A stretch of 64,000 nucleotides of DNA from a virus (lineage: Duplodnaviria; Caudoviricetes): the IMG/VR virus record IMGVR_UViG_3300037183_000141, positions 1 through 64,000 of that record; one strand, given 5' to 3'. Position 1 is the stretch's first letter. Each line of letters begins with the position of its first letter. Of this stretch, positions 1 to 64,000 are shown in pieces. Below the pieces are notes generated by a model. It had not been told where the DNA came from, did not search any database, and saw nothing but the letters and a program-made list of their open reading frames with translations. A program made the translations under genes and the position numbers.

Positions 1-1289
1 GCCAGAGCGCGAGCCACGCTGGCCGCGCACTGGGTGAGCCTGGACGCTACCCTCCGGTTGGCGGTCGTCATACTCAGCTCGAGAAGGCGGCCATGCAGGG
101 AGGCCAGACGGCGCAGGTCTTCAGGAGCATCCTTGGCGAGCGGGAACGTGTCCATGACGTCCGGGACGAGGATCCCGTGGTCGTGCTTCATGCAGCGGAT
201 GATGTCCGACGCGAGATACTGGGGCAGGCCCTCGCCCTGGAGGAAGGAGAGGACGCTGCGGCGCACGATGCTCTTGCGCCCGTGTTCCTTGAGAAAGGAA
301 GCGGTCAGCTCCCTGACCTTCTTGATGTCCGTGGCTTGCCTGTTCATTTTGACTGTTCCTGACGTTGAAGCAAAACCAAAAGGCTGAAGATGCCAGACTT
401 CGGGGAGGATCGGGTTCTCGTCCATATAGTCCGCCTCCTCCGTGAAATTGTCGGTAGGAAAGCCGGAGGGGGTTGACATGTCCTCGACGGTGTACCCGGA
501 CCACGCGTTCCCAAGGGCGCCCAGAGAGTCCTCCTGCGACGAATCGTTCCGCTCGGGCTCCGGGAAACTCTCGACGTAGCCGTCCTGGTCGACGTAGTGG
601 CCACCCTTCTCCTTGTAGGCGACGCCCGGCTCGTCCGTCTCCTCGAGCTCGGGCGTGATGTCGCTCTGATCCGAGATGTCCTTCTTCTCGGTCGTAACGT
701 AGGAGCCGGAGTCCTCGGACGGCCAGATGTCGGCCATCGCGGCGCCGAGAATACGGTCGGCCTCCTCGACCCCACGAAGGAGATCGAGCTCGCAGTCCCG
801 CTTCGTCATGTCAGGAGGGACGAAACGGCGTATGTCGTCGAACGTGAGGAGGCGGCCAGGACCGGCCTTGGAGTGACCCATCGTCATCTTGTCGTAATAG
901 TCAGAGCGGGCAGCCGGATTGTCCGAGTCGCTCGGAAGGGAGGTGTCTGAAATCCGGACATCGGAGGGAGGGGCGGCCAGGTCGTCGATCGTCTTGTCCG
1001 CGGGACGGGGGCCAGGAGAGGGCCTGTCGCCGTCGCCCGGAAGAATGGACGAGAAGAACCAGTCGATGGACGCATGCTTCGGACCCATAGCCTGCTCCTG
1101 CGGGTAGCTGAGCATGAACTCCATGTCGAAGCCCTCGGACGGCTCACTCGGCAGGGAGCTGCCGGCAGGCTCGCGCGACTCATCGTCCTCTCCGTGAAGA
1201 TCGTCATCCCGCTGTCCGTCGTAGGTGCCATACCCGAAGGTGTCGACGGCCTTCGACAGGGCATCGTCAGTCGGAAGAGAACTGGCCAC
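1..1289 (-). CDS. Acidic hypothetical protein, partial (runs off the left edge); possibly virion-associated
   Basis: Not in the ORF track because it has no stop in the window. Manual translation from GTG at 1289 (AGGAG upstream) gives MASSLPTDDALSKAVDTFGYG... open for 429 codons with strong GC3 bias; includes ...NRRVASRLTQCAASVARAL. Confidence 0.7.
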   Translation of the reverse strand, partial: MASSLPTDDALSKAVDTFGYGTYDGQRDDDLHGEDDESREPAGSSLPSEPSEGFDMEFMLSYPQEQAMGPKHASIDWFFSSILPGDGDRPSPGPRPADKTIDDLAAPPSDVRISDTSLPSDSDNPAARSDYYDKMTMGHSKAGPGRLLTFDDIRRFVPPDMTKRDCELDLLRGVEEADRILGAAMADIWPSEDSGSYVTTEKKDISDQSDITPELEETDEPGVAYKEKGGHYVDQDGYVESFPEPERNDSSQEDSLGALGNAWSGYTVEDMSTPSGFPTDNFTEEADYMDENPILPEVWHLQPFGFASTSGTVKMNRQATDIKKVRELTASFLKEHGRKSIVRRSVLSFLQGEGLPQYLASDIIRCMKHDHGILVPDVMDTFPLAKDAPEDLRRLASLHGRLLELSMTTANRRVASRLTQCAASVARAL

Positions 1290-2592
1290 GCATGCTCCTG
1301 GCGGCGTCCCACAGGGGATCGTTCGGGGGCTTCCTCGGCCGCGGCGCCATGCCGGCCGGGGGCTCCGGGGCGTCGTTCGCGGCCATCCACGCGACGTCCT
1401 CGGCGCTGGCGCCGAGGTCGTAGTACGGCATCAGCTTCTCGTTGCGGGAGCCGGGGAGCCAGGAGTAGGTGTTGGCGGCCAAACGCTCGGCCATCGGGGA
1501 GATCGAGGAGGCCTTGAAGGTCGTCGAGTCTCCGTCAGTGGGGTCGCCATAGCCGGTGACCCCGTCCATGTTGGCGTCCTGGCCCTCGTAGATCGGGTCA
1601 TTGCCCTGAAAGCCGTCGAAGCCGGGGGCGTCCACGGCGCCGAAGTCGTCGTCCGTGTATCCGCCGAGCTCCTCCGGGGACTCCGCGGGACCGACGTGCA
1701 GGATGCGCGGGCCGCCCGGGAGGGAGGACGGGTCGACGGAGGAGTCCGCAATGGTCACAGAGTCGCCCGAGCGGCGGAAAGCAGCGAGCCTCGGCGCCCT
1801 CTCGATGAGGCGGTCGATGGCGGCGAAATACGGGCCGCGCGCAGGGCCGCCCGTGGTGTTCATGATGTCCTCGACCAGGGAGGAGCCCTCCTCCTGGTCG
1901 CCGTCGTCGGTCGGGATGGCGGACTTAGGGCCCGGCTCGGGGACCTCCTCGCCGCCGGCGGCGGAGGCCACCTGGGTTCCCTGGTCGCCGCCGGGGGCGG
2001 GAGTGGCCCACCATTCGTCCTCGTCCTCGTCCTCTTCGCCCTCGACGAAGGGGTTGAAGTCGTCCGGCTCGGGGTTCTTGTAGGCGTCGAGGCCCTCCTC
2101 CGCGGAGGGGACCTCCTGCTGGAAGGTCTTCTGGACGTACTGCTCCGGGTTCTGGGTGTCGGCCTCGGAGACGATGTCCTTGGTGGAGGGATCCTCCTCC
2201 ATGGCGGCGCGCCAGTGGTCGGCGTTCACCTCGTCGTGCATCGTGTCGGCGAATGTCGAGAGGACCTCGACGGCCTGGCTCAGGCTAGAGCGCAGGTCCT
2301 TCACCTTCTGGATGTAGCCCCGGCCGCCGAGGAGGCCGTCCGGGCTGAACTCGGACGAGTTCATCTTCGAGAAGAGACGGAGGGCCGCCATGCCGTAGCT
2401 GTGCGAGCGGTCGATGGCCCAGAGGGTCTTGGCGAGGTTCCTGTGGATCTCGGGATCCCACTTGAAGCCCTGGACGCGCACGTCGCGGCGGAGGGGCCCC
2501 TCATGCTTTATGAACTCGATTTTTCCAGCGGTACGTATATTCCCGACTCCGGCCAGGCGGGAGGCCATACCATGCAGGTCGCGAAAGGTCAT
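1267..2592 (-). CDS. Acidic, low-complexity hypothetical protein (441 aa), putative virion/internal protein
   Basis: Long ORF with GC3 bias, ATGA-coupled to the upstream HNH gene; D/E/P/G-rich C-terminal two thirds. Confidence 0.7.
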   Translation of the reverse strand: MTFRDLHGMASRLAGVGNIRTAGKIEFIKHEGPLRRDVRVQGFKWDPEIHRNLAKTLWAIDRSHSYGMAALRLFSKMNSSEFSPDGLLGGRGYIQKVKDLRSSLSQAVEVLSTFADTMHDEVNADHWRAAMEEDPSTKDIVSEADTQNPEQYVQKTFQQEVPSAEEGLDAYKNPEPDDFNPFVEGEEDEDEDEWWATPAPGGDQGTQVASAAGGEEVPEPGPKSAIPTDDGDQEEGSSLVEDIMNTTGGPARGPYFAAIDRLIERAPRLAAFRRSGDSVTIADSSVDPSSLPGGPRILHVGPAESPEELGGYTDDDFGAVDAPGFDGFQGNDPIYEGQDANMDGVTGYGDPTDGDSTTFKASSISPMAERLAANTYSWLPGSRNEKLMPYYDLGASAEDVAWMAANDAPEPPAGMAPRPRKPPNDPLWDAARSMRGQFSSD

Positions 2593-3560
2593 GCGACCTT
2601 AGAGGCTATCAAAGAATGAAGACAAACACCGCCGTGGCGCCATTTACTGTAGTTGCAGTTCGCGCAAAGGACCTGGAAGTCCGACTTATCTAGAGACCCG
2701 TTCAGAATCTTCCTATATTGTTCGATACCGGTCGTCTCCCCGGATTTCCTTCGAACGCCCCCGTCATCATGTACATGGTCAACATTCAGAGAATGTGGGT
2801 CTGAAGCTCCGCAACACCTACATGAACCGCCCAAAAGAGCATAACATTCAATGGCTACAGAAAAGCGCTTCTGGCGCTCACAAGAGAGGCAAGAGCTGCG
2901 CAGGACCAATCCGTTCGGACTAAAGAGAGATGTGTCGAGATCCGAACTGCAAGAGGGACAGAATTTACTGAGACCGGTCGGGACACGCTCTTTCAGAAGT
3001 TGGACCGGATTTTTCCTCTGTCTGGACTCATTGCAGTTCCTGCATAGGATACGGTATCTCGAAAGGTCGTTCAGACCCTTGATGATATCACGTTTCCAGG
3101 CATGCGAGTGCTTTCTTCTCTCGTTCCTTCGGTCATTATTGACATGGTCGACGACCAGGAACTCCCTCTCAGGTTCACCACACAACGCGCAGGAGTCCCC
3201 GAGAAGATCATGAATCTGATCATGCATGCTGCGGACGCTGCAAGAATACTTGAAAGCAAGATCATCATGGTTGGAAAGTCTATATTTACGAAGCTCGCCA
3301 GGCCGACACTCCTTACATTGGGTGGCTCGCTTATGGAACTCGCCTTTCTTCTTCGGGAGAAGACAGACCGTGCATGTCCTATCCTTCTCGACCCTGTTTG
3401 AGAGACGAGTAAGGATGACACTCCGATTCTCCGAGTGGTAGGTCCGGTTGTAGGCCTTCTCACACTCTTTACAGGTCGATATGGAGACCGTCTTCCCGCG
3501 TTTCTTCCGGGTCCTGAACTCGCCGGCAAGACCACACTTTTTACATGTTTTCGGAACCAC
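2589..3560 (-). CDS. HNH homing endonuclease with CxxC zinc fingers and two HNH modules
   Basis: Two CxxCG...VDHV...LCxNCN modules (VVDHVNND...ILCRNCN; NVDHVHDD...VLCANCN); AT-richer than flanks; TACCGT box 5 nt before the GTG. Confidence 0.8.
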   Translation of the reverse strand: MVPKTCKKCGLAGEFRTRKKRGKTVSISTCKECEKAYNRTYHSENRSVILTRLSNRVEKDRTCTVCLLPKKKGEFHKRATQCKECRPGELRKYRLSNHDDLAFKYSCSVRSMHDQIHDLLGDSCALCGEPEREFLVVDHVNNDRRNERRKHSHAWKRDIIKGLNDLSRYRILCRNCNESRQRKNPVQLLKERVPTGLSKFCPSCSSDLDTSLFSPNGLVLRSSCLSCERQKRFSVAIECYALLGGSCRCCGASDPHSLNVDHVHDDGGVRRKSGETTGIEQYRKILNGSLDKSDFQVLCANCNYSKWRHGGVCLHSLIASKVA

Positions 3561-3572
3561 CGAAAACGGTAC

Positions 3573-4265
3573 TCAAGCCCTGAAGGCGTTCATCATGTCC
3601 AGGGACTCGGACATCCCGTAGAGCACCACGCCGTCGATGTCGGTCAGGTCCGGGGCCTCGGTGAGGGTGGCCGCTATGGCCTCCATGGTCAGGACGCGCT
3701 GGACGAGCTTTGAGCCGTACTTCCACATCCCGTTGGAGAACGAGAGGGAGGAGGTGCCCTCCTTGCATCCAGGGAAGGAGAGGGCGGACATGCCCATTGT
3801 CCCGTAGTTGGCGGTCTTGGCCGAGGTCCCGTCGAAGGCGAGGATGGAAAGGCTGTGGGCGTCCGAGCCGTTGTCTTTGTTCCAGATGAGCATCTCGTCG
3901 CCCGGCGCCGGGACCCAGGAGGCGCCGGGAGGGCAGGCGAAGCCGGACTTGTTCACCATGCACGGGGAGCCGGCGGCGACGTCGTGGAGGGACGAGATGT
4001 TCTGGCCGGTGTGCCAGTCGTGGGGGAGGGGGGTGCGCTCCTCGCGGTTCACGAACTTGCGGCGGCAGCCGAGGCGCCAGAGCTTGGCGTGCGCGCGGTC
4101 GGCGCAGGAGGAGTAGCTCGTGTACGTGGCAGGGATGTCGCGGCCCTCCACCACGTACTGGTAGACGGGATCCTTCTTGTCACGACCCTTGTCGGCGTTG
4201 CAGAAGTACTCGTCAAGGGCCAGAGAGGCCGCCCGACAATACACGACAAAAGCGGAAAAGTCCAT
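3573..4265 (-). CDS. Putative papain-fold (NlpC/P60/CHAP-like) amidase
   Basis: Candidate catalytic Cys in YSSCADRAH and His in PGDEMLIW...DAHSLSI with NlpC/P60-like spacing; by eye only. Confidence 0.4.
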   Translation of the reverse strand: MDFSAFVVYCRAASLALDEYFCNADKGRDKKDPVYQYVVEGRDIPATYTSYSSCADRAHAKLWRLGCRRKFVNREERTPLPHDWHTGQNISSLHDVAAGSPCMVNKSGFACPPGASWVPAPGDEMLIWNKDNGSDAHSLSILAFDGTSAKTANYGTMGMSALSFPGCKEGTSSLSFSNGMWKYGSKLVQRVLTMEAIAATLTEAPDLTDIDGVVLYGMSESLDMMNAFRA

Positions 4266-4267
4266 GA

Positions 4268-4624
4268 CTAGCTCCGGAATCCGGCGACGCGAAGTGCCAT
4301 GGAGGACAGGCGAGAAGAGCCATCGTCATCGTCATCGTCATGGAACTCGTCGTCGTGTTCGCTGAACCACTCGACCCCAAACTTTTCGGAGACGGCTTCC
4401 TGAATCGTCGGGAGGCTATCCCCGTTCATAGAGTCGACCCAAGAAGTATAAGTCGCGATCCCGAGATCGGGATGACGGTGGGCCCAGAGGAATCCATGAC
4501 CGTCGGTCAAGGCGAATTGATCGTTCGTAGTGCCATCGACCTCGGCGACATACACGTCGCCGAGATCAGACCGGCGGAGGTCGTCGAACTGCACCGGAGG
4601 CTTCGTAATCCAGCCGGTAGACAT
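4268..4624 (-). CDS. Hypothetical protein (118 aa)
   Basis: ORF tightly packed between neighbours in the same orientation. Confidence 0.6.
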   Translation of the reverse strand: MSTGWITKPPVQFDDLRRSDLGDVYVAEVDGTTNDQFALTDGHGFLWAHRHPDLGIATYTSWVDSMNGDSLPTIQEAVSEKFGVEWFSEHDDEFHDDDDDDGSSRLSSMALRVAGFRS

Positions 4625-4627
4625 GGA

Positions 4628-4900
4628 TCAACCCTCTCGGATCGGGCCTTCGTCGTCCGAGACGAGACGCTCGATGAAGTAGCCCTCCCCATCCTGCCCG
4701 AGCTTCCAGAAGTCCTGCTGGGAGACGCGGACGAGCGTGTCCTCGGCGACCATGCTGAAGCCCGCGAGCTGATGGAGGCTCGCCACGCGGTGCCTCGTGC
4801 CGACGGACGCCGAGCGCACGGCGGGCTGCTTCGCGGGGGCGAAGAAGTCGTCGAGGGACGAGGAGGAGAACCTGAGATCGGACACGTCTAGCTTGCTCAT
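4628..4900 (-). CDS. Small hypothetical protein (MSKLDVSDL...)
   Basis: ATG at 4900 in frame with ORF 4628..4927; GC3 bias. Confidence 0.6.
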   Translation of the reverse strand: MSKLDVSDLRFSSSSLDDFFAPAKQPAVRSASVGTRHRVASLHQLAGFSMVAEDTLVRVSQQDFWKLGQDGEGYFIERLVSDDEGPIREG

Positions 4901-4942
4901 CTGACCTGCGAGGAGGCCGGACAACAAGCCTAACCGCTCCCG

Positions 4943-5845
4943 TCAGGGGAGGATGTTTAGCACGACCTGGACGTCGACATACCCGTTCGAGGCGTTCGGG
5001 GAGGAAAAGCGAAGCTTGTCCGCATAGGTCCCGGGGGTCGACGGGATGCAGGACGGGTTGAGCGAGAGGGAGACCGCCTGGGAGGCGGAGGAGGCGAGCG
5101 GGCCGCCGGACGTCGGGGTGAAGGAGAGCCAGCGGGAGGCGTTGAGGAGGGCCGCCACCCAGTCCATGGAAGAGCTCGGGGGGCCGGAGTTCGAGACGTT
5201 GACCGTGAACGGACCGTCGCCGGACGAGGTGGACTGATACCAGGTGAAGGAGAGGTCCATCTGGTCGAGGGATATGACAGGACGCGGGAGGACGGAGACC
5301 GAGAACGTGAGGGGGATGAGGGTCGAGGGGACCCGGTTGTCCTGAAGGTTTACGGCGGCCAGGTACGGGGAGGCGTTCGCCGCGAGCGAGCCCGTGAAAA
5401 GCGTGACCGTGAACTCCCCCTGATCGTTCTTTCCAAGCCCGGCGACCTGCCCCGGGTCGGCGCGCAGCCAGGCGGCGCTCGGGGTCGCGGTCGCCGTCAG
5501 GGAGGAACCGAAAGCGCCGGCGTTGAAGAAAGGGACGTCGGCAACGACGAGGTTCGGGTCACCCTCGGTTATGACGACCACGAAGGAAACCTGGGACGGG
5601 TTGAGGAGGGCGAGCAGAGGAGAAAGCTGTTGCTGCACCTCGACTATGCCCTGGGCCATAGCCTGGATCACGTCCGCCGGGACCGGGATGGCGGTCTGGT
5701 AGAGAGGCCCCCATGGGGTGTCTATGCACGAGACCTCGTAGGAAACTCCGGCCCCGGACACATTCTGGGACACGACCTTCCACCGCCAAAGCCCGCCGGT
5801 GGACTCCAGGGAGAATTCGAACGCGCTTCCGGAGACGGTCGTCAT
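4943..5845 (-). CDS. Ig-like/BACON-type beta-sandwich repeat protein, likely structural
   Basis: Two repeats of the pattern N.G...L.W......WL...P.SG.L......V.V; S/T/P/V-rich. Confidence 0.55.
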   Translation of the reverse strand: MTTVSGSAFEFSLESTGGLWRWKVVSQNVSGAGVSYEVSCIDTPWGPLYQTAIPVPADVIQAMAQGIVEVQQQLSPLLALLNPSQVSFVVVITEGDPNLVVADVPFFNAGAFGSSLTATATPSAAWLRADPGQVAGLGKNDQGEFTVTLFTGSLAANASPYLAAVNLQDNRVPSTLIPLTFSVSVLPRPVISLDQMDLSFTWYQSTSSGDGPFTVNVSNSGPPSSSMDWVAALLNASRWLSFTPTSGGPLASSASQAVSLSLNPSCIPSTPGTYADKLRFSSPNASNGYVDVQVVLNILP

Positions 5846-5891
5846 CGAAGTGGGCGCCCGAAAAGAAGCCGATTAGGCGTAAGGTCACCCG

Positions 5892-6224
5892 ATGGACATG
5901 CTCTGGGAATGCCCGCTGTGCAAGGCGAGGAACGCAGTGGGCAGTAAGCGGTGCGCGCTCTGCCGGAACCCCTACACGGGGTCCGAGAAGGTGTCACCGA
6001 AGATACAAGAGCTCGTCCTGCCCGAGTGGGAAGAGGATAGCAAAGTCTTCGACGACCTGAACGCGCGCATCGAGAAGGCCAGCGCGACCATCAGCAAGGA
6101 GTCCCTCCCGCCGAAGGGGGCCATCCGCCTGGTAGTGCCGAACAACCCGCTCGGGTGGCTGATGGTGACAATAGTAGTCCTGGCGCTGGCCATGACCCTC
6201 GCCGTCCTGAAAACTATCCTCTAG
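5892..6224 (+). CDS. Zinc-ribbon protein with C-terminal transmembrane helix
   Basis: WECPLCKARN...RCALCRNP (RanBP2-like); hydrophobic WLMVTIVVLALAMTLAVL; TAAGGT 6 nt before ATG. Confidence 0.65.
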   Translation: MDMLWECPLCKARNAVGSKRCALCRNPYTGSEKVSPKIQELVLPEWEEDSKVFDDLNARIEKASATISKESLPPKGAIRLVVPNNPLGWLMVTIVVLALAMTLAVLKTIL

Positions 6225-6347
6225 GTCACTTTTTCACAAAGAGACCGAGAACGGATTCGAGATCGAAGACCCCCGGGTCGAGGGAAGGATCGATGGAACC
6301 GAACTCGGGAGTGTCGCCATGCGACGGAAGTGAGGATAAAAAAGCCG

Positions 6348-7211
6348 TCAGTCTAGCTTCCAGACCAGTATGGACTGGCCGGGCTTCTTCCCGTATTTGA
6401 ACTCGTTAGAAAAACGCAGTCCAGAGCAGGAGAAAGCAGAATATATGATGCTCAAAGCCTGTATTCTCGATTGATCTTGAGCATGTACGGCGACATACCC
6501 GCCCGGCTTCAAGAGACGAACTGAACTTTTGACAAGAGGGATCACAACACCATCAAGCCAGCCACGAACACTCAAATTCGACTTAACTCCGTAGTCTTCC
6601 GTATCAAAGAACGGGGGAGAGGCAAGGATTAGATCAAACTTGTCGGAGAAACCGTCCGCAAAAACACGAAAATCGGCATTCAAAAAAGAACAGATAGTTC
6701 CCGACAAACTCGAAAAATCACGAGACATGATCTTCCCGGATTCAGTCGACAATGACTGAATGTCAGTACTGAAGACACGGGACACACCGGAGCAAATGGC
6801 ACCAAGTGATCTGCCACCCCAGCCAGTAAAAGCGTCAAAAACAGACCCGCCGTTCGCGAAAGCCCCGCAGAGGGCCGAAGAGGTGTCCGGAAGAAAATGA
6901 GAGGGGAGACGAACATTGAACTTAAGGTTCCTAATAACGAGGTCCGGAGTTGGCTCCCGCCCACTTCCACATATGTAGTCTATGACGGTCTGGACGGACT
7001 TATCGTCGTGGAAGGCGTCGTGGAAGGAAAGGGAGCCGCCACTTCTAGCCTTAAACCGGTGCCGGAAAATATTGTCTAGATAGTTTATTCCGACGTTCGA
7101 TTGCGGGACCTTCCCGCTCACACGACTACGACTTAGTCGCCAGTAAATATCAGAAGGAAGCTCGGGGACAGGCAGATACCCGAAGTCCCTGACCACAGAC
7201 ATTGTGCTCAT
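6348..7211 (-). CDS. Amino-type (N6A/N4C) DNA methyltransferase
   Basis: SAM-binding motif VFDAFTGWGG and catalytic motif IV LASPPFF(DTEDY); low-GC island. Confidence 0.8.
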   Translation of the reverse strand: MSTMSVVRDFGYLPVPELPSDIYWRLSRSRVSGKVPQSNVGINYLDNIFRHRFKARSGGSLSFHDAFHDDKSVQTVIDYICGSGREPTPDLVIRNLKFNVRLPSHFLPDTSSALCGAFANGGSVFDAFTGWGGRSLGAICSGVSRVFSTDIQSLSTESGKIMSRDFSSLSGTICSFLNADFRVFADGFSDKFDLILASPPFFDTEDYGVKSNLSVRGWLDGVVIPLVKSSVRLLKPGGYVAVHAQDQSRIQALSIIYSAFSCSGLRFSNEFKYGKKPGQSILVWKLD

Positions 7212-8692
7212 GACGCAGAATTCTCCCCGTCAAGAGGAAAGTTATAACGGCCAGACGAACCATGGAGAACTCTAGCCCGGGCATCATACACTCTGGCGGC
7301 CTCAGCGGGGTCCCTGAATCTACCGAGATACTCATAGTGACCGTTCGCATAAATCTTAGCAAGAAACCAGCCTTCACCAAGATCCGAAACACCCTTATAT
7401 CCGGAAGCACCTTTGAACACCTCGTTCATATGGTTCCCCGAGTTGTTGGTTATACGAAAATTCTCGCGACGGTTATTGAGACCGTTCCTGTCAGCATGAT
7501 CAACGTCGCGGCCGTCGTTCTTCGTCAGCCCCGAAAGAAGACGGTGCATTAAGACCACTCTGCCGAAGTACATCCTCTCGCTAGAGGATGCAGCACGACA
7601 GGCATACCAGTTTCCGCTGTTGCCCTCCTTCGCATACCATTTTTGATCTCTCTCGGGACCAAGAACTAACAAGGAATCAGCATCATCTATGAGACAGAAT
7701 TTACCGAGAGAGAGCCTGATCCAAGTTGCACCGGGAACAGGGGCGGGGAAAGGGGAGGATTCTGAAAGAACGATAAAACTACGACGACAGGCGAGACCAC
7801 AGAACTTTCGAAGACCAGATATGAAGACTCCGCACGACAAGCATGGACGGGAAGAAATTGACGAGCTAATGAGACATCGCTTGCCGCAATACTCAAGACC
7901 GATCGGGCCGAGAAAAGAAAGTCCGCACTGAACACAAGTCCTTTCAGTTTCAGGACCAAGAGCGGAAATTTCACCAGAGAGCGGAAAATTATATCTTCCG
8001 AACTCACGATGGAGCTCCCTAGCCTGAACATCATAGGCCATGGCGGCATCAACATCATCACGGAAATAACCTATATGCTTATATTTATCTCCGGCCGCAA
8101 TATGGGACGCCCAAGACCGGACCTGACGGTTCCAGGATACACCCTTATACCTTGAAGTAGAACCGGTGGCACCCCGATCACGCTGGTTCTCTCTCCCGGT
8201 CCCGGATCTAATGTTCTTCCTCGTGTTGTCGAGGGTTCCCCCTGTCCCATGAAGGCCCTCTGCCGACCCACCGGTCAACCCGAGCAAAAACGCGTGCATA
8301 TATTGATTATTATCTGTCCTCTTCGCATAGTAAATAGGAGAAGAGCCGGACGAAGCCGCGTTAGCAACGCACCAGTTGAAAGACGAAACAACTTCATAGT
8401 CAGCTTCGTCCACGAAAGCCCATTGTCCTTGAGACAATGGGATCGCCTTGACACCATCCGGACAAGAAGGGGGGACAAGATCCTTCTTTCGTTCTCTACG
8501 GTGGAGGTTGAAGCAAGATATATGACAGTATTTAGTACCACCCTTCGTCTTGGCGGACATGTTCGGACAGCCAGGGCGGGCACACGGAACATCAGGTTTC
8601 GTCCGCAAAGTATTAGCACACTCGACGGAACAAGATTTCCTCCACTTCGAGATCGGCTTACCGCAAACGGGGCAACTTCGTGCATCTTCCAT
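7208..8692 (-). CDS. Homing endonuclease with tandem HNH-AP2 units and CxxC/TRASH-like fingers
   Basis: Two units of A.VD..DY...W...MHR...DH.DRNGLNN.R.N followed by AP2-like S.YKGV...W.A.I...YLG.F.....AA..YD; start placed at ATG 8692 (TATTTT 6 nt upstream). Confidence 0.85.
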   Translation of the reverse strand: MEDARSCPVCGKPISKWRKSCSVECANTLRTKPDVPCARPGCPNMSAKTKGGTKYCHISCFNLHRRERKKDLVPPSCPDGVKAIPLSQGQWAFVDEADYEVVSSFNWCVANAASSGSSPIYYAKRTDNNQYMHAFLLGLTGGSAEGLHGTGGTLDNTRKNIRSGTGRENQRDRGATGSTSRYKGVSWNRQVRSWASHIAAGDKYKHIGYFRDDVDAAMAYDVQARELHREFGRYNFPLSGEISALGPETERTCVQCGLSFLGPIGLEYCGKRCLISSSISSRPCLSCGVFISGLRKFCGLACRRSFIVLSESSPFPAPVPGATWIRLSLGKFCLIDDADSLLVLGPERDQKWYAKEGNSGNWYACRAASSSERMYFGRVVLMHRLLSGLTKNDGRDVDHADRNGLNNRRENFRITNNSGNHMNEVFKGASGYKGVSDLGEGWFLAKIYANGHYEYLGRFRDPAEAARVYDARARVLHGSSGRYNFPLDGENSAS

Positions 8693-8766
8693 GAAAGAAA
8701 AATAGCACAATGACTGAATTTTGTCAATTAGTCATGAAACATTAAAGTGCTTGTCTCATATTACCA

Positions 8767-9591
8767 TCATCCGACAGAAAGAATTTGAGCTTCACCTCTG
8801 TCTCGAAATTGGGGGAGCGATACCTCGTGTAAAATGTTGAAATGTTTATCTGAAATGGCAAAAAACACGGTCCAGTATTTCGCGTAGCGCGAGGCCTTGG
8901 TCGCTTCCTCGACCTCCCTCAGGAGCTCCTCGTCGCCGCCGGTCTTGGTGCCGCGCCGCTGCTCGAGGCGAACGTGGGCCTCCACATCCCGGGCCTCGTC
9001 GGCAATAAGCTCCTTGATCTTGTTCAGGGCGCGGAAGAAGCGGTGACGGACGCGGCCCTGCGTCAGACTGAGGCGCTTGGCGATCTCCGACTGACAGGTC
9101 GTCTCGTACATGAGCCACAGGATCTCGCGGTCCTGGTCCGAGAACTTCGGCCCAAGCTCGACCTCGAAGTCGTCCCGGTCGAGCTCCGGGATAGTGCGGA
9201 GGAACTGGATGCGGCGGATGCCGCGGTGCAGGCGGTACGAGACGGCAGCCTGCGTTATGTTGAAGTAGCGGGCGATCTGCTCCTGCTTCATCGAGTCGCG
9301 GAAGTACATCTCGATCAGGTCGGCCTCGCGGGCGGGAATCCTGTCGAGGTGGTGCTCGACGGCGCCGAAGTCCGGAAGTTGGCCGCCGGAGGCGAGAAGT
9401 TCCTCCTCGGGGGCGGGAGCCAGGCTTCTCTCGATAATGTTCTCGAGGTCGTCCATCTCGAAGGCTGACTCGCCGTCACACCCGAGACGCTGCCTATTGC
9501 TGAACCTAGAGGAGATATCCTGGGGATCGGAAATTAGTATGTGGGACACGCACACTCCAGCCGTCGCGGCCATCGCCGCGGTGGTTTTCAT
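8767..9591 (-). CDS. Protein with two tandem sigma-70 region-4-like HTH domains
   Basis: IPAREADLIEMYF...KQEQIARYFNITQAAVSYRLHRG and FSDQDREILWLMY...QSEIAKRLSLTQGRVRHRFFRAL; exact start uncertain. Confidence 0.65.
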   Translation of the reverse strand: MKTTAAMAATAGVCVSHILISDPQDISSRFSNRQRLGCDGESAFEMDDLENIIERSLAPAPEEELLASGGQLPDFGAVEHHLDRIPAREADLIEMYFRDSMKQEQIARYFNITQAAVSYRLHRGIRRIQFLRTIPELDRDDFEVELGPKFSDQDREILWLMYETTCQSEIAKRLSLTQGRVRHRFFRALNKIKELIADEARDVEAHVRLEQRRGTKTGGDEELLREVEEATKASRYAKYWTVFFAISDKHFNILHEVSLPQFRDRGEAQILSVG

Positions 9592-9611
9592 ATCCGTATC
9601 CGTATCCGTAT
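9591..9611. repeat. Short tandem repeat (TATCCG)x3.5
   Basis: tatccgtatccgtatccgtat read directly, abutting the ATG of the tandem-HTH gene. Confidence 0.9.
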
Positions 9612-9732
9612 GGGGTCCGAGCGACCGAGGTCCGGGTATCAGTCTTCATCTAGGGCTGGAGGGCCCGACGCTGAACACTACCGGAAAACAAGGACGAGGG
9701 CGCCGTGGGACGACGCGAAAGCCTCGGAGGAC

Positions 9733-10740
9733 TCAGATGTCGCGAAGGAAGTCCGGAAGAGGGTTGAACTCGGCGGCCCCGCCATGGCGCACGCGGGAGC
9801 CGGCGAAGCGGAAGGAGCTCGGGGAGACATGAACTATCCCGAGGTCCTCACGGAGGACCCTGCCGGCCAGGCGGACGTCGTCGAGGGCGGGACGGCGGGT
9901 CTCGGAAAGGTCGACGCTGGAGTCCAGGGCGATGAGCTTCAGGTTCAGGGCGATCCGGTCCCGGGCCTCCTCAGTCTTGCGCTTCTCCTCCTTGGAGAAG
10001 CCGGGAAGGCCGGTCGCCATGAGGTCGTCAACCGTCCGGTGGCGGCAGAGGGGGGCTGCGACACGCTTCCGAAGACGCGGAACGCCGGGGATCTTGTCGG
10101 AATGGTCGCCGGTCAGAGCCTTGAACATGAGAATGTCTGTGGGCCGAAGGGGGGCCTCATACTTCTTCAGGAGGTCACGCTCGGCCGTGTCGGCGTCGAA
10201 AAAACGGATTCCGCCGGCATGTCCGGGACGGTAAATGACAAGACGGTCGCTTTCGGAAAAGAGCTGATAATAGTCCCTGTCCGACGAGATGATGACGTGA
10301 ACGTCGGAAGGATGCTGCTTGACATAGGAGGCGATCAGGTCGTCAGCCTCCTCGTCCGGATGATGGTAGACGTCGGAGCCCATCAGAGAAAGGATGTAGG
10401 ACATGACCTCGAGCTCGTTCTCGCAGACCGTCCCGTCGCACAGGCGGATCCGGGCGGGGGAGGAGCCCGGCCGGACAGACCCAGGGTCCTTCTTCTTATA
10501 GTCAGGGTCCATTGCCAGGCGCCGACGCGGAACGCCGTCGAAGAAGACGAGCATACCGGTCGGATCGGATATGGAGGAGACCCAGTCCGAAAGCATGCTC
10601 AGGAAGCCGTATATCAGGCCCGTCGGATATCCTGACGAGGATATCAACGGGTCGCCGGAACGGTTGGTTACGAAGACGGCGTGGGCGCGATGGAGAAGGT
10701 TGTTACCATCGACGAGAACCGTGCGCTTGGGGCTAGACAA
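9733..10740 (-). CDS. 5'-3' exonuclease / flap endonuclease (Pol I N-terminal-like)
   Basis: VLVDGNNLLHRA, EADDLIAS, SSDRDYYQL, LTGDHSDKIPGVP motifs. Confidence 0.92.
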   Translation of the reverse strand: MSSPKRTVLVDGNNLLHRAHAVFVTNRSGDPLISSSGYPTGLIYGFLSMLSDWVSSISDPTGMLVFFDGVPRRRLAMDPDYKKKDPGSVRPGSSPARIRLCDGTVCENELEVMSYILSLMGSDVYHHPDEEADDLIASYVKQHPSDVHVIISSDRDYYQLFSESDRLVIYRPGHAGGIRFFDADTAERDLLKKYEAPLRPTDILMFKALTGDHSDKIPGVPRLRKRVAAPLCRHRTVDDLMATGLPGFSKEEKRKTEEARDRIALNLKLIALDSSVDLSETRRPALDDVRLAGRVLREDLGIVHVSPSSFRFAGSRVRHGGAAEFNPLPDFLRDI

Positions 10741-11302
10741 CGCGCTCGACCTTGGTCAAATAGGTCGACTTATAGCTAAGGAGGCAAGGCTTGGAGCGGG
10801 TCGGGTGCTTCACGGTTATCTCGTCTCCCTGAACATCCATGACGATCCCGCGCATCCCACGGTTCGTCCCGCTCTTGACCACGACATGGTCGTCGAGCTC
10901 AAACTCGACGTTGCGGATCGACTCCATGTTCTTCTTAATGCCGTTGATCTCATCGTCGTTGATGAGGGAGTACACCGGGGAGTTGCCGCGCGATGCGCAC
11001 ATGACCTCATTGAAATAGGAGGTATCACGCAGACGCATATACTGGACGCCCTCCTGGAACTCAATGAAGACATACCCGTCCATGTAGACGAGGATCTGGG
11101 AGTCAGAGCGAACGTCCGTGGAGAGGGACGGAACAAAGACGCTCAAAGGGCGGCCGAGCATCCTGTGGACCGACCGGGTTAGCGTTCGACTGTCCTTCTC
11201 CTGTTCGCCGGCGTGAGTGAGCTCCACGACAACCCAGCGCTTAGGGGAGGCCGAGCCTTCGTTTGAAGCCGTTTGCGAACTCTCCTTCAGATTGCGGGAC
11301 AC
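10733..11302 (-). CDS. nusG: NusG-like transcription elongation/antitermination factor
   Basis: NGN-like RWVVVEL...VFVP...YMDGYVFIE plus C-terminal KOW (DDHVVVKSGTNRGMRGIV). Confidence 0.7.
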   Translation of the reverse strand: MSRNLKESSQTASNEGSASPKRWVVVELTHAGEQEKDSRTLTRSVHRMLGRPLSVFVPSLSTDVRSDSQILVYMDGYVFIEFQEGVQYMRLRDTSYFNEVMCASRGNSPVYSLINDDEINGIKKNMESIRNVEFELDDHVVVKSGTNRGMRGIVMDVQGDEITVKHPTRSKPCLLSYKSTYLTKVERVV

Positions 11303-12641
11303 GGGACTTGTCCAACTCTACCCGAACGGTAGTTCGCTCCGGAGGAGCCTCCACCTTGACTATCTTCCGGTCCAGACTGGTGAGCGTCTCCTCCCTCGAG
11401 TAGAGAACCCCGTCGATCTCGACGGACGGGGAAGGGGTGGGGGCCGGGGGTGGCGGGGGTAGCGGGGGTGGCGGGGGTGGCGGTGACGGCGGGGATGGCG
11501 GGTTTTGGACAACCTCGACGGGAGAAGTCCGAGCCAGCCCCTCCAGAACAGGCGCCAAAAGCACAGGAGGCTGCGTCGGGGCGTACTGAGGGGGAACGAA
11601 GGTGAAGGAGTCCGACCGGAGCGGGACCGCCGGGCAACCGGAGAGGACCACGGCCTCGATGTCCGCCATGGACGGACGGTCAACGGTCCCGAGTTCCCTG
11701 GCCATCACCACCCAGTCGCGACCCCGGATAGGGAAGAAAGAGACGGGGACGGGGTAGCTCGAGACGGAGCCTATAGCGACGCGCTGGGCGCCCGTGACGG
11801 CCTCGATCATGGTGTCCCGGATCCAGGTCGGGCTCTCCCGGTGCGAAAGGTCGTCCAAGATGGCGAGGGCCGCCGGAATATCAAAATCGACAGTGGACAG
11901 AAACTTCGCGACGGCCTCATAGCTCGAGAGGCGGTAGTACTCGCCGACGAGGGCGACCGTGACCGGACCGAGAACAGACATGCCCTCGAGGGCGGTGAGG
12001 CTGGTCCGAGGGGTCCTCCGGTTCATCTGGACGATCGCGGAGAGGGCCGCGTCGTCCGCCTGAATACCGCGCTCGGCGCACACGTGGCGCAGACGCGCCT
12101 CTATCTCGGACTGCGGGGGAGCATGGACCGGATACTCCTCGACGCGGTCAACGATGGTGCCGAGAATCTTCTTCGGCTCCGTCGTGCACATGATGACAAT
12201 GAAAAGACGCGACTCTATCGCCTTCAGGAAGGCGTCCTGGGCGGGCTTCGAGAGCCTCTGCGCCTCATCCACAAGGTAGATACGGACGTCCGTCCCGTCG
12301 AACGTCCCGTAGTCCGCGTCCGAGATCATCTCCCGGATGCGGTCGACGGTTCCCTGGGAGGCCGCGTCGAGCTCTTCGACGTCCGGGTTCGTCTCCTCGA
12401 GGATGGAGACGCACGAGGGGCACTCGTTGCACGGCTCCCCGTCCCGGAGGTCCGGACACTTGATGGCCCGGGCCACGATCCTGGCCAGGCTGGTCTTCCC
12501 GCAGCCCTTCGGGCCGCTGAACATCATCGACTGGTCGGCCAGGGTGTGGCCGCGACTCCGGGACAGGATCAGCCTCTTGATGCCGTCGTTCCCAAGGACG
12601 TCGGAGAAGCGGCGGGGCCTGTAGGCAAGGTCAAACGGCAT
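11241..12641 (-). CDS. dnaX: DNA polymerase III gamma/tau clamp-loader subunit
   Basis: YRPRRFSDVLG, Walker A GPKGCGKTS, Zn motif CPD...PCNECPSC, ELDAAS, Walker B IYLVDEA; Pro-rich linker. Confidence 0.92.
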   Translation of the reverse strand: MPFDLAYRPRRFSDVLGNDGIKRLILSRSRGHTLADQSMMFSGPKGCGKTSLARIVARAIKCPDLRDGEPCNECPSCVSILEETNPDVEELDAASQGTVDRIREMISDADYGTFDGTDVRIYLVDEAQRLSKPAQDAFLKAIESRLFIVIMCTTEPKKILGTIVDRVEEYPVHAPPQSEIEARLRHVCAERGIQADDAALSAIVQMNRRTPRTSLTALEGMSVLGPVTVALVGEYYRLSSYEAVAKFLSTVDFDIPAALAILDDLSHRESPTWIRDTMIEAVTGAQRVAIGSVSSYPVPVSFFPIRGRDWVVMARELGTVDRPSMADIEAVVLSGCPAVPLRSDSFTFVPPQYAPTQPPVLLAPVLEGLARTSPVEVVQNPPSPPSPPPPPPPLPPPPPAPTPSPSVEIDGVLYSREETLTSLDRKIVKVEAPPERTTVRVELDKSRVPQSEGEFANGFKRRLGLP

Positions 12642-14352
12642 CGGGAGGCCCGAGTAGAACGTATTTCATCTTCTGTTTCCCGAAGACCTTCACATAGCCA
12701 TGCTTGACAGCATACTCTGATTCTTTCTGCCCCATGCGTGAGGCATGAGAGTATAAAGTTTTCTTATGCATTATCCATCCGTCAGAGTTTACATAATAAT
12801 AGTCAGGCTTGACGACGGAATGGAGAGCCCATCCGGCAGCCTTATATATGACCCCGGTGTGGTCGAAGGTCGTGTCTGCGAAAGAGACGATGGCCTCCGT
12901 TTTTCGGGCCGAGAAGGCAAGTGCGGAAGACCTAGATAAAAACCATGAGGCGAAATTGCGCTTATGGCGAGATGGGTGTATGCAAAATCGGTCGAGCTCA
13001 AGCACAGATGAGTACTTCATCCCCATGGAGGTGGCAACCTCCTTCCGGACCGGCGTGGAGAACTTAGCGACGGCCAATAGATTATCCCCGAGAAAAGCTC
13101 CGACCGAGACGAAGGCGGACCTACCATATCTCCCGTAATGGAAAGAATTCAGAAAATCTTCAGCCAGCCTGAATTTCGACGATGGGGAAGACTCTCTAGT
13201 GATCAGCCTTACCATGACATCACGCATGGAGAAGTCTTCGAGAACTGACGCTGCGTCCCCATGAATGAAACCGAGGATCTTCTGGCGAACGCCATGAGGG
13301 TTCAGGTAGTCGCGTTCATCAAGGTAGAAAACATGATGATCAGGATGAGAGGCGGACACGTACGAAAACTTGGAGGCATCGTTATGCTTAGCCCGCGGGA
13401 GCGAATGCCAGTATTCACCTTGGACCTCGATGAGAATTCGGTGGTCCGGAAGGAAGAAGTCGAAGACGTATGGGCCTATGGCCTTCTGCTCTTCCCATCG
13501 GATCGCAAGAGAATCAAGTATCCGAGCGGTCACGATCTCCGGCATAGATCTCCTGCCAGAGGCAAGAGATGAAGCCCTAATGGCAGCGAACCTGTCACGG
13601 AACGAAGGGTCATCCCATTGCGCCCGAGAGGCCTTGACTATCTTGGAACGATATTCATCTCTGGTCCAAAGCTGTCTCAAAGCCTCACTTTGACAAGCCC
13701 TGTAGATTGGATCCGACCAGAGAAGATTAGCGGTGGCCCGCTTCATGGAGCGAAACCCATCGCCGGACATGAGACAACGCATGAGGACGCCGTAATCCTG
13801 TTCCCACTTATTCTTGACGGAGTCGGATATTCTCTTCCTGTAAGAATCATTCGACCACATCTTCTTCATCCTATTGCTCTGAGATAGGGCGAAAGAGCCG
13901 TCATCGAGGAGTTCTATCATGGCGTTCGAGTAAGCGTTCATATACTCTGGCGACTCCATGACAGAACGTAAAGAAACAGCCCTCTTTGAGGCATATGTCT
14001 GATCGCCCCACAGAATAATGGAAGCCTTACTTCGTGCTTCCCTAGATCCAGGAAGAGCCCAGTATTTTTTCGAAGAACAGAGCTGAGAAGCCCTGTACTC
14101 ATCGGATTCCCATAGCTTCTTGGATCTAATTGATTTCCCGGAGACGAAAGAAGGGTCAGTACGTCTACACTTCGGGCACAGATAGTTACCGAACTTCGAG
14201 AAGGTTCGGAAAAAACATCTCTTTGTCGTGCGATGAGTTAGCAAGCAGGACGGGCACAAGAGGATCACTCTTGAAGTCCCCTTGTTAGGGGGTCCGAACT
14301 CTGTCTCAGTCTTCTCAGCGTCAATATGTGCGAGAAGTGCGTCCATATTCAT
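12631..14352 (-). CDS. Fusion of helical repeats, Vsr/DUF559-like endonuclease and Mom-like GNAT domain (Hef-like homing endonuclease)
   Basis: FDFFLPDHRILIEVQGEYWH (Vsr/DUF559); FLNSFHY...LELDRFC...IVSFADTTFDHTGVIYKAAGW (Mom-like GNAT); low GC; TAAAGT 6 nt before ATG. Confidence 0.7.
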   Translation of the reverse strand: MNMDALLAHIDAEKTETEFGPPNKGTSRVILLCPSCLLTHRTTKRCFFRTFSKFGNYLCPKCRRTDPSFVSGKSIRSKKLWESDEYRASQLCSSKKYWALPGSREARSKASIILWGDQTYASKRAVSLRSVMESPEYMNAYSNAMIELLDDGSFALSQSNRMKKMWSNDSYRKRISDSVKNKWEQDYGVLMRCLMSGDGFRSMKRATANLLWSDPIYRACQSEALRQLWTRDEYRSKIVKASRAQWDDPSFRDRFAAIRASSLASGRRSMPEIVTARILDSLAIRWEEQKAIGPYVFDFFLPDHRILIEVQGEYWHSLPRAKHNDASKFSYVSASHPDHHVFYLDERDYLNPHGVRQKILGFIHGDAASVLEDFSMRDVMVRLITRESSPSSKFRLAEDFLNSFHYGRYGRSAFVSVGAFLGDNLLAVAKFSTPVRKEVATSMGMKYSSVLELDRFCIHPSRHKRNFASWFLSRSSALAFSARKTEAIVSFADTTFDHTGVIYKAAGWALHSVVKPDYYYVNSDGWIMHKKTLYSHASRMGQKESEYAVKHGYVKVFGKQKMKYVLLGPPDAV

Positions 14353-14361
14353 GGACGCACT

Positions 14362-14835
14362 TTACCGGCGAAGACACTTCTCGATTTCCACCAGGCCTTC
14401 ATTCCATTGACCATGGCGCTCAGCGATCTCGGTGAACTCCTGTACCTCGGGAAGGACGATCTTATATTTCATCGTCCCATTCTCCTCATCCTCTTCACCG
14501 ACGATGCGGGTCAGAAGATGATCGACCAGGGCGATGCGCTGGTGCGGCTGAAGGTCGTTCCAGACCTCGAGGGCGACCTCGACGGCCAGGTCCCTTTCAG
14601 TGAGATACTCCCACTTCCCGGTCATCTTGTAGACGTTGCCGGCCACGGGACGTCCGCCGCGCTTTGCGGCGATGTTACGGCACATGTATTCGATGCGGGC
14701 CGTGGAGAGATGCGGATGGTGCTTCGGGATTAGCTTCTGGGCTATCTCCGCCACCGAGTCCATCTCGCCGAAGAGCAGGGGGACCTTCTCCGACTTCTTC
14801 TCTTTGTCACGCACTGCATCGTTCTCTTGGGACAT
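14362..14835 (-). CDS. Phage metallopeptidase-like protein (degenerate HExxH)
   Basis: HHPHL...I.Y...W..L...QRIALVDHLLTRI...PEVQEFTEIAERHG pattern of the phage metallopeptidase family. Confidence 0.55.
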   Translation of the reverse strand: MSQENDAVRDKEKKSEKVPLLFGEMDSVAEIAQKLIPKHHPHLSTARIEYMCRNIAAKRGGRPVAGNVYKMTGKWEYLTERDLAVEVALEVWNDLQPHQRIALVDHLLTRIVGEEDEENGTMKYKIVLPEVQEFTEIAERHGQWNEGLVEIEKCLRR

Positions 14836-14839
14836 TGCT

Positions 14840-15640
14840 TCAGAACTCCGTTCTTATCTTGTCGAGAAAATACTGGCGGAAGGCCTCGTCGCCCACCCGC
14901 TTCCAGAAGTCGCCAAGGTCTTTCTCCTTGGGCTTGCGGCAAGGATAGCGTACGTCTCGGACATTCATTCGAGACGCATTCCTCTCGCGGAAAGCGGCGA
15001 AGCCGTCTCTTCCGGCCTTGTCCATGTCCAGGCACATGTTCACGGAGGAGGCAAAGCGACGGACAAAGCGGACCTGGTCGAAGCTCGGGGCGCTGGTCGT
15101 GAGGGCCAGGACGTTTGGGGCGACCAGGCGCTCGAGGACGAGATGGTCGGGGGCGCCCTCGACCAGAAAGACCTCCTTCCGGGCCCAGATGGGGGATACG
15201 GCCATGGAGGTTCCGAAGAAGTAGCCCTCGGGCCGTCGCTTAAGAAGGAAGGTATCATACTCCTTCTCGACCAGGGAGCGGATTTGTATTCCGACCATGG
15301 AGCCGGAGTAGCTCGTCAGCGGAAAAACGACACAGCCGTTGAGCTTCCGGCCCGGAAGCGGGGTCTTCTGCTCGTCGTCCTCGGACTCCTTCTCCCACTT
15401 CGTGGACCAACGGAGGAAGCGGCAGCTGTCACACCACTCGCGCCGCCGGTCCATGTCGCCGCAGGCGACGCCGTGCTCCGGGTCGCGGCCGATCTCCGGC
15501 ATGTAGTCGCCGCCGGCATAGCCGAGGCGGTGCCGGGCCACCTGGTCATCGGACACCCCGCGGCCAAGAAGGTATGAGCGACCCTCCTCGGAGTCCGTCA
15601 GGCATCCGGCGGACCACTCGAGGAAGGCGTCAAGGAACAG
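14840..15640 (-). CDS. dnaG: DnaG-like primase catalytic core (Toprim), no N-terminal zinc-binding domain
   Basis: SYLLGRGV...RLGY, VVFPL, VFLVEGAPD, CLDMDKAGRDG, KDLGD. Frame stays open upstream of the tracked GTG (15556) to a CTG at 15640. Confidence 0.8.
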   Translation of the reverse strand: MFLDAFLEWSAGCLTDSEEGRSYLLGRGVSDDQVARHRLGYAGGDYMPEIGRDPEHGVACGDMDRRREWCDSCRFLRWSTKWEKESEDDEQKTPLPGRKLNGCVVFPLTSYSGSMVGIQIRSLVEKEYDTFLLKRRPEGYFFGTSMAVSPIWARKEVFLVEGAPDHLVLERLVAPNVLALTTSAPSFDQVRFVRRFASSVNMCLDMDKAGRDGFAAFRERNASRMNVRDVRYPCRKPKEKDLGDFWKRVGDEAFRQYFLDKIRTEF

Positions 15641-15643
15641 AGG

Positions 15644-16312
15644 TCACCCCTGGGGGCAGAAGGCGAGGCCGAGCTCCACATTGTGGAGCAGGATGGCGGC
15701 CCCTCCGTTCATGAACTGCGTGTACATGCCGACCATGTCTGGCCGGGAGAAGAACACGGGCATGGGGACGTCGTGGAATATGACCCGGCAGCACTTTGCG
15801 AACTTACGCTCCCCCGGGTCGTACTCGATCCCGAAGAAGACCTTGGCGGCCTTCTCGTCCCAGGAGGTCGGAACGAGGCACGCATGGGGCTGGAACTTGA
15901 GCCCGGAGTTCTCCTGGACGTACTCGAACGCTTTCTTGGCGGCGCCCTTTCCGGTGAAGGAGTTCTTGAACGTCCCCTGGACCGTCTTCTCGATAGGGAC
16001 GCCTACCATCTTCCCGCGCACGCGGCGCTTGACCCTCTCCAGGACGGTATGAGATCCGCCGACCGACAGGCCGAAGGCGACGGAGAGCATGGGCCCTATG
16101 ACGGCGTCCAGCTTGTCGGAGTCGCAGTCGAACACGCCGACGCCGGCCAGGCCGCTCTCCTGAGGGCCCTTGGAGATCAAGAACTTCCCGCGGGTGCCGC
16201 TGACAACGGCCGGAAAGCTCTCCTTGGACACAGGGACCTCAAGCATTAGGGGGATGGGGGTCCCGCCGCGCGAGCGGTGGAGGTCATGGTCAAGAAGCTC
16301 GGTCAGAAGCAT
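15644..16312 (-). CDS. Hypothetical protein (222 aa)
   Basis: GGAGGGAG SD upstream; GC3 bias; packed in operon. Confidence 0.7.
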   Translation of the reverse strand: MLLTELLDHDLHRSRGGTPIPLMLEVPVSKESFPAVVSGTRGKFLISKGPQESGLAGVGVFDCDSDKLDAVIGPMLSVAFGLSVGGSHTVLERVKRRVRGKMVGVPIEKTVQGTFKNSFTGKGAAKKAFEYVQENSGLKFQPHACLVPTSWDEKAAKVFFGIEYDPGERKFAKCCRVIFHDVPMPVFFSRPDMVGMYTQFMNGGAAILLHNVELGLAFCPQG

Positions 16313-16313
16313 A

Positions 16314-16883
16314 TCACTCCCTCCATATATCCTCGAGCTCCCGGTCTACCTCCCCGGAAGCGCCAGGGGGAGGGAGAACGGGGACCTTCGGAAGATACTT
16401 TCCGACGAAGAAAGCCACCAGGCGCCGATACCAGGGAAGGCGGGGCCGACGGTCCCCGAGCGCCCACTGGAGGGCAGCCAGGTCGCGCAGGTTATCGAAG
16501 ACGTACTTGTCGTCCGCGAGCAGGGACATGAAGTCGTCCGTGGCCTCCTGGGCGGACCTAAGGGGGATAAAGAACCTGCAGGTCGGGGCTATGGACTCGT
16601 CGTCGCAGACATCGCCGGACCACTTGGCCGGATTATCGGCCCCGTACATGCAGATCCGGACCGGACGGTCCTCCTGAATGACGAGAAGTGTCGTGACCTT
16701 CCTCGGGGCCAGGTCAAGCTCGGTCGAGAGGTCGGACTGGGAATAAGGGAGATTCCGGACGGCCACCTCTTTATTGAAGACACAATTGTCGTGCCGCCTC
16801 TCTTGGGAGAGGACGACATACCTTCGAAGATACCTGTCTCGAAGGCGCTCAGCCCTCTTGCGGACGACGGACTCTGGCTTCAC
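16314..16883 (-). CDS. Hypothetical protein (189 aa)
   Basis: TAGGGT 6 nt before GTG; packed ORF. Confidence 0.65.
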   Translation of the reverse strand: MKPESVVRKRAERLRDRYLRRYVVLSQERRHDNCVFNKEVAVRNLPYSQSDLSTELDLAPRKVTTLLVIQEDRPVRICMYGADNPAKWSGDVCDDESIAPTCRFFIPLRSAQEATDDFMSLLADDKYVFDNLRDLAALQWALGDRRPRLPWYRRLVAFFVGKYLPKVPVLPPPGASGEVDRELEDIWRE

Positions 16884-16892
16884 GGGGAAACC

Positions 16893-17528
16893 CTACGCGC
16901 GACGGCGAAGACGGAGGGACTTCATCTCCCCGGGGGGCTGATCGACATACCCCTCGTAGGAGAGGTGGGCGTTCGACATGAATTCGTCGTTATGGGTGAC
17001 CATGAAGATGTTGATCCCGGTCTCCTCAGAGAGCTGCTTCATGAAGTCGGCGGCCGACGGGACGTACCGGTTGGCCAGAGCGAACATCGACTCGTCGAGA
17101 AGCAGAAGGTTCGACATCTTCAGACGAGCCATGATGGCGACGCGGAGGACGAAGGAGGCTACGACGGCTGCGCCGCCGCCGAACGAGGACATCGGGTCGG
17201 CCTCAACACCATCCTCCTCGATGGAGAACCTCATGGCGAGACGGTTATACTTCGGCTCCTGGATGATGCGGAACGTCAGCTGCTGGTCGTAGATAATGTG
17301 GCGAAGCGCGGTCGTGACGAGGGACGCGATGGAGTCCACGTTCGAACGCAGAAGGTCCTCGAGCCAGTTCTTGACGACCTCGGAGCCCTTCTGGTTCAGG
17401 TCGGCCTTATGCCTGGCGGCGGCGATGAAAGTGGTGGCCGTGGACATCTGAATGCGAAGGACATCCCGGTTTGCCTTGACGGCGGCGATGTCCTCCCGCA
17501 GTCTCTTGAGACGCTCCACCCTGGTCAC
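16893..17528 (-). CDS. SbcC/Rad50-like ABC ATPase, C-terminal half only
   Basis: Coiled coil followed by signature SFGGG, Walker B LLLLDESM and H-loop FMVTH; no Walker A. Confidence 0.85.
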   Translation of the reverse strand: MTRVERLKRLREDIAAVKANRDVLRIQMSTATTFIAAARHKADLNQKGSEVVKNWLEDLLRSNVDSIASLVTTALRHIIYDQQLTFRIIQEPKYNRLAMRFSIEEDGVEADPMSSFGGGAAVVASFVLRVAIMARLKMSNLLLLDESMFALANRYVPSAADFMKQLSEETGINIFMVTHNDEFMSNAHLSYEGYVDQPPGEMKSLRLRRRA

Positions 17529-18643
17529 CGCTGCACCATCGCCTTCATATAGTGGAAGACAGAGAAGCCCGAAGGTTGGTCCTTGGGGGAAAGACAGAGG
17601 AGAGTCGGGTCCTCCGGATGGTTGTAGGAGATCCGGACGTCGCCGTCGATGTGGTCGACGATGTGCTTGAAGTTCTTGACCTGGAAGTCGGCGTCGAGCT
17701 CGCCGCGGTCATAGGAGTCGAGGGCGAAGTCCGATATCTTCTCGTTGTTGTAGTCCATCACCAGGCGGTCGGAGCTCGACTGGAAGCGGACGCGGCTCGT
17801 CCCCTCGTCCTGAACCACGGTCCCGGCCCAGGCCAAAGCCTTCGAGAGCTGGTCTTTCTTGATGACGGCTGAATAGTGGAATAGGCTATTGTCGGCCAGG
17901 ACAGCCGGGGGCCGCCTCCCGGAGACGCGCGTCAAGGACAGGCAGGAGAGCCCGTCCGAGACATACATGCGGTTCTTGTCCTGTGAGAACTGGAGAAGGC
18001 CGACCGAGGCCCTGGAGGCGAAAGTGCGGATGGCCGGGGCGTCCGTGCCGATGATGCTGAAGTCGGGGACGTCGATATCGTTCAAGCGGACGACGGTCCC
18101 GTAGAACCTCGTGGTGGAGACGGCGCAGCGCTTGTCGGAGTAGAAGTGAATCTGGTTTATCCGCATCTCCTCCTCCGTCTTTCCGACGACGGCCGAGCAC
18201 ATGAGGTGTCCCAGGACAGGCTCTATAACGTCTTTGCGGACGGCCAGGACGGACTCGACGTCGGCCGGGACGACGCCGTTCGGGACGGCGGTCCTCTTGG
18301 ACCGCTTCGCGCGGCGCTTGAGGCTTGCCTGACGGCTCTGCCCGCCCCCCTCGGCCTTGACCGAGAGGGATCCCTCGTTGATCTTAATGGTGACCGACTC
18401 GAGGTCGGAGTCGAACAGGGAGGTACGCTCCGGGGTCACGTAGAACTCCTCGGATCGGAAGTCAGCCGGGACGTCCGCGGAGACGTAGCTGACGGAAGAC
18501 CGGACATAGCGCCGCTTGTCGTACGAGAAGACGACGAGGCCGTCCTTCTCGAACCGCATGCAGAAGTCCCCGGCCTCGGGCTTCACGATCCTGGCCATCG
18601 TGAAGCCGTCGCCAACGGCCTTGGAGCTAAATACGAACTTCAT
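17525..18643 (-). CDS. dnaN: Sliding clamp (DNA Pol III beta-like), divergent
   Basis: 372 aa, three-domain size; begins MKFVFSSK, ends with the clamp-like ...FQVKNFKHIV...V.I.Y...P.LL...FHYMKAM pattern; linked to clamp-loader genes. Confidence 0.65.
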   Translation of the reverse strand: MKFVFSSKAVGDGFTMARIVKPEAGDFCMRFEKDGLVVFSYDKRRYVRSSVSYVSADVPADFRSEEFYVTPERTSLFDSDLESVTIKINEGSLSVKAEGGGQSRQASLKRRAKRSKRTAVPNGVVPADVESVLAVRKDVIEPVLGHLMCSAVVGKTEEEMRINQIHFYSDKRCAVSTTRFYGTVVRLNDIDVPDFSIIGTDAPAIRTFASRASVGLLQFSQDKNRMYVSDGLSCLSLTRVSGRRPPAVLADNSLFHYSAVIKKDQLSKALAWAGTVVQDEGTSRVRFQSSSDRLVMDYNNEKISDFALDSYDRGELDADFQVKNFKHIVDHIDGDVRISYNHPEDPTLLCLSPKDQPSGFSVFHYMKAMVQR

Positions 18644-18945
18644 CCCTTCCTGATCTCTTCCAGCATCGGGCGCACGACGGCCTCGGAGGTGGCCAAGTCG
18701 GACTCCAGGACCTCGAGCTTGGTACGCTCGACCTCGATCTTGTGGAGCAGGTCGGCCTTCAGGTTGTTCGGGTCGAAGCCCTCTTTCTCGACGTCATCCA
18801 TCAGCTTCTTCAGGCTGCGGCGACGAGCCTCGAGCTCGGCCAGGATGGTCTGCTTGTTCTGCTGCAGGGTCTCCCTGCGCGCGAGCAGAGTCTTGGAGCG
18901 CTTGGAAAGAGTCTCGATCTCGCTGACGATATCTAGTTCGCTCAT
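18640..18945 (-). CDS. Small coiled-coil protein
   Basis: Heptad-rich L/E/K/R sequence; GAAGGA SD. Confidence 0.7.
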   Translation of the reverse strand: MSELDIVSEIETLSKRSKTLLARRETLQQNKQTILAELEARRRSLKKLMDDVEKEGFDPNNLKADLLHKIEVERTKLEVLESDLATSEAVVRPMLEEIRKG

Positions 18946-18960
18946 CTGGGGTCCTTCAGG

Positions 18961-19797
18961 TTACATCTGATCGAGGTCGAACGTCGTGCTCACGACCCGG
19001 GCAGCCTCCACGCGGACGGAGGAGACGAACTCGGTCCCCTCCTCGCACCCGGAAAGATAGTCGCAACGACGGCAGTTGATGGACGGAGTGGCGCCGAAAA
19101 CCTTCAGACGGACCTTCTCCTCGGTATCGAAGGCGCGATCGATGACCTCGCGCATATCGTTCGCCCCGTAGTCAACCCACTGGAGCGGGTCGCTCGGAAA
19201 GCGCCAGTAGATAAAGCCGATGCGGTCCGGGGCAACCCTGTACTTGAGATAGTGGAGCGTCGCGTACCAGATGAGCTGCATCGAGTCGACGTAGGCCTCC
19301 CGGTACTTCGAGCCCTTTCCGTCCTGGATGGTGACGCTCCCCTGCCCAGCCCGGTGCAGGAAGTCGGCGCGGCCGCCAAACTTCATGGTGATGTCGCCCC
19401 TCGTGTACTCCTGGGTGAGGTCGAACTCGGCCACGGAGCCCGGGGTCACCAGCCTGTGCTGACGGATGACGTCGACGGTGGTCGGGACGTAGGTCTCGAT
19501 GTCGTTCTTTAGGGAGACCGCGAAGTGCCGGTCTTCCGCGAGGTCATACTTCTTCTCGGCGCAAACCTGGGCGATGGCGGCTTTAACCCACGACATGACG
19601 AGGGCGGTCGGGTTCTTCTTCAGGTAGGCCTTTCGTTCATAGAACCACTCGAACAGCTTGCCCATGACCGAGCCGAACAGGGAGTTCTTGGGGTCCGAGA
19701 ACACCCGGAGCTTGTCCACGTACTGAAGCCGATACTTCTTCGGGCACAGCCGATAGGTGGACATCCCGGAGTAGCTGAGGTAGAACGGCTCCTTCAT
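18961..19797 (-). CDS. PD-(D/E)XK nuclease (RecB/Cas4/AddB-like)
   Basis: LSYSGMSTYRLCPKKY, GGRADF, IQDGKGS, C-terminal CRRCDY...C cysteines. Confidence 0.85.
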   Translation of the reverse strand: MKEPFYLSYSGMSTYRLCPKKYRLQYVDKLRVFSDPKNSLFGSVMGKLFEWFYERKAYLKKNPTALVMSWVKAAIAQVCAEKKYDLAEDRHFAVSLKNDIETYVPTTVDVIRQHRLVTPGSVAEFDLTQEYTRGDITMKFGGRADFLHRAGQGSVTIQDGKGSKYREAYVDSMQLIWYATLHYLKYRVAPDRIGFIYWRFPSDPLQWVDYGANDMREVIDRAFDTEEKVRLKVFGATPSINCRRCDYLSGCEEGTEFVSSVRVEAARVVSTTFDLDQM

Positions 19798-20789
19798 GCC
19801 TCGACGTCACCGGTCTCGGCGGCCTCCATGGCGTCCAGGATGACGTTACGGAGCTCGTCCGGATAGTCCGGGGAGGTGCGGAGGTGGGCGAGCTTCTCGT
19901 CCAGGCCGTAGTTCTCCATGGTCGTAGACTTGAGCTGCTTAATGAAGTCGTCGAGGCTCTTTCGGGAGCGCTCAACCTCCTTCTTCTTGTCCAGATCGAA
20001 CACCTTGGAAGCGTCCTCGCACGGGATTTCATGGACGTCGACCGATATCCCGGACGAGGTGCACGTGATGCTAGAGACCTTGGGACGGCGCTCGAGGTTC
20101 TCGAACGTCAGGGCGCCACGGGAGACGGCCCCGAGGTTTATAAACTGGGTCCCGAGGTGCTCCCGGACGCCCTGGTCCTTATGGTAGTGGCCGAAGACGT
20201 AGACGTCCGGGCAGCCGTCGAAGACGAGGTCGCGATAGTCGAACACAGTCTCGTTGAAGAACGACTGAATGCGCTCCTCCGGGGCGTAGGCAGCCAGGGC
20301 GTGGACGACAGCTATCGTGTATGTGTCCCCGTCCTTCTTCCGGACGAGGTCCCTGAGCGTGTCGTGCGCCAGGTCGGTCGTGTAGTCGACGCCGACGACC
20401 CGGACGGACATTGAACCCGAGACGAACGTCTCGTCCTTCAGAGGGCGGAAGACGCCGGATTTCAGGAGCACGCCGAGCGGCTGACGCGGGATGGACTCCG
20501 GGTCGTTGAAGCTCATATCGTGGTTCCCGCATACCGAGTAGGTGGGGCACGAGTACCCGCGGTGGATGGCCGCCGCCTTGGCGAGCGTACCCATCGTGGT
20601 CTTATTGGCAGGCTTCACATGAATGAAGTCGCCCCCGCGGTGGACAGCGGCGCACTCAAGCCTGCGCGCGAGCTCGCCCTGCCATTCGAGCTTCGCGAGG
20701 ATGGCGTCCTTATAGGAGTCTTTCCTATAGCCGGGGTTCTGGTCCGCCAGGTGCTCGTCGGTGGACGTGAGAAAGCGTATCGAGGACAT
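19794..20789 (-). CDS. sbcD: SbcD/Mre11-like metallophosphoesterase nuclease
   Basis: TDEHL, GGDFIH, GNHD, FGHYH motifs; TACTCT 7 nt before ATG. Confidence 0.88.
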   Translation of the reverse strand: MSSIRFLTSTDEHLADQNPGYRKDSYKDAILAKLEWQGELARRLECAAVHRGGDFIHVKPANKTTMGTLAKAAAIHRGYSCPTYSVCGNHDMSFNDPESIPRQPLGVLLKSGVFRPLKDETFVSGSMSVRVVGVDYTTDLAHDTLRDLVRKKDGDTYTIAVVHALAAYAPEERIQSFFNETVFDYRDLVFDGCPDVYVFGHYHKDQGVREHLGTQFINLGAVSRGALTFENLERRPKVSSITCTSSGISVDVHEIPCEDASKVFDLDKKKEVERSRKSLDDFIKQLKSTTMENYGLDEKLAHLRTSPDYPDELRNVILDAMEAAETGDVEA

Positions 20790-20830
20790 ACCCCCGAGAG
20801 TACACCACGATGGCGTCCCTTACGAGGGGA

Positions 20831-23050
20831 TCAGGCCGTGGCTTCCGTCCGGAGGGAGGCGGATATCAGCGCCCCGAGGTCCGAGTTCCGGACGGTCTCC
20901 CGCTCGTTGGCCGCGGCGTATGTGAAGGCCGTAGGGTCCCCGAAGAGGAAAACTTTCTTCTTGGCGCGCGTTATGGCCGTATACACCAGGTTCCGATAGA
21001 GCATGATGCCGTATTGCATCGTCATCGGCATGATCACGTAGTCGAACTCCTGTCCCTGGACCTTATGGGTGGTGCAGGCATAAGCCACGTTCATGGCGGA
21101 CTTGCACTCCTCGACCTTGAACGTGAAGACCTTGTCGACGTACCTCGGAATGGACGACTCCTGGTCGAACCAGTTGAAGACACGGACGTCGACCTGGTCG
21201 TCCTTCAGGGAGATACGCTGGACCTTCCCGACGTCCCCGTTGAAAATAGCGCGCTCGTAGTCGTTCCGGACCAGCATGACGCGGTCGCCCTCATAGAGAT
21301 CGCAGGAGCCGTGCTTTATTTTGGCGGCGCGGCCGGATATGAACTCAGGGTTCAGGACCTCCCGGAGGCGCCTATTGAGGGTGTTGACGCCCAGGTCCCC
21401 ATCATACTTCGGCGCTATGACCTGGAAGTTCGATCCCTTCTCGAGCATGAGCTTGGTGAGGGTGCAGATCTCGTCCACGACGTCCGACTGCTTGTAGTTC
21501 AGGAAGACGAACTGGGAGCCCGCCGGGCGCTCGATGTCGATGCGCTTCCCAGCCAGTATATCGTGGGCGATGGTAATGATGTCCGACTGCTGCTCCTGGC
21601 GGTAGATTTTCGTCAGGGCGACGTGCGGGACGTCCAGGCACTCCATGAGCGCGTTCAGGACAAAGCCGGCGCCGACCGACGGGAGTTGGGCTCGGTCCCC
21701 GACCAGGATGAGGATGGTAGCCGGCGAGAGAGCCGAGATGAGGCGGTAGAAGGTCTCGCCATCCACCATGGACATCTCGTCGACAATGACGGCGTCGGCA
21801 TAGAACTTATTGGAGGAGCAGAACTCCCAGCCGCCGTCCTGCTTATAACCGAGGGCCCGGTGAATGGTCGAGGCGGGCTTTCCCGTAACCTGGGAGAGGC
21901 GTTTGGCGGCGATGCCGGTCGGAGAAAGAAGATAATAGTCCAGATTGTTCACGTCGAACAGGTGGACGAAGGCCGAGATGAGGGTGGTCTTGCCGGTCCC
22001 GGGGTAGCCGGAGACGACGCAGAGTCTGGAGGCGGCCAAGAGCATGAAAGAGCCGCGCTGCTCCGGGGACAGCTCAATGCCGCGAGACTTCTCGTAGTCG
22101 GCCAGGATGACGGCCAGATCCCCGAGGTTCTTCGGGCCATTCTCCAAGAACATGGAGACGGCGGAGGCGGCGGAGGACTCGTGCTCCCAGTTTTCACGGA
22201 GGTAGAGCTTAGTCCCGTCGGAGACAATGGACCCGGAACGCTTGAGCTCTATGAGGGCCGGATAGTACGCGGACTCCGCGATATAATCGCCGTGCGAGAA
22301 ATGGTCGAGACCATGCCGGAAGAGCCTCTTCGAGTGCTTCAGGATCTGGTCGGAGGTCACGAACATGTGGCCCTCCGAGTGGGAGAGGTCCGACATGCAG
22401 TACTGGATCATAGCCAGCACGCGGCGCGGGTCGTCCCTCCCGATCCCGAGCTTCCGGGCGGCGTTGTCGGCTGAAGGGAAGCCGATGCCGGGACACTCGT
22501 ACAGACAGTAGGCGTTCTCCTTGACCATGGAGGTCGTGGCCGCGCCGAACTTCGTGTAGGCCGACCGAACCTGAAAGGAGGTGAGCCCAAGGTCGGTCAG
22601 GAATATGGAGACCGAGCGCTGCTCGGACGACTTCTTCCACTCCTCGACGATCGACTCTATCTGCTTTCCGGTGAGGAAGTCGCATTCCGAGAGGCGCTCC
22701 GGGGAGCTCTCGAGCACGTCGATGAGACCGTCGCCGAAGTGGCCGTAGAGCTTTCCGGCCGTCACCGGGCCGATGGAGTTGACGTTGCTCACCAGATAAG
22801 TGATGACGCCGTTCCGGCCCTTCTCGACCAAGATCTCGCAGGAGCGGGCGGACAGCTGCTTTCCCCACTTCGGATGGTCCACCCAGTCGCCGGAAAACTT
22901 CGCCCTGATGCCCTCAGCTATCGGGAAGCCAGGAAAGTTTCCGCAGACGACCGCCTTGCCGCCGCCGTCGACGGCGATGCGTAGGGCATAGTACGCCGTC
23001 CCCTTATTGGCGAAGAGAAGCCCGCTGATTTTTCCTACGACGTCTTGCAC
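20831..23050 (-). CDS. recD2: RecD2-like SF1B helicase
   Basis: N-terminal OB + HhH (IGPVTAGKLY), GYPGTGKTT, IVDEMSM, VGDRAQLPSV, YACTTHKVQGQEF, LVYTAITRAK. Confidence 0.93.
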   Translation of the reverse strand: MQDVVGKISGLLFANKGTAYYALRIAVDGGGKAVVCGNFPGFPIAEGIRAKFSGDWVDHPKWGKQLSARSCEILVEKGRNGVITYLVSNVNSIGPVTAGKLYGHFGDGLIDVLESSPERLSECDFLTGKQIESIVEEWKKSSEQRSVSIFLTDLGLTSFQVRSAYTKFGAATTSMVKENAYCLYECPGIGFPSADNAARKLGIGRDDPRRVLAMIQYCMSDLSHSEGHMFVTSDQILKHSKRLFRHGLDHFSHGDYIAESAYYPALIELKRSGSIVSDGTKLYLRENWEHESSAASAVSMFLENGPKNLGDLAVILADYEKSRGIELSPEQRGSFMLLAASRLCVVSGYPGTGKTTLISAFVHLFDVNNLDYYLLSPTGIAAKRLSQVTGKPASTIHRALGYKQDGGWEFCSSNKFYADAVIVDEMSMVDGETFYRLISALSPATILILVGDRAQLPSVGAGFVLNALMECLDVPHVALTKIYRQEQQSDIITIAHDILAGKRIDIERPAGSQFVFLNYKQSDVVDEICTLTKLMLEKGSNFQVIAPKYDGDLGVNTLNRRLREVLNPEFISGRAAKIKHGSCDLYEGDRVMLVRNDYERAIFNGDVGKVQRISLKDDQVDVRVFNWFDQESSIPRYVDKVFTFKVEECKSAMNVAYACTTHKVQGQEFDYVIMPMTMQYGIMLYRNLVYTAITRAKKKVFLFGDPTAFTYAAANERETVRNSDLGALISASLRTEATA

Positions 23051-23478
23051 TTGCCCGGGGACAGTACATTAGAACCCGGTGAGGCCATCACCCCGGACTC
23101 GCCAGTCCTGTTTTCAAGGACATGATCAAAGCCTCGGGAAATGATCTCGGCGAGGACCGAATGTCCGATGGGCGCCGAAAAGCCGTAGCTCGGAAGCTTT
23201 TCGCGAGCGATCTTCAGGACCTTGGTCGCAAACCAAGTCCGGAGTATAGGCCACTCGGGGGCGCGACGGCAGTAGTCGGCGGAGGCCTTCACCGGCGCCT
23301 CGGCGGCCTTCAGGAGGGCTTCTTCGGCCTCCATGCATGGATGCTCAGGATCGTCCAGATGACGGGCCAGAAGGGCGTGGCGGACCAGTCGGTCCGCATA
23401 GGTTTCCATGACTTCGGGAGCGAAGGGCTGCTTGGGCATATTGGGACCGTTAGCAATGTACGTGCCGGTAGTATCCAT
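23035..23478 (-). CDS. Hypothetical protein
   Basis: Fills the gap between ligase-C and recD2; start uncertain (23478 or 23438). Confidence 0.5.
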   Translation of the reverse strand: MDTTGTYIANGPNMPKQPFAPEVMETYADRLVRHALLARHLDDPEHPCMEAEEALLKAAEAPVKASADYCRRAPEWPILRTWFATKVLKIAREKLPSYGFSAPIGHSVLAEIISRGFDHVLENRTGESGVMASPGSNVLSPGKCKTS

Positions 23479-23590
23479 TTACGGGCCGGAGCCCGAGAAG
23501 GCTTGGAGGACCAAGAGAACCCTGGAGAATGTGGCGTGACTTTCTTGCAGCCACGCGGCGGGACGGCGCTAAAAAAGCTCGCAGCCTCTT

Positions 23591-24394
23591 CTAAGAGGAC
23601 TTCCCGTCCAGGAGCGCGACAAGGTCGGCCTCGGATATGACGGGAACGCCGTGCTTCTTGGCCGCGACCATCTTGCTGGTGGTGGCGTCCGGATAGTTCG
23701 TGACGAGGTATGACGTGGTCTTCGAGACAGACCCCTTCGGGATCCCGCCGGCGTCCATGATCCGCTTCTCCAGCGCCTTGCGCGGGACCGAGGTCGCCTC
23801 GGTGATGCATACTGTCTTGCCGACGAGGGGTCCGACCGCTATCGGCGCCTTCAGGGAAACGACGGTCAGGACGTCCAGGAGGACGTCCCGCTTAGACAGG
23901 AGGCCTTCCTGGATCTGCCGAGCGGTGATGTCGCCAACGTTCTGGACGGACTTCAGGGCCTCGAAGTCGGCGGAGAGCATCTTCTCAGCGGTGTCGATAC
24001 CGCCCTGGACCAGGTCGGTGGCCGTCGAGAGGCCGAAGTTCGGGATGTTCAGGGACGAGACCACGAGCTCGAGAGGGAGCTCTTTGTTCCCGTGCAGGGC
24101 GGCGTGACACTTCGCCGCCATCTTCATGCCGGAGCAATGGAGGGCCCAGTCCTCGACGGAAAGGCGGTAGAGGTCGGCTATTGAGCCGATGGCCGGAGGG
24201 TCGCCGGCAGTCAGGGAGTCGATGGTGGCCTCCCCGATATGCAGGAGTCCAAGGTTGCGGACCCAGACCTTCACGGAGCCGGACAGCCGGGACGGGCAAG
24301 ACTCGCTGACGCAGTAGAGAAAGTCGCCGCGCTCGGCGGTCGGGCCGGAGCAAACGGGACAAAGGGTCGGTATCTCGAAAAGGTCTTCCGCCAT
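23591..24394 (-). CDS. ligA: NAD-dependent DNA ligase, C-terminal half (Zn finger, HhH, BRCT)
   Basis: IPTLCPVCSG...LYCVSESCP (Zn finger), LHIGEATI, LNIPNFGLSTA, VQNVGDITA (HhH), GKTVCITEA...GGIPKGSVSKTTSYLV...SKMVAAKKHGVPVISE (BRCT). Confidence 0.9.
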   Translation of the reverse strand: MAEDLFEIPTLCPVCSGPTAERGDFLYCVSESCPSRLSGSVKVWVRNLGLLHIGEATIDSLTAGDPPAIGSIADLYRLSVEDWALHCSGMKMAAKCHAALHGNKELPLELVVSSLNIPNFGLSTATDLVQGGIDTAEKMLSADFEALKSVQNVGDITARQIQEGLLSKRDVLLDVLTVVSLKAPIAVGPLVGKTVCITEATSVPRKALEKRIMDAGGIPKGSVSKTTSYLVTNYPDATTSKMVAAKKHGVPVISEADLVALLDGKSS

Positions 24395-24399
24395 TGCGG

Positions 24400-24405
24400 A
24401 AAGTA
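24400..24405 (-). promoter_or_regulatory. -10 box (TACTTT) 5 nt upstream of the ligase C-half ATG; leaderless promoter
   Basis: gcgTACTTTccgcaATG on the minus strand; same geometry as about 20 other genes. Confidence 0.65.
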
Positions 24406-24415
24406 CGCCGGGAGA

Positions 24416-25009
24416 CTACTTCTGCTGTCCCTGACCCTGCTCGTCGTCGCCCTTCTTCTCGTCTTTCTTCTCGTCCTCGTCGAAGCCCTTGAACTCTTCA
24501 TCATCGCCCTCGAGGTTGAGCTCGGTGTCGAAGTCGCCCTCGGGACGCTTGAACTCGGCCGGGATGGCGGGAGGAGGGGTCCCGGGAGGGGCGCCGCCGC
24601 CGGAGCCGCCGCCGCCGGAGCCGCCGCCGAACTGCTTTTCCTTCATCATTGAGGCGTCGCCCTCGTGGAAGGCCTTCATGAACGTCGAAAGACGCTCACC
24701 AAGATCGAGGACGACCGACGAAATCTTCTCGAGCTCGGAGAGCTCGCCACCAATGAAGTCGCCCTGAAGGCGTGCGAGCTTCGAATAGAGGACGTGAGTG
24801 TCTTTGAGAACGTCCGCGATATAGGAGTTGACCCTCTGCCAGTCCGCGTCGTGCTCCGACGGCTGCTGCGGCTCCTCACCGAAGGCTAGGACCGGGCTTC
24901 CGGCGATCTCCGCGGCGATTCGGGAGAAGCTGGTCGGCCGACGGGGGAGGTCACCCGAGAGCTTGGCCGACATGGCGGCAGCCTGCGTCTGAAAGCTTGA
25001 TATGCTCAT
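24416..25009 (-). CDS. Hypothetical protein with helical core, Gly/Pro linker and acidic tail
   Basis: Start at ATG 25009 (MSISSFQ...) within ORF 24416..25189; GC3 bias. Confidence 0.65.
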   Translation of the reverse strand: MSISSFQTQAAAMSAKLSGDLPRRPTSFSRIAAEIAGSPVLAFGEEPQQPSEHDADWQRVNSYIADVLKDTHVLYSKLARLQGDFIGGELSELEKISSVVLDLGERLSTFMKAFHEGDASMMKEKQFGGGSGGGGSGGGAPPGTPPPAIPAEFKRPEGDFDTELNLEGDDEEFKGFDEDEKKDEKKGDDEQGQGQQK

Positions 25010-25056
25010 GGGGCTAGGGACTATCAGACACCAAAGGCCTAAGTGTAAAGGCAGAG

Positions 25057-25422
25057 ATGAGCGATGGCATGAGCGACGGATATAGGGAAAGCCTCGAGGA
25101 GCGCGCCCGACAGTGGAAGCTGGCCAACTACGGAATGGAAGCCTGCTACACCTGCGGGAAGAAGGGCCAACTGCTGAGCACAGACCCATATTCCTTCGAA
25201 AAGTACAAGCACGTGGACCACCTCTCTGGCGAGGTCCCGGTAAGGGTCAAGTTCTGCTCCCAACAGTGCCTGGACTCGAACAACGCGATGTTGGGGATGG
25301 TGAAGGCCTTGGAAGCCTTCATCGGGGAGGCGTCGGTCCACGCCTTCTCCCCGGCCCTGCGGGTGACGGCCAGGAAGCTGGTAGAGGACGTATTGAGGAA
25401 GTCGAGGAGGCCGAATGTCTGA
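25057..25422 (+). CDS. Small Zn-binding (TRASH/MYM-like) protein
   Basis: CYTCGKK...KFCSQQCLD; overlaps the ligase-N start. Confidence 0.6.
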   Translation: MSDGMSDGYRESLEERARQWKLANYGMEACYTCGKKGQLLSTDPYSFEKYKHVDHLSGEVPVRVKFCSQQCLDSNNAMLGMVKALEAFIGEASVHAFSPALRVTARKLVEDVLRKSRRPNV

Positions 25423-26644
25423 CTATGCGAAGAACTCGAAGGGCGAATGCGTCCACTGCAAGGACACAGGAACACACGGTGACGAGTTCACGGGCGGAGA
25501 AAGCTATTGTTCCGGGTGTCCGAACGGCGAGGCCGCGAAGCTCCGGGATGAGCTAAAGGTCCTCCGGGAGGCCTACTACAACCTCGAGCCGAAGGCGTCG
25601 GACGCCGTCTACGACGCGAAGCTGGCGAGGCTCAGGGAGCTCTCCCCGAACGACTTCGAGGTCAAGGCTGTGGGTGCCTCCGTCCCGAGGCTGTCGGTCT
25701 GGGAGAAGGTCCAGCACAAGATCCCGATGGGCTCGCTGTCCAAGGTGAACTCGGAGGCCGAGCTCCGCGAGTGGGCCGCCAGGGTCGGGGCGAGGACAAA
25801 GATCGGGGACCTTCAGACCGAGTTTCTCTTCACGTACAAGATAGACGGGTCGAGCATGGAGCTCGTCTACGAGGGCGGAAAGCTGGTCCGGTGCGTCACT
25901 CGCGGGGACGGAGTCGTCGGAGAGGACGTCACCGAGAACGTCCGGAAGATCCCGGACGTCCCGGCGACCATCCCGATCACAGAGGAGGTTACGGTCCGCG
26001 GGGAGGTCGTGATGACCAAGGAGGTGTTCGAGCGCGTCTACGCCGCCGAGTACGCGAACCCGCGGAACACGGCGAACGGGAAGGTCCGGGAGAAGAAGGG
26101 CGGAGGGGAGGACTGCCGGAACATGCAATTCATCGCCTACACGCTGATGTCGGACACGGCCCCGAACAAGGAGGCACTCCGGTTCAAGATCCTGGAAAAA
26201 ATGAAGTTCACGGTCCCATTCTGGCAGGTCGTGACCCTGGACGAGGTGCAAAAGCTCCAGGAGAGGCTGGCCGCGGGAGAAAGGGAGAAGATCCCGTACG
26301 AGATCGACGGGACGGTCATCCGCCTGAACGACATAGCGAAACAGGAAGAGCTCGGCGACCTGAACATGCGCCCGCGGGGCCAGATAGCCTACAAGTTCGA
26401 GGCGGCCACGGGCGTCACGACGGTCGAGGACATAAAATGGCAGGTCGGGAACTCGGGGCGCGTGACGCCGGTAGCGAGCGTGGCCCCCGTGAACATCGGC
26501 GGGGTGACGATCACAAGCATCTCGCTCCACAACCTGTCGATGTTCCGGAAGCTGGCCCTATGCCCGGGCGACGAGGTCCTCGTCGAGCGATCTAACGACG
26601 TGATCCCGTACTTGAGGAAGAACCTTTCCCGCCCGGGAACTTGA
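25415..26644 (+). CDS. ligA: NAD-dependent DNA ligase, N-terminal half (Ia, adenylation and OB domains) with extra N-terminal CxxC...CxxC
   Basis: AYYN...SDAVYD, HKIPMGSLSK, motif I YKIDG, TRGDGVVGEDVT, VRGEV, ANPRNTANG, YEIDGTVI, IAYKF, WQVGNSGRVTPVA, GDEVLVERSNDVIP, then stop. Confidence 0.93.
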   Translation: MSDYAKNSKGECVHCKDTGTHGDEFTGGESYCSGCPNGEAAKLRDELKVLREAYYNLEPKASDAVYDAKLARLRELSPNDFEVKAVGASVPRLSVWEKVQHKIPMGSLSKVNSEAELREWAARVGARTKIGDLQTEFLFTYKIDGSSMELVYEGGKLVRCVTRGDGVVGEDVTENVRKIPDVPATIPITEEVTVRGEVVMTKEVFERVYAAEYANPRNTANGKVREKKGGGEDCRNMQFIAYTLMSDTAPNKEALRFKILEKMKFTVPFWQVVTLDEVQKLQERLAAGEREKIPYEIDGTVIRLNDIAKQEELGDLNMRPRGQIAYKFEAATGVTTVEDIKWQVGNSGRVTPVASVAPVNIGGVTITSISLHNLSMFRKLALCPGDEVLVERSNDVIPYLRKNLSRPGT

Positions 26645-27410
26645 TCTTATACTGCATGCAGGGAATCTGAGATACGGTAGATTCAACAAGTTGCATAAAA
26701 CATGGGACCTCAGGCCTTGAGAGTGAGATGACGGGACCATGTTTACTCTCTTGGACAAAGCTAGTGAAACCGAAATTTTGTAGCTTCGAACGTAAGAGAT
26801 TGATCTCATTGAGAGAAAAAGAATAAGTCGAAAAACGGACGACGACTGAATTTCCGACGAAACAGGATGTTCCGTCATCCATGAACCAATAAGCAAGAGC
26901 AGCCGGAGTTAGGTATAAAATCCATTTAGCGGTAACAGTTTTCTTCCGTTCAACCATGACGTGATCCCAAATGTCACCTAAGGCCCCCTTGTTTCGGTAG
27001 GCAAATCGGTGAACAGGATTTCCGATCTTATATCCACTATCCTGGATACGGGTATATATGTTCCCCATCGGAAGAATGGATTTCATATGTTCGACGTATC
27101 CGAACTGCGCATCACAATGCGAGTTTGAGAACACAATCGTGTATTTCGGCCCATTTCCCTCCGGAGCAGCCGGCCCGTATGAGGAAAGGCTGGAATCACC
27201 AAGGAGTGATCCATAAATAAGGTCCCTCTGGGCCTGAGAAAGAATATGTTTATTAGCTTCCATCCTACGGAAGCTGGAAAGACGGGCAGCCTCTCCTGCG
27301 AGGCGAGATCGCCCACGAAGAGCGACCTTTATATCTCTCCAGGCATAACCCGCGTTATGGATATCTTTTTGAGATAATCCGGAAGCGTATAAAGATATGA
27401 TCTTCTCCAT
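26592..27410 (-). CDS. Free-standing LAGLIDADG homing endonuclease
   Basis: LIYGSLLGDSSL and ALAYWFMDDG motifs; low GC; 3' end overlaps the ligase-N 3' end. Confidence 0.85.
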   Translation of the reverse strand: MEKIISLYASGLSQKDIHNAGYAWRDIKVALRGRSRLAGEAARLSSFRRMEANKHILSQAQRDLIYGSLLGDSSLSSYGPAAPEGNGPKYTIVFSNSHCDAQFGYVEHMKSILPMGNIYTRIQDSGYKIGNPVHRFAYRNKGALGDIWDHVMVERKKTVTAKWILYLTPAALAYWFMDDGTSCFVGNSVVVRFSTYSFSLNEINLLRSKLQNFGFTSFVQESKHGPVISLSRPEVPCFMQLVESTVSQIPCMQYKIKFPGGKGSSSSTGSRR

Positions 27411-27446
27411 GTTCCGAGATACGGAACAAGAGTCTAACACCTTTAT

Positions 27447-28469
27447 TCAGAACTCGTCGTTCAGCGAGATCGCGCCCTCGACGCCCATCTGATAAGCTGA
27501 CGGGCGCCGCTCGAAGAAGTTCGTGACCTCCTGGACGTCCTGCGAGTCGAGGAAGGAGAACGGGTTCTTGGAGCCGAAGCGGCGGGGAAGCTCGAGGCTC
27601 GAGAGGCGCTGGTCGGCGCAGTACTCGAGGTAACGGCGGACGTCGCCGGTCGACAGGCCGATGACGCCGCCGGAGAGCATATCCTCGGCGAACTGCGTCT
27701 CACAGGCCACGGCCTCCTCGAGCATCGTGACGACGTCCTTGGCCAAGACGGAGTCGAAGAGACCCGGGTCCTCCCGACGGACCGTGTTCACGATCTGGAA
27801 GGCGAAGTTCATGTGCATGGACTCGTCCCGGAATACCCAGTTGGTCCCGGAAGCGAGGCCCTGCAGCAGGCCCCGCGAGCGAAGGAAGTAGACGTAGGCG
27901 AAGGCGCCGAAGAAGAACAGGCCCTCAATGCAGGAGGCGAAGCAGATGAGGTTGAGAAGGAACTGCTTACGGTCCCCCTTGGTCCTCAGCTTGTCGATCT
28001 CGCTGATCGAGTTCAGCCACTTCATGCAGAAGTCCGCCTTATGGCGGATGGAGGGAATATTCTCGACCGCCGAGAAAGCATCATTCCGGGCCTTCGGGTC
28101 CGGCACGTACGTGTCGAGGAGGGTTAGGTAGAACTGGACGTGGAGGGCCTCCTCATACAGCTGCCTCGACAGGTACATCCTGGCCTCGGGGGCGTTGATG
28201 TGCTTGTAGAGGTTTAGGACCAGGTTGTTCGAGACTATCGAGTCCCCCGTGGCGAAGAAGGCGACGAGCCGGTTCACCAGGTGGCGCTCCGAGTCCGTCA
28301 TCTTGTGCGCCAGATCCTGGACGTCGGTGGAGAAGTCGACCTCCTCCACCGTCCACGTGTTCTTCACCGCGTTGCGGTACATGTCGAAGAACTCGGGGTA
28401 GACCATGGGCCTCAGCGTGAGGCAGAGGCCGGGGTCCAGGATGTTCGAGGGACGGGATATCAGGCTCAT
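27447..28469 (-). CDS. nrdB: Ribonucleotide reductase class Ia beta subunit
   Basis: WTVEEVDFSTD, FFATGD, EEALHVQFY, IEGLFFFGAF, RDESMH, VTNFFERRPSAYQ. Confidence 0.95.
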   Translation of the reverse strand: MSLISRPSNILDPGLCLTLRPMVYPEFFDMYRNAVKNTWTVEEVDFSTDVQDLAHKMTDSERHLVNRLVAFFATGDSIVSNNLVLNLYKHINAPEARMYLSRQLYEEALHVQFYLTLLDTYVPDPKARNDAFSAVENIPSIRHKADFCMKWLNSISEIDKLRTKGDRKQFLLNLICFASCIEGLFFFGAFAYVYFLRSRGLLQGLASGTNWVFRDESMHMNFAFQIVNTVRREDPGLFDSVLAKDVVTMLEEAVACETQFAEDMLSGGVIGLSTGDVRRYLEYCADQRLSSLELPRRFGSKNPFSFLDSQDVQEVTNFFERRPSAYQMGVEGAISLNDEF

Positions 28470-30880
28470 TGGCAGGATTCACAAGACTCAGGGTTCTCGA
28501 GGGAGCAGACGACGGCGGCGAGGGCTGCCTCGTCAGACTGTGGCATGGTGGACTTGGTCTCGACGGTCGCCTTCGCGATCTTCGTGGCCGGACGGGACCT
28601 CAGGTAGTAGGTCGTCTTGAGCCGCTTCTGCCAAGCATAGTTGTACATCGAGGACAGAGGCCCGATGTTAGGGCTCTCTACAAAGAGATTCAGGGACTGA
28701 CTCTGATCGATGAACGCGCCGCGGTCCGCGGCCATGTCTATGAGCGAACGCATCGACATCTCCCAGGCGGTCCGGTAGACCAGCTTTAGGCCCGAGGGGA
28801 GCTCGTCCATGGCCTGGACGGAGCCCTCGGACAGCTTCAGACGGGACCTGGTTGCCTCGTTCCAGAGGCCGAGGTCCTTCAGGTCGTTGACGAGATATTT
28901 GTTGACCTGAATGAAGTCCCCGGACATCGTCTCCCTCTTAAAGAGGTTGGATACCTGGGGCTCGATGCACTCGTAGCAGCCGAGGATGGAGGCGATGGTG
29001 GCCGTGGGGGCTATGGCGATGAGCAGGGAGTTCCGGAGGCCGGAGGCCTTGATGCGGGCCTTGAGGTCGTTCCAGCGAGTGCCCTCGGGAACCACGCCCC
29101 AGGCGTCGAACTGGAGCTCGCCGCGGGCGGCGCGCGTCTCCGAGAACCCGGGATGGGCGCCCTTCTCCTCGGCGAGCTCGACGCTCGCCGTGATGGCGCC
29201 GTAGTAAATCTCCTCCGAGATCTTCTTGGAGATCTGGCGTGCCTCCGGGCAGTCGAAAGGGATCCGCATCTGAAAGAAGACGTCCTGAAGGCCCATCATG
29301 CCGAGGCCGACGGGGCGCCACTTCATGTTCGACGACCTCGCCGTGGGGATCGTGTAGTAGTTGATGTCGATGACGCGGTCGAGCTGACGGACCGCGGCGC
29401 GGACAGTCTTCGCGAGCTTCAGGTAGTCGAACATCGGCTTGCCGGCGACGTCCATCATGTGGCGGCCGACGTTGATAGAGCCCAGGTTGCAAACGGCCGT
29501 CTCGTCGTCCGACGACAGCTCGAGGATCTCGGTGCAGAGGTTCGAGAGATGGACGGTGCGGCCGGGGAGGGCCGTCTGGTTGCAGGCGAGGTTCGACTTG
29601 TCCTTGAAGCACATCCAACCATTGCCGGTCTGGGCGAGCGTGCGGACCATGCGGGTATATAGAGCCTGGGCCTTGACGACCTTGACCGCGCGGCCGGAGG
29701 CCTCGGCGGCCTCGTAGGCGACCTGAAAGTCGTCGCCGTAGAGGTCGGTCAGGGCGGGGAACTCCTTCGGGTCGAAGAGGCTCCAGTCCTGGTTAGCGTT
29801 GACGCGCTCCATGAACAGATCGGGGATCCAGTTTGCGATGTTCAGGTTATGCGTGCGGCGGGCCTCGTCGCCGGTGTTATCGCGAAGCTCGAGGAACTCC
29901 TCGACGTCCGAGTGCCAGGTTTCAAGGTAGACGCAGCAGGCGCCCTTCCTCTTGCTGCCCTGAGACACGGCGGCGACAGACGCGTCGAGGGTCTTAAGCC
30001 ATGGGACGATGCCGTTCGACCTGCCGTTGGTTCCCTTGATGTGCGAGCCGCGCGAGCGGACCCTGGAGTACGAAATGCCGATGCCGCCGGAGAACTTCGA
30101 GAGGCGGGCGACGTCCGCATACTTATTGTAGATCGCCTCGAGCGAGTCCTGGGGCGAGTCGAGGAGGAAGCAGCTGGAGAGCTGCTCATGGCGGGTCCCG
30201 GCGTTGAAGAGGGTCGGGGAGCTCGGGACGTACTCGAAGGACGAGAAAGACGTATAGAGCTCGATGGCCTCGGCCACGGTCTCGGACAGGGCGCACGCGA
30301 TGCGCATGAAGAACTGTTGGGGGGTCTCGAGCGCCATACGGGTCTTCGGGTGCTTCAGGAGATAGCGGTCGTAGACCGTCTGCAGGCCGAAGTAGTCGAA
30401 GTTGTCGTCGCGGTGCGTCCGGATGGCGTCGTCGAGCTTGCGGGAGTTCGCGCTCACGAAGGACTGGAGACGCTCGTTCGCCATGTCAAGGGAGGCCACC
30501 ATCAACACGGACTGAGAGAACGTCTGGATGCCCTGACCGCGGACCTCCTTGCTCATATACTCGGAGAGGAGGCGGGCGGCGAGCTTGGCATACTGGGGGT
30601 CCTCGACGGTGAGGGAGGCTGCCGTCTGTATGGAGAGCATATCGAGCTCGCGGGATGAGGTCCCGTCGAAAACGCCGTTTATCGTCTTAGAGGCGACGCG
30701 CATCGGGTCAACGTCCGGCAGGCCGTCGCAGCAGCGACGGACGGCCTTGATTATCTTGTTGATGTCGGTTGGCTCGAGGGTCCCGTTCCTCTTCCTCACG
30801 CGTATCACGGGCTCCGGAGGCGGGGGAGCACTCAGGACAGCGGACATCATGACATCAGTTTGCACGGCTTCGCTTGACAT
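28466..30880 (-). CDS. nrdA: Ribonucleotide reductase class Ia alpha subunit with ATP cone
   Basis: ATP cone VRKRNG, PSSPTLFNAG, QLSSCFL, SNLCTEI, VCNLGS, IAPTATIA, TTYYLR, C-terminal CESC; start at 30880 has AGGAGG SD. Confidence 0.95.
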   Translation of the reverse strand: MSSEAVQTDVMMSAVLSAPPPPEPVIRVRKRNGTLEPTDINKIIKAVRRCCDGLPDVDPMRVASKTINGVFDGTSSRELDMLSIQTAASLTVEDPQYAKLAARLLSEYMSKEVRGQGIQTFSQSVLMVASLDMANERLQSFVSANSRKLDDAIRTHRDDNFDYFGLQTVYDRYLLKHPKTRMALETPQQFFMRIACALSETVAEAIELYTSFSSFEYVPSSPTLFNAGTRHEQLSSCFLLDSPQDSLEAIYNKYADVARLSKFSGGIGISYSRVRSRGSHIKGTNGRSNGIVPWLKTLDASVAAVSQGSKRKGACCVYLETWHSDVEEFLELRDNTGDEARRTHNLNIANWIPDLFMERVNANQDWSLFDPKEFPALTDLYGDDFQVAYEAAEASGRAVKVVKAQALYTRMVRTLAQTGNGWMCFKDKSNLACNQTALPGRTVHLSNLCTEILELSSDDETAVCNLGSINVGRHMMDVAGKPMFDYLKLAKTVRAAVRQLDRVIDINYYTIPTARSSNMKWRPVGLGMMGLQDVFFQMRIPFDCPEARQISKKISEEIYYGAITASVELAEEKGAHPGFSETRAARGELQFDAWGVVPEGTRWNDLKARIKASGLRNSLLIAIAPTATIASILGCYECIEPQVSNLFKRETMSGDFIQVNKYLVNDLKDLGLWNEATRSRLKLSEGSVQAMDELPSGLKLVYRTAWEMSMRSLIDMAADRGAFIDQSQSLNLFVESPNIGPLSSMYNYAWQKRLKTTYYLRSRPATKIAKATVETKSTMPQSDEAALAAVVCSLENPESCESCQ

Positions 30881-31763
30881 TGTTCTTGGCCTCCTCGGAC
30901 AGTCTAATAACCTCGGCCTCAAGGCCGAGGGCTGCATATTTCTTGCCGCGCTTGTGTGCCAGGTCGAGGCGACATAGCTCGGCCAGGCTAGTCTTCAGGG
31001 ACGAAGGGCTCCACAGGCCGAGACGGGGCTCGACCACCTTCTTGAAGACGAAAGGGTGCATTTCGATGCGCTTCGCCACATCCTGCGGAGCGAGGCCGGA
31101 CGCGGACAAAAGCTCCACGCGAAGCTGCTGGATCACGTGCCTCTGGAGAAAGGCTATGATCCACCCAGTCTCATCCTGCGCCTCCTGGAGCCGGTCCACG
31201 TAGGCGACAGCTTTGACGGGGTGTCCTTCACACACGGCTTCCACTATCTCCTTTGGTGTGAGGTCCGCTGAAAACGGCAGAACCGATCTAACATCCTCGG
31301 GAGTAACCGGCCCCGAAGGCACTAACACTGACAGTTTGCGGACCTCAGAAGCGAGCTTTCTGAGACTCTTTCGGCTGTTCACAAAAAGGCCCAGCGCGAC
31401 TCTTCTTAGATCGATGTTATAGCGCTCGCCTTCTTTTACGACCCATGCGACCACCTCGTTTTTATCGTCGTACGTCTTGAGTTTCGGGAAGTCGAGACGG
31501 CGCGTCGCGGTGGCCAGCTCGAGCTTCTTCTTCGAAATGACAATAAGGACGTCCGGGTCGTTCGGGAGCTTCGGGACGGAGGTCGCCCGGACGACGAACA
31601 CGCGACGGCCTCCGCCTATCGGACGGCACGACATCTCCTCCACGTAGGCGGCCTCCTCGTCGAACCTGAGGACCGAGTCCGGGAGCATCGAGGTCGCCTC
31701 GCCGAGGGCGGCGCGCTCCATGAGGAGCTCCTCCTCACCGCTTATCAAGATAACTGTAGCCAC
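30855..31763 (-). CDS. holA: DNA polymerase III delta subunit-like
   Basis: VILISGEEELL, LASEVRKL, ITPEDV-like region, C-terminal LCRLDLAHKRG...LEAEVIRL; TAAGCT 8 nt before GTG. Confidence 0.75.
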   Translation of the reverse strand: MATVILISGEEELLMERAALGEATSMLPDSVLRFDEEAAYVEEMSCRPIGGGRRVFVVRATSVPKLPNDPDVLIVISKKKLELATATRRLDFPKLKTYDDKNEVVAWVVKEGERYNIDLRRVALGLFVNSRKSLRKLASEVRKLSVLVPSGPVTPEDVRSVLPFSADLTPKEIVEAVCEGHPVKAVAYVDRLQEAQDETGWIIAFLQRHVIQQLRVELLSASGLAPQDVAKRIEMHPFVFKKVVEPRLGLWSPSSLKTSLAELCRLDLAHKRGKKYAALGLEAEVIRLSEEAKNNVKRSRAN

Positions 31764-31774
31764 CGAAGGGTAGC

Positions 31775-32575
31775 TTACATCTTCAAAGATAATATAACAG
31801 CGTTGCGCCAGTGGATCTCCGCGTTCGCGGACGGGACGCGGACGATGTCGGCGGCGAAGCGGAGGAAAGCGAGGGCGCCCTCACGGGCGGCGGGGTCCGC
31901 CATAAGCGATAAGGCGGCCCTCCGAACGACGAGGGAGACCGCGGTCCGATCGGGGGAGCGGCCGGACTCGAGGTCCTTGACGACGGACGGGACGGCGAGC
32001 TCGAAAGACGGGTCCGCGACGGAAGAGAGGACCGACTCGTGCAGGGCGACGAAGCCGCGAGTACATAAGACCGGATAGAGGCCAGGCCTCCCGCAGGACA
32101 TACTGACAGCGAGGTCGTCCACCTCCTTCCCGAGGGAGAAGGCGAACTCGGACACCTCGGAGTCGGACAGGGGGAACCAGCGGACGTCCCGGACAACCCT
32201 AGAGAGCAGGGGAGGGAGGAGCGAGCGCGGGTCCGAGGAGACGGCGACAATACACGAGCTATCCGGGGCCTCCTCACACAACTTAAGCCACGAGTCCTGG
32301 GCAGGCTCGCTCAGCACGTCGATGTCGTCGATCAGGACCGCACGGAACGGGCTGAACGACGGGCGGTCGGAGAGGAAAGGCCGGGCCTGACGAGCGCCGT
32401 CCGGGCCGGACTCGGCGACGAGGAGGTCCGCCTCGTCGAGCGCGGACTCGAGGTAGGCCCTGACGAACGAGGCCTTCCCGACGTGCTCAGGCCCGCTCAG
32501 GGTCAGGAAGCGCGGGACGCTCTGTATCGCCGTCTCCGTCTCCCGCTGGGAGCGCTGGTTTCCGAACGTCGTCAA
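31775..32575 (-). CDS. holB: DNA polymerase III delta-prime subunit-like
   Basis: LTLSGPEHVGKA, VLIDDIDVLSEPAQDSWLKLCEE, LLPPLLSR (LLPTIRSR-like). Confidence 0.78.
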   Translation of the reverse strand: MTTFGNQRSQRETETAIQSVPRFLTLSGPEHVGKASFVRAYLESALDEADLLVAESGPDGARQARPFLSDRPSFSPFRAVLIDDIDVLSEPAQDSWLKLCEEAPDSSCIVAVSSDPRSLLPPLLSRVVRDVRWFPLSDSEVSEFAFSLGKEVDDLAVSMSCGRPGLYPVLCTRGFVALHESVLSSVADPSFELAVPSVVKDLESGRSPDRTAVSLVVRRAALSLMADPAAREGALAFLRFAADIVRVPSANAEIHWRNAVILSLKM

Positions 32576-32720
32576 GACGGCCGATCTCCACCATATGGAC
32601 GGTCACCTCGTAGATCCTCCTGCATGAGGAGCAACCCATTTTGTTCACGGCCCCGAACGAGGTCAGGGGCTCCCCGAGCGTGCCGCGAGGGCGCACGCAG
32701 ACAGGGCAGTAGAACATCAT
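32487..32720 (-). CDS. Small Zn-ribbon protein
   Basis: YCPVC...MGCSSC; overlaps the holB start. Confidence 0.5.
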   Translation of the reverse strand: MMFYCPVCVRPRGTLGEPLTSFGAVNKMGCSSCRRIYEVTVHMVEIGRLDDVRKPALPAGDGDGDTERPALPDPERA

Positions 32721-32918
32721 CTAGACGTTGAAGCTGCCGCCGAGGCCGACCGAGAACACGTGAGAGCACTTGGTGCACTTGTACATCGGCGAGCGGTGTC
32801 CGTCAGAGGAAAGCTTGTAGGCTTGCCTACCGTTGCAGCTCTGGCCCTTGGTCACCGGGTCGGAACCCTTCGTGCAACGGACAAAGACGATGGGGTGGGC
32901 TGGTTTCTCTTCGGACAT
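32721..32918 (-). CDS. Small Zn-ribbon protein
   Basis: AAGGAG SD before ATG 32918; RC...C...YKCTKC. Confidence 0.6.
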   Translation of the reverse strand: MSEEKPAHPIVFVRCTKGSDPVTKGQSCNGRQAYKLSSDGHRSPMYKCTKCSHVFSVGLGGSFNV

Positions 32919-32932
32919 ATGAGTCTCCTTTT

Positions 32933-33274
32933 TCAGGGGAACTCTACGGCAACCCGGGCCGCAATGCGAGCGAGGATGGAGCCTTCCGAGTCGGTCGCGA
33001 AGAGAGGGACAGCGACAAGGGCGGCGACCCTCCGACATTTCTCGAAGTCGGAGTAGAGCATGGTCCAGGACTCGCCGGTCCGGCCCGGGCTCGAGGCGCG
33101 AAGGACGCGCGGGCCCTCGACCGCGTCGGGGACGCTGACGGAGAGGGCGTTCTGCTTCAGCCGGAGAATGAAGAGCGGATAGGAGGCGAGGGCCACATTG
33201 TGCGTGGCCGGCCTGAGCTGGCGGGGTCCCGGGCGGCCGGTCAGGCCGTCGTAGGCCGAGCCGTCAAAGGCCAA
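32933..33274 (-). CDS. Hypothetical protein
   Basis: Packed ORF ending ...ILARIAARVAVEFP. Confidence 0.55.
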   Translation of the reverse strand: MAFDGSAYDGLTGRPGPRQLRPATHNVALASYPLFILRLKQNALSVSVPDAVEGPRVLRASSPGRTGESWTMLYSDFEKCRRVAALVAVPLFATDSEGSILARIAARVAVEFP

Positions 33275-34502
33275 GGTCCGACCTGCGGAGGCCGCGGCGG
33301 GAGGCGAGGGCCGATGCCATGACGATCACGGAGGCGGCCTGGGAGGCCTTGTCCTCTGACTTCGACTTCTTGGGCTTGTTCGCGCCGGCGCCGGAGTCGG
33401 GCTTGATGGCGTCTACGTCGACGCCCATACCCTTCAGCTTCTTGGTCAGGCGGTCGAGCTCGTCCTGCTTGGAGAAGGAGGAGCCCTTCTCCTCGGCCTC
33501 GGCCTTCAGGCGGGCGACCTTGCGCTCGTCGATGCCCTTCTGGTAGTCGGCTTTACCCTGGTCCTTCTTTTGCTCCAGCTTCTCGGCCTCCCTCGGGTCG
33601 GCGCCGTGCATGTCGTACAGGGTGTCGTAGACGGACTCGGGGAGCTCCTCCTCGGCGAAGTCCGTGATCTTCTTGAGAAGCTTCTTCTTCGTGTCGCCGA
33701 CGAAGCCGGACCAGCGCTTCTCATACTTCGCGTAGACGTCGGGGAGCTTCTCCTGAAACTTTTCCTTCAGGAGGGAGGCATGCCCCATGTTCTCCTTGAT
33801 GTCGGAGCCAAAGCTCCCTCCGTCGTCGTTCATTATGGACTCGAAGATGATCTTCTCCTCCGGGGAGAGGGTCTTCTCGAGCTCCGGGATCCACTCCTCG
33901 ATGGCGGAGAAGAACTCCTTGGCGGCCGCGTGGTCGTCCAAGGCCTTCCCGAGCTCGGTCGTGTCCGGCGTCGGCATGCGGCCCTCGCCGTTACCCTTCG
34001 CGCCGCCGTCCTCGTCGCGAGTGCCGAACGCGTCGTCGACCGAGCGCTCGTTCTTCTTGCGGTGGGACTTCCCCATTGACCCGCTCATAGCAGTAGTCCG
34101 AAGGTTGTTGAACATGGCCTTCAGGGCACCGTCCCATGTCGGAAAGTCCTTGGCGAAGTCCCAGGGCTTGCCGGTGGAGCGCATGATGGGCTCGCCGTCT
34201 TCGTCCCGCTTGACCACGCCCTTGTCGTTCGTCTCGTACGTGGACCCAGTGGCTATATACGAAAGGAAGTTCTGGATGGCGTCCATCGAGTCCGAGTCGT
34301 TACCCTGAAGCTGCTTCCGAGCGACGGCCATGAGCTTTGCGCCGATGGACCCGGCGGTCTCAGTGATAGTCTGTCCCGGATACTGCTTACGCAGAATGTT
34401 CAGGATTGCCTTCCCGGCGTCAGACTCAAAACCTGCAAAAAGGCGCATCATCGCAACGATAAAGCGGATGGAGGTGGCGATGCGCGGGCGTTCGACCGTC
34501 AT
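33264..34502 (-). CDS. Hypothetical protein, possibly with degenerate sigma-like segments
   Basis: Strong GC3 bias; DAIQNF...ALKAMFNNLRTTAM and LSPEEKIIF weakly recall sigma regions 2 and 4. Confidence 0.65.
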   Translation of the reverse strand: MTVERPRIATSIRFIVAMMRLFAGFESDAGKAILNILRKQYPGQTITETAGSIGAKLMAVARKQLQGNDSDSMDAIQNFLSYIATGSTYETNDKGVVKRDEDGEPIMRSTGKPWDFAKDFPTWDGALKAMFNNLRTTAMSGSMGKSHRKKNERSVDDAFGTRDEDGGAKGNGEGRMPTPDTTELGKALDDHAAAKEFFSAIEEWIPELEKTLSPEEKIIFESIMNDDGGSFGSDIKENMGHASLLKEKFQEKLPDVYAKYEKRWSGFVGDTKKKLLKKITDFAEEELPESVYDTLYDMHGADPREAEKLEQKKDQGKADYQKGIDERKVARLKAEAEEKGSSFSKQDELDRLTKKLKGMGVDVDAIKPDSGAGANKPKKSKSEDKASQAASVIVMASALASRRGLRRSDLGL

Positions 34503-34516
34503 ACCACCACCAGACA

Positions 34517-36166
34517 CTAAAGGGCTACATTCTTCAGAATTTTTTGACCCCTGACAACGGCCGCCGAAATCTTCTCCCGGGAGTAGGAGAAGTGCGAGGA
34601 CATGTCCTCCTCGCTCATACCCGCAGCGTACAAGGTGGCAAAAAGGTCAGCCCGGGCCACAACAGAACGACCGACAAGACTGGTTCCGAGAATCTGATCC
34701 TCGCTACAGTCATGGCGGTCACACACCTCCCGCATCACACGATCGGCGAAGCCGGTGCCGACTGTCGCCGACCGAAGCTTTTTGAGAGCCGAGGTGTGAA
34801 GACGATGAACACGCTGGACGGGAATCCCGCTATTCCGGGCATAATCTCGGACCGTAACATCCAGAAGACTGATAGCGGATATAACGTCCGACTCCTCGGC
34901 CGACAGGGCCGCCTCACCGAGAAGAGATGCTATATCTGACCTATGCTCGACCACACGAAAGTCGGCAACGGCGTCGGCGTCGCAGATGACCCGCTGGGAC
35001 CCCTCCTCAGAGTCCAGGTCGTACGCAACGACCTCGGAGTCGGAGGTCTCGGGCGAGACACCGTTGTTGTGGACATTACGGGACATGTCGTCCGTCCGGG
35101 TGAGCTGTTTGAACTCGTTAATGACCTCATTCCCGATAATGCGGTCCGCATACTTTAGCAGACCAGCGTCGATCCCGTGCGGCTCTGTGCCCGGAACAGC
35201 CGGTCGCATGATGAAACGTGGTTGATTGAAAACACGGTTCTTCCCCTGCCATCCGCGGAGGTAAGAGACACTGTTCTTGTTGGGCTTTTGGCAGAGCTGA
35301 GAATCATTCCACCGCATCTTCCGGATTGCGTCCAACATGGACGGGGTCAGAGCTGGGTTCAGAGCCTGAACGCTCTCCTTAGGGTGCTTCCAGCCAGGAC
35401 ATTGCTCGGATTGGGCAAGAGAGATCCCCTTGGATCGAAGAAGAGCAAGCCCACGAGCGCACTCTGGGCACGTCTTCGGAGCAGCCTTATTTCCTCCAGA
35501 CACATGGCTCGGACGACCGCGGGGACACTCGTGTTCCGTGAGCTCTGCCGGAATGATGCGATCTTGGCGCCACAAAGACTGAAGCTTCCAATACTCGCCC
35601 GGACCATGCCCGAGGAGGTAGAGCATCCGGTCGCTGTCGATAGTGTGGCCTTGGGCTGAGTAGAAGTACCTCTCGAAGTCAAAGCCCACGTAGGCCAAGA
35701 CGTCGGACACTCTCCAAAGAGAGTTCGGGTCGATATTCATGCCGACCCTGGGGGAGATAATCGTGTCGCTAATGAACTTTAGCTGAACAGGCGGACCGTC
35801 CGGGTCCCAGAGCATGTGCTCGGCCTCAGTCCGCGTAACGAGATCCTCATGAAGGTACTTATAGAACCAGCGGGAAGTGAACTCCTTCTGAAGGAAGCGG
35901 GCGCAGACGCGCTGCGTGGCGTCCGGTATGCGGTCATGGTCGCGCTTGAAACGCTTCCGGACCTTGCTGCGGACCCAGTTGAACCATTGCTTTAGGAAGG
36001 ACCTGTCATCGGGAATGCAGACAGGAGCATAACGAACTCCCGGCGCATCCTTACAGGATGGACCTATTCTGGGGTAGCGCTTAGCTCCTCCACAGACAGC
36101 CTTGTCCCTCTTACAGACAGCGCAGAACTCTATGGGGGCACATGCCCCTCCCATACCAACGTTCAT
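34517..36166 (-). CDS. Divergent sigma-factor-like protein with C-terminal DnaA domain IV-like HTH
   Basis: LLKYADRIIGNEVINEFK (region 2.4-like); LSAEESDVI...TVRDYARNSGIPVQRVHRLHTSALKKLR (region 4); VMREVCDRHDCSEDQILG...VVARADLF...MSEEDMSSHF (DnaA-C-like). Confidence 0.55.
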   Translation of the reverse strand: MNVGMGGACAPIEFCAVCKRDKAVCGGAKRYPRIGPSCKDAPGVRYAPVCIPDDRSFLKQWFNWVRSKVRKRFKRDHDRIPDATQRVCARFLQKEFTSRWFYKYLHEDLVTRTEAEHMLWDPDGPPVQLKFISDTIISPRVGMNIDPNSLWRVSDVLAYVGFDFERYFYSAQGHTIDSDRMLYLLGHGPGEYWKLQSLWRQDRIIPAELTEHECPRGRPSHVSGGNKAAPKTCPECARGLALLRSKGISLAQSEQCPGWKHPKESVQALNPALTPSMLDAIRKMRWNDSQLCQKPNKNSVSYLRGWQGKNRVFNQPRFIMRPAVPGTEPHGIDAGLLKYADRIIGNEVINEFKQLTRTDDMSRNVHNNGVSPETSDSEVVAYDLDSEEGSQRVICDADAVADFRVVEHRSDIASLLGEAALSAEESDVISAISLLDVTVRDYARNSGIPVQRVHRLHTSALKKLRSATVGTGFADRVMREVCDRHDCSEDQILGTSLVGRSVVARADLFATLYAAGMSEEDMSSHFSYSREKISAAVVRGQKILKNVAL

Positions 36167-36243
36167 TTAAAGCCTCCTTGCGGCGATCGCTACGCCGACT
36201 GATGGAGAGCGCCCATGAAACCCGTGGGCAGGCAGAAACTATA

Positions 36244-37125
36244 TCATATGAAAAACGTTTGAACAATATCTTTCGGAGCACCGAAGAACAGGAACGCACC
36301 CTCCCCCTGAGGGGGAACGGGAATGTCAGACCAAAGAAGATCCAAAGCTTGTGCGTCCAACATTGGCGGACGGCTCTTCCACAGCCACTGCTGGGCACGA
36401 GACACTCTCCGGCGAGAAGCGTCCTCGCCGACCTCACACCTGCCGGACGCGTACATACTAAGTCGGTCTTGAACACCAAGCTTAGAACAGGACCCGAAGG
36501 AAAGACGAGCTATGCGAAGAGCGACACGAAAACACTTCGTGCGATCCTGGACGAGGTCCTCGCCGCCCCACGCGGTCGCATACCCGGGCTCCCTCTCGCT
36601 CGAGACGAACCGGAGGCCGCCGTTCGGCCCGACGACGACGCGGAGCTTCGTCCTTCCGGTGTCCTTCTCGAGGGTCCCGAGCTTCACCTGCATGAGGCAC
36701 CAAGACTTGCCGGAGTCGCCCTGGGCCTTCGGCCCGACGCCGGTGTCGACGTCCTTGCGGTAGGCGCTCTCGTAGAAGGCGATCGAGGTCAAGAGGGCGG
36801 TCGTCATAGCACGCCCGTTGGCGCCCTGGAAGATGGGGCGTTCGGCCGGATCGTACGTGACGGTCATGATGTCGTTGGCGATATCCTCATACCTTCTCCT
36901 ACCCTCCTCCTCGGACTCCTTCGCCTCCTTGACGTAGGAGAGGCCCGGAGGGGCCCAGGTCACCATCCGGTCCACGACCCACTGATGTAAAGAGGTGACC
37001 CTGAACGAGGGGAGCGAACGGTCCTGGACGGTGTCCGACGACGCGAAGCTCACCCCGGAAAGGGTAAGGACGCACGCCATGACCGCCACGAGGCGCTTCC
37101 AGAGGAATAGTCGATTTTTCAGCAT
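36244..37125 (-). CDS. Secreted lysozyme-fold/lytic transglycosylase-like protein
   Basis: Signal-peptide-like N-terminus (KRLVAVMACVLTLSGVSFA); LTSIAFYES (catalytic Glu) and GDSGKSWCLMQV. Confidence 0.6.
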   Translation of the reverse strand: MLKNRLFLWKRLVAVMACVLTLSGVSFASSDTVQDRSLPSFRVTSLHQWVVDRMVTWAPPGLSYVKEAKESEEEGRRRYEDIANDIMTVTYDPAERPIFQGANGRAMTTALLTSIAFYESAYRKDVDTGVGPKAQGDSGKSWCLMQVKLGTLEKDTGRTKLRVVVGPNGGLRFVSSEREPGYATAWGGEDLVQDRTKCFRVALRIARLSFGSCSKLGVQDRLSMYASGRCEVGEDASRRRVSRAQQWLWKSRPPMLDAQALDLLWSDIPVPPQGEGAFLFFGAPKDIVQTFFI

Positions 37126-37154
37126 GTTTCGGCCAACCGATTCAAAGGCTACCC

Positions 37155-37370
37155 TTAGGTAGCTGGGGAAAGCTCCAGATACTGGAGCAGCCCGGACGAC
37201 GTTGAGTAAACCAGACGTTTGTTCATTATCGTATATTCACCTTCTACGATCCGAACCCTCCTCCGGTCCGATGGATCTCTGAGTGATATCCGGTCAATTC
37301 TGAGGACAGTCCCCTCAGGGACCAGGGGCATTGGATGAACTTTGTACTCGACATGTTTGGGCAAGTCCAT
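37155..37370 (-). CDS. Small hypothetical protein
   Basis: ATG at 37370 (MDLPKHVEYK...) within ORF 37155..37415. Confidence 0.5.
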   Translation of the reverse strand: MDLPKHVEYKVHPMPLVPEGTVLRIDRISLRDPSDRRRVRIVEGEYTIMNKRLVYSTSSGLLQYLELSPAT

Positions 37371-37538
37371 GAAGACAAAGAAAGTCTTCACGCTCCCGGA
37401 AGCTTCAGAGGGCATTTCCTCTTCCTCCCGCCATGGGCTCCTCCGCGTCCAGATCCCGTTATGAGACTGGGTTTGTCACTTACACTGCACACGCTCAACA
37501 CTTGGCCGTCTTTGTCACTGTCGTCTCTTCTGACTTCG

Positions 37539-37568
37539 CTACTACTACTACTACTGCTACTACTGCTA
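37539..37568. repeat. Trinucleotide microsatellite (CTA)5 CTG (CTA)2 CTG CTA
   Basis: Read directly; lies in a pyrimidine-rich then purine-rich tract between divergent gene blocks. Confidence 0.85.
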
Positions 37569-37679
37569 CCATCGCCACTGCTTACTCTTACTCCGACTTC
37601 GTCTCTGTTCGAGAAGCAAAAGAGGGATCGAAAGGAAAAAGGAAAAGAAGAAAGATCTTCCGTAGAACGGGCGACGAGG

Positions 37680-38762
37680 ATGAAGACCTCGGCTAGCTCT
37701 ACTTCGGCATTAGGGACGATGGACCGTTCCCTCAAGCCAATTCTCACGTTCTCCGACCTTCCGCGTCGATACGCGACTCCGAAATCTCGGGTCCGGACCA
37801 GGGGAGCAGCGGTCGTAGCCCCCGTAGATCCGGACAGGCATCCACGACGTATCGTGTTACAAGATGCCAAGGTCCGCTCCATTGCGATGGCACTCTACAT
37901 TGAGCCTGCCGGGGACGTCCTCACCATGACCGGACGGAAGACCGGCAAGAAGGCCACGAAGAAGCCCGCGGAGAGGCCTTGGAGAGCCCGAAAGCGCGCC
38001 GCCATGCGGGAGGAGCGACGCCTCGAGAAGAAGGCCCTCGAGGCCGAGGGCAGGAAGGCCCTCATCGACGAGTGCGTTCAGCGCGTCGGCAGGCCGACGG
38101 ACCGGGAGGCGTTCCGGGAGATCCTGACCGCCCTCGTGGAGAACAATGCCATCCCGGCGGGCCTCCTGACCACGGTCCCGCAGCGCTCGACGAAGGCCGG
38201 CAAAACGCGCTTCGACCAGATCTTCGACGCCTGCATGTTCCTCGCGTTCCCCGAATACCGCCCGATCGTGCGGGATAAGGCCTTCGGGCCGATAGCGTCA
38301 CCGGACATGCGGCTGTGGCGCGCGCTCTTTCCGAAGGAGTACGGGCTATCGCACGTCGTCCTCCGGGCCCGGTCTTTCCAGGAGGCCTTCGCCCTGGCCT
38401 GCGACTACGCCTGCCGGCTCTCCCTCCGGGAGAAGCGCCGTATCCCGACCGACATGTCCATCCGCGTCCAGTTCATGTCGGACCCGAGCGTCGCCCGCAT
38501 GCTGGACATCCGGCATGCCGTGAAGGACCGGACGCGCAAGGCGTCGAACCTCCGGGGCCGGAGGTACTCGGCCAAGGCCGTCGCCGGCGCGCGCCTGGTC
38601 GCGATAGGCCGTAAGGACGGCAACAACTACAGCATTTTCAAGTACGCGGAGGACAAGGACCTCAAGCGGATCGCCGAGCTTCGCGCCGAGGTGAGGGTGT
38701 CCGCGGTGGAGATCGAGACATTCCGTCCGAAGGAGACCCCCTCGCCGTACGATGTCCCATGA
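37680..38762 (+). CDS. Basic hypothetical protein
   Basis: 3' part of ORF 37335..38762 has GC3 bias and is ATGA-coupled to purZ; start uncertain (37680 or later). Confidence 0.65.
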   Translation: MKTSASSTSALGTMDRSLKPILTFSDLPRRYATPKSRVRTRGAAVVAPVDPDRHPRRIVLQDAKVRSIAMALYIEPAGDVLTMTGRKTGKKATKKPAERPWRARKRAAMREERRLEKKALEAEGRKALIDECVQRVGRPTDREAFREILTALVENNAIPAGLLTTVPQRSTKAGKTRFDQIFDACMFLAFPEYRPIVRDKAFGPIASPDMRLWRALFPKEYGLSHVVLRARSFQEAFALACDYACRLSLREKRRIPTDMSIRVQFMSDPSVARMLDIRHAVKDRTRKASNLRGRRYSAKAVAGARLVAIGRKDGNNYSIFKYAEDKDLKRIAELRAEVRVSAVEIETFRPKETPSPYDVP

Positions 38763-39940
38763 TTGAAGGCAAGTTCAACGTGATCCTGGACCAGGCGTGG
38801 GGCTCGAGCGGCAAGGGGAAGACCTCGGCCTGGCTTGCCGACCGCTTCAACGTCACCGCGGTCTCGAGCTCCAACTTCCCGAACGCCGGCCACACGGCCC
38901 GCTTCGCGGACGGGACGAAGTTCGTAGCCAAGGCCATCCCGACCGCCGCCATCCTCCGAAAGGTCAAGGGGCTCGGCGTCGAGTGCTTCGTCTCCCCGGG
39001 ATCCGGCTTCGACCCCGTCCAGCTCATCAAGGAGTGGGAGGAATGCGGCCATCCGAAGATCCGGATCCACGCGAGGGCGAACCTCGTGACGGCGGAGCAC
39101 AAGCGACGGGAGTCGGACGGCAGCGAGTCGACGAAGCACGTCGCCTCCACGATGCAGGGGACGGCGGCGGCCATGTGCGACAAGATCCTCCGCCGCCCGG
39201 ACGCCCTCCTCGCCGACTCCATGTGGGCCCCGGCGTACGGCCTGGACGTCGACGGCCTCGAGGGACGCCTCGGCGAGCTCGTCGACAACGTCCGGGTCCA
39301 CGACGCGCTCGAGTTCCGGACAATGACCCGGAACATGATCCGCGCCGGGCAGACCTGGCTGCACGAGGGCTCCCAAGGGTACGCCCTGTCCATCGACCAC
39401 GGCTCGCACTACCCCCAGTGCACCTCCCGGAACTGCACGCTCCAGGCGCAGATGGACCACATGGCCATCCCGCCGGCGCTGGTCGGCGACGTCTACCTGA
39501 ACCTCCGCTCTAGGCCCATAAGGGTCGGGAACGTGGTCGAGAATGGAAAGCAAGTCGGATATTCGGGTGACTTCTATCCAGACTGTGAGGAGATGACATG
39601 GGCTGAGGTGGCTGAAAAAGCCGGCATGCCCCCGGAAGAGGCGGCGTCTTTGGCCGAAAGAGAGCGGACGACCGTCACGAAGCGGATTCGACGAGTAGCA
39701 ACGTTCAGTTTCGACGGCCTCAGAGATGCCGTGGCGGTAAATGGGGCCACAAAGCTCGTCATGAACTTTATTCAGTATATCGATTGGAAAGATGCCGGTC
39801 TCAGAGGCGGAAAGAGCGCATTCGAACGTCTTTCTTCGAAGAGTCGTGCCTTCATCGACCAAGTTGAAGAAGCAGCAAACCTTCCCGTAGTCTTGGTTGG
39901 TACCGGCGCTGACCATGAGGAGATGATAGAACGTTTTTGA
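38759..39940 (+). CDS. purZ: PurZ-type adenylosuccinate synthetase paralogue (candidate N6-succino-2-amino-dAMP synthase)
   Basis: DQAWGSSGKGK (Ser at the PurA catalytic Asp13 position), PNAGHT, EGSQGYALSIDHG..YP.CTSR, RPIRVGN, YSG..YPD, TTVTKRIRR..TFS, and MNFIQY in place of PurA TKLD. Confidence 0.8.
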   Translation: MIEGKFNVILDQAWGSSGKGKTSAWLADRFNVTAVSSSNFPNAGHTARFADGTKFVAKAIPTAAILRKVKGLGVECFVSPGSGFDPVQLIKEWEECGHPKIRIHARANLVTAEHKRRESDGSESTKHVASTMQGTAAAMCDKILRRPDALLADSMWAPAYGLDVDGLEGRLGELVDNVRVHDALEFRTMTRNMIRAGQTWLHEGSQGYALSIDHGSHYPQCTSRNCTLQAQMDHMAIPPALVGDVYLNLRSRPIRVGNVVENGKQVGYSGDFYPDCEEMTWAEVAEKAGMPPEEAASLAERERTTVTKRIRRVATFSFDGLRDAVAVNGATKLVMNFIQYIDWKDAGLRGGKSAFERLSSKSRAFIDQVEEAANLPVVLVGTGADHEEMIERF

Positions 39941-41163
39941 TGTTCCCTATCATGAATAGGGAACATCAAATTAAACATGGGCATTATGTCGGGGACAGAC
40001 CGAGTCCTGAATATTATTCATGGAGATCCATTAAAGCCCGGTGTTTAAGGCAGAGTCACCATAGCAACGATGTGTATGGAAAGATACCTCTGCATCCCGA
40101 GTGGGCGTCCAGTTTTTCGACGTTCTTAGCAGCAGTTGGGCCTCGTCCTTCGAAAAAACACACTCTAGACAGAATCAAAGGTGAGCTGGGATACGTCCCC
40201 GGGAACGTCCGCTGGGCACCTCGCCGTGTTCAGAACAGAAACCGGAAAGATAATGTTTGGATCGAGGCTGATGGGAAGAGGATGTGTCTGGAGGACTGGG
40301 CTGCCCATTTGGGCTGTTCTCCGGCTGCCATCAGGACGAGGATAAAGAGAGGGTGGGACCCTGTGAGGGCCGTCACGACCGTCCCAGACAAGCGCTTTCA
40401 GCTCCAGAACTTAACCCCAAATCGTAAAGTGCAGACGATGAGCGAGCTCACGGTGTCGATCTCCGACAGGGGAGAGGTCAAGGTCTTCGTGGACGGCCTC
40501 CAGGTCGGCCTGATCCAGGAGCTGACCGTCAGGGCGGCAGTGGATAGGCCGATGCCGGCCGTCGAGGTCCGCCTCCCGAAGAGCTCGATCATCGAAGCCT
40601 CGGGGGAGGCGGTAAGGGACGCCCATAAGGGGTATCTCGAGCTCCTCCGCAGGATCCCGTCGGTCGTCCTGATGAGCGGGGATGAGCCGACGGGGACGGA
40701 CAGCGAGGTCATCCTCTACTTCCTCGACCAGGCGGTCGACGGCGGCGGCCGGACGCTGACCCAGGTCATGCAGAAGGACAACTCGTGGTTCGAGCGCGCC
40801 CACGACTACATCCAGTGGATGCTGCCGACGCGCCGGCGCAGCAAGTACGAGCCGTCCGCGCCGGTCCTCACGGACCGGGATATTCAGGTCTTCCAGGTTA
40901 GGCGCGACCTCCGGGAGGCCTACTCGTTCGGCGTCGACCGCGTGAAGCGTTTTCTCGAGCTCGACCAGATGTGCCCGGTCTGGGTCCGCCGGAAGGACCA
41001 TAACCACAAGCGGATCTCCCGCCTCATCGAGAGCCTCATGGACCTCGGGTTCGAGGAGCGCGCCCGCCGCGTCCTCGAGCAGGTCCTCCGCATCGAGCGG
41101 GCGAACCCGGACATCATCGACCCGGAGGCCGTGGAGCACTGGAAGCAAGCCTGTGCCCGCTGA
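39937..41163 (+). CDS. HNH homing endonuclease module fused in frame to an OGFr-like domain protein
   Basis: N-terminal EYYSWRSIKARC...HTLDRI...GYVPGNVRWA...QNRN (HNH, low GC); no stop before MSELT at 40438. Confidence 0.75.
   Translation: MMFPIMNREHQIKHGHYVGDRPSPEYYSWRSIKARCLRQSHHSNDVYGKIPLHPEWASSFSTFLAAVGPRPSKKHTLDRIKGELGYVPGNVRWAPRRVQNRNRKDNVWIEADGKRMCLEDWAAHLGCSPAAIRTRIKRGWDPVRAVTTVPDKRFQLQNLTPNRKVQTMSELTVSISDRGEVKVFVDGLQVGLIQELTVRAAVDRPMPAVEVRLPKSSIIEASGEAVRDAHKGYLELLRRIPSVVLMSGDEPTGTDSEVILYFLDQAVDGGGRTLTQVMQKDNSWFERAHDYIQWMLPTRRRSKYEPSAPVLTDRDIQVFQVRRDLREAYSFGVDRVKRFLELDQMCPVWVRRKDHNHKRISRLIESLMDLGFEERARRVLEQVLRIERANPDIIDPEAVEHWKQACAR
40438..41163 (+). CDS. OGFr (opioid growth factor receptor) conserved-domain-like protein, probably independently started
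   Basis: HDYIQWMLP...S.YEPSAPVLT and DHNHKRISRLIESL..LG motifs; TAAAGT 7 nt before ATG 40438; GC3 returns to genome level. Confidence 0.65.
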   Translation: MSELTVSISDRGEVKVFVDGLQVGLIQELTVRAAVDRPMPAVEVRLPKSSIIEASGEAVRDAHKGYLELLRRIPSVVLMSGDEPTGTDSEVILYFLDQAVDGGGRTLTQVMQKDNSWFERAHDYIQWMLPTRRRSKYEPSAPVLTDRDIQVFQVRRDLREAYSFGVDRVKRFLELDQMCPVWVRRKDHNHKRISRLIESLMDLGFEERARRVLEQVLRIERANPDIIDPEAVEHWKQACAR

Positions 41164-41395
41164 CCGCCCGAGGGTCTTTCAGCCGGGGACCCTGACCGTG
41201 GTCTACGGTCCGGACGGCAGGGCGGTCTACGCCGGCGCCGTGCTCCTGACGAAGGCGGACTATGTGCACGCGGGCGCGACCGTGAGGACGCAGGTCTTCT
41301 TCCGGATGGCGGGGCACGGCGAGGAACTCCTGCTGGACGAGGAGATGCGGGCGGTCCTGGCCCTCGGCTACGACGCTATTCGTCTGTCGTACTGA
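41153..41395 (+). CDS. Small hypothetical protein
   Basis: GC3-biased ORF overlapping the upstream stop. Confidence 0.55.
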   Translation: MPADRPRVFQPGTLTVVYGPDGRAVYAGAVLLTKADYVHAGATVRTQVFFRMAGHGEELLLDEEMRAVLALGYDAIRLSY

Positions 41396-41960
41396 GCGGG
41401 TCGTCCGTCTTCCGCTTGCGCTTGAGGTGGATCCCAATCTGGTCCGGGTTGTCCACCATGTACCTATGCACGCGCTCGAAGTAGCCCTTGAGGGGCTGCG
41501 CCGCGTCGCGCATGAGAAGGCGCTCGAACATGAGGAAGCCCTCCGGGTCCTCGGTCCAGAGCCAGTCCTCCGTGATGGGGACGCCGGGCGAGACCTGGCT
41601 CCAGGTGTTCCCGTGCGGGAACATGAGCAGTATGTACTCCGTCTTGGCGAAGTGCGGGTTGGGCATCGCCACGAACTTCTCGTGGCGCTTGACGGAGAAG
41701 AACGTCCCAGGGGGGAGCTCGACCCCGTCGTGCGAGGACGTGACCCAGCGCTTGATGCTCATCCACTTCGTCTCGGGCGTCTTTATCCCGGACGACTTCC
41801 GGCACTTGAGGGAGCAGCTGTAGAGGGCGGACGGCGAGAGGCCGCACGTCCACGGCCTGAAGTCCTCGGGTATGCCCGGCACGCGGTGCATGGAGTCGAC
41901 CCAGTACGACTCTTTCGAGATCCTCTGTTGTATGCTCGACCTAATTTCGTTGTCCATCAT
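41376..41960 (-). CDS. Hypothetical protein
   Basis: GC3-biased; start placed at MMDNEIR (41960). Confidence 0.6.
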   Translation of the reverse strand: MMDNEIRSSIQQRISKESYWVDSMHRVPGIPEDFRPWTCGLSPSALYSCSLKCRKSSGIKTPETKWMSIKRWVTSSHDGVELPPGTFFSVKRHEKFVAMPNPHFAKTEYILLMFPHGNTWSQVSPGVPITEDWLWTEDPEGFLMFERLLMRDAAQPLKGYFERVHRYMVDNPDQIGIHLKRKRKTDDPLSTTDE

Positions 41961-41973
41961 GGAGGTATCGGAT

Positions 41974-43311
41974 ATGAGCGCTACGGACGTCTTCTGCATC
42001 ACCGACCAGGACGGGAGACTCCTCCCTCCGGCCGTACAGGCCACTGTACTGGCTAAGTACTCGAGATCGCCCCTCTCGGCCCGGGAGCTGGTACGAGACC
42101 TTACAGAGGCGGCGGCCGACAAGTTCCAGGAGAAGTGGGTTGTCGGCTACGGGCACAACTCGGTGGCGGAGCTCGCCGTGGTTCCCGTGTGCTTCGAGGG
42201 CGTCTCCATCGTGGCCTCCAAGTTCATCGAGGGCTGGCAGCGCGCGGGCTACTCCGAGAAGAGCACCCGGTACCAGGTGTTCTCCCGGGACTCGTTCATC
42301 ACGCCGCCCGGAGCCCCGGCCACTATGAAGAAGTTCGCGGAGCGCTTCTACGACGCCTACGAGCGCCTTCTCCCGAAGGTGACCATGCATGTGGCAAAGC
42401 TCGTCGGGGACGACATGGACAACCCGAAGGCCTCGACGAGGGCGCGAGCGTTCGACAACGTCCGATACCTCCTCCCGGCCGGGACCGGGACGAACGTCGC
42501 CGCGGTCGTGAACATGCTCGACGCCCGCCGGATGGTCTCCGGGCTAAAAGGGCATGCCAACCCGGAGTTCCAGGCCCTGGGCGAGAAGATGGAGGCCGCC
42601 GTCACGGCGCTGGCCCCCACTCTGGTCCGCCACACGGAGCCGGACGGGTTTCAGCTGCCCGTGAAGGGCCTCGGAAACCTGCCCGAGGACTTCAGTCACG
42701 ACGACCCTACGCCGTACGTCAAGCTGAACAAGCCTTACCTTCTGCCCGCCCCGGCCCTCGAGCAGGCCGCCTTCGAGTCCGCGGTGGTCGACCTCCACGG
42801 GATGGACTGGGCGAGCTTCTCCGCCTTCATGGAGACGCGCCCGGCCTACTCGGAGGTCCCGAACGTTTTCAAGACCGTGAAGCTCTCGTTCGAGGTCATG
42901 ATGGACTACGGCGCTTACAGGGACCTCCAGAGACACCGGCGCTGCGAGCAGTTTGCCGAGCCGCTCGGGATCCACTATGGCTACGTCGTCCCGGAGGACA
43001 TCGTCGGCACGGAGTTCGAGGGCGAGTACCGGCAGGCCATGGAGGCCATCGACGCCTACGACGACGAGGCGGTCATTCATGACCAAGACCTCTTTCAGTA
43101 CATGATCCCGCTCGGCTACCTGCATCGCTCCCTGTTCCAGATGGACCTGAAGGAGTGGTACTATCTGACCGAGCTCCGGACGAAGCCGCAGGGCCATATC
43201 TCGTACCGTCGGATTGCCTACGAGATCTTCCGGATCGGGAGTGAGCGCTTACCGGGCCTCACCGGATGGTGTCGTGCCATCAAACCCGACGCCGTCGGGG
43301 TCCACCACTGA
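41974..43311 (+). CDS. thyX: Flavin-dependent thymidylate synthase, tandem-domain type
   Basis: AKYSRS, GYGHNSVAE, YSEKSTRYQ, ARAFDNVRYLLP in domain 1; YRDLQRHRR, ELRTKPQGHISYR in domain 2; GGAGG SD. Confidence 0.88.
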   Translation: MSATDVFCITDQDGRLLPPAVQATVLAKYSRSPLSARELVRDLTEAAADKFQEKWVVGYGHNSVAELAVVPVCFEGVSIVASKFIEGWQRAGYSEKSTRYQVFSRDSFITPPGAPATMKKFAERFYDAYERLLPKVTMHVAKLVGDDMDNPKASTRARAFDNVRYLLPAGTGTNVAAVVNMLDARRMVSGLKGHANPEFQALGEKMEAAVTALAPTLVRHTEPDGFQLPVKGLGNLPEDFSHDDPTPYVKLNKPYLLPAPALEQAAFESAVVDLHGMDWASFSAFMETRPAYSEVPNVFKTVKLSFEVMMDYGAYRDLQRHRRCEQFAEPLGIHYGYVVPEDIVGTEFEGEYRQAMEAIDAYDDEAVIHDQDLFQYMIPLGYLHRSLFQMDLKEWYYLTELRTKPQGHISYRRIAYEIFRIGSERLPGLTGWCRAIKPDAVGVHH

Positions 43312-43496
43312 AGCTTGTCCGCCCTCCGCGCCGGCCGCACGCCCAGTACGAGTGTGCGGCCTGCAGCTCGAGCTGGTCGCAGGTCCAGTCCCAGACCCCC
43401 TGCCCGACTTGCGGGAATATCTACGTGAAATGGATGAACTTCGCCGAGTGGCGAGCGGCCGCAGTCTACCCGGGCCGCGAGGGGAAGAAGGACTAG
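43308..43496 (+). CDS. Small Zn-ribbon protein
   Basis: YECAAC...PCPTCGNIYV; start codon uncertain. Confidence 0.5.
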   Translation: MKLVRPPRRPHAQYECAACSSSWSQVQSQTPCPTCGNIYVKWMNFAEWRAAAVYPGREGKKD

Positions 43497-44311
43497 CCCT
43501 TCTCGTCGATCGGCCAGCCGCGCTTCTTGAAAAAACTGTTGACGCGCTCGAGGACCTGGCCGACGGGCTCCCCCGTCCTCTTCGACATCGAGCGCACGAG
43601 GTCGTTGATCTCCGTGCGGTTGACCTCGGTCCGGTTCTGCTTGACCAGCCACTGGAGGAGCGTCCTCTCCGACGTCGTCGGCGGCATCGACTTCCGGCGG
43701 CGCGAGGCGGACACGGCCTCGTCCGGCGGACTGTCGTTCACCTTCCGGATGAGCCCGGTAATGCCGGCCTCGAACGCCGGCTCGTCGTCGATCGACGCCT
43801 CGACGACCTTCTCCTTCGCGTCGAGGAGGACGGTGCAGGTCCCGAGGTCCGCGCTCCCGTCGACCCCGCCGCCGAGCGTCTTGTTGTAGTAGCCGGCCGT
43901 CATCGTGAGCGTGATCGCCGCCTCGCCCTTCGAGTGGGCGGCGTCGTCCCCGTACCCTTCCTCCGGGCTCTCCGACTTGAAGTCCCCCGGGTTGTACCGG
44001 CACATGAAGAGGATTCCGCCGATGATGCCGGCGTTCTCCCACGTGTTCGGGTCCATGGCCCAGGAGACGTAGCCGCCCTTGAAGCCCTTGCCCTTGTCGG
44101 CCGTGTCGTAGGTCTCCCCGTTGAACTCTTCCGGCATGAGCGCCGCGACCTGGGCGGCGAGCGCCTTCCCGACGGCCTCCGACAGGGACCGGTCGGTCGC
44201 GAGGACCGCGGCCGCGAGGCGGGAGGAGACGAGGCGGAGGGACGGGCGGCCCGAGCTCTCGACGTAGGAGGCGATCTGGCGGAGGTGTGCGGACAGCTCG
44301 GACGGTCCCAT
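43493..44311 (-). CDS. Hypothetical protein (putative virion protein)
   Basis: Start at MGPSELSAHL (44311); GC3 bias. Confidence 0.65.
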   Translation of the reverse strand: MGPSELSAHLRQIASYVESSGRPSLRLVSSRLAAAVLATDRSLSEAVGKALAAQVAALMPEEFNGETYDTADKGKGFKGGYVSWAMDPNTWENAGIIGGILFMCRYNPGDFKSESPEEGYGDDAAHSKGEAAITLTMTAGYYNKTLGGGVDGSADLGTCTVLLDAKEKVVEASIDDEPAFEAGITGLIRKVNDSPPDEAVSASRRRKSMPPTTSERTLLQWLVKQNRTEVNRTEINDLVRSMSKRTGEPVGQVLERVNSFFKKRGWPIDEKG

Positions 44312-44334
44312 GCCCGGTTCGGGACATTGAAAGC

Positions 44335-44775
44335 CTACTCGTTCATCACGGTCTCGAGCGCGAACTCTTCCGGAGTGGCAGGACGGAACTTGACCAGCAT
44401 TCTCTTGACCGTCCTCCCCCAGCTGTCCCAGTGCCTTGCCCAGACAACGATGTGGAGGGAGTGGAGGACGGTCTTCCTCTCCCCGTCCCCGAAGTTCTCG
44501 TGGCCGACGTCCCACACGAACATCCCTGGCTCCACTTCGTGCTTGCCGTGCTCGACCATCACCTTCCGGTCCTTGCACTGACCGACCAGGTTGTTGATCC
44601 CGAACCTCTGCTGTCTCTCGTAATAATGGAGCGTTACCTGCCTCTGGACTGCCTTCCTCACCGCTCCCCTTCCCTGCGGGCCGAGATGGTGCCGAAGATC
44701 GAGCTCGCGTACCACCCTATTCCGGAAACGAACAAATAGTTCATCTTGTACTGTGTGTTCATGATAGACATTCAT
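44335..44775 (-). CDS. Hypothetical protein ending ...ETVMNE
   Basis: ORF 44335..44841, likely start ATG 44775. Confidence 0.6.
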   Translation of the reverse strand: MNVYHEHTVQDELFVRFRNRVVRELDLRHHLGPQGRGAVRKAVQRQVTLHYYERQQRFGINNLVGQCKDRKVMVEHGKHEVEPGMFVWDVGHENFGDGERKTVLHSLHIVVWARHWDSWGRTVKRMLVKFRPATPEEFALETVMNE

Positions 44776-45621
44776 GAAGTCGCTAGACTTTACGGAATGG
44801 GTCTTACTCAGGAAGAGGTGGCCGTCCGTCTCAGGTGCCACGTAAACTCAGTGAGAAGACTCATGAAGTCCCTTGGCCTCAAAGTGCGCCCGAAAAGCCG
44901 TATCTACGGACTCAATGAATCGTTCTTCGAGACGATAGACTCAGAAGAAAAAGCATACTGGCTCGGCTTCGCCTTGGCCGATGGATCAATAAAGAAAACC
45001 AAGTATGGAACCCCATGCTCTTTGGTCGTCGGCCTGAGCTCGGTAGACTCGCATCATCTTGAATCGCTCAAGACAGCCCTCAGATACACAGGACCTGTGA
45101 AGACAATAAACTACTTCGACAAGAGGTACGGGAAATGGTACAGACGAAGTCAGCTGGAACCATCAAGCAGAAAGCTTTGTTCTGACTTACTCGACAAGGG
45201 CTGGGACGACTTCAAAAGAAAAGGTTATATCAGAATATTAGGAGAAGTTTTGGAAAAATTTATGTCAGCTCTCCTACGGGGTCTCGTTGACGGGGATGGG
45301 TGTTTATTGCTGAATAAATATGGATCAAAGACAATAACTCTTTTTCATTTCACAGATCTTCATCAGTCGGTTGTTGAATGGGTTGCCGTTCGGGTTAAGG
45401 AGCAACTACACATACCGATTCCAAAGTTTTTGAAAAATGGGAACGGGACAAGAAAAGGTTTCCATATACGATATGCAAGACATGAACATGTTCGAGCTAT
45501 AGCTCGTTTTCTTTACTCCGGACCTCCTAGCCTGGAAAGAAAACAGACTGTCGCCGATAGATTATCGTCCGCTGTCTTTTTTCATCCAGGTTGTCGAAAA
45601 AGTGGATGCATAGAACCATAG
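44761..45621 (+). CDS. LAGLIDADG homing endonuclease with N-terminal HTH
   Basis: AYWLGFALADGS and LLRGLVDGDG; low GC; TACTGT 6 nt before ATG 44761. Confidence 0.85.
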   Translation: MIDIHEVARLYGMGLTQEEVAVRLRCHVNSVRRLMKSLGLKVRPKSRIYGLNESFFETIDSEEKAYWLGFALADGSIKKTKYGTPCSLVVGLSSVDSHHLESLKTALRYTGPVKTINYFDKRYGKWYRRSQLEPSSRKLCSDLLDKGWDDFKRKGYIRILGEVLEKFMSALLRGLVDGDGCLLLNKYGSKTITLFHFTDLHQSVVEWVAVRVKEQLHIPIPKFLKNGNGTRKGFHIRYARHEHVRAIARFLYSGPPSLERKQTVADRLSSAVFFHPGCRKSGCIEP

Positions 45622-46284
45622 GCAGAGGTCGACGATCCCGAGCGGCATCTCCGCGGGCTTCATCGCCAGGCACATCGCGTCGCAGTCCTTGAACCACCAG
45701 TGGTCGGCCAAGCGCACGAGGTGGAGGTCGGGCTTCACGCACTCGAGGATGCCGATGTTTCGGGCGAGGTGTTTGCACGTGATCTTCCCGACGTACGGGA
45801 GCTTCGTCAGAAGCTCGGGGGAGGAGAGCCGGCGCTGGCGGAAGTCCTCCCACGACTCCGTCCTCCCGACGTCGGCCGGGAACATAGCGCCCGCCATGAG
45901 CTTCGCGGTCGAGTGGACGGCCTTCGCCTTCTGCGGGTTGTTGCAGACCTTCAGGACCCGGGAGAGCATTAGGTCCTCGTCCTCCCTGCCAAGCCTATCC
46001 CACCCGCTCCCGTCCTCTCCGATACCGTAGGCGGCGGTGAGCCTCGGCATCAGCTTCGCCACGACCTTAGAGTTGAAGCCGGTGGCATGGATCACCCACG
46101 TCAGCTCAAGGAAGAAGTGGTTCGGGCCGACCTCCTCGAACTTCGTGGACCAGATATGGTCCATCTCCCTTCGGTAGTGCTTCTCCGTGAACGCTCGCGC
46201 CTTCCGGAAATACTCTTCTGGCGAGTCGGACGGCGTCGGCCCATCGGCCATCTCTTCGGAGGTCAGATCTCTCCTCGGCTCCAT
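45562..46284 (-). CDS. HhH-GPD superfamily DNA glycosylase-like protein
   Basis: LTKLPYVGKITCKHLARNIG (HhH) and VKPDLHLVRL; TAATCT 6 nt before ATG. Confidence 0.65.
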   Translation of the reverse strand: MEPRRDLTSEEMADGPTPSDSPEEYFRKARAFTEKHYRREMDHIWSTKFEEVGPNHFFLELTWVIHATGFNSKVVAKLMPRLTAAYGIGEDGSGWDRLGREDEDLMLSRVLKVCNNPQKAKAVHSTAKLMAGAMFPADVGRTESWEDFRQRRLSSPELLTKLPYVGKITCKHLARNIGILECVKPDLHLVRLADHWWFKDCDAMCLAMKPAEMPLGIVDLCLWFYASTFSTTWMKKDSGR

Positions 46285-46299
46285 GGGCCAAGATTACGC

Positions 46300-46542
46300 T
46301 CAGGCGGCCCGCGAAGGCGAATCGGACGCCGAGAACTGGAACGTGACGCACTCGTCGTCCGACCAATCTTGGCTCGACATGACGTACGGGCTCTGATCGC
46401 GGCTCCAACAGGCGAAGCAAAAAGTCCTGACTCGGCCGCAAGACGAGTACCTTCGGACGAGGCACCCATCGTCTCCGCACTCGGTGCAGGTCCCACGCTC
46501 TGGTTCCCAGAGGATGTCCATAATGTTGTTCCCAATATTCAT
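46300..46542 (-). CDS. Small Cys-containing hypothetical protein
   Basis: CTECG...C...FCFAC; GGAG-like SD upstream. Confidence 0.45.
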   Translation of the reverse strand: MNIGNNIMDILWEPERGTCTECGDDGCLVRRYSSCGRVRTFCFACWSRDQSPYVMSSQDWSDDECVTFQFSASDSPSRAA

Positions 46543-46684
46543 AGGAGGGCCCTCCCTCTCGTCGGTTGGCCTCTTTTGAAGCACGACTCTGCACTCTCCG
46601 TGCCGGACGGGCCTGAAGTTCCGAGGGCTGCAAGGCGGGAAGATTGTGGCGTCCGCCGACGCACACGATGGCAGGCTGCCGCAG

Positions 46685-46861
46685 TCAGCGCTTGGCGGTC
46701 GCCATCTCGCTCAGTGTCCTCATGACGTCGACTGCGGCCTTGCCGGCGGTCGCGGGCCTCAGGCCGTTCCTGCGCTTCACCTCGCCGGAGACCATGTCCA
46801 GGAGATCGAGGAGCTCGCCGTCCTGGAGCGTCCCGAGGTCGGCGGCGGTTGGCATCTGCAT
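46685..46861 (-). CDS. Small hypothetical protein (58 aa, below the ORF-track cutoff)
   Basis: Manual translation MQMPTAADLGTLQDGELLDLLDMVSGEVKRRNG...AKR; GC3 bias; directly downstream of the hydrolase gene. Confidence 0.55.
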   Translation of the reverse strand: MQMPTAADLGTLQDGELLDLLDMVSGEVKRRNGLRPATAGKAAVDVMRTLSEMATAKR

Positions 46862-46870
46862 GTGGGTACT

Positions 46871-47587
46871 TTACGCCACAGCGTCGGCGTAGACCTGGTC
46901 GCGGTCCTGGCCCCAGTCGTATGCGTGGTTGAGCGAGTTGCCGATGATCGTGGCGCGGATGAGCTCCCAGTCGAGGTCGACCGTCTGTGCCGCGGGCCAT
47001 TCCTTGCCCTGGAGCTTAGCCTTGAACTCGGCCTGAAGGGACTTCACGCCCTTGCCGTAGACGGCCGGGTCGGCCGTGAAATAGCCCTTGTCGTGCAGCG
47101 CCTTCACATAGCCGTCCGAGTCGCCGACCAGGAGCTCCTCCCACGCGTCAACGTAGCGGCCCGACGCGACGAAGTCGACGTACTCGTAGGCGCCGTCATA
47201 TTGGTTCGCGTACGCCCTGAACCGGGTCTGGTAGTGGCCCGGCGGAACAGGGCTCGCCTCGGCGACAACAGCTCCGCCCTTCTTGTCGAGCCGGCCGCCC
47301 GGCGCGAACCAGACGACCTTCCCGCCGAGGACCTCGTTGCAGGCGAACGAGGTATACTGGCCGACGTACGCCGTCCCGGCCTTGACGTTTCCCCAGTTAT
47401 AGCAGTGTATGTACTTCCATCTTCCGGTCTCGAGCGCGGTCTTCGCCAGCGCGAGGGAGAGGGTGTCATCGGTCGGGTGTTGCCCCTTCAGAGCGTCCAT
47501 GAGCGCCGCGCGCATCGCCTCCGCGGCGACGTCGAAGGAGAAAGGGGTCAGCTGGTCGTCCGTGAACGTGGCCGTCATCTGGTCCAT
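46871..47587 (-). CDS. Glucosaminidase/FlgJ-like (GH73) peptidoglycan hydrolase, candidate endolysin
   Basis: AKTALETG (catalytic Glu), YNWGNVKA, FRAYA, LHDKGYFTADPAVY. Confidence 0.72.
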   Translation of the reverse strand: MDQMTATFTDDQLTPFSFDVAAEAMRAALMDALKGQHPTDDTLSLALAKTALETGRWKYIHCYNWGNVKAGTAYVGQYTSFACNEVLGGKVVWFAPGGRLDKKGGAVVAEASPVPPGHYQTRFRAYANQYDGAYEYVDFVASGRYVDAWEELLVGDSDGYVKALHDKGYFTADPAVYGKGVKSLQAEFKAKLQGKEWPAAQTVDLDWELIRATIIGNSLNHAYDWGQDRDQVYADAVA

Positions 47588-47634
47588 GACGGGGATCGGG
47601 CATGAAAGGCTCGGAGTGTAACTATCCGGGCCGG

Positions 47635-48096
47635 ATGACATCCTTCAACGCCTACTATAGCAACATAAGCGCGGTGAACTCGTTCGTCCGACAGCATCTC
47701 CCGTCCGTCGAATGGCTGGTGTCGACCCGGGACGAGGACCGTGGGACCGGGAGGACCACGGCGCTCGCCCTCGCTTTCCTTCGGAACTCCTTCTCCTCAG
47801 CGCACCCGACAAGGGCCTTCGACCACGCCGATGGAGGCGGGTTCGACTCAAAACAATGGATCAAGATGAAGCTCCAGGAGATGTCGCCCGGCCTCTTCAT
47901 CGGACAGGACGGGACCCTGGAGAGCCAGCCGGCGTACGCCGCCAGCCCGTCGAGCCCACAGTTCAACGACACCCTCTTGAAGGTCCGGCAAGACTTCATG
48001 AGCGTGGTCACTTCCGCCGTAAGACTCGGGGTCGACCCGACCTGGATGATGAAGCAGCTCCAGAACGCCCTGGCCGAGTCGGTGATGAACACATGA
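47635..48096 (+). CDS. Hypothetical protein ending ...AESVMNT
   Basis: ORF 47602..48096; start 47635 or 47602; ATGA-coupled to the next gene. Confidence 0.6.
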   Translation: MTSFNAYYSNISAVNSFVRQHLPSVEWLVSTRDEDRGTGRTTALALAFLRNSFSSAHPTRAFDHADGGGFDSKQWIKMKLQEMSPGLFIGQDGTLESQPAYAASPSSPQFNDTLLKVRQDFMSVVTSAVRLGVDPTWMMKQLQNALAESVMNT

Positions 48097-48644
48097 AGGT
48101 CGTGCTCGACGTCGACGGACCGCTGACGGACTTCCACACCAAGGCGAGGCTGGTCATCAAGTCGGAGTTCGGCTACGATCTCCCCATCTCCGCGTACAAG
48201 GAATGGGACGTCACGAGCGTCCTCCCGACGCAGGCGGAGAAAGACCGGATGAACGAGCTGATCGCAAAGCCCGGCTGGGCCTCGTCCATGATCCCGGACC
48301 AGGAGGCCATGCGAGCGGTCCGCACGATGCGTAGTTACGGGGCCGACATCCTGTTCGCGACGGCCCCTCACCCGAAGAGCAAGACGTGGAAGGAAGAGCG
48401 GGAGGCTTGGCTAATCGAGCACTTCGGCGCGCACCACCTCGAGGTCGCCCACATTCATAGAAAGGACTTCCTCACCGGAGGCGTGTTCGTGGACGACAAG
48501 CCGTCGAACGTCCGCGGGTGGCAGAAGAGCAACCCGGACGGATACGGGTTTCTGTGGGCCAAGGACTACAACAGGACGGAGGTCGGCCTCATGTTCGCAG
48601 AGTCCTGGGATCCCGTTCTCTCAGAAGTCCGGGACTGGAGGTAG
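48093..48644 (+). CDS. HAD-family 5'(3')-deoxyribonucleotidase
   Basis: MKVVLDVDGPL (DxDG), ATAP, FVDDKPSN. Confidence 0.82.
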   Translation: MKVVLDVDGPLTDFHTKARLVIKSEFGYDLPISAYKEWDVTSVLPTQAEKDRMNELIAKPGWASSMIPDQEAMRAVRTMRSYGADILFATAPHPKSKTWKEEREAWLIEHFGAHHLEVAHIHRKDFLTGGVFVDDKPSNVRGWQKSNPDGYGFLWAKDYNRTEVGLMFAESWDPVLSEVRDWR

Positions 48645-48645
48645 T

Positions 48646-49119
48646 ATGGCGAAGGAGATAGAGCGGCGTTTTCTGGTGTCGGACTCGGTCAGGGAGCAGG
48701 CCCTCGGGAGGAAGACGGATATCGTCCAGGGGTATCTGTCGGCCGAGCCGGCGGTGCGCGTCCGACTGGTCGGCGGCTTCCTAGGGCAGAAGGGCTACCT
48801 GACGGTCAAAGGGCCCGGCTCCCTGAGCCGGCCGGAGTTCGAGTACGAGATCCCGGCCCTCGACGCGAAGGAGATGCTCGCCCTCTGCAGGTTCAGCCTC
48901 GAGAAGGAAAGGCGGCACGTCCTCGTGTCAGGACACATGTGGTCTGTCGACTTTTTCACCGAGGCGAGGATGAACGGTCTCATGTTGGCCGAGATCGAGC
49001 TCAAGAGCGAGGACGAAAAGTTCGTGATGCCGGACTGGGCTGGCGAGGAGGTTACCGAGAACCCATACTATTCGAACGTCTCGCTGGCGAAGATAGGGGC
49101 GCTGGTCAGGACTCCATGA
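48646..49119 (+). CDS. CYTH (triphosphate tunnel metalloenzyme) protein
   Basis: KEIERRFLV, QGYL, VRVR, LTVKG, EFEYEIP, LAEIEL, YSNVSLA; GGAGG SD. Confidence 0.9.
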   Translation: MAKEIERRFLVSDSVREQALGRKTDIVQGYLSAEPAVRVRLVGGFLGQKGYLTVKGPGSLSRPEFEYEIPALDAKEMLALCRFSLEKERRHVLVSGHMWSVDFFTEARMNGLMLAEIELKSEDEKFVMPDWAGEEVTENPYYSNVSLAKIGALVRTP

Positions 49120-49669
49120 CCTCAAGGAGGATGCGACGATCCCAGCACTCGCGGACCTTCTCCGTGCTGATGCGACGGGAGACGTGAGCGTTATACGCTA
49201 TCGACATGTTCGTGATGTGAATGGCGATGCAGCAGCCGAGGACGGAGTCGAGGATGCCCTTTGCGTCATCCGTGTATGCCTTCGTCAGTCTTTCGTCCCG
49301 TCCCCCGTCTCTCTTTTCGCAGTGAAGCCGGTCCACTCGCGAAAGCGGCATTAGGCCCTCGTGGTTGACGATAGCGGTCGTGATGATCCAGTTGGCGACC
49401 TGGATCGGGCTTGCCGCGGTCATGTTCCCCTCGTCCGTCCCAGTAATCTGGTTCTTCGAGCGGCTGTACCGGAAATGTTTAGTGAACGACGAGTTGTTGT
49501 GCGGGTGTCCATGCCGACGGAGTGGGCCCCTCGTCGACCTGAGCTCGATTTGGGACATTATCTGCCCGCCGCCAACGTTCTTGGCCTCGACGTCGACCAC
49601 AAGGTCTCCGAGCTCCTGCTGCATGAGGATGACCTGGTCTTTTTCGGGGTGGATCCAGCTCGTGTCCAT
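49106..49669 (-). CDS. Hypothetical protein ending ...LLEVMES
   Basis: 187-aa ORF converging on the CYTH gene. Confidence 0.6.
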   Translation of the reverse strand: MDTSWIHPEKDQVILMQQELGDLVVDVEAKNVGGGQIMSQIELRSTRGPLRRHGHPHNNSSFTKHFRYSRSKNQITGTDEGNMTAASPIQVANWIITTAIVNHEGLMPLSRVDRLHCEKRDGGRDERLTKAYTDDAKGILDSVLGCCIAIHITNMSIAYNAHVSRRISTEKVRECWDRRILLEVMES

Positions 49670-49723
49670 GGGGCCGTGTACTGAGGCTAGGCCTCGACTT
49701 GCGCCGAGGTGTATTCTCGGCAG

Positions 49724-50662
49724 ATGTCGTATTCTCTAAAGCAATTCATGGTGTGCATTTCCGGGTACTCCGGCTCCGGGAAGGACGAGTTCGCCCGGAT
49801 ATTCGCGGACGAGATGCAAGCGCCGAAGGTCGGCCTGGCGGACCCGGCGAAACGCCATATGGCGGACCTCTACGGGTTCACCGAAGACCAGCTCTTCGGC
49901 CCAAGCGCCTCCCGAAACGCCGGCGACCTCCGGTATCCGAAGCCGAGCTTCACGTCCTCCGGGCTGTGCATTTCCAGCGCGACCGCGGAGGAGCCCCCGG
50001 CGGAGCTCAGGGGAGAGCTGAAGCCGGGCGTCCCGTACTGGGAGATGAGCTCTAGGAAGGTGACGCCGGAGGCACACGAGGCCGTCCGAAAGCTTCCGTT
50101 CGTCCTCGGGCAGCTCGGGGACGCGACCGTCTACGTCCCGGAGGGGCACCCGTCGTTCTGGCTCTCCCCGAGGGAGAGCCTGCAGCTCTACTGCGAGCTC
50201 ATGAACACCCTGTACAGGGACACCTGGATCCGGAAGTCAGTGCACACGCACATGCGGCTCGGCGGGACCACCGAGATCGCCGGGCACCGCTTCATGTCGT
50301 TCACCTACGACAGGATGTTCGGCCTCATGGTCCCGAGCCCCGACAAGCTAATCCCGGCCCCGGAGGACGGCGGGACGTTCTTCTCGTGCTCGGCCGACTT
50401 CAGGCATAGGCACGAGTTCAACCTGGCCAGAAAGATGAGGACGGACGACTTCATCCCGGTCATGGTCCGCGTGAAGAGGCCGAGCGTGCCCGTGCCGCCC
50501 TTCGACCATCGGTCGGAGACGGAGCAGGCGACCATCCCGGACGGGTTCTTCGACTTCGTCGTGGACAACGACAAGACGGTGGAGGACCTGCACGATCAGG
50601 CGAGGGAGATCATCAAGACTGTCCAGATCCCGGGCTGGCGGCCGCTCCGGGGGTCGCTGTGA
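49724..50662 (+). CDS. Deoxynucleoside monophosphate kinase (phage type)
   Basis: ISGYSGSGKD P-loop, LADPAKR, SPRESLQ, DFRHRHE, HRSETE; TATTCT 6 nt before ATG 49724. Confidence 0.78.
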   Translation: MSYSLKQFMVCISGYSGSGKDEFARIFADEMQAPKVGLADPAKRHMADLYGFTEDQLFGPSASRNAGDLRYPKPSFTSSGLCISSATAEEPPAELRGELKPGVPYWEMSSRKVTPEAHEAVRKLPFVLGQLGDATVYVPEGHPSFWLSPRESLQLYCELMNTLYRDTWIRKSVHTHMRLGGTTEIAGHRFMSFTYDRMFGLMVPSPDKLIPAPEDGGTFFSCSADFRHRHEFNLARKMRTDDFIPVMVRVKRPSVPVPPFDHRSETEQATIPDGFFDFVVDNDKTVEDLHDQAREIIKTVQIPGWRPLRGSL

Positions 50663-51615
50663 AGCCCACGGTCGATCAGCTGATGGAGGTCGACACCATC
50701 CTCAGCCACAGCTTCTGCCCGGACGGAACGGCGTCCGCGATGATCTGCCTCGCCGCCTACGGCGCTGTGGGGAGGACGCCGGAGGTCAAGATGGTGATGT
50801 ACGACACCGTCGACCATAGCGCCGCGCCGGCGGCCCCGAAACAGCTGTGGGCGGACATCACCCCGCCGATAGCCAGATGGCAGGACTGGGCTGGGATGAG
50901 CCCGATCGTGCTCGACCATCACGAGACGGCGATGCCGGTGGTCGAGGGCCTCGGGGGCGTCTACGGAGGGCTCGACGACAGCGGGGCCAGCCTGGCGTTC
51001 AAGAACGTCATGCGAGTCCTCTCTCGCGACCGGGACGACATCGAAGAATGGGCGAAGTTCGCCCATCTCGCCATGATCCGGGACACGTGGAAGGACGCCC
51101 ACGAGGACTGGGAGGAGGGGCTCGCGGTCGGCGAGGCGCTCAACTTCTACACGCAGAAGGCGCTCTTCATCTCCTCCTCCGAGGGGAAGATGAACGTGAA
51201 CGAGATGATCCGGTTCGGCAAGGTCCTCGTCCAGAAGACCGCGAACAAGGCGTTCAAGCTCGCCCAGGGCACGACGTTCGTGGAAGCCGGAGGCCTGAAG
51301 TACGGGTTCTTCAACTGCACGGAGAAGGCGGTGTCCGAGACCGGGCATGCCCTGCTCGAGAAGCACGGGTGCAACGTCGCGGCCGGCTTCTTCTTCACCC
51401 AGGAGGGCGGGACGACCAACCTGTGCGTCTCCCTCCGGTCGAAGAAGGGCGAGGTCCCCGTCAACAAGATCGCCGAGAAGTTCGGCGGAGGAGGGCATCA
51501 GCCCGCGGCCGGCTTCCGGCTGAAGGACGCCGGGGAGATCAGCCTGAACGGGCTGATCAAGATCGTCCTCGGCGCCGCCGAGGTGGTCTTCGCGCAGGCG
51601 GTGATGGAGACGTAG
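50659..51615 (+). CDS. DHH/DHHA1 phosphoesterase ending ...AQAVMET
   Basis: HSFCPDG, VLDHH, VSLRS, GGGGHQPAAG. Confidence 0.85.
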   Translation: MKPTVDQLMEVDTILSHSFCPDGTASAMICLAAYGAVGRTPEVKMVMYDTVDHSAAPAAPKQLWADITPPIARWQDWAGMSPIVLDHHETAMPVVEGLGGVYGGLDDSGASLAFKNVMRVLSRDRDDIEEWAKFAHLAMIRDTWKDAHEDWEEGLAVGEALNFYTQKALFISSSEGKMNVNEMIRFGKVLVQKTANKAFKLAQGTTFVEAGGLKYGFFNCTEKAVSETGHALLEKHGCNVAAGFFFTQEGGTTNLCVSLRSKKGEVPVNKIAEKFGGGGHQPAAGFRLKDAGEISLNGLIKIVLGAAEVVFAQAVMET

Positions 51616-51638
51616 GCTCTTTGTCGGGCGTGAGTCCG

Positions 51639-52448
51639 ATGACCACGGGTGTAAGAGTATCCGCCATGACGCCCCTGTCCGACGTGAAGGCCTACTTCCG
51701 GGGCAAGGGCTTGGAGGGTCACTGGAGCGGGGACTCGTTCGAGGGCTCGGTCTCCGTCGTCGACGTCAAGATCAAGCCCTCGGGGAAGTCGTACTCGGTC
51801 AAGATCGAGTCCGTCGACGACCCCTCCGACTCCGACGAGGTGACGACCGGCGAGCCGCTCAAGGCCATCGCGGACTTCCTGGGACAGGACATCCCGGGCG
51901 GCGAGCACTTCGAGAAGATGTCTTCCTTCCCGTCGTTCTTCGCCCACTCTATCGCCATGGCGGCCGAGCTCGTGGGCGCCGGGATGGTCGGCAGGCGCGC
52001 TGCCGTCCGCATGCTGCGCCGCCTATCCTCGTTCCGTCCCGTCGCCGACTCGCAGCCTCAGCGCCCCGGGACCGACCTCTCGGAGCTCGAGAAGGATGCC
52101 CGGAGGAAGGGCTGGAAGGCGAAGCTGAACAAGGACGGGTACGGGGACGACGTCCTCGAGATCGACGTCTCCGGCATCTACAAGGCCGAGGTCACGCTCG
52201 ACGCCATCATGTACGACTACAAGTTCGAGCTCCGCGGCGAGTCCAGCGTGGACGAGAAGGGGTCGACCGACGACCCGATCCGCGACTTCGAGAAGTGGGC
52301 GGCCAGGTCGGACGTCAAGGAGGCGCTCGAGAGGGCGCAGTCCGCGGGCCGCGACCAGCACACGGTCCAGGCTCCCGCCGAGCCGCCGAAGAAGAAGGCG
52401 CCCCAGGCGCCGACCCGCCGTGCCCCGGCAGAAGAGCCGCTCTCGTAG
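51639..52448 (+). CDS. Hypothetical protein with two related modules (…DDP-ending repeats)
   Basis: 3' part of ORF 50847..52448; start 51639 or 51666; GC3 bias. Confidence 0.6.
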   Translation: MTTGVRVSAMTPLSDVKAYFRGKGLEGHWSGDSFEGSVSVVDVKIKPSGKSYSVKIESVDDPSDSDEVTTGEPLKAIADFLGQDIPGGEHFEKMSSFPSFFAHSIAMAAELVGAGMVGRRAAVRMLRRLSSFRPVADSQPQRPGTDLSELEKDARRKGWKAKLNKDGYGDDVLEIDVSGIYKAEVTLDAIMYDYKFELRGESSVDEKGSTDDPIRDFEKWAARSDVKEALERAQSAGRDQHTVQAPAEPPKKKAPQAPTRRAPAEEPLS

Positions 52449-52477
52449 GTCCCGACCGTCCGTCCGTAAGGGCGGAC

Positions 52478-52864
52478 ATGCCACAGTCTTCCATCACAGA
52501 GAGCGGGTTCGCGGAGGTCCAGGTGTCCCCGACGGAGGCCCAGCTCCTCCTGGGCATGATGAAGGCCCGCATCCGGCGCCTCTCTCACCTGGACTCCGCC
52601 GGGCCCGACGTGTTCGCCGAGGTGTCCCGGCTGGCCCGCATGTGCTTCGTCCTCTCCAGCGGGAAGCCGGGCGACTGGGTGACCATCCGGCGCATGTCGA
52701 AGGAGGACGTGGAGGCCGTCTACGTCCTGAACCTGGGTCAGGAGACCGAGAGGCTCCTCGCCGCCCTGAACAACGTTCGGCAGAGGGTGCGGCAGACTGG
52801 GCCGGTCGACCTGGACGTCTCCGACCAGGCCGCCAAGTCCGTGATCGAGGTGATGGAGACCTAG
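52478..52864 (+). CDS. Hypothetical protein ending ...VIEVMET
   Basis: ATG 52478 within ORF 52295..52864; GC3 bias. Confidence 0.62.
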   Translation: MPQSSITESGFAEVQVSPTEAQLLLGMMKARIRRLSHLDSAGPDVFAEVSRLARMCFVLSSGKPGDWVTIRRMSKEDVEAVYVLNLGQETERLLAALNNVRQRVRQTGPVDLDVSDQAAKSVIEVMET

Positions 52865-53784
52865 GGGAGAATGTGGACGTTCCAATGTTGCAGTATATAT
52901 TGGAACACCATGGCTAGTGTCGTGACGACGAAGATTGGGACGGTGACCTTTCGCGACAGCCCCTTTCCGGACTTGGACGCCTGAAGCTCGATGGCTTTCA
53001 CGGCGGTCTCCGTCGTTTTCTTGACATGGTTTTCGTAGGTTTTCAGACGCTCTTCGTGGACAATGTCGGCTCGGATGAGGCGGAGGATTTCGGTCGTCGC
53101 CTCCGAGCTCTGCTCTTCGAAGGCGTCGAATTTCTCGAAATGGCTTTGCATATCCTCCTTCGTTGCGTACTTCCGGATCTCCTGTTGCGTCGCGAGCGAA
53201 GCGTTTTTCGCGGCGATGGCGTCGGCCGAGGCGGCGAGGGCCGCCTGCTCGGCCTTCTCGAGGCTTTTCTGAACGGCCCACATATCCCGGTCGACGCGAG
53301 CGATCTGGTCTCCGACCCACTTCTCGAGGTCGCCTATACGTCCTTCAAGGTCGGCCTGACTGTTCGCCATATCGACCTGCATCGACATGAACGAAAACTC
53401 CGGCCCCGACTGCGGTGTGTCCTGAATGTGGTCCGCGTAGGCCCAGCGCCGTGAGTCCGAAGTCCGGACCTTGAACACGTACCACCAGGCCACCTTGCCC
53501 TCGACGGTCTTCGTCGGAAATATATGGCGCCGCGTTTTCTCCGGGTCTTCCTCGGTCAAATCCTCCCGGATTTGGTCATGGAAGCGCTCCGGCGACACGT
53601 CGAAGACGGACATCGACGCAAGCTGCTCCTCGGTGCAGCCCATTATCTTGAGCGCAAACTCGTTAACCCACTCTATGGAGCCGGAGGAAGTATCGACCTC
53701 GAAGACACCACGTTCCTTCATATCCTTTCCGAGCTTTCGGCCCTCAAGTACCCCCGGATCATGGTTCTGCTTCTGTTTCAGCAT
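52861..53784 (-). CDS. PAS-domain, coiled-coil and C-terminal transmembrane protein
   Basis: GVFEVD...IEWVNEFALKIMGCTEEQL...SVFDV.P (PAS); long heptad region; VTVPIFVVTTLAMVFQYIL. Confidence 0.65.
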   Translation of the reverse strand: MLKQKQNHDPGVLEGRKLGKDMKERGVFEVDTSSGSIEWVNEFALKIMGCTEEQLASMSVFDVSPERFHDQIREDLTEEDPEKTRRHIFPTKTVEGKVAWWYVFKVRTSDSRRWAYADHIQDTPQSGPEFSFMSMQVDMANSQADLEGRIGDLEKWVGDQIARVDRDMWAVQKSLEKAEQAALAASADAIAAKNASLATQQEIRKYATKEDMQSHFEKFDAFEEQSSEATTEILRLIRADIVHEERLKTYENHVKKTTETAVKAIELQASKSGKGLSRKVTVPIFVVTTLAMVFQYILQHWNVHILP

Positions 53785-53847
53785 GGCTTCAGATGACGGA
53801 TGAATAAAAGACCGACGTCAGAAAGAACATATTGGTAAGGTCTTCGA

Positions 53848-54219
53848 ATGCCGCCCTCGAACGCTCTATCCCTTCATTGTTCAAAATGTAAGATATCCGA
53901 AACCTGCCCGAGAAGGGGATCGAGTCCCCTCCAAAAGGGTGGTCGGTCCCTCCCACTATTATGTCGTATTGTCGGAGGATACGCAACGAGGCCCATCGAC
54001 CTAGAACGACTGTCGGACGATGGGAAGGCCCGGGCGGCCAAGGACGGACCGTGCATGAGCATCGTCGAGGTCCCGACCGTCGAGCCGTCAGGCCATGTCC
54101 ACTTCGAGATGGTAAAAGTCTTCCACCATGCCATCGTCCACCCCCGGTCGACGACGACGCTCCAGGCGGACGCCATGCTGACGCGCTCTCACAGGCAGGA
54201 ACGCCCGACCCGGAGCTAG
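53848..54219 (+). CDS. Cys-containing hypothetical protein
   Basis: CSKC...C...C; TAAGGT 6 nt before ATG. Confidence 0.6.
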   Translation: MPPSNALSLHCSKCKISETCPRRGSSPLQKGGRSLPLLCRIVGGYATRPIDLERLSDDGKARAAKDGPCMSIVEVPTVEPSGHVHFEMVKVFHHAIVHPRSTTTLQADAMLTRSHRQERPTRS

Positions 54220-54569
54220 GAAGTCAGGACATGGTGGGCCAGAACGAACTCCCTGGCCCCCTCGATGACAGACTGAATCTCCGCCTCCCGCGACTTCCAG
54301 TCGAAATACCACTTACGGATTGACCCGTCCGTCATGATGAGGCACACGACGGAAGTGTTCATGTCCACGATTTTAGTCCGGAGAAGATAGCTTTTCCAAC
54401 CCTTCCGGAAGACAGCCCCGTGAATATAGAAGTGGCCGACCCTGGGGATGGTCCTCTCCCACTCGATCTTCGATCCGGGAGGTGCAGGCCTGGGAGTCAT
54501 ATCATCACTACGGCAATGACCTGGTGACTTCCATCCTAGAAGTCCAGGATCCGATCCCTCGGTCCTCAA
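54216..54569 (-). CDS. Hypothetical protein ending ...AHHVLTS
   Basis: ATGA-coupled to the upstream HAD gene. Confidence 0.55.
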   Translation of the reverse strand: MRTEGSDPGLLGWKSPGHCRSDDMTPRPAPPGSKIEWERTIPRVGHFYIHGAVFRKGWKSYLLRTKIVDMNTSVVCLIMTDGSIRKWYFDWKSREAEIQSVIEGAREFVLAHHVLTS

Positions 54570-55150
54570 CGCAGCTTGGCCCGGTCGAGCGCGCCCTTGA
54601 CCGTGGCCCAGACGCCGTCGTCGAAGGGGCGCATAACGCGGACCATCTGCGGGTGCTCGAATCCGCGGTTCGAGGGGCCGTCGAGCATGAGGACAACTCC
54701 GCGCGGACGATGCCTGAGCCAGGCCAGCGCGAACTTCGGATAGTCGTCGAACAGGACGCGCCCGTACACGAGGCCCTTGTCATGGCCTACGGTCACCGGG
54801 AGGTCCGGAACGTGCTCGGCGCACCACTCGACCTTCTCGGTCCAGGCGGAGTGAGTCTTCCTCGGCCCTTTCGTCAGGATGGAGGTCTCGAACCCGGACT
54901 CGACGATCATGTCGAGTACCTTGAAGCCGTCCTCTATCTTCCTAAGGTTCCTCCAGAACCCGGGCTGACTCTTCACCAGCCTCATGCGGGCCTCAGCCCA
55001 CGGCGGGACGCCACGGGAGTGAGCCTCATAAAGGGGCTCCCCGGGGGACATGAGTGGCTCCAGTCCCTCCCTCAGTCCTGCGTCATAGTCGGCGATCGTC
55101 CCGTCCATGTCGACAAGGGCGATCTCGGTGGCCTCCGGCGAGTTTCCCAT
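54566..55150 (-). CDS. Second HAD-family 5'(3')-deoxyribonucleotidase
   Basis: IALVDMDGTIAD, SILTK, VLFDDYP; TACAAT 6 nt before ATG 55150. Confidence 0.82.
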   Translation of the reverse strand: MGNSPEATEIALVDMDGTIADYDAGLREGLEPLMSPGEPLYEAHSRGVPPWAEARMRLVKSQPGFWRNLRKIEDGFKVLDMIVESGFETSILTKGPRKTHSAWTEKVEWCAEHVPDLPVTVGHDKGLVYGRVLFDDYPKFALAWLRHRPRGVVLMLDGPSNRGFEHPQMVRVMRPFDDGVWATVKGALDRAKLR

Positions 55151-55183
55151 CGCCGGATTGTACACCGTTCGGCGGACGGCCTA

Positions 55184-55435
55184 TCAGGCGCCGTGCTTGC
55201 TGACCTTGAGCAGGTTGTCGAGTTCCTTGTGGAAGGTCGACTCGTCTCCGGAGTCGAGTGCCCCCATGACCTTGTCGAGCGCGCCCTTGACCATGCTCTT
55301 TCCGGGACCGGACTGCGGGAGCGCCTGCTGCTCCTGCTGAGCCTGCTGCTCCTGCTGCCCTTGTTGCTGCTCCTGCGCGCGAATGAAGCGAGAAGCGACC
55401 CTCTTGGCCATGTCGTCGTGGGTGATGTTTGCCAT
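55184..55435 (-). CDS. Small Gln-rich hypothetical protein
   Basis: MANITHDDMAKRVASRFIRAQEQQQ...; AAGGA SD. Confidence 0.6.
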   Translation of the reverse strand: MANITHDDMAKRVASRFIRAQEQQQGQQEQQAQQEQQALPQSGPGKSMVKGALDKVMGALDSGDESTFHKELDNLLKVSKHGA

Positions 55436-55537
55436 GATAGTTTCCTTGGACCTCGTTCGTGCAGATCGGCGAAATGATCCGCGCCGCGGGTCTTACGGGA
55501 AATCAAAGGCCCATCGGGGAGGGCGTAAGCTCCGCCC

Positions 55538-56086
55538 ATGACGATACAGGAGGCCACGCTGGAGGAAATTAGATCGGTCATAAGGCCGGATAAGAAGAGC
55601 CTTTTACGCTGCAAGGCAGGAAGGCCGAGGAGGATAGAGACGGTCTTCCCGGCGAACGCGCTTCTCGTCTCGAAGACTCACATCCACCTGGCGAACTGGC
55701 TGGCCGCGTGGGAGTTCGACCCGACCCCGGAGCTGGAAGGCGCGATCCAAGACGGGATGTCCTATGTGTTCAGGGCCGCGTGGACGTCCGAGACGTACGA
55801 GTTCAATGGGTGCACATACCTGTCCATGGAGCAGATATTCGACCCCGACACGGACAGATATCGTTTCCATCCACTGTGTAAACCGTCGTACGACGGGCAC
55901 AGACACAGGTGGAACGGCCATAACGGAAAGCTTGAGGTCCTGTGCGAGACCAGCTCCGGGGCGACGGGAGAGAAAATGCTGAAGCTGATGAAGGACCGAT
56001 CGTTCCTGCTGAAGCGAAGCGGCCGCGACGCCGGGACCTACAGACTCCCAAGGGGGTGTTACTCCTGGGAGGAGAAGACTCTCTAA
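55538..56086 (+). CDS. Hypothetical protein
   Basis: TAAGCT 6 nt before ATG. Confidence 0.62.
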   Translation: MTIQEATLEEIRSVIRPDKKSLLRCKAGRPRRIETVFPANALLVSKTHIHLANWLAAWEFDPTPELEGAIQDGMSYVFRAAWTSETYEFNGCTYLSMEQIFDPDTDRYRFHPLCKPSYDGHRHRWNGHNGKLEVLCETSSGATGEKMLKLMKDRSFLLKRSGRDAGTYRLPRGCYSWEEKTL

Positions 56087-56361
56087 GCCTTTCCGCCCTG
56101 GGTTAGAGTCACCATCGGTCCGGCGAGAAGGGTGAGGGGGCCGTCCTTTCCGGGGGCGGCCGGGATCTCGATACCCTGACGGGCGATCTCCGCGATAAGG
56201 GACACCACACGGGGGAGCTCGCCCATCGAAGAGCGGGCCAGAAGGACAGCAAGGTCGTCCTCACCCGCCCTCACGACGTCCTTCCACAGGTCTTCCCAGC
56301 CGGCGAGAGCCGCCTGCGGGGAGTCCGATGGAACCCTGGCGACGCAGATTACGACCTTCAC
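56083..56361 (-). CDS. Hypothetical protein
   Basis: Packed ORF in a minus-strand run. Confidence 0.5.
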   Translation of the reverse strand: MKVVICVARVPSDSPQAALAGWEDLWKDVVRAGEDDLAVLLARSSMGELPRVVSLIAEIARQGIEIPAAPGKDGPLTLLAGPMVTLTQGGKA

Positions 56362-56372
56362 GCCTTTCGAGG

Positions 56373-56765
56373 TCAGGACAGTGAAGAGGATGTCGTCCCC
56401 TGGCCGAAGACCGTCCCCCAGCTCACGGCCGTGTCCTCATTCCGGAAGCCGAGCCTCCGGAGTATCTCGCACATAGCCCAGGCGTCGACGAGGTGCCTCG
56501 GGTGGCGCATGAGGTCGGCTACCCCGGTCCCGACCCTCTTCCGAAGCTCCACGAGCTCCATCCCGTCGGCCAGGACTAGGGCCGTGGCGAGGTCGTCGTT
56601 CACGTCGAAGGAACGGCGCTGGACGACGGACTCCGGGAGCGCCCCGTGGATCCGAAGCCCCTCTACGAGGGGAAGGATGGGGACCATCTTCCTCTCGGTC
56701 AGGATTTCCTTCGTCAGGTCGAGGATCTGGTCTAGCGCCATTCCGGACATTACGTTAACGCTCAC
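56373..56765 (-). CDS. Hypothetical protein
   Basis: TAAGGAGGT SD inside the upstream gene; GTG start overlaps the upstream TGA. Confidence 0.6.
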   Translation of the reverse strand: MSVNVMSGMALDQILDLTKEILTERKMVPILPLVEGLRIHGALPESVVQRRSFDVNDDLATALVLADGMELVELRKRVGTGVADLMRHPRHLVDAWAMCEILRRLGFRNEDTAVSWGTVFGQGTTSSSLS

Positions 56766-57295
56766 GTGTCCATGACCTCCTTAGCAAACCGTAAGGCCAC
56801 CAGGTAGGCGAGGGCCTTGAGGGACGATATGCAGGCCCTGGCGACGGCGGCCTGCTTTTCCTCCGGGTTCTTCGACGCCGCGGCCTCCATATACCTGGCC
56901 AGGCACTCCTTTCCCATCTCCCTCCAGTCGCAGTCGATCCCGGTCCCCCGGAACCCATCTGGGCCGAACATCTTCGTCCTCGTAAAGTCCTTATAGGGGT
57001 CGAAGACCTCCAGCGACATCAGGGACAGGACAATGTCGAAGGCCTCCTTGAAGTTCCCGGGGACATAGGCCTGGTACTCCGGGAGCGCCAGGAGCTCCCA
57101 GTCGTCAGCGAGCATGTCCCGGGACTCGAGCTGGGACGACGGCCACGTGTGCTCGGAGGACCCGGCCTTCATGGTGAAGTGATCGGACCGGACACCGGCT
57201 ATGAGCTCGACGGTAATATGGTGTCCGGCCGGCCAGGGCCTCCTGCGGGCCCTCCGTCCGGCGCGGAGCGCAGGAAGGGCGTCCTCTATCTTCAT
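56762..57295 (-). CDS. DUF2829/Tad2-like domain protein with C-terminal extension ending ...KEVMDT
   Basis: MKIEDALPALRAGRRARRRPW...W.SSQ...DMLADDWELL matches the DUF2829 pattern; TAATCT 5 nt before ATG 57295. Confidence 0.65.
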   Translation of the reverse strand: MKIEDALPALRAGRRARRRPWPAGHHITVELIAGVRSDHFTMKAGSSEHTWPSSQLESRDMLADDWELLALPEYQAYVPGNFKEAFDIVLSLMSLEVFDPYKDFTRTKMFGPDGFRGTGIDCDWREMGKECLARYMEAAASKNPEEKQAAVARACISSLKALAYLVALRFAKEVMDT

Positions 57296-57322
57296 CACCG
57301 AGATTACACCGTAGTGTTGGCC
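57296..57322. promoter_or_regulatory. Back-to-back leaderless promoters in a 27-bp gap
   Basis: TAATCT (minus, 57301-57306) 5 nt before ATG 57295; TAGTGT (plus, 57312-57317) 5 nt before GTG 57323. Confidence 0.65.
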
Positions 57323-57727
57323 GTGACCAGAAACTGTCGCCACTGCGGGAAGCCGCTTTTGAAAGAGAACGCGACGATGGCCGACGGATGCCCCTGTAAT
57401 TCTGCACGAGGGGTCAACCATGGGATCGTGGACAAGCTTACCTGTACGTGTAATGTCTGCGACCCGGCCGGAACCGGCGGATCTCGCCTCAGGTCCACAA
57501 CGCCGACGATCCGCTCTCTGTCCGACTTCGGGGAAGGAGTTTATGTAGTGTATGGGGTGTGCGTGTGCGGGCTAGACACGAGCATGCAATGGTCGTACAC
57601 GATGCCGGACGGGTCCGTCATCCCGAGGTGCGGAAAGTGCGTCCTCAACAGTCAGTCTGAAAGGCTTGAGAAGATCTCGAAGGAGATGTTCGACTATTTC
57701 ACGGCCCTCCACGTGATGACCGCGTAG
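57323..57727 (+). CDS. Cys-rich (multi-Zn) hypothetical protein ending ...LHVMTA
   Basis: CRHC, CPC, CTCNVC, CVC, CGKC; TAGTGT 5 nt before GTG 57323. Confidence 0.6.
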   Translation: MTRNCRHCGKPLLKENATMADGCPCNSARGVNHGIVDKLTCTCNVCDPAGTGGSRLRSTTPTIRSLSDFGEGVYVVYGVCVCGLDTSMQWSYTMPDGSVIPRCGKCVLNSQSERLEKISKEMFDYFTALHVMTA

Positions 57728-57756
57728 GTGTGGTCGTCCGGAGCGTAAGCTCCTGG

Positions 57757-58929
57757 ATGCGCAACCTTTTCGACGGGACGACTGCAGAGGCTAGGGACTA
57801 CCAAGTCCGGATCTGCGAGAAGACTCTGGACCTGCTGACGGGCCCGAACCCGGTGAACTCCGTGCTCCTCGACTCTCCGACCGGGTCCGGGAAGACCGTC
57901 ATGGGTCTGGCCCTGGCCAGACACGGGGTCTCCGTCGGGAAGACCGTCGGGTGGGTCGCGATGCGTAGGAACCTGCTCCGGCAGGCCGCGGACATGGCGA
58001 CGAGGTTCGGATTCGGCCTGGAGGGCATGCGTCTGATCTCGATGTTCGACCGGGATCCCCCGGCCGGCATTGACTGGCTGTTCGTGGACGAGGCCCAGCA
58101 CGACGCCACAGCGACAATGGCGCACGTCCACGCGGTGGCGAAGCCGGAGAGGGTGATCGGCCTGTCGGCAACCCCGTACCGGACGGACCGGGCGAAGCTG
58201 GCGTTCGACCGCGTGATCAAGGAGGTCGGCATCCAGGAGCTGATCGAGGCCGGGTATCTGTCCCAGTACGACCATTTCACCATTCCGGCCTGGACCCCCG
58301 AGGAGGTCGTCCGGTGCTATCTCCGGGACCCCGAAGGGTGGGGACGCTCGGTCATGTTCTTCCTCACCATGGAGGAGTGCCGCAGGACGGAGGCCATGCT
58401 CCGGGCGGCCGGCGTCCGGTGCGAGCTCGTCTGGGGCGGCTCCGACCGGGAGTCCCAGATCGACTCCTTGCGCTCCGGGGGTGCGCAGGTGGCAATATCC
58501 ATGTCCCTTCTGGCCGAGGGCCTGGACGTGGAGGAGCTGAACACCGTCTTCGTGCGCCCTTCGAAGAAGGGCCCGACCCTGCAGATGGCGGGCCGTGTCC
58601 TCCGGACCCTCCCTGGGACCCCGGTCAAGAGGATCGTCCAGTGCGGCGAGACGAAATACCCGTTCGTCCGCGCCGCGAAGCCGAGGTCGTCCTACGCTCT
58701 GTTCGGCGAACAGTTCCTCTCCATGGAGCCGAACAAGAACGTGGAGAACATCTCGAAGGCCTGCCTGGACAGGCTCGTGCACGGCAAGACCCCCGGGATC
58801 CCCCAGTTCATCATGGACGCCGGACGGGGCCGGAGGTTCGCCGAGGACCGCCGGACTAGGCGCGGGTCGCGCCGCGTAGATAGGGGAGGGTCCGGTGTAA
58901 GCTCCACGACGCCAGACGGGGCGGACTGA
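57757..58929 (+). CDS. SF2 DNA helicase (DEAH-like)
   Basis: SPTGSGKT, VDEAQH, GLSATPYRTD, LAEGLDV, QMAGRVLR; TAAGCT 5 nt before ATG 57757. Confidence 0.88.
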   Translation: MRNLFDGTTAEARDYQVRICEKTLDLLTGPNPVNSVLLDSPTGSGKTVMGLALARHGVSVGKTVGWVAMRRNLLRQAADMATRFGFGLEGMRLISMFDRDPPAGIDWLFVDEAQHDATATMAHVHAVAKPERVIGLSATPYRTDRAKLAFDRVIKEVGIQELIEAGYLSQYDHFTIPAWTPEEVVRCYLRDPEGWGRSVMFFLTMEECRRTEAMLRAAGVRCELVWGGSDRESQIDSLRSGGAQVAISMSLLAEGLDVEELNTVFVRPSKKGPTLQMAGRVLRTLPGTPVKRIVQCGETKYPFVRAAKPRSSYALFGEQFLSMEPNKNVENISKACLDRLVHGKTPGIPQFIMDAGRGRRFAEDRRTRRGSRRVDRGGSGVSSTTPDGAD

Positions 58930-58947
58930 CCAACCAAGGAGAACATC

Positions 58948-60021
58948 TTGAACACTATTCCGAGCCTGAAGTACGACATCAAGCCCCTCGACTCCGTTCA
59001 GGTCCGCATGACGGCCTCCCGGACGTCCGCGGGCAAGAACAAGACGCTGGCCGACATGACGAGCCGGTGCGAGGTGAACGTCGACGGGGCGGGGTGGACT
59101 CGCTCCACCTCCCGGTTCTGGGGATCCCTGTTCTCCCTGTTCGGGATCTCCGGGAACATCTTCCGGTTCTTCGACCACCAGGAGGTGCTCGACCGCATCT
59201 GCGAGCGCCGCGGGTCGACCGACCTCCGCTTCTGCACGGACCCTGCCGGGAAGGCCCTGGCTGTATCCAGCGTCAAGCGGGAGCCCGTCGGCATCCCGGA
59301 CCTGCGGGCCCTGGTCCGTAAGCACGGCCCCCGGGAGGTCGCGTACGGGGACGGCGTCGTCACCCTGACGATGGTCCCGAAGTCCGGTATGCGCGAGAGC
59401 CGGATCGGGCCGGACACGTTCCGCGACGAGTACGTGGTGGACGTCCCGGTGGACGGCTACGGCGGCCCGTCGACCTACCTGTCGATGTTCCGCATCATCT
59501 GCTCGAACGGCGCCGTGGCGCGAGTCCCGGAGTTCCGCTCCGACATCGTTACCGGCAAGGACGAGCCGATCCACGCCCTGTCTCGGGCCCTCGACACCTT
59601 CTCGAACGAGGAGGGGTTCTCGGCCCTCCGAGAGCGCTACGAGTCCGCCCAGCGGTCCCCGGCCTCGGTCCGCGAGTGCCTGTCCGTCCAGAAGATCCTC
59701 AAGGACGTTGGGTCCACGGCGCTCGACCGATACGAGGCCGCAGTCGGCGACCTGCGCGGGACCTACGGGATGGCCAACCTGAACGGGCTGAGCGAGAAGC
59801 GCCAGCGCGTGCTCCCGGCCAAGTGCACCGTGTACGACCTCATCAACGTGGCGTCCGAGACGACGACGCACGACGAGCGCTCGAAGGCCACGCTGACCCT
59901 CGAGGCCTGGATCGGCTCCATCCTGCGGGAGGAGTACGACCTCGAGGGCGTCATCCCGCGCGGCAAAGACTTCCAGGGGATCTTCGGCACGAAGTCCCCG
60001 GCCGGATTCGCGAAGGCCTGA
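58948..60021 (+). CDS. DUF932/DUF945-like phage protein
   Basis: DGYGG...MFRIICSNGAV motif; AAGGAG SD before TTG. Confidence 0.5.
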   Translation: MNTIPSLKYDIKPLDSVQVRMTASRTSAGKNKTLADMTSRCEVNVDGAGWTRSTSRFWGSLFSLFGISGNIFRFFDHQEVLDRICERRGSTDLRFCTDPAGKALAVSSVKREPVGIPDLRALVRKHGPREVAYGDGVVTLTMVPKSGMRESRIGPDTFRDEYVVDVPVDGYGGPSTYLSMFRIICSNGAVARVPEFRSDIVTGKDEPIHALSRALDTFSNEEGFSALRERYESAQRSPASVRECLSVQKILKDVGSTALDRYEAAVGDLRGTYGMANLNGLSEKRQRVLPAKCTVYDLINVASETTTHDERSKATLTLEAWIGSILREEYDLEGVIPRGKDFQGIFGTKSPAGFAKA

Positions 60022-60050
60022 GCCTGGACCGCGCGAGGTTAGTCTCCATA

Positions 60051-60680
60051 TTGGAGACAATCGAGAAGGACGTCGGTAACTCCCCTGACGAACTGGCTGT
60101 CTGCGTCGAGGCGAGGACCGGGGATCCATTCAGGGTCCTTGTGTCCACGCTTCTCTCTCTAAGAGCTCGGGATGAGGTCACACATATCGTGACCAGGTCC
60201 TTGCTTGCGGAAGCACCTGATCCAAAGACTCTTGCTGATCTATCTCAGGAAAAAGTTGTTCACTTGATCCGTCAAACAAGTTTTCGGAACACGAAGGCAC
60301 TTCACCTGCGCGGCATTGCGAAGGACCTGATAGAAAAGCATGACGGGACTGTCCCGGAGACGATGGGGGAGCTCTTAGCGCTTAAGGGGATAGGAAGAAA
60401 GAGCGCGAACTTGATTTTAAACCTTGGTTTCGGGAAGGGAGGCGTGTGCGTCGATACTCACGTATTTTCCCTTTCTAATAGACTCGGTATAGTGAGGGCA
60501 AGGACGCCAGCCGAAGCGGAAAAAAATCTTCAGAAGAAACTTCCGCCCGGTTGGTGGATTAAAGTGAACGGTATTTTCATAGCGTTTGGTCGGAAGACGT
60601 GTACGCCGTTCTTACCAAAGTGCTCGAAATGTCCAGTCCATGATAAATGTCCTCAAATCGGGATCAATAAACACAGATAA
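60051..60680 (+). CDS. nth: Endonuclease III (Nth) DNA glycosylase/AP lyase
   Basis: PFRVLVSTLLS, LLALKGIGRKSAN, VDTHV, CTPFLPKCSKCPVHDKC ([4Fe-4S]); TAGTCT 5 nt before TTG 60051. Confidence 0.9.
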   Translation: METIEKDVGNSPDELAVCVEARTGDPFRVLVSTLLSLRARDEVTHIVTRSLLAEAPDPKTLADLSQEKVVHLIRQTSFRNTKALHLRGIAKDLIEKHDGTVPETMGELLALKGIGRKSANLILNLGFGKGGVCVDTHVFSLSNRLGIVRARTPAEAEKNLQKKLPPGWWIKVNGIFIAFGRKTCTPFLPKCSKCPVHDKCPQIGINKHR

Positions 60681-61527
60681 CACGTTCGAGTGTTCAAAAT
60701 GTGGTCCGGTTCCCCTATCTGAGTGCAAGACTTTTCGCTCTAAAAACATCAAGAGCGGATACCGGACATACTGCGGCCGGTGTTCAAGAGCGAGAAACTC
60801 GAAGTCTTACGTCGAAAACAAAGAATCGCATGACCTCGGGACAAAGCTCTGGAGAGGAGCTAACCCAGAAGCGTCGAGGCGGATCGGACGAGACTCAAAT
60901 TCGAGGTGGAGAGAGAAAAATCCGGAGCTAGCCTTGGAGCTAGAACGTCAAAATAACGCCCGGACGAAGGACCTCGTCTGTTCCATAAAGTCTCTTGCTA
61001 GAGAAAAATATGGCATAAAGTGTCAATGTTGCGGCGAGGCAGAAGATGCCTTCCTGCGTATCGATCATGTTGACGGCGGAGGCACACAACATCGTAAGAC
61101 AGTTGGTATCAACTTTTGGTTTTGGCTCGCCGAAGAAAACTTCCCGTCCGGGTTCCGCACCCTTTGCCATAACTGCAATATGTCTTACGGGTCGTACGGA
61201 GGATGCCCACATCAGCCAGGTTTTGTTTACACGCCGGGCTCTTCTTCCGCCAAGAGCATGAGAAAAATCAGGACTGAAGTAATACTTGAATACGGGGGTA
61301 GATGTTCTTGTTGCAGCGAAAGAATTTACGAGTTCTTGGCTTTAGATCACATTAATGGCGGCGGTCGAGCCCATCTCAAGAATCTTGGGTTGAAGAGCGG
61401 TGGCGTAAATTTGGCCCGATGGGCGCGAAACAACGGATATCCAGATTCACTTCGTGTCCTGTGTCACAATTGCAATTTCGCCTCAGGACATTCCGGCGCA
61501 TGTCCGCACTCGACGTTCACCAGGTGA
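60640..61527 (+). CDS. HNH homing endonuclease with two HNH modules
   Basis: CQCCGE...LRIDHVDGGG...LCHNCN and CSCCSE...LALDHINGGG...VLCHNCN; low GC; start uncertain. Confidence 0.82.
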   Translation: MINVLKSGSINTDNTFECSKCGPVPLSECKTFRSKNIKSGYRTYCGRCSRARNSKSYVENKESHDLGTKLWRGANPEASRRIGRDSNSRWREKNPELALELERQNNARTKDLVCSIKSLAREKYGIKCQCCGEAEDAFLRIDHVDGGGTQHRKTVGINFWFWLAEENFPSGFRTLCHNCNMSYGSYGGCPHQPGFVYTPGSSSAKSMRKIRTEVILEYGGRCSCCSERIYEFLALDHINGGGRAHLKNLGLKSGGVNLARWARNNGYPDSLRVLCHNCNFASGHSGACPHSTFTR

Positions 61528-61528
61528 A

Positions 61529-61801
61529 TCAGAACCCGTGGCAGCCGGAGCCGGGGGTCGGGAGTTCATGTATAACGTTCTCCGGCTCCCATGGCTTCCC
61601 GCAGCCGAGGCACTCCGGCCTATCGCGCCTGAAGGCCATGTCCGCGCAATGATCGCAGCGCTTCCCGCAGTGCTCCTTCAGGATGGCACGCTTACACTTC
61701 TTCGGGGAGTGACCGGTATATCCGCATCTGGTGCAGGCCGGACCTTTCTTCAGATATCCTTCTATGGATTCTGGCTTTTCGTCGGGCTCAGTCCCCATCA
61801 T
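61529..61801 (-). CDS. Zinc-knuckle (CCHC) protein
   Basis: CTRCGYTGHSPKKC (CX2CX4HX4C) plus further CxxC; TAGGGT 5 nt before ATG 61801. Confidence 0.65.
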   Translation of the reverse strand: MMGTEPDEKPESIEGYLKKGPACTRCGYTGHSPKKCKRAILKEHCGKRCDHCADMAFRRDRPECLGCGKPWEPENVIHELPTPGSGCHGF

Positions 61802-61818
61802 GGGAAACCCTACAACGT

Positions 61819-62442
61819 CTAACGTCCGGTACTGAGGGCCTCGGATATCTCCGTCCGGAGGGCCCCGCGCTTCCACACGGGCCCGTACGAGGAAGTAGAG
61901 CGCCCGGCGAGACAGTCCAGGGCGTAGCTTCTGGCGGTCGGGCCTATGGCCCCGCGGACGGCCAGGATGTCCAGGTCTATCTCCGCGTCCAAAGGAAGGG
62001 GGTCCGAGGCCGGCGTCGCGACAGTGTCCTCGAGCGCGGCGCCCGTCGGGCCGACTGCGCCCGCGGCGCCCTGGAGCGAGAGCTCTGACGCACGGCGCGA
62101 GTCGGAGTTGGCCATGTTCGCGCCGGTCGCTTTCGCGACCATATATATGTAGTGCCGGAGGGAGGACTTCCTAGGGTCGTGCGCGGAGGGCATGTGGTTG
62201 CGCGCGGCCATGCGGACGCAGACCTCCTGGAAGTAGTCGTCGATCTCGTACCCGGGAGGGGCCCTAAAGTACTTGCGGACGACCTCGCGCACCTCGGACG
62301 CCGCCGAGGATAGGTCGACACCTAGCTGCGTCCCGTCCTCGGCGCACCTGGGCCACGGCAGGTGCGGCGCCCTGGGGGACGCCTCGTATGTCCCGGCTTT
62401 CTTGAGGGCCCTGTACTCACGTGCTCGCTCCGCGGATGACAT
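61819..62442 (-). CDS. ECF sigma-factor-like protein (region 2 recognisable, region 4 degenerate)
   Basis: EIDDYFQEVCVRM...HDPRKSSLRHYIYMVAK; TAACGT 8 nt before ATG. Confidence 0.55.
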   Translation of the reverse strand: MSSAERAREYRALKKAGTYEASPRAPHLPWPRCAEDGTQLGVDLSSAASEVREVVRKYFRAPPGYEIDDYFQEVCVRMAARNHMPSAHDPRKSSLRHYIYMVAKATGANMANSDSRRASELSLQGAAGAVGPTGAALEDTVATPASDPLPLDAEIDLDILAVRGAIGPTARSYALDCLAGRSTSSYGPVWKRGALRTEISEALSTGR

Positions 62443-62466
62443 CCGGGGCCACGTTACCGAAAACTG

Positions 62467-62781
62467 TCAGTGTGGGACTACGTGAACAATGGAGGCCGGG
62501 ACCGTCAAGACCATTGTGCTCCCCCGAAAGCTGGCCGACAGGACGACAGTGCCGTCCTTGGACATCATGGTGACAGTCCCTCTTGTTCCGGAGTAAGAGC
62601 CTGACCTGATGGTCACAACATCGCCGACCTCCACGGGCTGTCGGCCACACTTCCAGTCTACGGTCAAATCCGTCTCGTTTGGCGTTATGAAATACCCAAG
62701 ACGCGACATCATGGAAACAGCTCTCTTATAAGCTATCACACTTCCGTATGACCTTTTTCCTGACGTCTCTTTCTTCTTCAC
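62467..62781 (-). CDS. KOW-motif protein
   Basis: VEVGDVVTIRSGSYSGTRGTV; TATGAT 6 nt before GTG. Confidence 0.6.
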   Translation of the reverse strand: MKKKETSGKRSYGSVIAYKRAVSMMSRLGYFITPNETDLTVDWKCGRQPVEVGDVVTIRSGSYSGTRGTVTMMSKDGTVVLSASFRGSTMVLTVPASIVHVVPH

Positions 62782-62822
62782 TTAGCTATCATACACTATG
62801 GTTCTAATCCACATTTCCTCAG

Positions 62823-63722
62823 ATGACTTCCATGAAGGTAGGGGGTTGGCGGCGCGAAGACCAAAGCAGTAGAGCGGAGAAGATCGCCTCCCAGCCTGAC
62901 TTCTCGGTCGTGAGGGCGAAGATGGGCTCGTACCTCGCCCCGGGTAGCGAGCCGTCTGACCTCCGACGGTTCTCCCCGCCGAAGAGGCATAACCAGCTGA
63001 CGTCGAACTCGTGCGTCGCGAACTCAATGACCAGGGCGCTCGAGAATAAGCGCATCCAGAAGGCATACTATACGGCCCTGTCGACCGGGACGGCCGACGC
63101 CGCGGCGCTCGCGGCGGCGCAGTCCCAGCACGTCGCCCTCTCAAGGCTCGCCCTATACTACCTCTCCCGCGAGGAGATGAACCCGCCGGAGACGGACAAG
63201 GACGGGGGGACGATCATCTCGATAGCCGCCGAGCTCCTCCGGACCTTCGGCGTGTCGCGCGAGGACCCGGACCCGTCGGACCCGTCCGCGGCGTCATGGC
63301 CGTTCGACCTCGCGAAGCTCTTTGTCCCGCCGTCGTGGAAGGCGATGCGCGACGCCGCGGTCCACAAGATATCGTCGTGGTCCAGGATCTCGAGCTCCGG
63401 GAGCCAGCGCGTTGACGACGTCATCGCGGCGCTCTCGGCCGGAAACGTCGTCGTCTACGGGACGCAGGTCGGGAGCAACTGGCAGAAGTACGACGGGAGC
63501 TCCGTCATCCAGCCCGTGGTCGGGACCCCAGAGGGGGGCCATGCGACCATGCTGTGCGGCTGGGACCCCTCCGGGTTCTTCTGGGACGAGAACTCCTGGG
63601 ACAACAGCTGGGGCGACGACGGGTTCTGCAAGGTCTCGTCCGACGTCGTCGCGAGCGACCAATCGTCTGATTTTGTCGTCGTGCAAGGTGGGTGGGAGCC
63701 CTGGCACCAGCAGGCGGCGTAA
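62823..63722 (+). CDS. Papain-family (C1A) cysteine protease
   Basis: HNQLTSNSCVANS (Gln/Cys), GGHATMLCGW (His), ENSWDNSWGDDGF (Asn). Confidence 0.88.
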   Translation: MTSMKVGGWRREDQSSRAEKIASQPDFSVVRAKMGSYLAPGSEPSDLRRFSPPKRHNQLTSNSCVANSMTRALENKRIQKAYYTALSTGTADAAALAAAQSQHVALSRLALYYLSREEMNPPETDKDGGTIISIAAELLRTFGVSREDPDPSDPSAASWPFDLAKLFVPPSWKAMRDAAVHKISSWSRISSSGSQRVDDVIAALSAGNVVVYGTQVGSNWQKYDGSSVIQPVVGTPEGGHATMLCGWDPSGFFWDENSWDNSWGDDGFCKVSSDVVASDQSSDFVVVQGGWEPWHQQAA

Positions 63723-63731
63723 GTTCGCCAA

Positions 63732-63830
63732 ATGGGCGACAACATCCTCCGGTTCCTGCTCGGAGTCACATTCGGATACTGCATCTGCCTCCTCCTGCAC
63801 CGGGAGGGATGGCCATGGCGCTGGAGATGA
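63732..63830 (+). CDS. 32-aa single-pass membrane peptide
   Basis: Manual translation MGDNILRFLLGVTFGYCICLLLHREGWPWRWR. Confidence 0.45.
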   Translation: MGDNILRFLLGVTFGYCICLLLHREGWPWRWR

Positions 63831-63832
63831 TC

Positions 63833-64000
63833 ATGAAGACGTTCTTTCTCGCACTGACACTCTGCCTCGCCGCATGCGGCCCCGCCGTCGAGCACCCGCA
63901 CCCGCACCTCCCCACGGACACGCCGCGCTGCCCGGACGCGTGCGCGCACCTGAGGGAGCTGAAGTGCGACGAGGGGCAGCCTCTCGCTGACGGGACCACC
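63833..64000 (+). CDS. Putative lipoprotein, partial (runs off the right edge)
   Basis: MKTFFLALTLCLAAC lipobox followed by Cys-rich sequence. Confidence 0.6.
   Translation, partial: MKTFFLALTLCLAACGPAVEHPHPHLPTDTPRCPDACAHLRELKCDEGQPLADGTT

Follow-up and report, generated by a model that had tools for sequence, protein, structure and literature searches.

PurZ is the enzyme by which small phages swap adenine for 2-aminoadenine (Z) in their DNA. The characterised Z-genome phages of the Z-pathway literature have small genomes; the reference Z phages compared here measure 39–45 kb, and the purZ-positive records of the searched phage collection reach ~83 kb among the matches listed. The closest described systems include (i) the PurZ proteins of phiVC8 (6FKO/6FM1/6TNH), S-2L (7ODX), and SH-Ab 15497, (ii) the datZ-mazZ-purZ triad of S-2L together with the DpoZ polymerase of phiVC8 and SH-Ab 15497, (iii) the PurZ0 proteins of Arthrobacter phage Preamble, Gordonia phage Sapo, and Streptomyces phage Hiyaa, and (iv) the PurA proteins of E. 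coli and of the archaeal type (P. horikoshii, 5K7X/2D7U). PurZ0 phages use Dut-like and NDT-type helpers (PMC12884076). PurZ in jumbo phages is not mentioned in two jumbo-phage overviews (PMC7824862, PMC13282480) or in two Z-pathway papers (PMC12884076, bioRxiv 10.1101/2025.10.22.683976), and a literature search found no paper on jumbo-phage PurZ.

The purZ gene described here lies in a window of 64 kb, the stretch of DNA that was analysed, which forms the first part of a 76-kb contig with a CheckV completeness of 18%. Its purZ region is syntenic with positions 366–421 kb of a relative, G001, a complete genome of 436 kb whose ends repeat. Five close relatives are complete (G001, G003, G005, G006, and G007), with genome sizes of 360–436 kb, and the GC content of the lineage spans 34–65%. 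The low completeness of the contig and its synteny with the 436-kb genome indirectly support the jumbo phage proposed in the initial annotation; the source is most likely an uncultured phage of ~400 kb that belongs to this 360–436 kb lineage. A megablast search of 50,697 phage records with the 20 kb surrounding purZ returned zero matches.

38759–39940, plus strand: purZ, succino-aminodeoxyadenylate synthase type, 393 aa, intact, ATG start (profiles, residues, and tree)

The open reading frame is as first described in length, strand, and start, and its product belongs to the adenylosuccinate synthetase family (PF00709, 102 bits), with PHROG 1211 as its best PHROG match (E=1e-53). The top NCBIfam match is the PurZ model NF038379, a narrow naming model typed 'exception', at 188.3 bits; this is less than the 300-bit cut-off and places the protein outside the threshold of the model, not outside the enzyme family. 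The PurA models score the protein far under their own cut-offs. The best solved structures are phiVC8 PurZ (6FKO, E=8e-32) and S-2L PurZ (7ODX, E=2e-28), and an archaeal-type PurA structure also matches (E=5e-26). All 150 listed homologue representatives are PurZ-type. The protein resembles the PurZ of phiVC8, S-2L, and SH-Ab 15497 in family and, by sequence, in fold, but is only 29–33% identical to them (tblastn) and at most 36% identical to every PurZ in the searched phage collection. It is also longer, 393 aa versus 343–387 aa; it has inserts specific to its clade and a C-terminal segment that resembles that of PurA.

The catalytic core is conserved in the P-loop residue K19, H45 of NAGH, Q206 of EGxQG, and the arginine pair R311/R312, all invariant in alignment A1. 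The P-loop, NAGHT, the Q-G core (EGAQG, EGSQG in the window), and the arginine pair are held in common with the E. coli and archaeal-type PurA proteins, from which the window protein differs in three places, with Asp13 replaced by Ser, TKLD by NFIQY, and GATTGR by TTVTKR. The initial annotation had singled out WGSSGKGK and MNFIQY, and both align as it claimed. WGSSGKG pairs with E. coli PurA WGDEGKG, which puts Ser16 at the Asp13 site (S14 of VpPurZ), while MNFIQY pairs with LTKLDV, such that F337 and Y340 correspond to F295 and Y298 of the NFxxY ATP motif. The residues that accommodate dGMP and its 2-amino group are likewise kept, namely W14 (F12 in VpPurZ), an aromatic residue where the aligned known PurZ proteins carry F or Y, and T304 within TTVTKR (T262 in VpPurZ). 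The roles of S14, F12, T262, and F295/Y298 in VpPurZ are described in bioRxiv 10.1101/2025.10.22.683976. A third motif named in the initial annotation, LSIDHG, is present and aligns with LDIDHG of E. coli PurA, but it does not serve as a PurZ marker because this position varies among PurZ and PurZ0 sequences. Ser occupies the Asp13 site in 134 of 137 aligned sequences: all 10 PurZ/PurZ0 rows, the window included, and 124 of 126 metagenome representatives, two being gapped; the sole Asp is that of E. coli PurA. N-F-x-x-Y occurs in 95 of the 137.

In the tree, built by a quick search with E. coli PurA as both root and sole PurA, the window protein groups with the characterised PurZ proteins, whereas PurZ0 and E. 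coli PurA fall outside. PurZ0 (support 100) branches first, outside a 76-row clade (SH-aLRT 94) that holds the known PurZ proteins and the window. Within the latter, 42 rows including the window protein form a clade (SH-aLRT 97) whose sister group (89) contains phiVC8, S-2L, and SH-Ab 15497, with which the window protein shares Ser at the Asp13 site, TTVTK, and NFxxY. It thus sits inside ATP-type PurZ. PurZ0 proteins belong to the same family and have Ser at the Asp13 site, but they combine a GSEAKG P-loop and T-M-x-D or S-F-x-D with a basal position in the tree, whereas the window has GSSGKG and NFIQY.

Alternatively, the gene could encode an auxiliary metabolic enzyme of PurA-like type that converts IMP to adenylosuccinate for AMP supply, or an enzyme repurposed for a task unrelated to DNA composition. 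Its family membership, a score of 163 bits on the archaeal-type PurA model, and the PurA-like C-terminal segment, which is missing in short PurZ proteins, are in keeping with the former. However, the PurA signature of Asp13 and a GTP-specifying TKxD is replaced by Ser16 and NFIQY, the positions that make room for the 2-amino group are conserved, the tree places the protein within PurZ, and relatives carry helper families that handle dATP and dGTP (see below). Nothing points to repurposing, which the initial annotation had raised, as all known specificity residues are conserved. The probability of this alternative is very low, and residues, profile scores, solved-structure matches, and tree together support a PurZ-type rather than a PurA-type enzyme.

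The initial annotation had recognised no HD-domain or MazG-like gene in the window and had named the replisome genes DnaX, HolA, HolB, and DnaN. One of the three consequences it drew from this was that Z-DNA synthesis might rely on other accessory genes and on a family C (Pol III alpha) polymerase for copying; partial substitution and repurposing were the others. Of the replisome names, two clamp-loader-type AAA+ genes are borne out; the window also encodes a ribonucleotide reductase.

11241–12641, minus strand: clamp-loader-type AAA+ subunit (PF13177, 82 bits)
31775–32575, minus strand: second clamp-loader-type AAA+ subunit (PF13177, 31 bits)
27447–30937, minus strand: class I ribonucleotide reductase, small and large subunits, for dNDP supply (PF00268, 272 bits; PF02867, 635 bits)

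Profiles for HD, DUF550, and MazG find nothing on the whole 76-kb contig, so the observation extends beyond the window, but it is uninformative because the contig represents ~18% of a genome. The complete relatives are more telling. All five close ones carry a YfbR-like HD gene, matching the Pfam families that define DatZ, with a MazG-like gene directly after it, and the adjacent pair is found in G001, G003, G004, G005, G006, G007, and G011. An HD match in G002 (locus L003) was set aside as a different HD protein of ~294 aa on an AT-rich contig. All five also encode a family A polymerase of ~950 aa, with a weak 3′-5′ exonuclease match, ~10 kb from the pair, and Pol III alpha is missing from every one of them. 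Of 16 large purZ-positive contigs, 15 encode a family A polymerase, among them every complete one; the enzyme is 23–35% identical to phage PolA proteins, its best phage matches. The apparent absence of datZ and mazZ is therefore best explained as a fragment effect, and the helpers would lie in the remaining ~80% of the source genome.

The family C proposal fits the lack of HD, MazG, and DUF550 matches on the contig, the presence of clamp-loader genes, and a distant purZ-positive jumbo group (G013–G017, PurZ 42–46% identical) in which Pol III alpha is present and the YfbR-like HD protein is absent. It fails for this lineage because the complete relatives, with which the purZ region of the incomplete contig is syntenic, lack Pol III alpha but encode a family A polymerase as well as the HD and MazG-like pair, and it is accordingly very improbable. 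The accessory set of this lineage instead appears to be one of known families that is dispersed, with a family A replicase.

At the level of families, the complete relatives match the S-2L triad and DpoZ: their HD protein is of the YfbR-like/HD_3 type, their putative pyrophosphatase is an all-alpha member of the MazG superfamily, and their polymerase is a family A enzyme with a predicted exonuclease domain. The HD proteins of the relatives match PF12917 at 65–87 bits and carry R-[Y/F]-x-[S/T], with Y/F and S/T at the DatZ positions W20 and I22, respectively. This is the alternative combination reported from dZ-enriched contigs (bioRxiv 10.1101/2025.10.22.683976). In sequence, S-2L DatZ (E=1e-4) is a more distant match for them than YfbR (E=3e-12), the dNMP phosphatase of E. 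coli. The MazG-like proteins are weak sequence matches (best E=7e-6, PF12643); the G001 copy, the only one with a score listed, reaches 19.7 bits against a Pfam cut-off of 27 bits. A predicted model (pLDDT 85) matches dCTPase and MazG structures with a Foldseek probability of 1.00. A DUF550 (PF04447) search in the relatives gave no match, and the closest counterparts of the protein are dCTPase and iMazG, not MazZ. The helpers also lie far from purZ in all five complete close relatives, ~230 kb away for the pair in G001, unlike the gene cluster of S-2L. Relatives that lack purZ, sought with HD and upstream-gene profiles, were not found; the scans returned either the same purZ-positive contigs or fragments, most of which came from samples in which a purZ-positive contig was also present. 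The co-occurrence of purZ and helpers may therefore reflect mere shared ancestry.

Given the usual helpers and the family A polymerase of the complete relatives, Z-DNA synthesis in this lineage probably follows the established pathway. The joint reading, to which a probability of roughly 0.7 is assigned, is that the window gene encodes a true PurZ in a 360–436 kb lineage in which HD protein, MazG-like protein, and family A polymerase take part in making Z-DNA. PurZ would join dGMP and Asp at the expense of ATP to give dSMP. An adenylosuccinate lyase, from the host or possibly from the phage in some relatives, would convert dSMP to dZMP, and kinases would then make dZTP. By analogy with MazZ and DatZ, the MazG/DCTPP1-like pyrophosphatase and the YfbR-like HD protein of the relatives may supply dGMP and remove dATP/dAMP, while the family A polymerase would replicate the genome using Z instead of A. 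If so, these would be the largest Z-DNA genomes known, base replacement would reach genomes ~10 times larger and hosts of very different GC content, and the set of PurZ, HD, MazG, and family A polymerase would work while dispersed over hundreds of kilobases. Enzymology and work on synthetic Z-DNA could also draw on the divergent PurZ, DatZ-like, and polymerase variants of the lineage.

A further gene in the window bears on the extent of substitution.

12631–14352, minus strand: fusion of a Mom-family domain (adenine N6 acylation; PF25680, 73.8 bits) and a Vsr-like nuclease (E=3e-4)

Homologues of this fusion directly adjoin purZ in at least eight related loci, which would suit an active PurZ with partial or conditional substitution, where Z is mixed with A and possibly joined by Mom-type N6 acylation in a layered anti-restriction system. 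The YfbR-like character of the HD proteins points the same way, since an enzyme closer to a dNMP phosphatase than to DatZ, a dATP triphosphohydrolase, may remove dATP less completely. Partial substitution is nevertheless unlikely. Complete substitution is what PMC12884076 reports for the Z phages characterised to date, the helper families are present in the relatives, and the fusion is missing from G001 and thus is not a core partner.

Around purZ, six further features were delineated, in addition to a recoded tract within the gene itself.

37926–38762, plus strand: conserved gene of ~278 aa that overlaps the start of purZ by 4 nt (synteny)
39479–39940, plus strand: recoded final third of purZ, probably a co-conversion tract left by homing (GC3, identity drop)
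39937–40436, plus strand: HNH endonuclease domain directly after purZ, fused in frame to the next gene (PHROG 3377, E=7e-37)
40437–41163, plus strand: OGFr_N-like gene, here fused to the HNH domain (PF04664, 30.5 bits)
41153–41395, plus strand: small conserved gene of 80 aa, called at the matching place in loci L130 and L131
41376–41891, minus strand: conserved gene of ~171 aa between purZ and thyX, kept in 17 loci and annotated on that strand in L130 and L131
41872–43311, plus strand: long ThyX-type flavin-dependent thymidylate synthase, start perhaps near 41890 (PF02511, 108 bits, two stretches)

The upstream gene is directly 5′ of purZ in 18 of the 18 IMG/VR contigs that carry it, and its product measures 255–278 aa across the lineage. 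A longer reading with a start at 37335 was rejected in favour of ~37926 on the basis of conservation and of the 278-aa calls in L130 and L131. It matches no Pfam or PHROG family, and its AF2 model (pLDDT 76.6) gave no fold match: the best Foldseek hit against the PDB has E=0.54, the best Z-score in VIA wide is 5.1 over 60 residues, which is not meaningful, and Atlas holds no usable match. The far-reaching combination in which the whole 360–436 kb lineage is fully Z-substituted, this 255–278 aa protein is a new Z-pathway component, and Mom-type N6 acylation is placed atop Z in some members is unlikely.

The OGFr_N-like gene is a separate gene of 241 aa directly after purZ in L130, L131, and L132; its Atlas neighbours are OGFr_N clusters, and the literature on OGFr_N function in prokaryotes or phages offered nothing useful. 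The minus-strand gene has no Pfam match, and a plus-strand frame at 41488–41823 was rejected in its favour, being kept in 3 loci versus 17. The thyX gene is conserved 3′ of purZ in 14 loci.

The HNH element has low GC3 and is absent from L130, L131, L132, and G001. Over the last ~460 nt of purZ, GC3 falls from ~0.95 to 0.54, and DNA identity to the HNH-free allele L130 drops from 0.89–0.99 to 0.62–0.73 in the recoded tract. L131, also without the HNH element, has the same low-GC3 purZ third, and protein identity is mosaic when the purZ product is compared with P0003 and P0002. Homing with co-conversion is the probable origin of this stretch, in which the TTVTKR and NFIQY motifs are both intact. 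Inteins occur at catalytic motifs in a few metagenome PurZ homologues. Such inteins, and the traffic of homing endonucleases at purZ, suggest strong constraint, and the inteins in homologues together with the HNH element and its recoded flank are signs that purZ may be a conserved core gene.

By every sequence test run, the enzyme encoded at 38759-39940 is a PurZ. The features that bear on the gene and its surroundings are as follows.

Features of the window discussed here
12631-14352, minus strand: fusion of a Mom-family domain and a Vsr-like nuclease
37926-38762: upstream gene, ~278 aa, overlapping the purZ start by 4 nt
38759-39940, plus strand: purZ, ORF of 393 aa
39937 to ~40436: HNH domain directly after purZ, fused in frame to the OGFr_N-like gene
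40437-41163: OGFr_N-like gene (PF04664), directly 3′ of purZ in the nearest relatives (L130:3614-4339; L131:6248-6973)
41376-41891 (minus) and 41488-41823 (plus): overlapping ORFs on opposite strands, both coding-like by GC3
41872-43311: ThyX of 479 aa, which has two Thy1 stretches and is roughly double the 191 positions of the Pfam Thy1 model

The purZ product matches Pfam Adenylsucc_synt (PF00709, 102 bits) and PHROG 1211 (E=1e-53), and its top NCBIfam match is the PurZ model NF038379 (188 bits, cut-off 300), followed by the archaeal-type PurA model (163 bits). The closest solved structures are the PurZ enzymes of phiVC8 (6FKO, E=8e-32) and S-2L (7ODX, E=2e-28), after which the Pyrococcus PurA structure ranks (E=5e-26). 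All 205 matches in a collection of 50,697 phage records are annotated as PurZ or PurA-like and share at most 36% identity with the window protein. Metagenomes hold more than 700 homologues at E<=1e-10, the best 120 of which are 63-90% identical, on contigs that reach 445 kb. An IMG/VR scan identifies 49 purZ-positive viral contigs. Many of these measure 200-436 kb, and the purZ loci that were fetched span 31% to 65% GC.

The specificity residues were compared in an alignment of the window protein with the PurZ enzymes of phiVC8, S-2L, and SH-Ab 15497, three PurZ0 proteins, and E. coli PurA.

Motifs in the residue alignment
P-loop: WGSSGKG in the window; [FY]GSTGKG in known PurZ; [FY]GSEAKG in PurZ0; WGDEGKG in E. 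coli PurA
Middle segment: TTVTKR in the window; TTVTK[KL] in known PurZ; TTVT[QKN]K in PurZ0; GATTGR in E. coli PurA
Nucleotide motif: MNFIQY in the window; LNFxxY in known PurZ; LTM[LV]D[QS] or LSFADQ in PurZ0; LTKLDV in E. coli PurA

Since WGSSGKG aligns to the E. coli WGDEGKG, Ser16 occupies the Asp13 position. Published roles of PurZ specificity residues have been collected in phiVC8 numbering (10.1101/2025.10.22.683976), and the window counterparts of these residues are S16, W14, T304, F337, and Y340. Across 137 aligned sequences (126 full-length representatives at 50% identity and 11 references including the window protein), the Asp13 column holds Ser in 134, a gap in two representatives, and Asp in E. 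coli PurA alone, while N-F-x-x-Y occurs in 95. In a short IQ-TREE quick search (LG+G4, 80 rows without archaeal PurA, rooted on E. coli PurA), PurZ0 branches off first (SH-aLRT 100) and the other 76 rows form one clade (SH-aLRT 94). The window enzyme falls in a clade of 42 rows (SH-aLRT 97), the sister of which (SH-aLRT 89) comprises 23 rows and includes the PurZ proteins of phiVC8, S-2L, SH-Ab 15497, and Burkholderia BCSR129. The initial annotation had assigned the gene to the PurZ type from its substituted motifs, Ser at the Asp13 site and NFIQY for TKLD, and profiles, structure matches, and tree agree with it. Full-text literature searches combining PurZ with jumbo or huge phages returned nothing relevant, and PurZ in jumbo phages is mentioned neither in two jumbo-phage overviews (PMC7824862, PMC13282480) nor in two recent Z-pathway papers (PMC12884076, 10.1101/2025.10.22.683976).

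PurZ-like genes also occur in cellular assemblies. The genome of the cultured myxobacterium Chondromyces apiculatus DSM 436 (NZ_ASRX01000018.1:2044-9138) carries one with 42% identity to that of the window, which could belong to a prophage or be cellular. Close PurZ copies on short contigs in two MAGs (Lentisphaeria, Methylobacter) are probably mis-binned phage DNA.

The window covers bases 1-64000 of a linear viral contig in IMG/VR, whose CheckV completeness of 18% at 76,463 bp implies a genome of ~400 kb. The proteins of this contig are colinear with 366-421 kb of G001 (IMGVR_UViG_3300032782_000001), a relative of 436,316 bp with terminal repeats that is rated 100% complete. The absence of HD and MazG-like genes, noted earlier for the window, extends to the whole 76-kb contig, which HD, DUF550, and MazG profiles do not match. 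At 168.8-170 kb, G001 encodes a 218-aa HD protein followed directly by a 167-aa protein with a weak match to PF12643 (MazG-like). On PF12917 (YfbR-like) the HD protein reaches 65 bits; it also matches PF13023 (HD_3), YfbR (E=1e-9), and DatZ (6ZPA, E=0.002). The adjacent pair recurs in G003, G004, G005, G006, G007, and G011, and is thus present in all five complete close relatives.

In G001, neither Pol III alpha nor a family B polymerase is encoded; the single family A polymerase (965 aa, 222 bits) has a weak 3′-5′ exonuclease match. Fifteen of the 16 large purZ-positive contigs encode a family A polymerase, which in the close clade always lies ~10 kb from the HD and MazG pair. Known phage PolA proteins share only 23-35% identity with the polymerase. 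None of the five complete close relatives encodes Pol III alpha; it occurs in G004 and G011, both partial contigs, and in the more distant purZ-positive G013-G017. The window itself carries two clamp-loader-type genes, a RecD2-type helicase, a Toprim protein, a FEN-type 5′-3′ exonuclease, and a class I ribonucleotide reductase. The initial annotation had taken the lack of helper genes, together with Pol III-type replisome genes, to point to an unusual Z pathway, partial substitution, or a repurposed enzyme; this puzzle disappears once complete relatives are inspected, as these encode the helper set, judged by family, and a family A polymerase elsewhere in their genomes. A Z pathway with a family C polymerase, as first proposed, would apply to G013-G017. 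These contigs of 228-395 kb (loci L068, L071, L086, L072, and L073), three of them rated 98-100% complete, encode PurZ proteins 42-46% identical to that of the window. Their Pol III alpha is often split, their family A matches are weak and just ~400 aa long, and they lack a YfbR-like HD protein.

Among enzymes of dZ-enriched contigs, Y20-T/S22 is reported as prevalent in place of W20-I22 (10.1101/2025.10.22.683976), and the jumbo-phage HD proteins carry R-[Y/F]-[S/N]-[S/T] precisely at the 20/22 sites. The MazG-like protein, modelled with AlphaFold (pLDDT 85.4), has fold matches to the dCTPases of human and mouse, integron iMazG, and Bacillus MazG (Foldseek probability 0.97-1.00, TM up to 0.69). 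Because the HD family profile matches YfbR, a dNMP phosphatase (E=3e-12), better than DatZ (E=1e-4), a two-step route is as plausible as DatZ-type triphosphohydrolysis. By this route, dATP or dGTP would be turned into the dNMP by the MazG-like enzyme, and dAMP into dA by the HD enzyme. Two complete relatives, G003 (C1:82135-82980) and G005 (C1:351305-352129), additionally encode a Lyase_1 protein of ~480 aa (PF00206, 162-189 bits), possibly a phage-own adenylosuccinate lyase for dSMP to dZMP; G001, G006, and G007 have none.

The 3′ part of purZ bears the marks of a mobile element. GC3 falls from ~0.95 to ~0.5 at ~39480 (0.54 over the last ~460 nt of the gene), stays low across the HNH domain, and rises again at ~40447. 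The recoded tract and the HNH domain together span 39479-40436. The HNH domain is absent from L130, L131, and L132, the nearest relatives, and from G001. Against the nearly identical, HNH-free L130 allele, which retains high GC3, the first 720 nt of purZ show a DNA identity of 0.89-0.99 and the last 460 nt one of 0.62-0.73; L131 has the recoded third without HNH. Among metagenome homologues, successive protein thirds are 100%, 95%, and 73% identical to the window PurZ in P0003 and 88%, 89%, and 94% in P0002. The drops in GC3 and identity and these mosaic thirds are the pattern expected of homing with co-conversion of the flank, which the recoded flank and HNH look like; TTVTKR and NFIQY are intact in the recoded part.

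The slot after purZ holds an HNH gene in locus L038 and a Mom-Vsr fusion in six others (L043, L044, L045, L077, L079, L059), and in L071 and L084 it is found just 5′ of purZ. Of 49 related loci, at least 8 have a Mom-Vsr homologue as immediate neighbour of purZ, and no such homologue occurs in G001. The arrangement could reflect either a functional connection of two systems directed at adenine or a common hot spot for insertions. Proteins that join a Mom domain to a restriction-type endonuclease have been described in jumbo phages (PMC7824862). Metagenome PurZ homologues of 750-1200 aa (P0121, P0122, P0123, P0134, P0138) are interrupted close to the NAGHT and EGSQG motifs by one or two inteins that carry LAGLIDADG endonucleases.

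L130, L131, and L132, whose PurZ is 90% identical to that of the window, share the order 278-aa gene, purZ, 241-aa OGFr_N-like gene, 80-aa gene, minus-strand gene of ~171-190 aa, and long ThyX. The upstream gene lies directly 5′ of purZ in all 18 IMG/VR contigs that have it; its product, which matches no family and no fold (AF2 model, pLDDT 76.6), could be an unrecognised PurZ partner. No function of OGFr_N in phages or bacteria was found in the literature. Of the two overlapping ORFs, the plus-strand one is disfavoured, as its minus-strand counterpart is kept in 17 loci and called in L130 and L131. The long ThyX 3′ of purZ is kept in 14 loci.

Follow-up and report, generated by a model that had tools for sequence, protein, structure and literature searches.

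Why should a run of otherwise unrelated proteins in one huge phage end in nearly the same four residues, and does that ending belong to the proteins or to the DNA that encodes them? The question was raised by an original prediction made from the sequence alone on a 64,000-nt window (bases 1-64000 of a 76,463-bp single-contig virus record, IMGVR_UViG_3300037183_000141, from a huge peat phage), according to which eight accessory ORFs share a C-terminal tag with valine and methionine or leucine fixed at positions -4 and -3. In this work I show that the observation is real, since all eight termini are as described, and my own gene calls (102 genes over the contig) add three more tagged genes beyond the window. 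The pattern is V/I, M/L, any residue, any residue, stop, and about a third of the accessory genes in this fragment of the phage genome, and in its uncultured relatives, end in this way. The tagged genes, together with a peptidase gene considered below, are the following (orthologues are given by locus; L004, L006, L007, L011 and L014 are syntenic relatives, L008 and L010 distant ones, and L012, L015 and L016 belong to a sister lineage).

44335-44661, minus strand: family A, about 100-108 aa, of unknown function, ending FALETVMNE, with the ORF open up to 44841; orthologues end TVMRE (L004), TVMNE (L011) and DVMLG (L007).
47602-48096, plus strand: family B, 153-164 aa, of unknown function, ending LAESVMNT, its stop overlapping the start of the next gene, an NT5C nucleotidase, in the sequence ATGA; in the sister lineage it ends ETVHGR or DEVHDL.
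49106-49669, minus strand: family C, 184-187 aa, of unknown function, ending ILLEVMES and converging on the CYTH gene; orthologues end EVMKS (L004, L006) and EVLES (L007).
50659-51615, plus strand: DHH/DHHA1 phosphoesterase (Pfam DHHA1, 7e-10; phrog_4771), ending FAQAVMET; the tag is present in homologue P0002 and in L011, absent in homologues P0003-P0013, and is EEVHAL in L015 and EEVHDQ in L016.
52478-52864, plus strand: family E, 128 aa, of unknown function, ending SVIEVMET and converging, with a 4-nt overlap, on a gene for a PAS, coiled-coil and TM protein; the ending is [VI][ML]E plus one residue in all 13 database hits and L007 (V invariant in the 13, I in L007) and is lost in L008 and L010.
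54216-54500, minus strand: family F, 94 aa, of unknown function, ending LAHHVLTS; orthologues end HILTS (L006), HVLGS (L011, L014) and SVMTG (L007).
56762-57421, minus strand: Tad2-like domain protein (Pfam Tad2-like, 8.6e-9) with a C-terminal extension, ending FAKEVMDT; orthologues end EVMEW (L006) and QVMRG (L011, L014), and L007 has no tag.
57548-57727, plus strand: family H, a small Cys-rich protein ending TALHVMTA, with an uncertain start (the ORF is open from 57149); the L006 orthologue (75 aa) ends MHVMTA with GTC in place of GTG.
64552-64917, minus strand: tagged gene beyond the window, ending FVITS.
64924-65370, minus strand: tagged gene beyond the window, ending TVMKG.
65772-66215, minus strand: tagged gene beyond the window, ending HVMST.
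62823-63722, plus strand: papain-family (C1) cysteine peptidase (Pfam Peptidase_C1), restricted to this clade and not shown to belong to the tag system.

If the ending were fortuitous, VM should not prefer any particular distance from the stop codon. It does, however, as VM sits at -4/-3 in 9 of the 102 proteins against a proteome VM frequency of 0.0023 (binomial P = 3e-12), with no VM at any other offset from -2 to -11, and about 19% of all VM dipeptides in the proteome occupy this one position. All 11 tags fall among the 34 genes at 44.3-66.3 kb and none among the other 68 genes (Fisher P = 1.6e-6), whilst unrelated phage loci run through the same pipeline give 0 of 29 and 1 of 29. The tag is thus confined to the accessory block and is not phage-wide, as had been proposed, although the contig is only a fragment of a genome of about 270-380 kb. 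Nor may the carriers all be unrelated: BLAST finds no similarity among the tagged proteins, but three of them (47602-48096, 64924-65370 and 65772-66215) look alike over a C-terminal helical hairpin of about 35 residues, which may reduce the number of independent cases. The claim that each tag caps an amphipathic helix was not supported either, since the tails are not more amphipathic than untagged ones (hydrophobic moment 0.23 versus 0.29), several being hydrophobic all round, so that in some proteins the helix may pack on its own body and be less accessible. The tails are instead depleted of Pro/Gly (0.27 versus 1.55, P = 6e-5) and net acidic, and in the AlphaFold2 model of family B the last helix spans residues 135-152 of 153, with mean pLDDT of 91-95 over residues 121-150 and 77 over the last three.

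The next question is whether selection acts on the protein or on the nucleic acid, and the evidence favors the protein. Over 39 tails from 8 genomes, the -4 codons are GTC 19, GTG 14, GTT 1, GTA 1 and ATC 4, and the -3 codons are ATG 32, CTG 5 and CTC 2; position -7 is always A, V, L, I or M, whilst positions -2 and -1 vary freely. In this contig valine is encoded by GTG, GTC and GTA, and in relatives also by GTT. DNA information sits on codon positions 1 and 2 and not on the wobble base, and it falls to background after the stop (from +3 onward), where the flanks are unrelated, which does not fit a recombination or cassette boundary repeat. A same-strand start within 6 nt of the stop exists in 4 of the 11 tagged genes rather than in the two first proposed; of the other seven, three converge on an opposite-strand neighbour, as originally claimed, and four have gaps of 23-222 nt.

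Relatives tell a similar story. Syntenic loci with DHH identity of 89% down to 67% keep the tag on orthologues (L004 4/11, L006 8/21, L011 8/31, L014 6/27 and L007 6/30). In family B, of 18 aligned homologues down to 23-30% identity, 14 end VMxx and 3 more end VI, VL or LM, although mean column identity is only 30%. Among close DHH orthologues with tails of equal length the tag comes and goes through substitutions, which is how short linear motifs evolve. Genome-wide enrichment, conservation among orthologues and the absence of DNA identity past the stop had been set beforehand as the points on which the idea could fail, and all three came out in its favor.

The sister lineage carries a different ending on the same protein families. 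Loci L012, L015 and L016 have 3, 3 and 11 tails, respectively, of the form [VILM]-H-x-[LR], and 1, 0 and 0 VM-type tails. These include the DHH enzyme in L015 and L016, family B in L012 and L015 (hhalign 95.7%), and the small Cys family in all three. Such a concerted switch is what one co-evolving reader would produce. In principle, however, it could also reflect shared ancestry of whole gene blocks, as it rests on three loci from one lineage, and a further locus, L013, carries both VM and VH forms.

The interpretation that best accounts for these results, and which I hold with fair though not full confidence, is that the ending is a short C-terminal recognition peptide selected at protein level. 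In this view, it forms the last turn of a terminal helix, presenting a small or aliphatic residue at -7, V/I at -4 and M/L at -3 (H in the sister lineage), with the chain ending exactly two residues later. One common partner, from the phage or the host, would read these side chains together with the chain end, which would explain why the spacing to the C-terminus never varies, and would then handle this set of accessory proteins as a group by recruiting, sorting or processing them; the set includes nucleotide-metabolism and anti-defence proteins and small Zn-finger-like proteins. The analysis itself demonstrates the enrichment, the protein-level constraint, the repeated gain and loss of the tag, its restriction to the accessory block and the concerted change of form between lineages, whereas the existence of a single reader, and any binding by it, is inferred from sequence alone, no reader having been identified. 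The original interpretation is therefore only partly supported: the signal behaves like a recognition tag at protein level, but its phage-wide extent and amphipathic nature were not upheld, and the uses suggested for it (virion loading, scaffold docking, a TPR/PDZ-like reader or a degron) remain suggestions, since the contig carries no structural genes and no reader was found.

Of the alternatives, none seems likely, though some survive better than others. The tag might mark substrates of the clade's own papain-like peptidase, which, with V/I at P2 and M/L/H at P1, would remove the last two residues in the way a dipeptidyl carboxypeptidase does, or hold the tail in its cleft, thereby activating, timing or tethering the tagged proteins; this would explain the fixed two-residue spacing. 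Q58, C64, H240 and N257, an intact catalytic set, are conserved in 33 homologues, and the AlphaFold2 model (pLDDT 91.5) is a confident papain fold. The family is nearly confined to this phage clade (71 hits), lies on the same contigs as tagged family E, sits within a few kb of tagged genes (directly after the array of tagged genes in L013), and its subclade tracks the VH form, although this tracking is confounded by phylogeny. Cathepsin B, also a C1 peptidase, removes C-terminal dipeptides from a substrate with Val at P2 (PMC9454093). On the other hand, the nearest structure is xylellain (3OIS) and not cathepsin B, and no equivalent of the occluding loop, which closes the primed side and binds the substrate carboxylate, was identified, albeit without inspection of the modelled cleft. 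In every lineage, moreover, a Cys-rich lipoprotein gene follows the peptidase (here at 63809-64126, genome coordinates, with a lipobox), and in distant relatives a PG_binding_1 gene is also nearby, an arrangement that looks more like an envelope or lysis cassette. The peptidase is thus a weak candidate for reader or processing enzyme.

A C-terminal degron, through which a host or phage AAA+ protease or adaptor would limit the lifetime of early accessory proteins, is equally doubtful. The tag is portable, easily gained and lost, and lies at the extreme C-terminus of accessory proteins only, and the sister-lineage form ends in Leu, closer to the non-polar C-terminal degrons. The main form, however, ends in polar, variable residues (E/T/K/N at -2 and S/T/E/G at -1), unlike LAA-type tails, the tail lies in a helix that appears to be structured, and no protease or adaptor gene is linked to it. 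No better placed is a signal for loading cargo into the capsid or virion for co-injection, or into another phage-built compartment. Diverse cargo carrying one short C-terminal helix, including an anti-defence-type (Tad2-like) domain and many small proteins, would suit it, and huge phages package many proteins. Yet the tagged genes lie in the nucleotide-metabolism and accessory block rather than among structural genes, no shell or capsid gene is on the contig, and the sequence is not known to resemble any loading peptide.

Slightly less likely still is that there is no reader, the ending being a structural feature of a C-terminal helix or small helical module that spread by descent or domain shuffling, with V and M packing into each protein's own fold. 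The hairpin-like pattern shared by three tagged proteins, the confident hairpin into which the AlphaFold2 model packs the family B tail helix, and the all-round hydrophobicity of several tails point this way, but such a feature does not explain the exact two-residue spacing on unrelated folds, the appearance of the tag by point changes on a DHH enzyme whose homologues lack it, or the concerted M-to-H and S/T-to-L/R switch across families. Finally, a nucleic-acid signal, in which GTSATG six bases before the stop would act as an extended Shine-Dalgarno site for translational coupling or as part of a promoter or RNA signal, is already largely refuted by the codon variants, uninformative wobble positions, amino-acid-level conservatism of the replacements and gene arrangements given above, and by the six of 14 genomic GTSATG-N6-stop sites that are not at gene ends, even though GGTGAT can pair with the 16S rRNA 3′ end and some stops lie in CGTAGG-like boxes.

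Terminal docking peptides as such are not new, and I found no description of this one in the papers searched. In phage T4 (gp43, gp33 and gp55 on the gp45 clamp), as with bacterial beta-clamp-binding motifs, unrelated proteins carry one short, often extreme C-terminal hydrophobic/acidic peptide read by a single hub, and the phage studied here encodes its own clamp (17525-18643, phrog_947) and clamp-loader subunits. None of the 39 tails, however, fits the consensus Q-phi-x-[LM]-[FL] or Q-phi-x-[L/M]-x-[F/L] (PMC11139829), there being no Gln in register and the last residue being mostly S/T/E/G, and none of the 44 genes at 1-44 kb carries the tag, including the FEN-like exonuclease, ligase halves, helicase and clamp loader; the carriers are accessory enzymes and small proteins. 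The acidic tails of phage T7 gp2.5 and gp4, which dock on the DNA polymerase, likewise have their key residues next to the free C-terminus, but are disordered acidic runs ending in an aromatic residue on replisome proteins, whereas here V-M lies two residues before the end of a helix on non-replisome proteins. The dilysine KKxx-COOH retrieval signal read by COPI has identical geometry (two defining residues at -4/-3, two free positions and a free carboxylate), but it is a eukaryotic membrane-traffic signal with basic rather than aliphatic/Met residues and no homology, so that the comparison concerns only how the tag might be read. Encapsulin cargo-loading and microcompartment encapsulation peptides are short terminal helices that target diverse enzymes to one protein shell and share the hydrophobic i, i+3, i+4 spacing, but their register to the chain end is not fixed, their sequences differ, and no shell gene is linked here. 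PDZ-binding motifs need a hydrophobic last residue, with the specificity residue at -2 (counting the last as 0), whereas the main form ends in S/T/E/G/A with its hydrophobic pair two residues further in, and no PDZ gene was seen among the proteins scanned.

It is possible, though tentative, that a clade of huge phages uses a lineage-specific four-residue C-terminal code (VMx[ST] or VHx[LR]), by which a dedicated phage-encoded reader, perhaps the clade's own papain-like peptidase, recognises and jointly processes or recruits up to a third of the accessory proteome, including expanded arrays of small Zn-finger-like proteins. This would be a virus-encoded post-translational addressing system with a co-evolving code. 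More generally, the tag offers a direct handle for finding its inferred partner, with tail peptides as bait and the two forms as a built-in specificity control. Very few short linear motifs are known in phage proteins; if this one is real, it defines a functional class among dozens of proteins of unknown function in huge phages, including a Tad2-like domain protein, of a family named for countering Thoeris defence, and a DHH phosphoesterase.

The DNA analyzed here, which occurs in peat metagenomes, is the first 64 kb (the window) of a single-contig virus record of 76,463 bp that carries replication genes (a RecD2-like helicase, ribonucleotide reductase, clamp-loader subunits, a beta-type clamp and a FEN-like exonuclease), ThyX and an accessory block, whilst no structural genes were found on it. 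Since syntenic relatives lie on contigs of 274-393 kb, this contig is a fragment of a huge phage. Searches for relatives in annotated phages (megablast and tblastn), in IMG/VR and in species genomes found no close relative; relatives came only from metagenome assemblies, through exact-protein matches, and the counts given below for them cover individual loci and not their whole genomes of 270-380 kb. No RNA dataset was listed among the public runs, so these data say nothing about expression. The following features of the contig were noted (window coordinates unless stated otherwise):

8767-9591, 34517-36166 and 61819-62442: three sigma-like proteins, one with two region-4 domains, one of 549 aa with a weak region-4 hit, and one with a weak region-2 hit, which suggests phage-directed transcription classes.
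14362-14835 (-): putative phage metallopeptidase (PF18894, 2e-25) inside the replication operon, next to a Toprim protein.
44746-45621 (+): LAGLIDADG-type homing endonuclease ORF (Pfam LAGLIDADG_3, 3.6e-6) with lower GC, on the opposite strand, inside the minus-strand gene run between a 240-aa gene and the tagged gene of family A; it is absent at this place in three of the syntenic relatives (loci L004, L007 and L011).
47602-48096: tagged gene of family B.
51666-52448: 260-aa protein, a conserved neighbor.
52861-53784 (-): tail-anchored protein with an N-terminal PAS domain, a coiled coil and a C-terminal membrane helix.
62823-63722: papain-like peptidase, cytoplasmic-looking.
63809-64126 of the genome (3809-4126 of locus L001): Cys-rich protein of about 100 aa with a lipoprotein signal.

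The observation made in the original prediction, that eight accessory proteins end in nearly the same residues, holds for each of the eight termini. Using a codon-bias gene caller, which gave 102 genes, I identify three more tagged genes beyond the window, at 64.5-66.2 kb, ending FVITS, TVMKG and HVMST. VM occupies positions -4/-3 in 9 of the 102 proteins and no other offset from -2 to -11 (binomial P = 3e-12 against the proteome's own VM frequency). The 11 tags fall among 34 genes at 44.3-66.3 kb and none among the other 68 genes (Fisher P = 1.6e-6), whilst two unrelated phage loci run through the same pipeline gave 0/29 and 1/29. The tagged proteins show no mutual BLAST similarity, although three of them look alike over a C-terminal hairpin. 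Pfam and PHROGs found nothing for 8 of the 11, and only two carry known domains, DHHA1 and Tad2-like.

Seven observations point to the protein, rather than the DNA, as the level at which this ending is constrained. Over 39 tails from eight genomes, the -4 codon is GTC, GTG, GTT, GTA or ATC and the -3 codon is ATG, CTG or CTC, position -7 is always A, V, L, I or M, and the last two residues vary freely. Information content along the DNA is high only at codon positions 1 and 2 of -4 and -3, weaker at -7 and -11, low at wobble positions, and at background after the stop. The downstream context is inconsistent, as four of the genes have a start within 6 nt of the stop, three converge on a neighbor and four have gaps of 23-222 nt, and stop-codon usage does not differ between tagged and untagged genes. 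Orthologues in the syntenic relatives (loci L004, L006, L011, L014 and L007, with 89-67% identity in the DHH enzyme) keep the tag through synonymous changes and V/I or M/L replacements. In family B, 14 of 18 aligned sequences end VMxx and 3 more end VI, VL or LM, down to 23-30% identity, although mean column identity is only 30%. On the DHH enzyme, the tag is present or absent among close orthologues with tails of equal length, and it therefore arises and decays by point changes. The Shine-Dalgarno, promoter and cassette-boundary readings are therefore poorly supported.

Following a clade-specific papain-like peptidase to more distant relatives revealed a second form of the tag. Three loci of one lineage have VH-type tails ([VILM]-H-x-x, mostly ending L or R): L012 has 3 (VHxR), L015 has 3 (VHxL) and L016 has 11 of 41 genes, whereas VM-type tails number 1, 0 and 0 in these loci, respectively. 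The change affects the same families, namely the DHH enzyme (AVMET here; EEVHAL and EEVHDQ there), family B (ESVMNT here; ETVHGR and DEVHDL there; homology by hhalign 95.7%) and a family of small Cys-containing proteins, and the His and Val codons also vary in these tails. Locus L013, from the 382-kb contig JAWVHB010000038.1, has 14 VM-type and 4 VH-type tails among 40 genes. Most of them belong to an array (L013:300-8300) of about 18 paralogous genes of 60-86 aa, each with a conserved H...CxxCG...CxP pattern, a hypervariable middle and an EVMxS (or VHxS) end, which lies directly upstream of a 494-aa gene and the peptidase. A concerted change of the tag across unrelated families is what one co-evolving reader predicts, and it is hard to reconcile with a purely structural feature, even though it rests on one lineage and block inheritance could contribute. 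The relative L015 carries an AcrVA2-like protein (family hit on record) in the same accessory block (6946-7953, -), and in the relative L007 the PurZ-type adenylosuccinate-synthetase-like gene (16811-19309, -) is 832 aa and carries intein-splicing and LAGLIDADG hits on record, which would be an intein inside purZ.

The AF2 model of family B places the tail at the end of a predicted helix (135-152 of 153), with mean pLDDT of 91-95 over residues 121-150 and 77 over the last three. A Foldseek search of this model against the PDB gave no significant match, and the ESM Atlas gave only unnamed viral clusters below 0.9. Tagged tails are depleted of Pro/Gly and net acidic, but hydrophobic moment did not separate them from untagged tails. 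The amphipathic character ascribed to these helices in the original prediction is therefore not supported, whereas their being helical is plausible.

No reader of the tag was identified among the candidates considered. The only concrete one is the papain-like peptidase at 62823-63722, whose catalytic residues are conserved, whose predicted fold is confident and closest to xylellain, and which is almost confined to this clade and sits on the same contigs as tagged genes. A C1 peptidase that removes C-terminal dipeptides from a substrate with Val at P2 is known (cathepsin B, PMC9454093), and such an activity, inferred here by analogy only, would explain the fixed two-residue spacing. On the other hand, the peptidase is followed in every lineage by the Cys-rich lipoprotein gene, and in distant relatives a PG_binding_1 gene sits near the pair, which suggests an envelope or lysis role; the two may form a lysis or envelope cassette, or a protease-inhibitor pair. 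A complex prediction of the peptidase with the last 35 residues of family E, a tagged protein, gave no answer (score 0.00, without controls), which is not evidence either way. On balance, the peptidase is an unlikely reader. The phage clamp is unlikely as well, since the clamp-binding consensus (PMC11139829) is not matched and no replication protein carries the tag. The PAS, coiled-coil and membrane-helix protein at 52861-53784 is conserved in all but one of the relatives covering this spot (no match was seen in L012) and, except in L009 and L013, its gene converges on that of family E (in the window the stops overlap by 4 nt). It was considered, like the 260-aa protein at 51666-52448, only as a conserved neighbor, and there is no evidence for either.

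The principle of many clients sharing one terminal peptide read by one hub is known from T4 clamp tails, T7 acidic tails, bacterial clamp-binding motifs, encapsulin and microcompartment targeting peptides and, in geometry, KKxx-COOH. The tag described here fits none of them by sequence, client set or linked genes, and it shows a clear switch between two forms. Literature searches for a shared C-terminal motif in phages, huge ones included, found nothing relevant in the papers searched.

In conclusion, the interpretation put forward in the original prediction, of a phage-wide C-terminal signal for sorting or recognition, is supported in part. The enrichment of the ending, its restriction on this contig to one block of genes, its constraint at the protein level and its two forms are established by the sequences themselves, whereas the existence of a partner that binds or processes the tagged proteins is inferred from them. 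The best reading, more likely than not on present evidence, is that a set of accessory proteins of these huge phages carries a protein-level recognition tag read by a common, as yet unidentified partner.
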